DNA of 19,010 bases from Chitinivibrionales bacterium (GTDB taxonomy: Bacteria; Fibrobacterota; Chitinivibrionia; Chitinivibrionales; WJKA01): positions 1-19,010 of the forward strand of contig JBBRUX010000061.1 in assembly GCA_038247415.1 (NCBI GenBank), in the 5' to 3' direction. Below the pieces are notes generated by a model. That model made no database searches. It saw nothing but the letters and a program-made list of their open reading frames with translations, and was not told where the DNA came from. A program made the translations under genes and the position numbers. Numbering within the stretch: position 1 is the stretch's first letter; every line of letters begins with the position of its first letter. Of the stretch, positions 1-19,010 are shown one piece after another.

Positions 1-146
1 AACGTTTGACAAATGCAAGAAGTTGCCGCATTGGCGACATGACGGCTGCGAGCGAAGCGAAGACGCCGACGGAGCCATCAAAGCGGCAATTTGCCGAAGG
101 CCGAGGGCGGCTTTGAGCCCGATGCTTGCTTTGTTTGTTGTTTGTC
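1..146 (+). mobile_element. Integron attC-like recombination site (R'' box truncated at window edge)
   Basis: AAC(1-3), 5-nt spacer, ACAAA-T-GCAAG(9-19) ... CTTGC-TTTGT(125-134), 5-nt spacer, GTT(140-142). L boxes pair with one bulged base (T14). Internal stems 20-29/83-92, 40-47/73-80, GCC-GAA-GGC 93-101 and 105-108/117-120. Confidence 0.7.
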
Positions 147-548
147 TGTTTGGGCACCCCTTGTCTTTGCGACGCGCTTTCTTTATTTTTAATTCTGGCG
201 GTGGCTTCTTTTTTGATTTATCCTTTGTCTATTCAGCTGCCCGTCCTAATTCTTTTCTGGCTTTCGCAGTGCCCCCCCTCTTAATGTTTTTGCGCCGGAG
301 CGGAGGATGAGCGGAGGCGCTGTATTTTTTGAATATATGAAAAATAAGAAATGCAGAAACGCAAAAGTTCATTTGCTGATTAAAGGTTCAAAAGGGGGCT
401 GGCGGTTGCTATGTCCCCCCTCTTCCGTATTTTATGGGGATAACCCATTTCTATTGATTAAAATCTCGGAAAAACCTATTTTACAATTTATAAGAATAAT
501 AAACAAACCTAATCGTATCTTTGCTTTTTAGTTTTCTTTTTGTGTGAA

Positions 549-826
549 ATGATGCAAAGCATGCCAACCTCACTCATTTGCTCCAGCAAAATCACCGGGC
601 TATTTATGGCCTTGTATATGTTGGTTCTCTTTGGGGTGGTTGCGCCAGCACATCACCACGAAGACGGAGCCGAGCATAGTGATTGTGTTGTCTGTGTTGT
701 TGCGCACCATCCGTTTCAGTGGCTTTGTCTGTCACCGTCGTTTTGATTGAGTTATTTATCTCTTCGTCTTTCATTCCATTCTCGACACCTCGCTCTTTCG
801 ATTCTCGCGCTCCTCCTGTGATGTAA
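549..826 (+). CDS. DUF2946/CruR-like metal-sensing leader peptide (TM - HHH..CxxC - RAPP), split by an apparent 1-nt frameshift near 716
   Basis: Frame 0 gives a hydrophobic segment then HHHEDGAEHSDCVVCVVAHHPF (stop 744-746). The -1 frame, open 683-823, gives SVALSVTVVLIELFISSSFIPFSTPRSFDSRAPPVM* (TAA 824-826). Start may be ATG 549, 552 or 561. Confidence 0.75.
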
Positions 827-853
827 CCTTCTATCTCATGTCCTTATCGTTAA

Positions 854-880
854 GCCGCTCCTCTTAATATAGGAGGCGGT
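854..880 (+). promoter_or_regulatory. Intergenic stem-loop between leader ORF and porin gene
   Basis: GCCGCTCCT-cttaatat-AGGA(G)GCGGT; no U-tract after it, so not a classic intrinsic terminator. Confidence 0.45.
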
Positions 881-904
881 CACTGTTCAATTACATCAAG
901 GAGA

Positions 905-1978
905 ATGATTATGCATTCTAATCGACTGCATTTATATGCCTTTGTTATAGTGTTGTGTCAAGTTGTCTATTGGCCGGTCAACGCTGGTGTTGTCAATCCC
1001 GATATATCAGCAATCGGCCAAGTGTATGGGACCTACACAAATGATTCACTTACTGAAACGCACGATAAATTTGCACTCTCACTCGGTGAGACCGAGATAA
1101 ATCTGGATGCCGCCCTAAATCCTTATTTCAAAGGTGCATTCGTGCTGGCGATTGAAGGTGATGGTGGTATCGAAGTAGAAGAGGCATATGCATCCATGGT
1201 GCGTGGCCTACCTCTTAATCTTGCATTGAAAGCGGGAAAGTATCGGCTGAATTTCGGCAAGCTCAACCAGGTTCATCCTCATGCGTATCCATTTCTGCGG
1301 ACACCACGGGTATTGGCTCCGGATGTGGCAAAACTGCTTCCAGGTGAGGAAAGTTTTAATGATATTGCCGTTGAAGCTTCAACACTCATTCCCGTTTTCG
1401 GAAGTTGGGCAATCACTCCATCGGCAGATTTTCTTGAAGGCCGTTCATACCATCCCGAAGAATCCGCAATCGCCCACGCATGGCTTGCCCATGTGTCAAA
1501 TACATTCAGCATAGATCCAGCTGCGTTTGACATTGGTGGCTCGTTCACTCAGGGCATTAACAATGTAGCTGCCAATACCAAAACCACGGTTCTTGGGTTT
1601 GATGCAAAAGCGAAGATGATCGGTTCGCCTGTCTACGCAATGACTTTTGGCAGTGAATACCTCTATAAGTTTGCCGAAATTGCAGAAATCGCAGGAGGGA
1701 TAAGCCATGCTGACCGTTATGGCTTTTATGCATATATCAACAACCAATTATTTACGCGCTACAATGTCGGGATACTTTATGAACAGTACCAGAATCCTGA
1801 TGACAATTCGGTAATTGATAGGTCGATCAAGCCGTTCGTAGGATTCGCAGTTCTGGAGGAAAGCACACTTCTGCGTGCGTCATATGAATATTTCCTTGCA
1901 GGCAATGCTCAGAAAACAAGCACTATTGAAGTTCAGTTGCTCTTCAGCATGGGACCACACAAAGCTCATCAATTCTAA
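905..1978 (+). CDS. Outer-membrane beta-barrel (porin-like) protein of the type found with Zn/Mn ABC transporters
   Basis: Signal peptide; NPDIS, E-x-E-x-x-L-x-A-x-L-N-P-Y-F, EEAY, GKLNQVHPH motifs; His-rich C-terminus ending in Phe (GPHKAHQF); SD AAGGAG 898-903. Confidence 0.75.
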   Translation: MIMHSNRLHLYAFVIVLCQVVYWPVNAGVVNPDISAIGQVYGTYTNDSLTETHDKFALSLGETEINLDAALNPYFKGAFVLAIEGDGGIEVEEAYASMVRGLPLNLALKAGKYRLNFGKLNQVHPHAYPFLRTPRVLAPDVAKLLPGEESFNDIAVEASTLIPVFGSWAITPSADFLEGRSYHPEESAIAHAWLAHVSNTFSIDPAAFDIGGSFTQGINNVAANTKTTVLGFDAKAKMIGSPVYAMTFGSEYLYKFAEIAEIAGGISHADRYGFYAYINNQLFTRYNVGILYEQYQNPDDNSVIDRSIKPFVGFAVLEESTLLRASYEYFLAGNAQKTSTIEVQLLFSMGPHKAHQF

Positions 1979-2004
1979 CCACGATTACAAAAGGATATTA
2001 AATC

Positions 2005-2904
2005 ATGAAATCAATATTCAGAAGCAGCCTAACTGCTGCAATAGTGTTTCTGCTCACCGGTTCCACAATGTCCAACGCTGCGGTGCGTATCGTTGCGGCA
2101 TTGCCGGATCTCGGTTCCATAGCATCATACATCGGGGCCGATAACGTCGAGGTCACATCAATCGCAAAGGCAAACTCTAACCCGCACACGGTTGAAGTGT
2201 TTCCCTCGTACATGGCCAAAGTATCTCAGGCTGCAATTTATTTGAAGTCCGGATTGGGACTCGATCAATGGTCGGACGCTATTATCGATGGATCACGCAA
2301 TAATAAGATTCGAATTATAGACTGTTCAAACGGTGTCGCGGTTCTTGAAAAACCAGTAAAAGTCGACGCATCAATGGGTGATGTGCATCCTTTCGGCAAT
2401 CCGCATTACTGGCTTGATCCACGCAATGGTATTATCATTGGTCAAAACATTCTAGAAGCCTTGAAATCAGTTGACGCTGTGAATGCCTCTTTGTACGAAA
2501 GTAATTACGCCAAATTTAAAACAGAATGCGAAAGCAAGTTTTCTGCATGGCAAACGGAGATGACGCCGCTTGAGGGAAGAAAAATCATATCGTATCACTC
2601 ATCGTGGGCCTATTTCGCCAATGCATTTCAGCTCTCAATAATTGAACATATAGAACCATTTCCAGGCATTCCTCCAACAGGCAATCATCTTGCGCGACTT
2701 GTCAATTTAATCAAAAAGGAAAATGTAGCTTTTATTCTTCAGGAGCCATATTTCCCTGATGACGCACCAAAATTCTTAAATCGTCAGACCAGCATTAAGG
2801 CTTTCAAATATGCCCCTTCATGTTCAGATGCAAATGCACCGTCATACCTGAATCATTTTGATGAGATAATCAGTTCATTATCAACAGTTGCAGGAGATAA
2901 ATAG
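2005..2904 (+). CDS. Metal ABC transporter substrate-binding protein (ZnuA/TroA/MntC family)
   Basis: Signal peptide; NPH, GDVHPFGNPHYWLDP, YHSSWAYF and EPFPGIPPT motifs. Confidence 0.93.
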   Translation: MKSIFRSSLTAAIVFLLTGSTMSNAAVRIVAALPDLGSIASYIGADNVEVTSIAKANSNPHTVEVFPSYMAKVSQAAIYLKSGLGLDQWSDAIIDGSRNNKIRIIDCSNGVAVLEKPVKVDASMGDVHPFGNPHYWLDPRNGIIIGQNILEALKSVDAVNASLYESNYAKFKTECESKFSAWQTEMTPLEGRKIISYHSSWAYFANAFQLSIIEHIEPFPGIPPTGNHLARLVNLIKKENVAFILQEPYFPDDAPKFLNRQTSIKAFKYAPSCSDANAPSYLNHFDEIISSLSTVAGDK

Positions 2905-2905
2905 T

Positions 2906-3736
2906 ATGATGCTTTTTCACTATTCCTTCATGCTTCCCGCTTTAGTGGTCTGCCTGATCCTGGCGGGAATTCATACCTATTTCGGCTATCATATTGTTCA
3001 GCGGGGGGTCATCTTTGTTGACCTCTCGCTATCTCAGATAGCCGCGCTTGGTGCATGCGTCGCGCTTCTCCTGGGATGGGGAGAGGATGCGCCAATAAAA
3101 GCTTTTACCATGAGTTTAGCATTTACCTTTGGCGGTGCGGTTCTTTTTGCCTTTTTACGCAGGAGCCAGAAGATCGTTCCAATGGAGGCGCTCATTGGTA
3201 TTGCCTATGCCGGTGCTGTCGCAGTATCATTACTATTGCTGGAAAAATCCGCCACCGGAACCGAGCATATCAAGGAGATGCTCGTCGGAACGATACTTAC
3301 CGTTTCGTGGCACGATGTGCTGCAACTCGGGGCGATTGTGCTGGTAGTCGCGATCGTGCATTTGATAGTCCACAAGCGCCTGTTTTTGATATCGGAGAAT
3401 CCGGTTGGCGCAGCAAAAAACAACATTAAACTATGGATATGGGACATCATTTTTTACGCGACCTTTGGGATCGTTGTCACTTCGTCGGTTAAAGTCGCGG
3501 GTGTTCTGCTGATATTTTCTCTTTTGACAATTCCAGCAGTCACGGCAATGATCTGCATTGCGAGAACTCTTCGGCGGGTAGTATTCGGCTGGGTATTTGG
3601 GTTAGTTGGATGTATTGCAGGGCTTGAGGTTTCTTTGCGGTTTGACTCGGCTGCGGGACCATCAATAATAACGACCATGCTGGCAATAATGCTGATAGGA
3701 ATTGGGATCAGTGTTGTAACACGAAAGATGAGGTAA
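2906..3736 (+). CDS. Metal ABC transporter permease (ZnuB/MntB, ABC-3 family)
   Basis: Polytopic membrane protein with RGVIFVDLSLSQIAALG, EALIG and GVLLIFSLLTIPA; ATG 2906 has SD AGGAG 2892-2896. Confidence 0.92.
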   Translation: MMLFHYSFMLPALVVCLILAGIHTYFGYHIVQRGVIFVDLSLSQIAALGACVALLLGWGEDAPIKAFTMSLAFTFGGAVLFAFLRRSQKIVPMEALIGIAYAGAVAVSLLLLEKSATGTEHIKEMLVGTILTVSWHDVLQLGAIVLVVAIVHLIVHKRLFLISENPVGAAKNNIKLWIWDIIFYATFGIVVTSSVKVAGVLLIFSLLTIPAVTAMICIARTLRRVVFGWVFGLVGCIAGLEVSLRFDSAAGPSIITTMLAIMLIGIGISVVTRKMR

Positions 3737-3771
3737 TCGTGAAATCTGATACCCGGTGACTATGCACAACG

Positions 3772-4044
3772 CTATTGGCTGGAAGTATTTTTGCGTGCCT
3801 GTTCGATGATGTCAAGAAGAGAAAATATCTTAGGTTTGGGAGGTTGGCTTATCGCGGCCTGAGCATCTTTGCTGTAATTATCAGCAATAAAGGCGTGGAT
3901 GTCGATTTTCTCAAACCAGCAGTCGAATATTTTGCAGCAAGGGATTTCCTGACCGGGCTGCCGACAATATGAGAAAGGTACTTCATTGCCTAGCCTTGGA
4001 CATCGTTGTGATAGATTATCATGTTGTGTAATCAAGCAGAACAT
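3772..4044 (-). CDS. Small Cys-rich hypothetical protein (RCPRLG..F.YC..PC..I.DCW)
   Basis: Last gene of the minus-strand operon; spaced Cys motif; start is ATG 4044 or TTG 4035 rather than the overlapping 4131. Confidence 0.7.
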   Translation of the reverse strand: MFCLITQHDNLSQRCPRLGNEVPFSYCRQPGQEIPCCKIFDCWFEKIDIHAFIADNYSKDAQAAISQPPKPKIFSLLDIIEQARKNTSSQ

Positions 4045-4079
4045 TCCCCTATGGATTGGACGATGAAAATATAATAGTT

Positions 4080-4916
4080 CTAAACGTGAAAGCATACACC
4101 GGAACCACCAGGAATAATTTTTTGTCCGCATCGCATATTTAGATGCTCAACTGCATTTTCACCGGTGCAATGACAAGGCACGATTTGTTCAATTCCATTT
4201 AAGTGCAGATAATCGGAGGTTTTTTCCATCCGTTCCGGTGATGCATGGAGAAGATGAAACCCACCCACAATAGCATAAATTGGGGTATTATCGGTCAACG
4301 CCTTCGTGCAATTGATTGTATTGACAAGTCCAGAGTGACAACAGCCAGTTACAAGCACTATTCCCTTAAGAGTTTTAAACCACATCGCGAGGTCGTCATC
4401 GATAGGATCTTGTTTCGTTGCCTCCGGATCGAGAAAAAATGCGCCACCGGTGTCCTCAAAATTTGACAATCTTGGAATCGGACCCGTAATACCGATGTCT
4501 GCTGAAATAAGTGTTGGTCCTGATGTCCAATGGATACTATCAACAACTTGGTAAAGTGCAACCGAAGCCAGCTTGGTAATGCCAATCGGTTTCATTTTTC
4601 CGTCGGGTTGTTGGCTATAACGCGACATAAAAATACCAGGATGACAATAAATGGAAATCCCCGGATTCAAATCAAGAACAGCAGCAACGCCCCCGGTATG
4701 ATCGTAGTGCCCGTGCGAAAGCACAAGAGTGTCGGCAGTGCGCAGATCTATGCCCAAGACTTCGGCATTGCGGATGAGCATGTCGCTCTGGCCGGTGTCG
4801 AATAAGATGCGCCGATCATCGGCTTCAATCCAGAGGGTGAGACCGTGTTCGGCAAGTACTTCGGGGTTGCCCGGTTTATTGTCAACAAGGATGGTAATTG
4901 TTAGTTTACGTATCAT
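4080..4916 (-). CDS. MBL-fold metallo-hydrolase (COG1237 type)
   Basis: AEHGL, ILFDTG, SHGHYDHTGG, TGCCHSG, GGFHL and PCHCTG motifs; ATG 4916 overlaps the upstream gene end. Confidence 0.92.
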   Translation of the reverse strand: MIRKLTITILVDNKPGNPEVLAEHGLTLWIEADDRRILFDTGQSDMLIRNAEVLGIDLRTADTLVLSHGHYDHTGGVAAVLDLNPGISIYCHPGIFMSRYSQQPDGKMKPIGITKLASVALYQVVDSIHWTSGPTLISADIGITGPIPRLSNFEDTGGAFFLDPEATKQDPIDDDLAMWFKTLKGIVLVTGCCHSGLVNTINCTKALTDNTPIYAIVGGFHLLHASPERMEKTSDYLHLNGIEQIVPCHCTGENAVEHLNMRCGQKIIPGGSGVCFHV

Positions 4917-5811
4917 ACTGCCAAATTGCCTTAGTAACCGCATTCCATATGCTTTGTATGTCAACCGCAACACCCTCAGAGCAGAATTCCGTGACGGTTT
5001 CCAGTTTCCGCTGCGCCTGCGTAACAGCCTTATCGTACCTGACCAGTCCGGCAAAGCCAATGCCCTGCGATTGCGCGAAGTCTTTAATCATTTCGGTTGC
5101 GGCAATGTTAATATCCCACTTATTGACACATACCATTGCAGGAACCCGGAGCTGTTTTGTAAGGCTCACTATTCGACGAAGGTCATGGTCACCAGACACG
5201 GTCGGTTCGGTGACAATAAGCGCCAGATTCGCAGCAGTCAATGACGCGATAACGGGGCACCCGATGCCCGGAGAACCATCGATAAGCACATAGTCCGCTT
5301 CCTGCTCCTGTGCTAGCCTCTTTGCTTCGCTTCGGACGAGCGTCACAAGTTTGCCGGAATTTTCTGCTGCAATACCAAGTTTGGCGTGAACCATAGTTCC
5401 AAAACGGGTAGTGGACACATACCATTCTCCACAGATTTCTTCTGGGAAATCTATTGTTCTGGCGGGGCATAAACTTACGCACACTCCGCAACCTTCACAG
5501 GCAATCGGATCAATTGAATACGTTACGCCGGGATATGCAACCCAGGTGGTTCCATCACGCACCGCACCGAATCGGCATACCTCAGCGCACTTACCACAAC
5601 CAATGCAGTTTTCCGGACGAATTGCCGCCTTATGACCACTACGAAACTCGGATCGCAAACCGATTTCCGGTTTCAGAATAAGATGAAGGTCTGCTGCATC
5701 GACATCGCAGTCTGCCATCACCGCATTCCCATTGGCAAGTGCGGCGAACGAAGCTGCAATACTCGTTTTACCCGTGCCACCTTTACCGCTGATAATCACG
5801 ATTTCTTTCAT
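4906..5811 (-). CDS. MinD-superfamily P-loop ATPase with inserted 2x[4Fe-4S] domain (COG1149)
   Basis: SGKGGTGKT, DCDVDAADLHL, two CxxCxxCxxxC motifs, SGKLV, DGSPGIGCPV, VTEPT; ATGA overlap with the upstream paralog. Confidence 0.93.
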   Translation of the reverse strand: MKEIVIISGKGGTGKTSIAASFAALANGNAVMADCDVDAADLHLILKPEIGLRSEFRSGHKAAIRPENCIGCGKCAEVCRFGAVRDGTTWVAYPGVTYSIDPIACEGCGVCVSLCPARTIDFPEEICGEWYVSTTRFGTMVHAKLGIAAENSGKLVTLVRSEAKRLAQEQEADYVLIDGSPGIGCPVIASLTAANLALIVTEPTVSGDHDLRRIVSLTKQLRVPAMVCVNKWDINIAATEMIKDFAQSQGIGFAGLVRYDKAVTQAQRKLETVTEFCSEGVAVDIQSIWNAVTKAIWQYDT

Positions 5812-6656
5812 GCCTGTACCTGCTTTCGAATCGATCGCCACAGTTCTGCAAAACGTTCACGGATTCCGGGAACGGCAGTAAGGATCATTTCCCCGCGAGA
5901 ATAGCTTTCCGCTATGCGGCGATCATCGGGGATCTGTGCGATAATCTTGACCTGCCTTTTCTCGCAAAAAACTTCTGCATCAGTATTACCTGTTTCGGCC
6001 CGGTTGACAACGATACCATGTGGGATGCGAAGCTCTTGTATCATGTCAAGCGCAAGGCCCAGATCGTTAAGTCCGAATGGTGTGGGTTCGGTAACAAGCA
6101 CAACGAAATCGGCATTACGTATTGATGCAATAACAGGACAGGATGTGCCCGGAGGAGCATCGATGATATTGATTGCTTCTTTTGTCGCCTGCTCTAATAC
6201 TTTCCGAATGAGTGGAGGACTCATTGCTTCGCCAATGTTCAAGCGGCCATGTACAAAACCAATGCTGCCGGATATACCGGATTCCACAAAGCCAATTTCT
6301 TTTGTCTGTTCCGAAATGGCGAAGGATGGACAAAGCAGCGTACACCCTCCACACCCGTGGCATAATTCCGGGAAAACCATCACCTTTTTTCCCAGCCGAA
6401 TTAGTGCTTTATACTCACAAAAACGTACACACGCTCCACAGGCATTGCATGTTTTCTCATCAATGACCGGTATGGGTATAACCGCAGCGTGGCTTTGCAG
6501 AATTTCAGGCTTAAGGAAAAGATGGCCATTCGGCTCTTCCACGTCACAGTCAAGGTATCTGACTTTTTCTCCCATTTCACCAAGAAATAATGAAAGGTTT
6601 GTCGAGACGGTTGTCTTACCGGTGCCGCCTTTCCCGCTTGCGATTGCAATGTTCAT
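5808..6656 (-). CDS. MinD-superfamily P-loop ATPase with inserted 2x[4Fe-4S] domain (COG1149), partner paralog
   Basis: SGKGGTGKTT, DCDVEEPNGHLF, CNACGACVRFC, CHGCGGCTLLCP, DAPPGTSCPV, VTEPTPFGLNDL. Confidence 0.93.
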   Translation of the reverse strand: MNIAIASGKGGTGKTTVSTNLSLFLGEMGEKVRYLDCDVEEPNGHLFLKPEILQSHAAVIPIPVIDEKTCNACGACVRFCEYKALIRLGKKVMVFPELCHGCGGCTLLCPSFAISEQTKEIGFVESGISGSIGFVHGRLNIGEAMSPPLIRKVLEQATKEAINIIDAPPGTSCPVIASIRNADFVVLVTEPTPFGLNDLGLALDMIQELRIPHGIVVNRAETGNTDAEVFCEKRQVKIIAQIPDDRRIAESYSRGEMILTAVPGIRERFAELWRSIRKQVQA

Positions 6657-7006
6657 GATGTGCGCCTATTTTCCGATTTTTCAAACAGAATTTTCGGGGT
6701 TTGAGCCCCATTGTTGAACTTTTGTTCCAAAACTGAATACTGCGCATCACGCAGAATCTGGGGTTTCTTGCTTTTTTGATCCGATAGCAATGCGCGAACA
6801 AGTTGGCGTAACAAGCCAGATGGATTTGCAAGGTCCCGGACAGCAGCAATCATTACAGACGCAGCCAGCCCCAAAAACCATCCGCGTTTGCCGCCAAACA
6901 TTACCCGCCTTAACCCGTTGCTACCAAGGCCGTTTTTGCATCGGCCTCTGCCGCGCCCTGCACTCGCACCGAACCCTAATGGGCCGGTACCGTCACCTTG
7001 TGGCAT
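6653..7006 (-). CDS. DUF5320-like protein (MPQGDGTGP start, Gly/Arg-rich, one hydrophobic segment)
   Basis: N-terminal motif shared with 7273..7611; GAGG SD before ATG 7006; ATGA overlap with the downstream gene. Confidence 0.7.
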   Translation of the reverse strand: MPQGDGTGPLGFGASAGRGRGRCKNGLGSNGLRRVMFGGKRGWFLGLAASVMIAAVRDLANPSGLLRQLVRALLSDQKSKKPQILRDAQYSVLEQKFNNGAQTPKILFEKSENRRTS

Positions 7007-7042
7007 GGAGTACCTCACTCGCAGATGAAATGTATTTCATCC

Positions 7043-7276
7043 TCAAACCCACCTTATTGCATGAGCCGGGCACACTTTCATGCATCCGCCAATGCCCAGG
7101 CATAAATTCGCATTTACGATAGCCCTATTGTTTGCATCCAATGTAATCGCGCCAGTCGAACATCAGGATAAACAAAAACCACAACCTGTGCACTTCTCCC
7201 TATTGATCGAAACCGGTACAAGCCCTTCGCCTCGAACGACCGTCTGCTTGATCCCCACAGCTCCCGCAATACTCAC
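7043..7276 (-). pseudogene. Small ferredoxin-like (4Fe-4S dicluster) ORF with an in-frame TGA at codon 38
   Basis: Hand translation: MSIAGAVGIKQTVVRGEGLVPVSINREKCTGCGFCLS*CSTGAITLDANNRAIVNANLCLGIGGCMKVCPAHAIRWV*. GTG start overlaps the upstream stop (GTGA); TGA at 7165-7163. Confidence 0.8.
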
Positions 7277-7611
7277 TTTTTCTCCATTTCGAGATCATTG
7301 ATACGGCTGTTAATGCTCTCAAGGGCTTCACCATAAGACTTTGCCTGATTCTTGAGAACGGTGATCTCGTCGTGCGAAGTAAAAGGGATTGGAGGTGCCA
7401 TAGTAGTATCCGCGTGTGATGCCCACCCGTGTCTCCATCCCATGCCCATACCGCAGCCACGTCTTCCACCGCGACCGTGCCCCATGCCCATCCCTCGTCC
7501 ACCGGGAAACTGGTTCATTTTCCCGAACATGCTATTTCCAGCACACCGGCCTGCTGCTCGTCCTGTCATAGGCCCTATTCCCATTGGCCCTGTTCCATCA
7601 CCTCGTGGCAT
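7273..7611 (-). CDS. DUF5320 family protein
   Basis: MPRGDGTGPMGIGPMTGRAAGRC start, Gly/Arg-rich middle, C-terminal coiled coil; SD GGAGG. Confidence 0.88.
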   Translation of the reverse strand: MPRGDGTGPMGIGPMTGRAAGRCAGNSMFGKMNQFPGGRGMGMGHGRGGRRGCGMGMGWRHGWASHADTTMAPPIPFTSHDEITVLKNQAKSYGEALESINSRINDLEMEKK

Positions 7612-7662
7612 AATCTACCTCCATTGAAAAGTTTTAAATGTGGGCACCCTTTACAAATGCGC

Positions 7663-8142
7663 CTATTTGACTTTAAAGAATCGTCCTGTCGCCTGAACAA
7701 CAAGGTTTCGGTTTTGAACGATCTCACATTTCATCGAATACAAGAGGCCACAATTAACCGCTGTAATCGACGTTGTGAGTGTTGTCTTTGTCTGTATCAT
7801 AACCGGCTTGCGGTACTTGACCGACAGATTCGCCGTATATCCGACCACTCCGTGCCCCATCAAGCATTGGGCCATCGATGCATCAATAATCGCGGCGACA
7901 ACGCCTCCGTGAACCATTTCATCGTAGCCCTGCTGGAATTCATTACCGTTGAATTCGCCCTGCAAAGTGCCTGCATCATCAAACGCGAATTTCAGTCCCG
8001 GAACAATCGATGGTTGGCGATTAAACAAGCACTGCGAATGGTGTATTTCTCTGAGACGTTTGAGATTTCCTTCGTAATAAGCACTGTCGTGAGACTGTGT
8101 GTCTATGTCAATGTCCTGCGTATTGCTCTCGTCAACACTCAC
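7663..8142 (-). CDS. PaaI family thioesterase (hotdog fold)
   Basis: QGYDEMVHGGVVAAIIDASM and TANLSVKYRKPV motifs; start uncertain (GTG 8142 preferred to TTG 8184). Confidence 0.85.
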   Translation of the reverse strand: MSVDESNTQDIDIDTQSHDSAYYEGNLKRLREIHHSQCLFNRQPSIVPGLKFAFDDAGTLQGEFNGNEFQQGYDEMVHGGVVAAIIDASMAQCLMGHGVVGYTANLSVKYRKPVMIQTKTTLTTSITAVNCGLLYSMKCEIVQNRNLVVQATGRFFKVK

Positions 8143-8171
8143 ACTATCCCCGCTTAACGCTTGCTCAAGTG

Positions 8172-8510
8172 TCAATGGTCGCAACTGTTTCCTCCGGTAA
8201 TAAGAGTGCCCTTAAGCCAATCAAGAATCACGGTCTGCGGATGCTCTGGTGGCGCACCTACCACCACCTGGATGTTGTTCTGAGCAAAGAGCTGTTGCGC
8301 TCGCATACCCATACCGCCAGCTATAATAACGTTAGCGCCTTTTTCGTGCAGCCATTTTGGCAACAGCCCCGGCTCATGAGGCGGTGGAACTACCTCTTCT
8401 TTAGCGGTGATTGATTTTGTTTGTTCGTCAACGGTTGCGATGACGAATTTTTCACAATGACCGAAATGCATGCAGAGTTTACCATCTGCGGTTGGAACGG
8501 CAATTTTCAT
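8172..8510 (-). CDS. NifB/NifX (MTH1175-like) FeMo-cofactor-binding family protein, HFGHC/CDH type
   Basis: MKIAVP..HFGHCEKF, PHEPGLLPKWL, IAGGMG, C-terminal NSCDH. Confidence 0.9.
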   Translation of the reverse strand: MKIAVPTADGKLCMHFGHCEKFVIATVDEQTKSITAKEEVVPPPHEPGLLPKWLHEKGANVIIAGGMGMRAQQLFAQNNIQVVVGAPPEHPQTVILDWLKGTLITGGNSCDH

Positions 8511-8563
8511 ATGACCCCCATGGTTTGATTGTTGTTGATGTGTTCGATTCGAACAGGTCCAGT

Positions 8564-8923
8564 TTACCAATGTCCTTCGACATCAGACGACTCAAGTTTT
8601 GCAAGCTTTCCATTCTTGAATAAATCGACAGCATCCTGCACGGTTACGTTTGACGCGGTGCAAACAGCGACTCCCGCCTTATTGAGAGCTGTAAACGCCT
8701 TGGGGCCGCAATGTCCGCTAATAAGAACCTCACAACCGGCATTGACCACATTGGCGGCAGATTGAATACCTGCGCCTTGTGCAGCGTTCAGGTTCTGGTT
8801 ATTGTCGATAGATTCCCAGCTCATAGTTACATCGTCGTAAATCATGAAATATTTTGCTCTGCCAAACCGCGGGTCTATCGCGCTATCCGATTTTGGTTGT
8901 TCTGATGATATTGCAATTTTCAT
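8564..8923 (-). CDS. NifB/NifX family protein, orange protein (ORP)-like
   Basis: MKIAIS, DPRFGRAKYF, QGAGIQSA, GHCGPKAF; SD AGGAGA. Confidence 0.9.
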   Translation of the reverse strand: MKIAISSEQPKSDSAIDPRFGRAKYFMIYDDVTMSWESIDNNQNLNAAQGAGIQSAANVVNAGCEVLISGHCGPKAFTALNKAGVAVCTASNVTVQDAVDLFKNGKLAKLESSDVEGHW

Positions 8924-8973
8924 AGCAGTTTCTCCTTTGTTATATAGTTCAATTTTAGTGTGCGCTTGCAGAT

Positions 8974-9360
8974 CTATCGCATTCCACATTGCCCTCCATG
9001 ATGTCGGTTCCGTATATTTTTCCTGCACATCATTCGACCACAGCCGGGCATTGAAAATGCCTCGATCACGTTGATGTTGTTCTGATATGCAACAATCACT
9101 TCGTCAACGCTTCCGCGAATCCACGAAAGTACCTTGATGCTCTTATCCTGCAAAATTGCGCTACCGACATTCGATATTGCGCCGCATATAAGAACTGTCA
9201 CGCCATCGTTCAAACACGCCTCGGCCTTGTCAAACAGTGACATGTTCCGAACATCCACGGCTTTACGCCTACCATCGGGCCTTATTATCAAAAGACAACA
9301 CGATGCGTCGTAAAGTGGCGAAACGATATCGTTCCAGTTTGTTATTGCAATTGTTTCCAT
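8974..9360 (-). CDS. Divergent NifB/NifX family protein
   Basis: IAI..VSPLYD, GVTVLICGAIS, MPGC plus basic tail; ATG 9360 lies just downstream of a sigma54 promoter. Confidence 0.8.
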   Translation of the reverse strand: METIAITNWNDIVSPLYDASCCLLIIRPDGRRKAVDVRNMSLFDKAEACLNDGVTVLICGAISNVGSAILQDKSIKVLSWIRGSVDEVIVAYQNNINVIEAFSMPGCGRMMCRKNIRNRHHGGQCGMR

Positions 9361-9374
9361 TACAGAGAGCCTAT

Positions 9375-9390
9375 AGCTATTTCCGTGCCT
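9375..9390 (-). promoter_or_regulatory. Sigma54 (-24/-12) promoter for the minus-strand operon
   Basis: Minus strand reads AGGCACGGAAATAGCT, i.e. GG-N10-GC, close to TGGCACG-N4-TTGCW. Confidence 0.7.
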
Positions 9391-9453
9391 GATCGCTAAA
9401 AGGCCCTTTTGAGAAGGGAATTGGGGTTTCTTACTGTTTCCGACTTTTTGCGG

Positions 9454-9493
9454 TCTTTGCATGAATGCAATGTCTGCAAAGATTCATTGCAAA
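9454..9493. promoter_or_regulatory. Palindromic candidate enhancer (bEBP UAS) between the divergent sigma54 promoters
   Basis: TTGCAT-GA-ATGCAA (9457-9470); TCTTTGCA-N13-TGCAAAGA (9454-9482); four TGCA cores within about 35 bp. Confidence 0.5.
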
Positions 9494-9540
9494 ATTCAGC
9501 GTTTAGGTGGGGTTTTTATCGTTTTTAAGCCTAATAACAA

Positions 9541-9556
9541 AGGCATGGCGTTTGCA
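9541..9556 (+). promoter_or_regulatory. Sigma54 (-24/-12) promoter for the mrp operon
   Basis: AGGCATGGCGTTTGCA with GG 9542-9543 and GC 9554-9555, about 55 nt upstream of ATG 9610. Confidence 0.75.
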
Positions 9557-9609
9557 TATTATGTAGACTCACTGTTTTATTACAATAGATATCAAGGAGC
9601 ACAATTTTA

Positions 9610-10407
9610 ATGAGTCACCAAGGCGCAGATGAAAAGCGATTAACAGAAACACTCTCAAGTATCAAGCGCAAATACGTAGTTCTTTCCGGCAAAGGCGGGG
9701 TGGGCAAAAGCACTGTCGCAGTCAACCTTGCCGTTGGACTAGCGCTCAAAGGAAAAAAGACCGGGCTTCTCGACACCGACCTGCACGGACCATCGGTTCC
9801 CAAGATGCTCGGCCTTGAAAACTTTGTGAGTAGCGGAGACGAAACACATCTGGAACCAGCAGTTCGATATGATGGGCTGCTCAAGATCATGTCGGTTCAA
9901 TTTCTGCTTAAGAATCTTCACGACTCGGTAATCTGGCGCGGCCCGCTCAAGCATGCCGTAATCTCTCAGTTTATAGGCCACACAATTTGGGGAGAGATTG
10001 ACTATCTCATAATTGATTCGCCACCGGGAACAGGTGATGAACCTCTCTCGGTTGTCCAAACTGCAAAGCCCGATGCGGCAATCATAGTAACAACCCCGCA
10101 GGATGTGGCGACCTTTGACGTGCGCAAGTCAATCGACTTCTGTAACAAATTGAACCTCCCGGTCATGGGAGTTATTGAAAACATGAGCGGATTTATCTGT
10201 CCTCATTGCAACAAAGAGACAGCGATTTTCAGCACGGGTGGCGGAAAACGGATGGCAGAGGAACTGGGTATCTCCTTTCTGGGAGCGATTCCGATTGATC
10301 CTCAATTCGTTTCTCGTAGTGATCAGGGGAACGCCATGATCGATTTTACTAGTGCAGGCAAAAGTCTTGATGCGATCAAAATGATCATTGAAAAAATTGC
10401 ACAATAA
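9610..10407 (+). CDS. mrp: Mrp/NBP35/ApbC family Fe-S cluster carrier ATPase
   Basis: SGKGGVGKST, DLHGPSVP, WRGP, DSPPGTGD, ENMSGFICPHC; SD AAGGAG. Confidence 0.95.
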   Translation: MSHQGADEKRLTETLSSIKRKYVVLSGKGGVGKSTVAVNLAVGLALKGKKTGLLDTDLHGPSVPKMLGLENFVSSGDETHLEPAVRYDGLLKIMSVQFLLKNLHDSVIWRGPLKHAVISQFIGHTIWGEIDYLIIDSPPGTGDEPLSVVQTAKPDAAIIVTTPQDVATFDVRKSIDFCNKLNLPVMGVIENMSGFICPHCNKETAIFSTGGGKRMAEELGISFLGAIPIDPQFVSRSDQGNAMIDFTSAGKSLDAIKMIIEKIAQ

Positions 10408-10422
10408 ATCAGGAGAATATTC

Positions 10423-10749
10423 ATGAGTCAAGTAATCAATCATGATGAACCGCAAAAGCGTTTTGTCTGCCAGGTTGATGGTTTGGAATGTTCGGTCGAT
10501 TACGAAATTAAGGAAACGGCTCCCGGCATTATTGATATTTACAGAACATTTGTCCATCCCGATTTGCGGGGAAAAGGAATTGCGGAATCCCTGCTCAAGG
10601 AGATTTCAGAATATGCAATCAAACAAGGTTTATCCATTATTCCAAGCTGTTCGTATGCCGTGCTCTATTACCGTAGACATCGCGAGCATGCATCGGTGCT
10701 ATCCAAAGAGGTCAACCTGGAGAACGGCGGGAGCTGCAGGTTGAAATAA
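10423..10749 (+). CDS. Small GNAT family N-acetyltransferase (YjdJ-like)
   Basis: TFVHPDLRGKGIA acetyl-CoA motif and IIPSCSY; SD AGGAG. Confidence 0.88.
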   Translation: MSQVINHDEPQKRFVCQVDGLECSVDYEIKETAPGIIDIYRTFVHPDLRGKGIAESLLKEISEYAIKQGLSIIPSCSYAVLYYRRHREHASVLSKEVNLENGGSCRLK

Positions 10750-10777
10750 GCATTCAACCGTAAAAGGATTTTTTGTT

Positions 10778-11110
10778 ATGAAAAAGGTAGGAATCATTCG
10801 ATGCCAGCAAACGAAAGACATGTGCCCCGGTACAACTGATTTCAAAGTCGCGTCCGAAGGCACTTGTGCGTTTGCAGAAACTGGTCCGGTGCAAATTGTC
10901 GGATTTGTTTCATGTGGGGGGTGTCCGTGTAAAAGAGCTATTCCGAGAACTGCTATGATGGTTGATCGTGGTGCAGAAATTATAATTTTTGCTTCATGTA
11001 TGACAAAAGGTAACCCGATTGGATTTCCCTGTCCTCATATTCAAGCAATCAAAGAAAGTGTGAAAAAACGGATTGGGGATAAGACTGTTATTTTTGAGTG
11101 GACCCACTGA
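10778..11110 (+). CDS. CGGC domain protein
   Basis: KVGIIRC..CPG..F, SCGGCP, ASC, CPH, C-terminal TH. Confidence 0.9.
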   Translation: MKKVGIIRCQQTKDMCPGTTDFKVASEGTCAFAETGPVQIVGFVSCGGCPCKRAIPRTAMMVDRGAEIIIFASCMTKGNPIGFPCPHIQAIKESVKKRIGDKTVIFEWTH

Positions 11111-11150
11111 AAACAAAGCGCATATACACACATTCTTCAAGGAGGTTTAA

Positions 11151-11864
11151 ATGGAACAAACATCTGTCAATCAGCAGACTTCAATGCCACGCATCGGCGA
11201 TAATGCCCCGGCGTTCAAGGCCGTAACCACACAGGGGGAAATCAATTTCCCCGAACAGTACAAAGGAAGCTGGGTAATCCTCTTTAGCCACCCCGCAGAT
11301 TTCACTCCGGTATGCACGTCGGAATTTATGACATTTGCGACTCTCGAAAGCAAATTCGCTGAAGCAAACTGCAAACTGGTCGGGCTTTCGGTTGACGGAC
11401 TGTACAGCCACATTGCCTGGTTGCGCACAATCAAGGAGAAGATCGAATACAAGGGAATGAAAAATGTAGAAGTAAAGTTTCCGCTTATCGAAGACATTAC
11501 TATGGATGTCGCGAGAAAGTACGGTATGATCCAGGGCGAAAGCAATACCAAAGCTGTCCGCGCAGTCTTCGTGATAGATCCCAAAGGCGTAATACGCACG
11601 ATCATCTATTATCCGTTGAGCTTGGGTCGTAATTTCGACGAACTGTATCGTGTGGTCGTTGCGTTGCAGACTGCCGATGCGTTCCAGATCGCCACACCGG
11701 CAGACTGGCAGCCGGGTGATGACGTTATCGTACCGACAGCCGGTTCATGCGGGGTTGCGAAGGAGCGTATGGAAAGCAAGGAAGAGATGAAATGTTATGA
11801 CTGGTTTTTCTGTACGAAGAAACTGGACAAAGAAAAGGTGATGAGCGCGATAACCAAGAAGTAA
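11151..11864 (+). CDS. Peroxiredoxin (Prx6 subfamily)
   Basis: FSHPADFTPVCTSEF, GRNFDE, TPADW, C-terminal CYDWFFC; SD AGGAGG. Confidence 0.95.
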   Translation: MEQTSVNQQTSMPRIGDNAPAFKAVTTQGEINFPEQYKGSWVILFSHPADFTPVCTSEFMTFATLESKFAEANCKLVGLSVDGLYSHIAWLRTIKEKIEYKGMKNVEVKFPLIEDITMDVARKYGMIQGESNTKAVRAVFVIDPKGVIRTIIYYPLSLGRNFDELYRVVVALQTADAFQIATPADWQPGDDVIVPTAGSCGVAKERMESKEEMKCYDWFFCTKKLDKEKVMSAITKK

Positions 11865-11881
11865 ATAATTCTGCTCTATGA

Positions 11882-12538
11882 ATGATGTTGTGTACCAGAA
11901 GTGGAACACAACACCATTCATTATTCGATGACAAAGCCAAAGCCTGGGACACGCAACCAGATCGGGCGCACCGATCGCAGGTCATAGCTGAAGCAATCAG
12001 CAACGCAATTCCTCACGTTCCGTCCCTTACCGCGATGGAGTACGGTTGCGGCACTGGCCTGTTGAGTTTTCCGATTAAAGACCGATTCTCAAAAATCACA
12101 CTGATTGATAATTCACAGGGCATGCTTGACGTTTTGGCAGAGAAGGTCAAGAACGAAAATGTGACGAATATGGATGTTTTTAACATTGACTTATTGGAAT
12201 CTTCCGCTGGCATATCAAGCAAGTTTTCGGTGATTTACAACTCGATGGTGTTGCATCACATTGCCGATATAAAGAAGATTATGTCGATATGGTATTCGCT
12301 ATTGACTGCTCCGGGATATCTTTGCGTTGCCGATCTTGATTCCGATAACGGGTTATTTCATGGCAAAGGTTTTAGTGGACATAACGGATTTGATAGGGCC
12401 GACCTTCAAAAGCTCGCAATCGAAACAGGCTTCGAAAAGATCAAATTCGATACCGTATACGTAATAAAAAAAGCAGGCAATGACGGTGTAGAACGATCGT
12501 TCCCGCTTTTCTTGATGGTGGCACAGAAGTCAGGATGA
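11882..12538 (+). CDS. Class I SAM-dependent methyltransferase
   Basis: FDDKAKAWD, MEYGCGTG, IDNSQGML, SMVLHHI, ADLD, HNGF; start codon uncertain. Confidence 0.88.
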   Translation: MMLCTRSGTQHHSLFDDKAKAWDTQPDRAHRSQVIAEAISNAIPHVPSLTAMEYGCGTGLLSFPIKDRFSKITLIDNSQGMLDVLAEKVKNENVTNMDVFNIDLLESSAGISSKFSVIYNSMVLHHIADIKKIMSIWYSLLTAPGYLCVADLDSDNGLFHGKGFSGHNGFDRADLQKLAIETGFEKIKFDTVYVIKKAGNDGVERSFPLFLMVAQKSG

Positions 12539-12575
12539 TCCTGATGGCGTGAGTGCCATACTTTATCTGGTCGAG

Positions 12576-13298
12576 TCAATGCGGGTTCTTTCCCATTGAC
12601 TTCACTGATGTATCTCCCATCAGAAACGCTTCCGCTTCCCTGCAATCCCGACATTCGCAAAGCCCCTGTTCGCAAAGAACCAGAAACCGGGCACACGTCC
12701 GTGATGCGAATTCGACATCATGCGTGGCAATTAAAATTGAGGATGGAATAGAACGCAGGACATTCGCAAGCGCATTTTTCCCCCGAGGATCCAGCGCCGA
12801 CGATGGTTCATCGAGTAGAATCACTGCAGGACTGGTAACAAGCGCACCGGCCAGTGCAATTCGCTGACGTTGACCATGAGACAGTTGGAATGGGGAGCAT
12901 TCTGCCAGGCCTTTTGCCCCTAACATATCGAGTGTGGCAATGGATTTTTCGTGCGCTTCTTGCAGAGGTACACCTTTTCGAATAAGACCATAAGCTACAT
13001 CGTCAAGAACACGGGGAAAGAGAATTTGATCTTCGGGAATATTGAACAGAAATCCAGTGCGGTCACGCGCTTTCTGCAAGGTCTTTTTTTCAACAGGAAT
13101 TTCATCAATAAAAATGTTGCCGGTAAACGGCACTAATCCGACTGCCGCAAGCAGCAAGGTCGTTTTTCCCGATCCGTTAAGACCGAATAGCGCGACTCTT
13201 TCGTCGGGATGAACATGGAATGACACGTCGCTGACCGTGTCGACCACGCTTCCGGCATACCGGATAGTCACGGATTTGAATTGAAGTACAGGGTTCAT
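12576..13298 (-). CDS. ECF transporter ATPase (CbiO/NikO/EcfA)
   Basis: Walker A GLNGSGKT, LSHGQRQR signature, LLDEPSSALD, ATHD. Confidence 0.92.
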   Translation of the reverse strand: MNPVLQFKSVTIRYAGSVVDTVSDVSFHVHPDERVALFGLNGSGKTTLLLAAVGLVPFTGNIFIDEIPVEKKTLQKARDRTGFLFNIPEDQILFPRVLDDVAYGLIRKGVPLQEAHEKSIATLDMLGAKGLAECSPFQLSHGQRQRIALAGALVTSPAVILLDEPSSALDPRGKNALANVLRSIPSSILIATHDVEFASRTCARFLVLCEQGLCECRDCREAEAFLMGDTSVKSMGKNPH

Positions 13299-14044
13299 AA
13301 AAATGCTTTCACTCGCAATGTAACTGAAATCACGAAGGCTAAAGTTGCAGCAGACAGCATCGTCATATCTTGAAATGTCAATTTGATACGATCATCCTTA
13401 ACTGCAGTCTCGATTCCATATCCTCGAACCGCCATTGCCGCAGCGCTTCGCTCTGCACGAAACAGCATCCGAACCATCCAGACGATTGGGAATGCAAAAA
13501 GCACACTGCTACCGCGAACCCCCGATGCACCCCGCAATCGTAGTACACCAACAATTCGTGTCGTTTCTTCCGCTAAGAGCATTGTTTGATTAATAAGCTG
13601 AACGATCAGCGCGACAATTGATCGGGGAATCGGCAGACAAACAAGCCCGCGATGAAGATCATGCATGGTAAGGGATGCTATCGTTGACGCAGCAATAAAG
13701 AACATACAGGTGCTGCGCAAGGCGATACCACTTGACAAAGCAAAACGCTCTGCCATCGGTGATGAGGAATACTCATCGACCGTCATCCAGGGGCTGAGAA
13801 GAAGAAACGGACAAAACAAAACGATCGATGCAATCGCGCCGCGTAGGAGCATTTTTTCCGGCATTGACGCAAGCAGTATCCAGCAAAAGGCAGTACTGAT
13901 CATGAAGATCATTTGTCCCATCGATTGCAGAGGCATCAGCAAACAAGAACTGCCCACAAGTACACCCGCTAAAATGCGAGTTTGCGGGTGCACCGATTTT
14001 AAAGGCCCGTTTCCGCATCCCCAGAAGGCAAAGATATCTTTCAT
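13295..14044 (-). CDS. ECF transporter T component (CbiQ/NikQ/EcfT)
   Basis: HPQTRI start, TM helices, coupling motifs LRG and AMAVRGY. Confidence 0.85.
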   Translation of the reverse strand: MKDIFAFWGCGNGPLKSVHPQTRILAGVLVGSSCLLMPLQSMGQMIFMISTAFCWILLASMPEKMLLRGAIASIVLFCPFLLLSPWMTVDEYSSSPMAERFALSSGIALRSTCMFFIAASTIASLTMHDLHRGLVCLPIPRSIVALIVQLINQTMLLAEETTRIVGVLRLRGASGVRGSSVLFAFPIVWMVRMLFRAERSAAAMAVRGYGIETAVKDDRIKLTFQDMTMLSAATLAFVISVTLRVKAFL

Positions 14045-14046
14045 GA

Positions 14047-14661
14047 TCAACCCTTACGCACAGTTACTAAATATCCACCATCATCATCACGCATTTCTTC
14101 TATGACGTATCCCATTTGCTCAAGCAGCGATGCAGTCTGATCTGCGGGGGCCAGAAGATGATCGTTCACCGCTGCCGATGCTTCGGAATGAATCTTGTTT
14201 ACGGCATTGCGGGAAATCGTGTGCCATATATGAAGCTTGCCTCCCGGCTTGAGCCATTTCAGGAATAAGGTCCCAACCAGCTTAGCATCTGTCAAATGAG
14301 GCCAGACAGAATAACAGATAATCCGGTCAAATGTTTTAGGGGGAGATTCCATATCTTCCACGACACCACACAACCAAGTAACTCGTGCATCGTTTGCTTT
14401 TAATCGTGCCCTATCGAGCATGACATTCGACAGATCGATTGCGGTCACTTTTCCTTTGGGTGACAAGTGGCGAATGAGCGCCGCAGTGAGATTGCCAGTG
14501 CCGCAACCTACATCAAGAATGTGTTCATCGCCTTGAACACCGAATTTCTCCAGTGCTGAATCGAGCTGAATACCGAGTCCTTTCAGGTCGTGAAAAGAAT
14601 CCCATTTAAGAGCCAATGAGTCAAAAAAAGTATTGGATGTTGATTGACAACTTTCACACAT
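14047..14661 (-). CDS. Class I SAM-dependent methyltransferase embedded in the ECF operon
   Basis: FFDSLALKWD, ILDVGCGTG, FDRIICYSVWPH, LKPGG; ATG 14661 with SD AGGAG. Confidence 0.9.
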   Translation of the reverse strand: MCESCQSTSNTFFDSLALKWDSFHDLKGLGIQLDSALEKFGVQGDEHILDVGCGTGNLTAALIRHLSPKGKVTAIDLSNVMLDRARLKANDARVTWLCGVVEDMESPPKTFDRIICYSVWPHLTDAKLVGTLFLKWLKPGGKLHIWHTISRNAVNKIHSEASAAVNDHLLAPADQTASLLEQMGYVIEEMRDDDGGYLVTVRKG

Positions 14662-15187
14662 TTTTATACTCCTGAATTGAATTTTTAATTCCTGCCACAC
14701 CAGAAAGCTTCACAATTGCGGGAATAGCCACGATCATTAGAATGATACCAGGCCAACCGCTAAGTAGTGATGCAGCGGCAACGAATTTGGCAGGTAGTTT
14801 CATAAAAAGCGCCATCAGATACACAAGCCCAACGCCGATGGCCCGGCCAAGTAGCAGAACTGGAATAAGAATGAGCAGTTCATTTGCTTTTGGAAAGATT
14901 CTTCGCAACAGACCAATCATTGCACACATTATCGACAACTCAATGCTCATGATGAACGCAACTGGCGGATAAAATGGCGGCATACCGGTTATTGCACCAG
15001 AGATAAGGGGCAGCAGCAGTGCAGTGAGTGCCGAAGGGATCGGGCCGACAAAAAAAGCGAGTGTCACAATCGGCAGATACATCGGCATGAATATAGAGCC
15101 GAGATGAAAAACATGAAAGATAACCGGCAGCAGCATTGCCGCAGCGCCGAAAACTGCACAGTACGCGATATCACGAGGTTTGAGCAT
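14654..15187 (-). CDS. ECF transporter S component (not NikM/CbiM type)
   Basis: 177-aa, about 6 TM protein with LPVIFH, FMPMYLP, GMPP and PGIIL motifs; sits with T and A genes. Confidence 0.82.
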   Translation of the reverse strand: MLKPRDIAYCAVFGAAAMLLPVIFHVFHLGSIFMPMYLPIVTLAFFVGPIPSALTALLLPLISGAITGMPPFYPPVAFIMSIELSIMCAMIGLLRRIFPKANELLILIPVLLLGRAIGVGLVYLMALFMKLPAKFVAAASLLSGWPGIILMIVAIPAIVKLSGVAGIKNSIQEYKNV

Positions 15188-15189
15188 GG

Positions 15190-17235
15190 TTACACCTTTA
15201 TGGTTATTCCTGCGAGAAAATTTATGCCGGGCATCGGGTAGTATTGGATATACTGATATTGTGAATTCATTAAATTCCGAACAACACAATATGGTTCAAG
15301 TTGCACTCCGCCTTTTCCGTGTGTACGATATCTTATAGACCCATCAATAAAAAAAACATTCTCAAGTGGATCACGTTTGTAGTTATTCATATATAATCCA
15401 TGAACCCATTCACCGGTTGCCGATAATTCCAATTTACCTGTTTTGCTTTCGCATGTGTAGCTGATCCGACCATTGACCTTGGCATCGGGGTTCTGTTTTG
15501 TAAATTTACCGACATCCTGCCAACTTGCAGTAATAAACGCTCCGAATGGCCCGATATGCTCCATCGAAAACTCACCTTCAATGCCTTGGATTTCAAGTTG
15601 GTCAATGTTCACAACTTCGGCACTTGGCCAGACGCCGAAATACTTGATCATATCGGTTGCCCAGGTTTTGTATACTGAGCCACTCAACCGGGCAGTTCCT
15701 GATTTTACCTCTGCGCCAGCATCCCAATTGATAGCGATTTCCGGGCGAAGGTTCGGATTTGCAACGGGAAATGGTAGATAGAGTTCACGAAGGGTGGGTT
15801 GCCTGAAATTCTTTGTCAACCGAGTATGCAGGGAAAAATATTCTATGGGATCCCAATTCAGACCTGCTTTGTACAGGGGAATGGTTCCATATCTGTTGCT
15901 GAAATGAAGTCGCCCCCCACAAACGCCGGTGAATGCCATGCCTGGCTTTATGGTGATTTGCCCATATAAACCAGCGTTTGAAAGGTCTTCAACAGGTGAT
16001 TCGATACCAGTAATTCTGTTAAGTACAAGTCCGTCAACATATTCGCCTGCTGTACCCAGAATGATTTGCAGTTTCTGCTCGATAAAACTGCCTGAACACT
16101 CCGCAGTCGCTCCCGTGGTGTAATCACGCGAAAAGAAGCCGTCATATAGCCGATGCTCGCCGATATTGAGCCATGGCACAACGGTTAAATGCAGGTGACT
16201 GCCTGGATAGTCAAGCCTCGCGCTAAAGCTGTTCCGAAGCACGTCAAACCGATGATCGGTGTAGGGGTGAAAATATGGCCCAGGATCTCCACCTTCGAGG
16301 TGAATAATCTTATCACGAAGCGCAATGGTACTTTGTCCAGGCAGATGCAGACGCAACCCTATTTGTCCGGCTACACTGCTTCCATCGGTACCATCACGAT
16401 GGCCATCGGTTGCAAACGCGGAGAAAGCGGAAACGACTTCTGTATTTTTGCCCTTGGAAAGTAATGTGGCGCGTTCACGAAAGGTGTTAAACGATCCGTA
16501 CGCGGCATCGTTCTCAAGTCGAATTCCAGCCGAATCAGGCCAACGGTTTTCGACAATAATAACTCCGCCCATAGCATTGGTGCCATACAACACCCCATCG
16601 CCGCCTTTGACCACAATCATTCGGTCAATTAACGATGGGAAAAAAGCATCGGGAATCGGATGTCCGAAAATGCCTTGATAATCGGGAGCGCCATCTTCCA
16701 CAACAAGTATTTGCGAATTGGGACTGCCGCCTAATCCACGGATGTAAATGCCGCCCGATGCGCCCGAAGATACGCCATGCAACCCGGTGCCTTTGCTTGT
16801 CACATAGATATCGCCCGATTCCTGGGAGATCTCCTCAAGCGGTGTCGCTCTTGAAGACTCGCGAATTTGCCAACCTCGTACAATTGTTGGTTTGACGGAT
16901 TCATCCTTGCCTGTATACCGTTTCCCAAAAACCGTAAACGTGTAGAGTTCGGGAATATCTGCAGTATCATTCGCAGAAAGCGCGATTGAATCGTGAATCG
17001 GTTTATTTGTATCGATGACTGGTGCTGATTTTGCTTGGAGTAAAAGGGTGGAATCTTTTACCCATACGGTATCATCAATCCAGATTGTATCGACTCGTTC
17101 GATAGTGTTTGGAGGCACGCTATCGAGGCTGGGCATTGTCATGGATGTGGTACCAGCTTGGACACCGGACATCAACAATAAAAACCATACAACCATAATC
17201 AGAAATGGTTTTGCCAGGTGCTTTTCAATGCCCAT
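15190..17235 (-). CDS. TonB-dependent receptor
   Basis: Signal peptide; plug motifs IRGLGG, DG.P, VVKGGDGVLYGTNAMGGVI; barrel motifs FRQPTLRELY, NPNLRPE, RNL, PGINF. Confidence 0.95.
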   Translation of the reverse strand: MGIEKHLAKPFLIMVVWFLLLMSGVQAGTTSMTMPSLDSVPPNTIERVDTIWIDDTVWVKDSTLLLQAKSAPVIDTNKPIHDSIALSANDTADIPELYTFTVFGKRYTGKDESVKPTIVRGWQIRESSRATPLEEISQESGDIYVTSKGTGLHGVSSGASGGIYIRGLGGSPNSQILVVEDGAPDYQGIFGHPIPDAFFPSLIDRMIVVKGGDGVLYGTNAMGGVIIVENRWPDSAGIRLENDAAYGSFNTFRERATLLSKGKNTEVVSAFSAFATDGHRDGTDGSSVAGQIGLRLHLPGQSTIALRDKIIHLEGGDPGPYFHPYTDHRFDVLRNSFSARLDYPGSHLHLTVVPWLNIGEHRLYDGFFSRDYTTGATAECSGSFIEQKLQIILGTAGEYVDGLVLNRITGIESPVEDLSNAGLYGQITIKPGMAFTGVCGGRLHFSNRYGTIPLYKAGLNWDPIEYFSLHTRLTKNFRQPTLRELYLPFPVANPNLRPEIAINWDAGAEVKSGTARLSGSVYKTWATDMIKYFGVWPSAEVVNIDQLEIQGIEGEFSMEHIGPFGAFITASWQDVGKFTKQNPDAKVNGRISYTCESKTGKLELSATGEWVHGLYMNNYKRDPLENVFFIDGSIRYRTHGKGGVQLEPYCVVRNLMNSQYQYIQYYPMPGINFLAGITIKV

Positions 17236-17695
17236 ATGGCCCCGGCACCGAGAAATCCTGTTCCATGTCTTCCGCTGTCAATTCGATCACTTGAAAATTC
17301 CCGTATGTCGCATCTGTCGATTTTACCGTTTTATAGTTGAACCATAATGGCGTTGTACTGATGATATCTGTATCATTTGACATCCATGTTGAATCGCACA
17401 TGCAAAGGCTGTCAATCAAGCCATATTCAACCTGGCTACGGCAATACTTATGCGCATCGAATTTTTGAAAATGAACGGTTCCATCTCCTCGCAAACAGCG
17501 ATCAGGCGTGGTCGCTTCACCATAGCGTAGTACGGTGTTCCAGACCACGCCGTTGAATGAAGGATTGCGAACCAGCACTTCCGGCGCAATTTTATTGATG
17601 ATGACGACTTCGGGTTCCACCATTTGGCATGAACAAAAAAGCACGCCCGCCAAGACCGCAATCCCGGCGAGCGTTTTGAGTATTGATCTTTTCAT
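17225..17695 (-). CDS. Lipoprotein of unknown function
   Basis: MKRS..LAGVLFCSC lipobox-like signal; 4 Cys in the mature part; C-terminal His. Confidence 0.8.
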   Translation of the reverse strand: MKRSILKTLAGIAVLAGVLFCSCQMVEPEVVIINKIAPEVLVRNPSFNGVVWNTVLRYGEATTPDRCLRGDGTVHFQKFDAHKYCRSQVEYGLIDSLCMCDSTWMSNDTDIISTTPLWFNYKTVKSTDATYGNFQVIELTAEDMEQDFSVPGPYGH

Positions 17696-17703
17696 AAATC
17701 TGA

Positions 17704-18219
17704 TTACTGGCATTGAGGATTCTGCACTCGATCAGTATAAGGTTTAAACCCATATTCCGGCCAGAGCTGAAGAATGCGGTTATAGACCGCTTCGGGAATG
17801 GGCTCCACACCTTCGGGTGGGCACGGACCTTGATGATTCGGTGCGTTGAGAACTATGGTTCGTGTCTGGCCGTCAACAACCTCCTCCTCGACCTTGCTGG
17901 CTATCGGCAGACAATTCTGAGTGCTGCACGCCGTGTCTGCCCAACACGCTACCATAAGCACGTAATCGAGGCCTGGCTCTACCTCTTTGGCAGCACTTGA
18001 ATCCCCAAGGAGAATTTTTCCAAACTCTACCCCGAGATAGCTACATTTAGCTATAGTCCACGGTGGTTTGCGATCCATTGATGCATTGTTGAAATCATTC
18101 TTGATTCGCACCGTTGCTGTTTGTTTTTCCTGTGGGTCAGTGGTGTTGCAGGACATAACAGTCGCACCCGAAACAAAAAGTGCTGAGATGAGGAAATTTT
18201 TGTATTTTGATAAACGCAT
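17704..18219 (-). CDS. Lipoprotein of unknown function, Cys-rich
   Basis: MRLSKYK..ATVMSC lipobox-like signal; 6 further Cys; SD AAGGA. Confidence 0.8.
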   Translation of the reverse strand: MRLSKYKNFLISALFVSGATVMSCNTTDPQEKQTATVRIKNDFNNASMDRKPPWTIAKCSYLGVEFGKILLGDSSAAKEVEPGLDYVLMVACWADTACSTQNCLPIASKVEEEVVDGQTRTIVLNAPNHQGPCPPEGVEPIPEAVYNRILQLWPEYGFKPYTDRVQNPQCQ

Positions 18220-18263
18220 ACCGCTTCCTTTCTTGAAGAGTTGTTTTTTAAACCGACACCATG

Positions 18264-18321
18264 GTGGCACTAAAATAAATATTGTAACACTTTTATGCTA
18301 TCCTTTTTAATATAGTAGCAC
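18264..18321. promoter_or_regulatory. Two tandem NikR operator-like sites overlapping an extended -10 promoter
   Basis: GTGGCA-N15-TAACAC (18264-18290) and ATGCTA-N15-TAGCAC (18295-18321); minus-strand TGtTACAAT at 18289-18281; adjacent to nikR. Confidence 0.72.
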
Positions 18322-18383
18322 GAAATGGCCATTTCAGCCTAATGACTAAGCGGTAATATCAGGTGCAAGAGGGGAAAAAAATG

Positions 18384-18788
18384 TTAATCAATTGCGGAAA
18401 TACTTAGTTCCACCTGTTTAACACCAACCTGAGATTTGAGAGAATTGGCCAGTTTTTCTACATCACGAGCCTTGCCTTTAACAGCGAGAATTTCGAGGCA
18501 GTGATGGTGGTCGAGATGAACATGTTGAGTAGAGATAACCAGCGACTGGAAATCATGCTGGATGTCAAGCAATGTATTGACGAGTTCACGCTTATGATGG
18601 TCATAGGTCATGGTTATCGCTCCGGCCACCGTACCGCCCTCTGCAATAACCTTTTGGGAGAGCTCTTTCCGTATCAAATCACGGATGGCTTCTGACCTGT
18701 TGCGATAATTTTGTTTTTCTATATGACGGTCAAACGCATCGATCAATTGTTTTTCAAGTGAAATGCCGAAACGATAGAGATCATTCAT
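18384..18788 (-). CDS. nikR: Nickel-responsive transcriptional regulator NikR
   Basis: RHH domain RFGISL..NRSEAIRDLIR; Ni site YDHH, HVHLDHHHCLE. Confidence 0.97.
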   Translation of the reverse strand: MNDLYRFGISLEKQLIDAFDRHIEKQNYRNRSEAIRDLIRKELSQKVIAEGGTVAGAITMTYDHHKRELVNTLLDIQHDFQSLVISTQHVHLDHHHCLEILAVKGKARDVEKLANSLKSQVGVKQVELSISAID

Positions 18789-19010
18789 GATAATCCTGCC
18801 TGTTGTTGTTTCTGTAAATTAATCAGCCACAATACTCTGAATAACACGGATAGTCCGACGCATAAAATCGGCGCATCCGGGTTTTTCATGGGTATACCCC
18901 ATATATTGTGTTCACACTGTTCTATAACGTAAACAAGGCTTTGCAGGAGGATATGGGTACAAATCCAATCCGCCACAGTGAAAAAATATTGCCGTTCTGT
19001 AATGAGCCCT

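Follow-up and report, generated by a model that had tools for sequence, protein, structure and literature searches.

CruR (Bp2923) of Bordetella pertussis is encoded by a DUF2946 ORF upstream of bfrG. It has 45 residues between its CXXC motif and a RAPP motif three residues from its end, with the spacing held to within 1–2 residues. Regulation requires both CXXC and RAPP, and the spacing is functionally important. The read-out is Rho-dependent termination, and the arrest is relieved by metal (PMC9426467). In CutF of Rhodobacter capsulatus, copper binding instead induces the stall, and a stem-loop over the next ribosome-binding site is proposed to melt (PMC9973294). Both proteins are undetectable in vivo (PMC9426467, PMC9973294). 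A survey of CutF-like proteins described clusters with His-containing motifs and with the non-copper neighbours HupE/UreJ (PMC9973294), and such proteins are covered further in bioRxiv 10.1101/2025.02.05.636593.

RAPP and RGPP stall ribosomes and are among the tetrapeptides most avoided in proteomes, and they are enriched at the C-terminus of small proteins upstream of metal-related genes (PMC10951233, PMC12992588). The metal-related classes in the RAPP/RGPP survey are TonB-dependent receptors, YcnI, PCu(A)C and PepSY; zinc, porin, ABC transporter, substrate-binding and Fibrobacter go unmentioned in its main text (PMC12992588). ZnuA and porin likewise do not appear in the main text of PMC9973294 or in three of its supplementary files other than the context table (File S1), and ABC and zinc are absent from the main text.

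We analyzed a 19,010-nt stretch of a Chitinivibrionales genome (contig JBBRUX010000061.1, the window), in which an initial annotation had proposed a RAPP leader at 549–826, modelled on CruR. Its account of CruR, as a DUF2946 leader that uses CxxC and RAPP stalling to regulate a TonB-dependent copper transporter, agrees with the published one (PMC9426467). Positions 549–826 are probably a copy of a cis-acting leader of the CruR/CutF (DUF2946-like) kind, with a RAPP arrest released by metal, that is disabled here by a deletion. All coordinates below refer to the + strand of the window.

Comparison with described arrest peptides

Like CruR, the leader heads a metal-uptake operon and combines an N-terminal export or anchor signal, CxxC, a fixed spacer (45 residues in CruR, 43 here) and a near-stop RAPP, and the 3' part of its coding sequence is C-rich and G-poor. 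By operon logic and by analogy with CruR, the stall would likely keep the uptake genes on and metal would turn them off. The family differs from CruR in its relation to Pfam PF11162 (DUF2946), which it matches only below threshold, and in its sensor, which is extended by three His and an Asp. The genes downstream encode a plug-less porin and a ZnuA/ZnuB-type ABC importer rather than a TonB-dependent transporter and a PepSY_TM protein. The hosts are Fibrobacterota, Elusimicrobiota and allies rather than Proteobacteria, and the ligand is probably zinc rather than copper. The intergenic spacer is short (84 nt in the window) and may form a helix that sequesters the Shine-Dalgarno (SD) sequence.

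Like CutF, the family has the build of a metal sensor that is targeted to the membrane as a nascent chain and carries a proline-rich stalling motif at its C-terminus, and in both a stalled ribosome is proposed to open RNA structure over the next ribosome-binding site. The target of CutF, however, is a detoxifying multicopper oxidase and copper induces the stall, whereas the genes here encode an importer. ApdA, ApdP, ApcA, SecM and the peptides of the GTDB-wide survey resemble the family in the near-stop R-A/G-P-P core and in being small proteins that carry a localisation signal and whose ORFs precede a gene on the same strand. The RGPP and RSPP variants present in the family are those shown to be active or partly permissive (PMC10951233, PMC12992588). 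ApdA, ApdP, ApcA and SecM differ in that they monitor Sec/YidC activity.

Anatomy of the window copy

The 5' part of the leader (549–746) reads in frame 0, as judged from translation and alignment with intact homologs. It starts at ATG 549 (alternative starts are TTG 540 and ATG 552) and ends prematurely at TGA 744–746. Codons at about 591–650 encode a hydrophobic, signal-anchor-like N-terminal segment. This is followed at 651–695 by the putative metal sensor HHHEDGAEHSDCVVC, which contains the family-invariant H, H, D, H, C and C. In the window sequence, the −1 frame stays open over 683–826, and translation of its 710–826 part gives the spacer region, RAPP, Val-Met and the TAA stop at 824–826. 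The RAPP codons, CGC GCT CCT CCT, occupy 806–817, two codons ahead of TAA; the stall geometry that we applied to this motif is from PMC10951233 and PMC12992588. Reading across both frames gives about 92 residues, with a CxxC-to-R spacer of about 37. The frame-0 segment, the sensor and the −1 frame with its near-stop RAPP had all been described from the sequence beforehand, and all are present.

Such an ending is rare in this organism. A scan of the 3.84-Mb genome in six frames yields just 16 ORFs of at least 50 amino acids with R[AGS]PP within 15 residues of the stop, and the leader build is found in only one of these 16, a paralog on contig C7. This rarity and the recurrence of the architecture upstream of porin homologs argue that it is not due to chance.

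Conservation of the leader family

Genome loci were gathered by porin alignment, counting contigs with a porin homolog and at least 400 nt upstream. The leader is present in 12 of 13 relative loci. The initial annotation had suggested looking for intact leader ORFs upstream of porin homologs, and this search found the leader in 44 of 45 genome loci and an intact leader in 52 of 57 metagenome loci, counts that overstate independence because the loci are mutually related. The remaining metagenome loci comprise one broken copy (L134) and four with an RGPP-ending ORF that has no H…CxxC sensor. Among the 43 genome loci with CxxC, the CxxC-to-R spacer is 43 residues in 30, 44 in two, 45 in eight and 46 in three.

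A profile search with the leader returned 884 representative proteins at E ≤ 1e-3. This full HMM search is the source of the family size; a word-based search with the intact C7 leader gave only one match. CxxC together with R[AGS]PP occurs in 142 of the best 150 of the 884 (RAPP in 109, RSPP in 20 and RGPP in 13). The spacer is 41–46 residues in 141 of these 142, with a mode of 43 (exactly 43 in 80). The tail after the arrest motif is mostly 1–7 residues among the best 150, and 2–13 in the 44 genome loci. By simple hydropathy (Kyte-Doolittle mean of at least 1.6 over 17 residues), 136 of the 142 have a hydrophobic segment before the sensor, and 88 of the 142 have two hydrophobic segments.

The invariant alignment columns are H28, H30, D32, H36, C39, C42, R86, P88 and P89. 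C39 and C42 are invariant in 11/11 aligned leaders and in all of the best 150 of the 884, as are H28 and H30; D32 and H36 are kept in at least 90%. The region from CxxC to RAPP is conserved in length and variable in sequence. The leader is strongly conserved across about a hundred related loci in several phyla, and the build is that of CruR and CutF, in line with the initial annotation's comparison to CruR: a membrane segment at the N-terminus, then CxxC, a length-fixed spacer and RAPP at the C-terminus. The sequence features that define CruR/CutF-type leaders (Roy 2022; Ozturk 2023) are present in the family: a Cys/His motif, a near-stop RAPP, fixed spacing, an N-terminal anchor and a same-strand metal operon. 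The broken window copy departs from the fixed spacing, with its spacer of about 37 residues, while the family holds to it.

The proposed kinship with DUF2946 holds in part. PF11162 has a gathering threshold of 23.7 bits. It matches 8 of 12 intact homologs at 14.1–22.0 bits (E from 2.8e-4 to 0.08) and gives no match to the other four, and the two pieces of the window leader have no match at E ≤ 1. The eight matches start at profile positions 33–53 and extend to the profile's end (117 of 117), covering its RAPP-terminated part. Among the best 150 of the 884 representatives, 53 reach E ≤ 0.01, the lowest E being 2.5e-6. In the protein atlas, neighbouring clusters carry the name 'putative DUF2946'. 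Matches in homologs are thus consistent, and every match within the window's own clade is below threshold, which places the family as a divergent branch of the CruR/CutF kind, peripheral to PF11162.

Downstream genes

The first gene after the leader (911–1978) encodes a porin-like outer-membrane beta-barrel with no plug domain, as judged from a fold model and a fold search. It starts at ATG 911; ATG 905 is too near the SD. The AlphaFold2 model (mean pLDDT 89.4, pTM 0.81) is all-beta after the signal helix. The best Foldseek matches are the chitoporin 5mdo_A, OmpT 6ehe and Omp32 2fgq (E about 1e-11, TM 0.58–0.68). By sequence, the porin matches nothing in Pfam, its LbtU-porin match is weak, at 22 bits where the cut-off is 90, and its profile found 0 matches among PDB sequences at E ≤ 1.

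A ZnuA-family (cluster A-I) substrate-binding protein follows at 2005–2904 (PF01297, 161.7 bits), and an ABC-3 (ZnuB/AztB-like) permease at 2888–3736 (PF00950, 118.6 bits) is the last cassette gene. The best NCBIfam matches are AztC for the binding protein and AztB for the permease, with AztC, AztB and ZnuA scores that all fall well short of the equivalog cut-offs. Among solved structures, the closest to the binding protein are 2ov1 and 1pq4, the zinc-uptake binding proteins of Synechocystis. His61, His134 and His198 are invariant in 47/47 binding proteins and align with His of Synechocystis ZnuA, at positions that we take to be the zinc ligands of ZnuA-type proteins.

In 47 of 50 loci the genes run leader–porin–ZnuA–ZnuB, and the other three are truncated by contig ends. 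The link between leader and cassette that the initial annotation saw in the window is kept across several phyla. No ATPase gene follows the permease in the window cassette, and any ABC ATPase lies nearby in only 3 of 50 loci. An Rfam scan of 1–4200 found no riboswitch or other known RNA at E ≤ 1. The C7 paralog locus reads Fur-family gene, leader, porin, ZnuA, ZnuB, second ZnuA, ABC ATPase and ABC-3 permease. This ATPase, part of the second Znu system, is the candidate partner for the cassette in this genome. We considered the Fur-family gene as a general neighbour and rejected this: it occurs in only 3 of 50 loci, which puts it outside the conserved cassette. Elsewhere in the window is a separate NikR/TonB/CbiQ (nickel) cluster.

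Identity of the ligand

Zinc is the likeliest ligand, judging from neighbouring genes and residue chemistry. The binding protein has three invariant His and Synechocystis ZnuA as its best solved relative. The paralog stands beside a Fur-family gene and a second Znu system, and the window has its own NikR nickel cluster. Of the zinc, nickel, cobalt or manganese sensing suggested initially, zinc thus remains as the favoured metal; nickel, cobalt and manganese are less likely given the separate NikR/TonB/CbiQ cluster and the zinc-type three-His site.

The same device could instead respond to copper, to nickel, cobalt or manganese, or to periplasmic thiol redox, which we consider rather unlikely. 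CxxC is a classic Cu(I) motif and is invariant in the leader family, and both characterised leaders, CruR and CutF, respond to copper through Cys motifs. RAPP leaders also occur upstream of DsbA and thioredoxin genes (PMC12992588), and the CutF-like clusters that have only a His motif adjoin HupE/UreJ, suggesting nickel or cobalt. Against these readings, the cassette resembles importers of the Znu/Azt type and its binding protein has three invariant His, and the second Znu system that flanks the paralog together with the Fur-family gene is complete. Neither the window nor the C7 locus showed a copper-handling gene (PCuAC, YcnI, CopC, multicopper oxidase or PepSY_TM protein), and nickel is served by the separate cluster.

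Proposed mechanism and read-out

An intact leader of about 90–100 residues would present a membrane anchor and, directly after it, an H-x-H-x-D-x3-H-x2-C-x2-C metal site, followed by the fixed 43-residue spacer and by R-A-P-P two to seven codons before the stop (range 1–13 residues). During the stall, the metal site would be about 46–50 residues from the peptidyl-transferase centre, which would place it just clear of the exit tunnel, at the membrane or translocon. As long as no metal occupies the site, the stall would last, and the ribosome would cover the last leader codons, which otherwise may pair with the SD region of the porin. It would also hide a C-rich, G-poor stretch from Rho. With the SD region freed and Rho kept off, we propose, the porin, the ZnuA-type binding protein and the permease would be made. 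Binding of metal, most likely Zn(II), to the nascent site would free the arrest by compaction or pulling, leading to termination and turning the operon off.

Two elements of the window RNA could serve as the read-out. One is a predicted helix whose 5' arm (812–826) consists of the Pro-Pro-Val-Met-stop codons and whose 3' arm (891–903), in the ribosome-binding region of the porin, includes the SD sequence AAGGAG (898–903). It has 13 bp and −16.6 kcal/mol, with z −3.9 against shuffles and −1.9 against synonymous recoding. The C7 paralog has an equivalent pairing (z −2.15, and −2.1 against synonymous recoding). Between the arms lies an intergenic hairpin (854–880) that L067, an 89%-identical relative, also has, its loop being shorter there. 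The other element is a pyrimidine-rich stretch at 740–860, with C in excess of G (GC skew −0.37 to −0.40), which by analogy to the rut region of cruR is a possible Rho-loading (rut-like) site.

We tried the SD-sequestering helix as a family-wide rule and rejected it, as the enrichment is weak. In minimum-energy folds, pairing between the SD and the leader end appears in 47 of 75 cases; shuffling the leader ends gives about 32 of 75, and including more flanking RNA lowers the count to only 28 of 75. Across the family, the helix z averages −0.79 when compared with shuffles and −0.38 when compared with synonymous recoding; in the latter test on 87 loci, 14 fall below z −1.64 and three above +1.64. 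The helix is thus a possible model for the window's clade and is not claimed for the family. The first Pro codon of the arrest motif is CCT in 28/46 and 27/52 loci, compared with 98/802 of the Pro codons in porin ORFs.

CruR and CutF differ in the direction of their response, which sequence does not reveal. Metal might induce or prolong the stall and turn the operon on, as in CutF, where copper binding induces a stall that unmasks the next ribosome-binding site. Alternatively, Rho anti-termination might act alone with no SD helix, since Rho-dependent termination is the read-out of CruR, the window has its C-rich, G-poor stretch, and the helix is weakly supported family-wide. We find this pair of alternatives doubtful. 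It would be unusual for an importer to be induced by the very substrate that it takes up, and CruR, the only characterised leader before an uptake gene (bfrG), is relieved by metal. A read-out through Rho alone would leave aside the specific pairing between leader end and SD found in both the window and its paralog.

The 19-nt deletion

The window copy of the leader is broken by a 19-nt deletion, and its change of frame is not programmed. Comparison of contigs places the junction at 705–716, where 19 nt (placed behind 707) are missing relative to a sister-sample contig, X2. With its 19 extra bases at 707/708, X2 encodes the leader as one open frame; the 19 bases amount to six codons and one base, which restores the frame. 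Apart from them, X2 and the window differ only by T455A and T710G. A short, imperfect direct repeat that ends in CCGTTT flanks the gap. The spacer of the sister-sample form is 43 residues by manual count, so the native spacer is 43 and the value of 37 arises from the deletion. Two earlier claims have to be revised for this reason. The two frames are not a hidden joint, and the 37-residue spacer is an artefact of the deletion, the family value being 43 (range 41–46) and that of CruR 45.

The C7 paralog is intact and has the same build and a porin 78% identical to that of the window, and in L067, with a porin 89% identical, the 3' part of the leader is all in one frame. Ribosomes on the window copy halt at 744–746 and do not reach RAPP, so this copy should be locked in a low-expression state, while the intact paralogous operon on C7 remains.

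An assembly artefact or a programmed −1 frameshift would leave the leader functional in the organism. The deletion was called from assembled contigs rather than raw reads, at a modest depth of 11x, and lies between short repeats. Yet two assemblies of the same sample concur, as an independent Logan contig from X1, the probable source sample, has the same deletion. Repeats of 6–9 nt cannot collapse a de Bruijn (k-mer) assembly. We searched for a slippery heptamer as the basis of a frameshift and rejected the idea: the overlap at 683–746 contains no X_XXY_YYZ site, and the 19-nt difference from the sister sample accounts for the break. Read-through would yield a spacer of 37 residues, short of the 41–46 seen in the family, and L134 (1 of 57 metagenome loci) is another broken copy. 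Taken together, these observations make an artefact or frameshift quite improbable, and we retain the deletion as the cause of the frame change.

The least probable alternative, at a still lower level, is that the small ORF encodes a stable membrane protein acting in trans, such as a metallochaperone or a porin/ABC subunit: its hydrophobic segment (two in 88 of 142 among the best 150 of the 884), its conserved metal site and its constant association with transporter genes would suit such a protein, but the CxxC–RAPP stretch is conserved in length alone, as in a spacer, the much-avoided RAPP/RGPP is invariant and always 1–13 residues from the stop, the spacing agrees with that of CruR, where it is functionally important, and the CruR and CutF proteins are undetectable in vivo.

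Implications

Metal-sensing arrest peptides have so far been studied experimentally in Proteobacterial copper homeostasis (CruR, CutF). The arrest-leader reading extends the principle to a dedicated porin and ZnuA/ZnuB-type importer with no ATPase gene of its own, to poorly studied phyla and probably to zinc. The locus further suggests an outer-membrane route for zinc-type ABC importers that has so far gone unannotated. For annotation, it flags an ORF family of 'hypothetical proteins' that Pfam mostly misses. More than 100 natural sequence variants define which residues and spacing matter, and about 95 codons plus 85 nt make a compact system for testing how metal binding by a nascent chain leads to release of an arrest.

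Tentatively, the leader may be the first zinc-responsive nascent-peptide sensor, found in Fibrobacterota, Elusimicrobiota and neighbouring phyla, in which a ribosome-bound H3-D-C2 site would read Zn(II) availability at the membrane, free the RAPP arrest and shut off the porin and ZnuAB. If so, the leader would take the place of Zur in those lineages that have no Fur-family gene close to it, and the 19-nt deletion in the window would amount to a natural knock-out of regulation in one of the two paralogous operons.

Anatomy of the leader and its operon

The leader in the window starts on the forward strand at ATG 549 (alternatives TTG 540 and ATG 552) and runs in frame 0 to a TGA at 744–746. A short polar N-terminus precedes a hydrophobic segment (about 591–650), and HHHEDGAEHSDCVVC (651–695) follows immediately in the same frame. 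The 3' part lies in the -1 frame of the same strand, open at 683–826, and ends Ser-Arg-Ala-Pro-Pro-Val-Met-stop, with the RAPP codons at 806–817 and TAA at 824–826. Further along the forward strand, a strong Shine-Dalgarno (SD) sequence, AAGGAG (898–903), precedes a porin of 355 residues (911–1978), whose ATG 911 is separated from the leader by 84 bases. Next come a ZnuA-family binding protein (2005–2904; PF01297, 161.7 bits) and an ABC-3 permease (2888–3736; PF00950, 118.6 bits). The initial annotation described the leader and this gene order accurately from the window sequence. Upstream, the contig starts at position 1, is G+C-rich over 1–120 and T-rich after. Within 1–540 we found no convincing ORF, no regulator gene for this copy of the cassette and no Rfam match.

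ZnuA-type and ABC-3 genes stand behind the porin in 47 of 50 loci, and contig ends truncate the remaining three. An ABC ATPase is nearby in just three of the 50, so the cassette itself lacks an ATPase gene; the nearest Znu-type candidate in this genome belongs to a second Znu system on contig C7. The next raw ORF of at least 90 aa is on the opposite strand in 28 of 44 loci. The porin model is confident (pLDDT 89.4) and shows a plug-less barrel, all-beta and preceded by a signal helix, that is closest in fold to chitoporin, OmpT, Omp32, PorB and OprP (TM about 0.55–0.68). Two histidine motifs are invariant in all 45 aligned porins: H-P-H at residues 122–124, in a loop region, and a C-terminal G-P-H-K-x-H at 348–353, with low model confidence for the last six residues. 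These are possibly metal-binding or selectivity sites.

Other genes in the window include a metallo-beta-lactamase-fold gene (4080–5060) and a reverse-strand run (4906–9462) of two MinD/ParA-type P-loop ATPases with 4Fe-4S domains, two DUF5320 proteins, a thioesterase, two NifX/NifB-like (Nitro_FeMo-Co) proteins and one unknown protein. A Mrp/NUBPL-type ATPase (9610–10407) lies on the forward strand, opposite to that run.

A 19-nt deletion

The leader had been read as hidden in two frames, with a 37-residue spacer ahead of RAPP. We compared window positions 300–1300 with Logan contigs of four public runs. The contig from the probable source sample (depth 11) is identical to the window across the compared stretch. 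The contig from a sister sample of the same study (depth 14.1, 5,867 nt) covers the whole stretch and differs by substitutions T455A and T710G and by 19 extra bases behind 707. With these bases (six codons plus one base), frame 0 joins the window's -1 frame and ends at the same TAA. A short, imperfect direct repeat that ends in CCGTTT borders the deletion, as is usual for deletions by slippage. In a metagenome locus with an 89% identical porin (L067), the 3' part of the leader stays in one frame and has additional residues where the window has its deletion. On this comparison, the window leader is a copy broken by a 19-nt deletion, and the 37-residue spacer is a by-product: the broken copy gives about 37 residues and the sister-sample form 43.

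There is a small chance that the frame break is an assembly artefact, as the comparison was made on contigs rather than reads. However, two assemblies of the source sample agree, and repeats of 6–9 nt are too short for k-mer assembly collapse. We reject a programmed frameshift because the sister sample's 19 bases restore the frame and the overlap of the frames (683–746) has no slippery heptamer. Among 57 metagenome loci, one other leader is frame-split at the contig level (L134, porin match at 869), with sensor and RAPP parts in different frames as in the window.

Conservation of the leader

The genome (99 contigs, 96% complete) carries a second whole cassette on C7, with 78% identity in the porin, 81% in ZnuA and 80% in ZnuB. 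Its leader is one intact ORF of 91–94 codons with the same parts. When the genome was scanned in all six frames, 16 ORFs of 50 aa or longer had R[AGS]PP no further than 15 residues from the stop; the C7 leader alone among them has the family build.

The initial annotation had proposed looking for intact leaders upstream of porin homologs, and most loci have one. In genomes of relatives, 12 of 13 loci with a porin match have a leader ORF upstream; L012, whose porin match is weak, lacks one. Scanning GTDB species genomes with the porin alignment gave 49 loci, labelled in their records as Fibrobacterota (Chitinivibrionales, Chitinispirillaceae and Fibrobacteria), Elusimicrobiota, Krumholzibacteriia, Latescibacteria, Eisenbacteria, Ignavibacteriae and, for one MAG, Spirochaetota. 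In 45 of these loci the sequence extends 400 nt or more upstream, and 44 of the 45 (all except L047) have an ORF ending in R[AG]PP plus 2–13 residues. CxxC lies ahead of R in 43 of the 44, with a spacer of 43 (30 loci), 44 (2), 45 (8) or 46 (3) residues; the L062 leader has Cys-x-Cys in its place. The leader is intact in 52 of the 57 metagenome loci that extend 500 nt or more upstream (spacers 42–45; RAPP in 31, RGPP in 17, RSPP in 4), and four (L137, L139, L141 and L142) have an RGPP-ending ORF with another sensor, without the H...CxxC pattern. Two loci of relatives (L010 and L011) have divergent leaders with longer Cys/His-rich sensors. The porin homologs behind these six leaders are distant ones, and the divergent sequences suggest further sensor types on the same scaffold.

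A profile of 11 leaders searched against 1.84 billion proteins matched 884 representatives at E<=1e-3, 80 of them at E<=1e-10. CxxC and R[AGS]PP are both present in 142 of the best 150 of these 884; the spacer is 41–46 in 141 of the 142 and exactly 43 in 80. In most of the best representatives 1–7 residues follow R[AGS]PP. Invariant columns (numbered by the C7 paralog) are H28, H30, D32, H36, C39, C42, R86, P88 and P89. The CxxC-to-R region keeps its length and varies in sequence, and a second hydrophobic segment within it occurs in 88 of the 142 representatives and is absent from some clades. At the level of sequence, comparative support for the leader family is unusually clean.

Relation to DUF2946, CruR and CutF

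The suggested kinship with DUF2946 (PF11162) held in part: 8 of 12 intact homologs match (E 2.8e-4 to 0.08), but all at 14–22 bits, below the gathering score of 23.7, and the other four homologs and both window pieces have no match. The matches always span the RAPP-ending part of the profile (33–53 to 117 of 117). Among the best 150 representatives, 53 match at E<=0.01. In the protein atlas, the paralog leader adjoins Fibrobacterota clusters that are unnamed or 'putative DUF2946'; family members are 'hypothetical protein' in public records.

According to the CruR paper, CXXC and RAPP are the defining motifs of DUF2946 and lie 45 residues apart in CruR, a distance kept to within 1–2 residues in >2,000 proteins, with the CruR RAPP three residues from the end (PMC9426467). 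Mutating RAPP abolishes expression of the TonB-dependent transporter encoded behind CruR, mutating CxxC abolishes the copper response and five added spacer residues impair it (PMC9426467). In CutF the polarity is reversed, with Cu triggering a stall that melts a stem-loop covering the next gene's ribosome-binding site (PMC9973294). CutF-like proteins fall into 29 clusters whose motifs are Cys, His or a mixture, and His-only clusters adjoining HupE/UreJ were noted (PMC9973294). A survey of RAPP/RGPP small proteins gives RAPP and RGPP as the most avoided tetrapeptides, enriched near the C-terminus of small proteins, with TonB receptors, YcnI, PCu(A)C, PepSY and DsbA encoded behind (PMC12992588). 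Porin, ZnuA, zinc and Fibrobacterota are not mentioned in this context in the main texts searched for these papers, and our literature search found no paper linking a RAPP arrest-peptide uORF to zinc or ZnuA. The clade is possibly listed already in context tables of the CutF report, beyond its main text (PMC9973294).

The clade has every hallmark of the CruR/CutF kind that can be read from sequence and operon position, and goes unrecognised at the Pfam threshold. We read it as a divergent branch of CruR/CutF-type metal-sensing arrest peptides. The initial annotation was largely right at this family level, subject to corrections for the deletion, the 43-residue spacer and the choice of zinc over Ni, Co or Mn.

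The metal

The best solved relatives of the ZnuA-type protein are Synechocystis zinc-uptake binding proteins (2ov1 and 1pq4, E 4e-24). Its His 61, 134 and 198, aligned with His of these structures, are invariant in 47 of 47 homologs; we take them to be zinc ligands. Among NCBIfam models, AztC and AztB match best, with scores far below cut-offs. On C7 (L066, G000:C7:70000-84000, 3812–11812), the genome's sole Fur-family match overlaps the leader start with its end. The intact leader, porin, ZnuA, ZnuB, a second ZnuA, an ABC ATPase, an ABC-3 permease, an ArsP_1-type permease and a DUF1980 protein follow.

The window also holds a nickel-type cluster on the reverse strand (12576–18788), with NikR at its head (18384–18788), CbiQ, an ABC ATPase, a TonB-dependent receptor with plug (15190–17235), a membrane protein, a methyltransferase and two proteins without a known family. 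We saw no RAPP leader ahead of this cluster. Of the metals first proposed, zinc is retained, and Ni, Co and Mn are less likely given this separate cluster and the ZnuA-type neighbours. The leader's His3-Asp-Cys2 site suits Zn(II), and we regard zinc, with modest confidence, as the probable metal; Cu, Ni or Co is a possible ligand.

Read-out of the stall

SD sequestration and Rho both have precedent as read-outs, and both find some support here. In the window, 812–826 (Pro-Pro-Val-Met-stop) is predicted to pair with 891–903, which includes the porin SD, in a helix of 13 bp (-16.6 kcal/mol versus -8.4 for shuffles, z -3.9) with a hairpin at 854–880 between its arms. An equivalent pairing is predicted for the paralog (z -2.15), and L067 keeps both helix and hairpin. 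Arrest on RAPP would place the ribosome over the 5' arm and so leave the SD free. Across the family, pairing between the SD and the leader end occurs in 47 of 75 folds, versus about 32 of 75 after shuffling of the leader ends; the 47 drops to 28 of 75 once longer flanks are included in the fold. Synonymous recoding of 87 loci gave a mean z of -0.38 (14 below -1.64, 3 above +1.64; window -1.9, paralog -2.1). These figures argue weakly for the helix as a family-wide feature. CCT encodes the first Pro of the arrest motif (window 812–814) in 55 of 98 loci (28/46 and 27/52), against 12% of Pro codons in porin ORFs, and the second Pro codon is unbiased. CCT here would create a CCUCC anti-SD core, and a tRNA-related reason for the preference is also possible. 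For Rho, window 740–860 is rich in pyrimidines, has a clear excess of C over G (GC skew as low as -0.40) and resembles the rut region mapped in cruR.

From importer design logic and the CruR precedent, we favour a scheme in which an empty sensor would allow the stall and turn the operon on, and a metal-bound sensor would release the stall and turn it off, under either read-out. On the broken window copy, ribosomes would stop at 746 and never cover 812–826, leaving 747–905 untranslated, so low expression is predicted under both. For the family as a whole, the comparative evidence supports an extension of CruR/CutF-type arrest peptides to new phyla and to a new kind of target operon.

Follow-up and report, generated by a model that had tools for sequence, protein, structure and literature searches.

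A NikR-linked operon joining a TonB-dependent receptor, an unnamed ECF S component and a methyltransferase as a candidate route of nickel uptake

The locus and its products

The window, that is, the whole stretch of DNA analysed (19,010 nt), carries nikR and seven downstream genes, all on the minus strand, in the order nikR, Lipo1, Lipo2, TBDR, S, MT, EcfT, EcfA. The features are as follows.

18384..18788, minus strand: nikR, nickel-responsive repressor, 134 aa (NF003381, NikR_C, RHH_1)
18281..18310, minus strand: sigma-70-like promoter candidate (consensus scan, pattern match only)
18264..18290, unstranded: NikR-type operator, GTGTTAC-N13-GTGCCAC on the coding strand (2 mismatches to consensus)
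17704..18219, minus strand: Lipo1, predicted lipoprotein (hydrophobic N-terminus and invariant C24)
17225..17713, minus strand: Lipo2, predicted lipoprotein (hydrophobic N-terminus and invariant C29)
15190..17235, minus strand: TonB-dependent outer-membrane receptor (TBDR), 681 aa (Pfam Plug and barrel)
14654..15187, minus strand: ECF S component of an unnamed family, 177 aa, starting MLKPRD (fold match)
14047..14661, minus strand: class I SAM-dependent methyltransferase (MT), 204 aa from the ATG (Pfam Methyltransf_25/11)
13295..14050, minus strand: EcfT, T component (Pfam CbiQ)
12576..13298, minus strand: EcfA, single ABC ATPase gene (Pfam ABC_tran)

The seven genes that follow nikR are as tightly coupled as an earlier note on this DNA had claimed: by their coordinates, neighbours overlap by 4–11 nt or sit 2 nt apart. 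A spacer of 164 nt separates nikR from Lipo1. The methyltransferase reading frame opens at a GTG at 14700, with an ATG at 14661.

The regulator scores 148.9 bits against NCBIfam NF003381 (cut-off 105) and 102.7 bits against Pfam NikR_C (PF08753), and it also matches RHH_1 (PF01402); its Ni-site motif H-x-H-x5-C reads HVHLDHHHC, and it is the one NikR_C match in its own genome. The receptor shows a Pfam Plug domain (PF07715, 49.8 bits) and then a TonB_dep_Rec_b-barrel (PF00593, 96.2 bits), both above cut-off. It reaches no NCBIfam subfamily at cut-off, the sub-threshold matches including haem and B12 receptor models, and has no sequence relative in the PDB at E ≤0.001. Two Arg-containing coupling motifs define the CbiQ/EcfT T components, and EcfT (Pfam CbiQ, 28.1 bits, cut-off 25) has two Arg-Gly motifs, LRLRGAS and AVRGYG. 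EcfA (ABC_tran, 86.1 bits) has the Walker A sequence GLNGSGKT, the signature LSHGQ and the Walker B sequence ILLDEP; its top NCBIfam models, ECF_ATPase_2, cbiO and ECF_ATPase_1, score about 142 bits, all below cut-off.

Neither predicted lipoprotein matches a Pfam or NCBIfam model. Across 20 sequences, Lipo1 keeps C24, which follows the hydrophobic N-terminus, and H129, G131, P132, C133, P134 and P135 (H-x-G-P-C-P-P). Lipo2, in a set of the same size, keeps C29, D153 and the residues G158, P159, Y160, G161 and H162 of a C-terminal G-P-Y-G-H end. The Lipo1 model (pLDDT 89.5) is a beta-sandwich with two C-terminal helices, whose best structural match, at Z 6.2, is within noise; Lipo2 is found in the Atlas in unnamed clusters only.

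The S component and the methyltransferase

The hallmark of NikM and CbiM is an N-terminal Met-His that coordinates the ion. The earlier note had read the S component as lacking the features of these proteins, and this reading holds. The protein does begin MLKPRD, and its N-terminus varies in length and sequence among 20 aligned family members, none of which has His at position 2. It gives no match to PF01891 (CbiM) at E ≤0.01, while the true CbiM of the genome scores 213.4 bits. With Pfam and NCBIfam, no CbiM/NikM or CbiN/NikN family match was found anywhere in the operon, and no NikN/CbiN or NikK/NikL partner is present among the eight operon proteins or recurs in the 80 related loci described below. 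The score against Pfam ECF_trnsprt is 17.1 bits, below the cut-off of 30.7, no NCBIfam model is matched, and a search of the PDB with the family profile gives no chain at E ≤10. Its 461 relatives are annotated as "hypothetical", if at all, save for one row that is called an ECF transporter S component.

The fold was compared from an AlphaFold model (pLDDT 87) with VIA-align. The best 14 rows are all S components or S-like transporters (Z 10.2–16.1). RibU (16.1), 4hzu_S (15.5) and ThiT (13.9) score high, and the set of RibU, HmpT, ThiT, PanT, FolT and BioY (Z 11.7–16.1, 148–167 residues aligned) ranks above NikM2 (4m5c, 10.9) and CbiM (5x3x_M, 8.9), so that by fold rank the protein is closest to the vitamin type, with the reservation that helical bundles often reach Z values of this order and that fold rank is not decisive for substrate. 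The cobalamin carriers BtuM (8ovv) and CbrT give Z 10.4 and 7.5. Judged from the model, the S component is a new family with the six-helix ECF S fold and belongs to no named family.

The methyltransferase scores 73.8 bits against Pfam Methyltransf_25 and 65.6 bits against Methyltransf_11, with Methyltransf_12 and Methyltransf_31 also above cut-off. It reaches no NCBIfam model at its cut-off and matches no characterised subfamily; a weak match is to BchM (41.8 bits, cut-off 158.9). In 20 sequences neither the SAM motif LDVGCGTG nor D76 varies, and the invariant residues include G52, C53, G54, T55, G56, N57, D76, C116, W120, P121, H122, W146, H147, N155 and H158.

In the S family, H25, M34, M36, M69, M80 and E83 are invariant and C10 and H28 nearly so. 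With helix boundaries read off the model, the conserved His/Met/Glu/Cys stretches would lie at the outer half of the helices, and H25, M36, M69 and E83 could form an ion site. Such a site suits the view that the operon imports free ion: the S component would bind Ni2+ (or Ni2+/Co2+) through His, Met, Glu and Cys, the receptor would pass the ion in the manner proposed for FrpB4-type receptors, and the methyltransferase would be an accessory for regulation or metal hand-off. NikR control agrees with this view, C116, H122, H147 and H158 of the methyltransferase could also bind metal, and NikR-regulated nickel receptors are already known, FrpB4 and FecA3 being named in the consulted part of PMC11247825. 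However, H25, M36, M69 and E83 are also invariant in distant S relatives, including a solitary S beside DUF362 outside this operon type, so these core residues may not be nickel-specific.

Distribution of the module and its regulation

The core of S, MT, T and A recurs in the 80 loci retrieved, all from uncultured Gram-negative phyla, and the module is carried by 137 of about 185,000 species genomes, under a dozen or more phylum-level labels. In the 71 loci with room downstream, the partners of S are EcfT (69), EcfA (68) and the methyltransferase (67); L013 and L079 are without a methyltransferase altogether. Where at least 3.6 kb of upstream sequence is at hand (61 loci), a same-strand receptor lies upstream in 51, in 29 of which it is orthologous, and nikR lies within 5 kb in 23. 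Both lipoproteins occur in 29 loci, and each such locus among those listed has an orthologous receptor. This comparative evidence bears out the make-up of the operon, lipoproteins, receptor, ECF importer and methyltransferase, that the earlier note had put forward.

In six of the 80 loci, from other lineages, the methyltransferase forms the C-terminal part of a single protein with S. Such fusion proteins form 34 protein clusters of 329–415 aa and are colinear with S and with MT over their full lengths. These gene fusions show that S and MT are coupled.

The published NikR consensus is GTGTTAC-[N13/14]-GTAACAC, as given in the part of PMC545781 consulted. The operator in the window, with 45 nt between it and the ATG of Lipo1, is the sole match there at ≤3 mismatches, and by itself it is not above chance, as 68 of 200 window shuffles give at least one match at this threshold. 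Genome-wide, 22 sites at ≤2 mismatches were found against about 25 expected by our own arithmetic. The weight of the operator therefore comes from its position in the spacer between nikR and Lipo1 and from the boxes at orthologous loci. Boxes equivalent to it stand at the operon heads of 19 of the 80 loci; at ≤2 mismatches, 19 boxes fall in 57,850 nt of promoter windows, for which we calculate about 0.4, and only six in the remaining 1.17 Mb. Three of these six have no mismatch, at offsets −2969, −3028 and −1784; they are assigned to L043, L051 and L078 because these are the only zero-mismatch loci missing from the promoter-window list. L006, a close ortholog, has no NikR box at ≤3 mismatches.

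A second palindrome, at 18295–18321, has four mismatches to the consensus and is not counted as a box; of the "NikR-like boxes" in the earlier note, one thus stands and the plural does not. The promoter candidate (TTAAAA-18-TACAAT, with TG before the −10) matches its consensus at 9 of 12 positions in a scan that found 15 promoter-type sites in the region against 11.2 expected, and its −10 falls within the first half-site of the operator. Ni-NikR bound over the −10 region would shut the operon at nickel sufficiency, and nickel shortage would permit transcription. The proposed NikR control is supported by the adjoining nikR genes and by the consensus boxes that head many orthologous operons, and nickel-controlled uptake by the operon is, on these sequence grounds, well supported.

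Could the operon spare nickel rather than import it? A nickel-free organic compound, methylated on entry, might replace the product of a nickel-dependent pathway, and its import would be derepressed in nickel shortage. NikR regulons do include genes other than those for uptake, an example in the consulted part of PMC545781 being the predicted Fe-only hydrogenase of D. desulfuricans. A vitamin-type S fold with a coupled enzyme would also suit the salvage of organic molecules. However, nikR itself opens the operon in many loci, an arrangement typical of dedicated metal-uptake systems, and the genes that recur beside the module code for further metal transporters, ZnuA/ABC-3 and FeoB among them, with no metabolic genes recurring in these neighbourhoods. 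We consider nickel sparing distinctly improbable.

The neighbourhoods also bear on the uptake of a corrinoid, of cobalt or of another tetrapyrrole, F430-like compounds included, in which a metallated macrocycle would pass through the receptor and S and have a side chain altered by the methyltransferase. Haem and B12 models are among the weak matches of the receptor, BchM, a class I metalloporphyrin enzyme, is among those of the methyltransferase, BtuM and CbrT have S-type folds, and two cobalamin riboswitches lie near L020. Against this, the receptor and BchM family matches are all far under their cut-offs, no riboswitch was found in the window or in six of the seven other loci scanned, the pair at L020 points away from the module, and no tetrapyrrole genes recur nearby. 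Synteny and regulators agree that NikR, not a B12 element, accompanies the module. Such a substrate therefore seems very improbable to us, and nothing in the analysis favours the F430-like compound, or any particular tetrapyrrole, of which the earlier note had speculated.

The possible substrate and the known systems

Bacterial nickel supply is poorly known in anoxic, sulfidic or organic-rich settings, where there is little free Ni2+. The genome studied here has a need for nickel, as it codes for LarC (390.6 bits) and a LarA-like protein. A canonical CbiM/NikM system exists beside the module in four of the six genomes examined, namely in this one and in three of five other carriers. These genomes thus already own an ion importer, which speaks against a second importer of free ion, as do the invariant SAM motif, the presence of the methyltransferase in 67 of 71 loci and its repeated fusion to S, all hard to square with a bare ion. 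We therefore hold the import of free ion to be rather unlikely. The co-existing CbiMNQO may, however, serve cobalt, in which case the argument from co-existence falls. The earlier proposal that a nickel complex, not free nickel, is the substrate is thus upheld in part: the near-universal, sometimes fused methyltransferase and the co-existing systems favour it, and the His/Met/Glu pocket of S, which could bind the ion directly, weighs against it. We regard a nickel complex as plausible.

We propose, with about even confidence, that the operon is a NikR-repressed route of nickel uptake across both membranes, the nickel most likely entering as an organic complex. The two small, disulfide-rich lipoproteins would help the receptor to move the substrate over the outer membrane, the vitamin-type S component would capture it on the periplasmic side, and EcfT together with a dimer of EcfA would power import. 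The methyltransferase, which in some lineages is joined to the cytoplasmic C-terminus of S, would then methylate the ligand as it arrives at the inner side, by which the ligand would be trapped, or its affinity lowered and nickel freed. It is tempting to go further and to suppose, more tentatively, that S and MT as a unit methylate a donor group of a nickel chelate at the cytoplasmic face, so stripping the metal and making uptake irreversible. Against the proposal, no metallophore synthesis genes recur beside the module in the neighbourhoods of the loci.

We found no published description of the module, and no natural nickelophore route via an ECF transporter is known to us. The make-up of the operon suggests an undescribed mode of nickel acquisition. 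If import were indeed coupled to methylation in this manner, metallophores would release their metal by a new principle, the module would be the first ECF importer to contain an enzyme of its own, and many uncultured anaerobes would scavenge complexed nickel thus, nickel tetrapyrroles from methanogen debris conceivably included. The small, defined set of proteins under a clear nickel regulator makes the form of nickel, the role of an ECF-coupled methyltransferase and the ligands of the lipoproteins testable, and the natural S–MT fusions are ready objects for biochemistry and structural work.

Among known systems, the group I ECF importers NikMNQO, NikKMLQO and CbiMNQO, including the delta-proteobacterial, NikR-regulated nik(MN)QO of PMC545781, resemble the module in that one operon encodes dedicated S and T components and only one A component. 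As far as the consulted part of that paper goes, nik(MN)QO also has in common with it the operator GTGTTAC-N13/14-GTAACAC and nickel acquisition as its purpose. The module differs from these importers in an S component that stands outside the CbiM/NikM family, with neither Met-His nor a NikN/K/L partner, and in an integral, sometimes S-fused, SAM methyltransferase. The predicted loci of Caldithrix abyssi, in the part of PMC5317091 consulted, likewise combine a NikR-linked TonB-dependent receptor, an ECF-type importer (nikMNQO), nikR and NikR-like upstream motifs; unlike the module, they are described there with canonical Nik/Cbi M–N and without a methyltransferase or a Lipo1/Lipo2 pair, but the second locus, Cabys_2622-2627, may be the same module.

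RibU, ThiT, FolT, BioY, PanT and HmpT share the six-helix fold with the S component and its stretch of small Ala/Gly residues in helix 1. The S component differs from these vitamin-type proteins in having no membership at the sequence level, a dedicated T and A, regulation by a metal sensor and coupling to an enzyme. A further parallel is the cobalamin transporter BtuM, which resembles an S component and chemically modifies the substrate it carries: here too we find an S-type membrane protein with conserved C10 and His residues, and here too a metal complex and chemistry coupled to transport are envisaged. BtuM, however, acts alone and does its own chemistry via a cysteine, whereas in the module a separate or fused SAM methyltransferase would take that part and T and A are present.

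Organisation and distribution of the module

The window is the complete contig C61 (19,010 bases) of a draft genome of 3.84 Mb that is 96% complete. Eight genes run on its minus strand from 18788 down to 12576, as follows.

Genes of the module, in the order of transcription
18788-18384, minus strand: nikR
18219-17704, minus strand: Lipo1, a small protein
17713-17225, minus strand: Lipo2, a small protein
17235-15190, minus strand: TonB-dependent receptor, 681 aa
15187-14654, minus strand: S component, 177 aa, N-terminal MLKPRD
14661-14047, minus strand: methyltransferase
14050-13295, minus strand: EcfT
13298-12576, minus strand: EcfA

By their coordinates, the seven genes 3′ of nikR are tightly coupled, with overlaps of 4-11 nt or gaps of 2 nt. 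Pfam and NCBIfam searches identify most of the parts. NikR matches NF003381 at 148.9 bits (cut-off 105), as well as NikR_C and RHH_1; the receptor matches Plug and barrel domains; EcfT matches CbiQ at 28.1 bits against a cut-off of 25; EcfA matches ABC_tran, its best NCBIfam matches being ECF/CbiO ATPases below cut-off; and the methyltransferase matches several class I SAM methyltransferase domains. Lipo1 and Lipo2 match no family in either database. Since a hydrophobic N-terminus precedes a Cys that is invariant among 20 orthologues of each, both are probably lipoproteins. The confident model of Lipo1 matches only generic β-sandwiches (Z 6.2 at best), Foldseek returning nothing at E up to 0.001, and a functional assignment from its fold was dropped, as was an identity for Lipo2 from the Atlas, where the clusters are unnamed.

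Among 1320 candidates, 461 S relatives were found at E up to 0.001; those listed, where named, are called “hypothetical protein”, excepting one row that reads “ECF transporter S component”. Scanning a single genome for each species gave 137 that encode an S relative; the best 80 loci, all from metagenome bins, were kept. Their labels include Fibrobacterota, Ignavibacteriota, Bacteroidota, Myxococcota, Verrucomicrobiota, Kiritimatiellia, Lentisphaerae, Planctomycetota, Acidobacteriota, Aminicenantes, Bdellovibrionota and Gemmatimonadales. The module is well conserved across these loci. Where there is downstream room (71 loci), EcfT is present in 69, EcfA in 68 and the methyltransferase in 67; of the four loci without a methyltransferase match, L019 has a weaker match, L035 has the gene 5.7 kb off, and none was found in L013 and L079. 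A receptor lies upstream in 51 of the 61 loci with upstream room, and 29 of these receptors are orthologous. Both lipoproteins occur in 29 loci, each such listed locus also having the orthologous receptor; the other 22 loci with an upstream receptor have a different one and no lipoproteins. Within the phylum of the window's genome, the S family has a patchy distribution, occurring in 10 of 296 genomes and in none of the six other genomes of the same taxonomic family, which suggests lateral spread.

No further gene recurs strongly beside the module. The genes most often found there are ZnuA/ABC-3 metal transporters, a porin-like protein, FeoB and regulators, and neither Ni enzymes nor metallophore synthesis genes are among the recurrent neighbours beyond the eight genes. 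The window's plus strand at 905-3736 encodes, in this order, a 357-aa protein weakly similar to LbtU-type siderophore porins (22.3 bits, below threshold), a ZnuA-type binding protein and an ABC-3 permease, with no ATPase gene evident. These kinds of genes return close to the nickel module elsewhere, with 8 other loci each for ZnuA, ABC-3 and an unknown related protein (E 1e-11). The stretch from 4080 to 10407 encodes a metallo-β-lactamase-fold protein, two MinD/CbiA-type ATPases with 4Fe-4S domains, two DUF5320 proteins, a thioesterase, three dinitrogenase FeMo-cofactor-binding-like proteins and an Mrp/NUBPL ATPase. Such a block is typical of anaerobes, and a few other loci have similar MinD-Fer4, NUBPL and MBL genes next to the module.

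The S component and its methyltransferase

The S component reaches only 17.1 bits with ECF_trnsprt (cut-off 30.7) and has no NCBIfam match; no PDB sequence is retrieved with its family profile at E up to 10, and Foldseek matches nothing to its confident model (pLDDT 87) at E up to 0.001. The best structural alignments of the model are with vitamin-type S components, namely, RibU (Z 16.1), 4hzu_S (15.5), ThiT and PanT (13.9 each), FolT (13.6) and BioY (12.8), with NikM2 (10.9), BtuM (10.4) and CbiM (8.9) at lower values. The N-terminus of S varies and has no His2. The earlier note's view that S is not a NikM is borne out by this N-terminus; in fold, S ranks nearest to the vitamin-type components.

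Across phyla, the S family is highly conserved (mean column identity 65%), its invariant motifs including F-H-x4-G-x2-F-M-P-M-Y-L-P and G-M-P-P-F-x-P-P, an S-G-W-P-G stretch, E83 and R115. Judging from the helix boundaries of the model and the positive-inside rule, we infer that most invariant residues would lie in the outer helix halves, the substrate-binding zone of S components. A library-wide profile search gave 32 representatives at E ≤1e-30, 381 at ≤1e-10 and 1142 at ≤0.001. When the window's S is aligned with 14 distant relatives, P21, F24, H25, G30, P35, M36, P39, M69, P70, P75, E83, G147 and P156 are invariant. Since distant relatives keep these residues, yet none of 28 reaches any NCBIfam cut-off, the S family lies within a larger, uncharacterised S superfamily. 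Members of this wider, unnamed group (for example, L100 2865-3410, minus strand; P0299-P0422) have about 170-190 aa and carry F-H...G..F-x-P-M..P and G-M-P-P motifs and E83. The one distant-relative context inspected, a solitary S gene in genome G094 adjoining a DUF362 protein and a polysaccharide deacetylase, is uninformative.

The methyltransferase belongs to class I and is generic in type; its SAM motif (G-C-G-T-G-N, D76) is invariant, as are C116, W-P-H122, W-H147, N155 and H158. No close characterised subfamily or solved relative was found among NCBIfam, PDB sequences and database names, and an attempt to read its specificity from names was dropped, as the labels (UbiE-like, “class I SAM-dependent”) are generic or automatic. 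The key result on this enzyme is its gene fusion to S. A single ORF matches both proteins in 6 of the 80 loci, and a search among longer proteins gave 34 clusters of 329-415 aa with methyltransferase domains. Alignment shows a full-length S, a short linker and a full-length methyltransferase in one chain, and the two are thus physically coupled in some lineages. Since an S component has its C-terminus in the cytoplasm, the methyltransferase is positioned on the inner side of the transporter. A complex prediction for S and methyltransferase scored zero and is informative in neither direction. A second class I methyltransferase is encoded at 11882-12538 (plus strand) of the window, convergent with EcfA; in a Lentisphaerae locus (L011), its homologue (E 4e-32) directly follows EcfA on the same strand.

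The predicted NikR operator and the nickel context

According to an excerpt of PMC545781, the NikR consensus GTGTTAC-[N13/14]-GTAACAC was derived for delta-proteobacteria. The 164-nt nikR-Lipo1 spacer contains, on the coding strand at 18264-18290, the sequence GTGTTAC-N13-GTGCCAC, two mismatches from that consensus, and pattern matching places the -10 element of a candidate sigma-70-like promoter within its first half-site. Taken alone, this box is not significant, because at least one box at up to 3 mismatches appears in 68 of 200 shuffled versions of the window, and the whole genome has 22 boxes with 2 mismatches or fewer, where arithmetic predicts about 25. A genome-wide NikR regulon read from box counts was rejected, this number being at chance level. 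Four nt upstream of the box, an imperfect palindrome, GTGCTAC-N13-ATAGCAT (18295-18321; 4 mismatches to the consensus), could be a weak second NikR site or chance.

It is in the related loci that the weight of the predicted operator lies, not in the window site. With a spacer of 13 or 14 and up to 2 mismatches, the 250-nt stretches upstream of cluster genes in the 80 loci (57,850 nt in total) hold 19 boxes in 19 loci (five with 0 mismatches, seven with 1, seven with 2), where arithmetic predicts about 0.4 by chance; the remaining 1.17 Mb holds 6. The three zero-mismatch boxes among those 6 necessarily belong to L043, L051 and L078, because these zero-mismatch loci are absent from the promoter-window list. 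Their boxes lie at -2969, -3028 and -1784 from the S start, close to the operon heads, so that the ORF starts there were presumably called too far upstream. In L006, a close orthologous locus, the search at up to 3 mismatches gave no box. Of the 61 loci whose upstream sequence is long enough, 23 have nikR within 5 kb, and there it often leads the genes on the same strand. The link to a nickel regulator drawn in the earlier note thus holds, through the proximity of nikR and the concentration of boxes at operon heads in related loci. The window's NikR, the sole NikR of its genome, carries an H-x-H-x5-C motif that resembles the high-affinity site of E. coli NikR. We propose that Ni-NikR would repress the operon.

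Elsewhere in the genome, contig C1 (125773-133853; L085 3773-11853, minus strand) encodes a five-gene Opp-type peptide/nickel-family ABC transporter, directly followed on the same strand by a canonical set of CbiM, CbiN, CbiQ and CbiO. No riboswitch or NikR box lies near this CbiMNQO locus, and the window has no riboswitch. A CbiM homologue is present in 3 of 5 other carrier genomes. The genome encodes no [NiFe] hydrogenase large subunit and no urease; it has one Prismane-family protein (552 aa), a LarC nickel-insertion protein (390.6 bits) and a weak LarA-like match. Given the last two, a nickel requirement through the nickel-pincer cofactor is plausible.

In L006 (Raymondbacteria), a 365-aa CbiM/NikM-family ORF about 3.5 kb downstream of the module is followed by 257- and 252-aa ORFs (16246-18919, plus strand); the group looks like a Nik(MN)QO system, the family match being for the first ORF only. 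In L020, a receptor-less S-MT-T-A module has two cobalamin riboswitches in tandem (7778-7949 and 8472-8657, minus strand; 79.7 and 115.7 bits) 1.3-2.2 kb upstream, both pointing away from it.

The substrate and comparison with known systems

What, then, would the module import? The substrate would be taken up across both membranes, and the imported ligand would be methylated. Since a TonB receptor, a vitamin-type S and an obligatory methyltransferase occur together, we consider an organic nickel complex more likely than the bare ion. Direct ion binding by S has to be allowed for: its conserved His, Met and Glu residues are compatible with it, and neither a ligand nor a metallophore pathway beside the module was found. 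The earlier note's proposal of a nickel complex instead of free Ni is plausible and stands as the favoured reading, and nothing was found pointing to F430 or to tetrapyrroles specifically, which it had raised as one option.

A literature search found no description of the module, the S family or an ECF-coupled methyltransferase. The closest known systems, as far as excerpts of the sources describe them, are NikR-regulated Nik(MN)QO systems (PMC545781), predicted NikR-receptor-nikMNQO loci of Caldithrix (PMC5317091) and NikR-regulated nickel receptors (PMC11247825). The module differs from all of these in having its own S family, a lipoprotein pair and a built-in methyltransferase.
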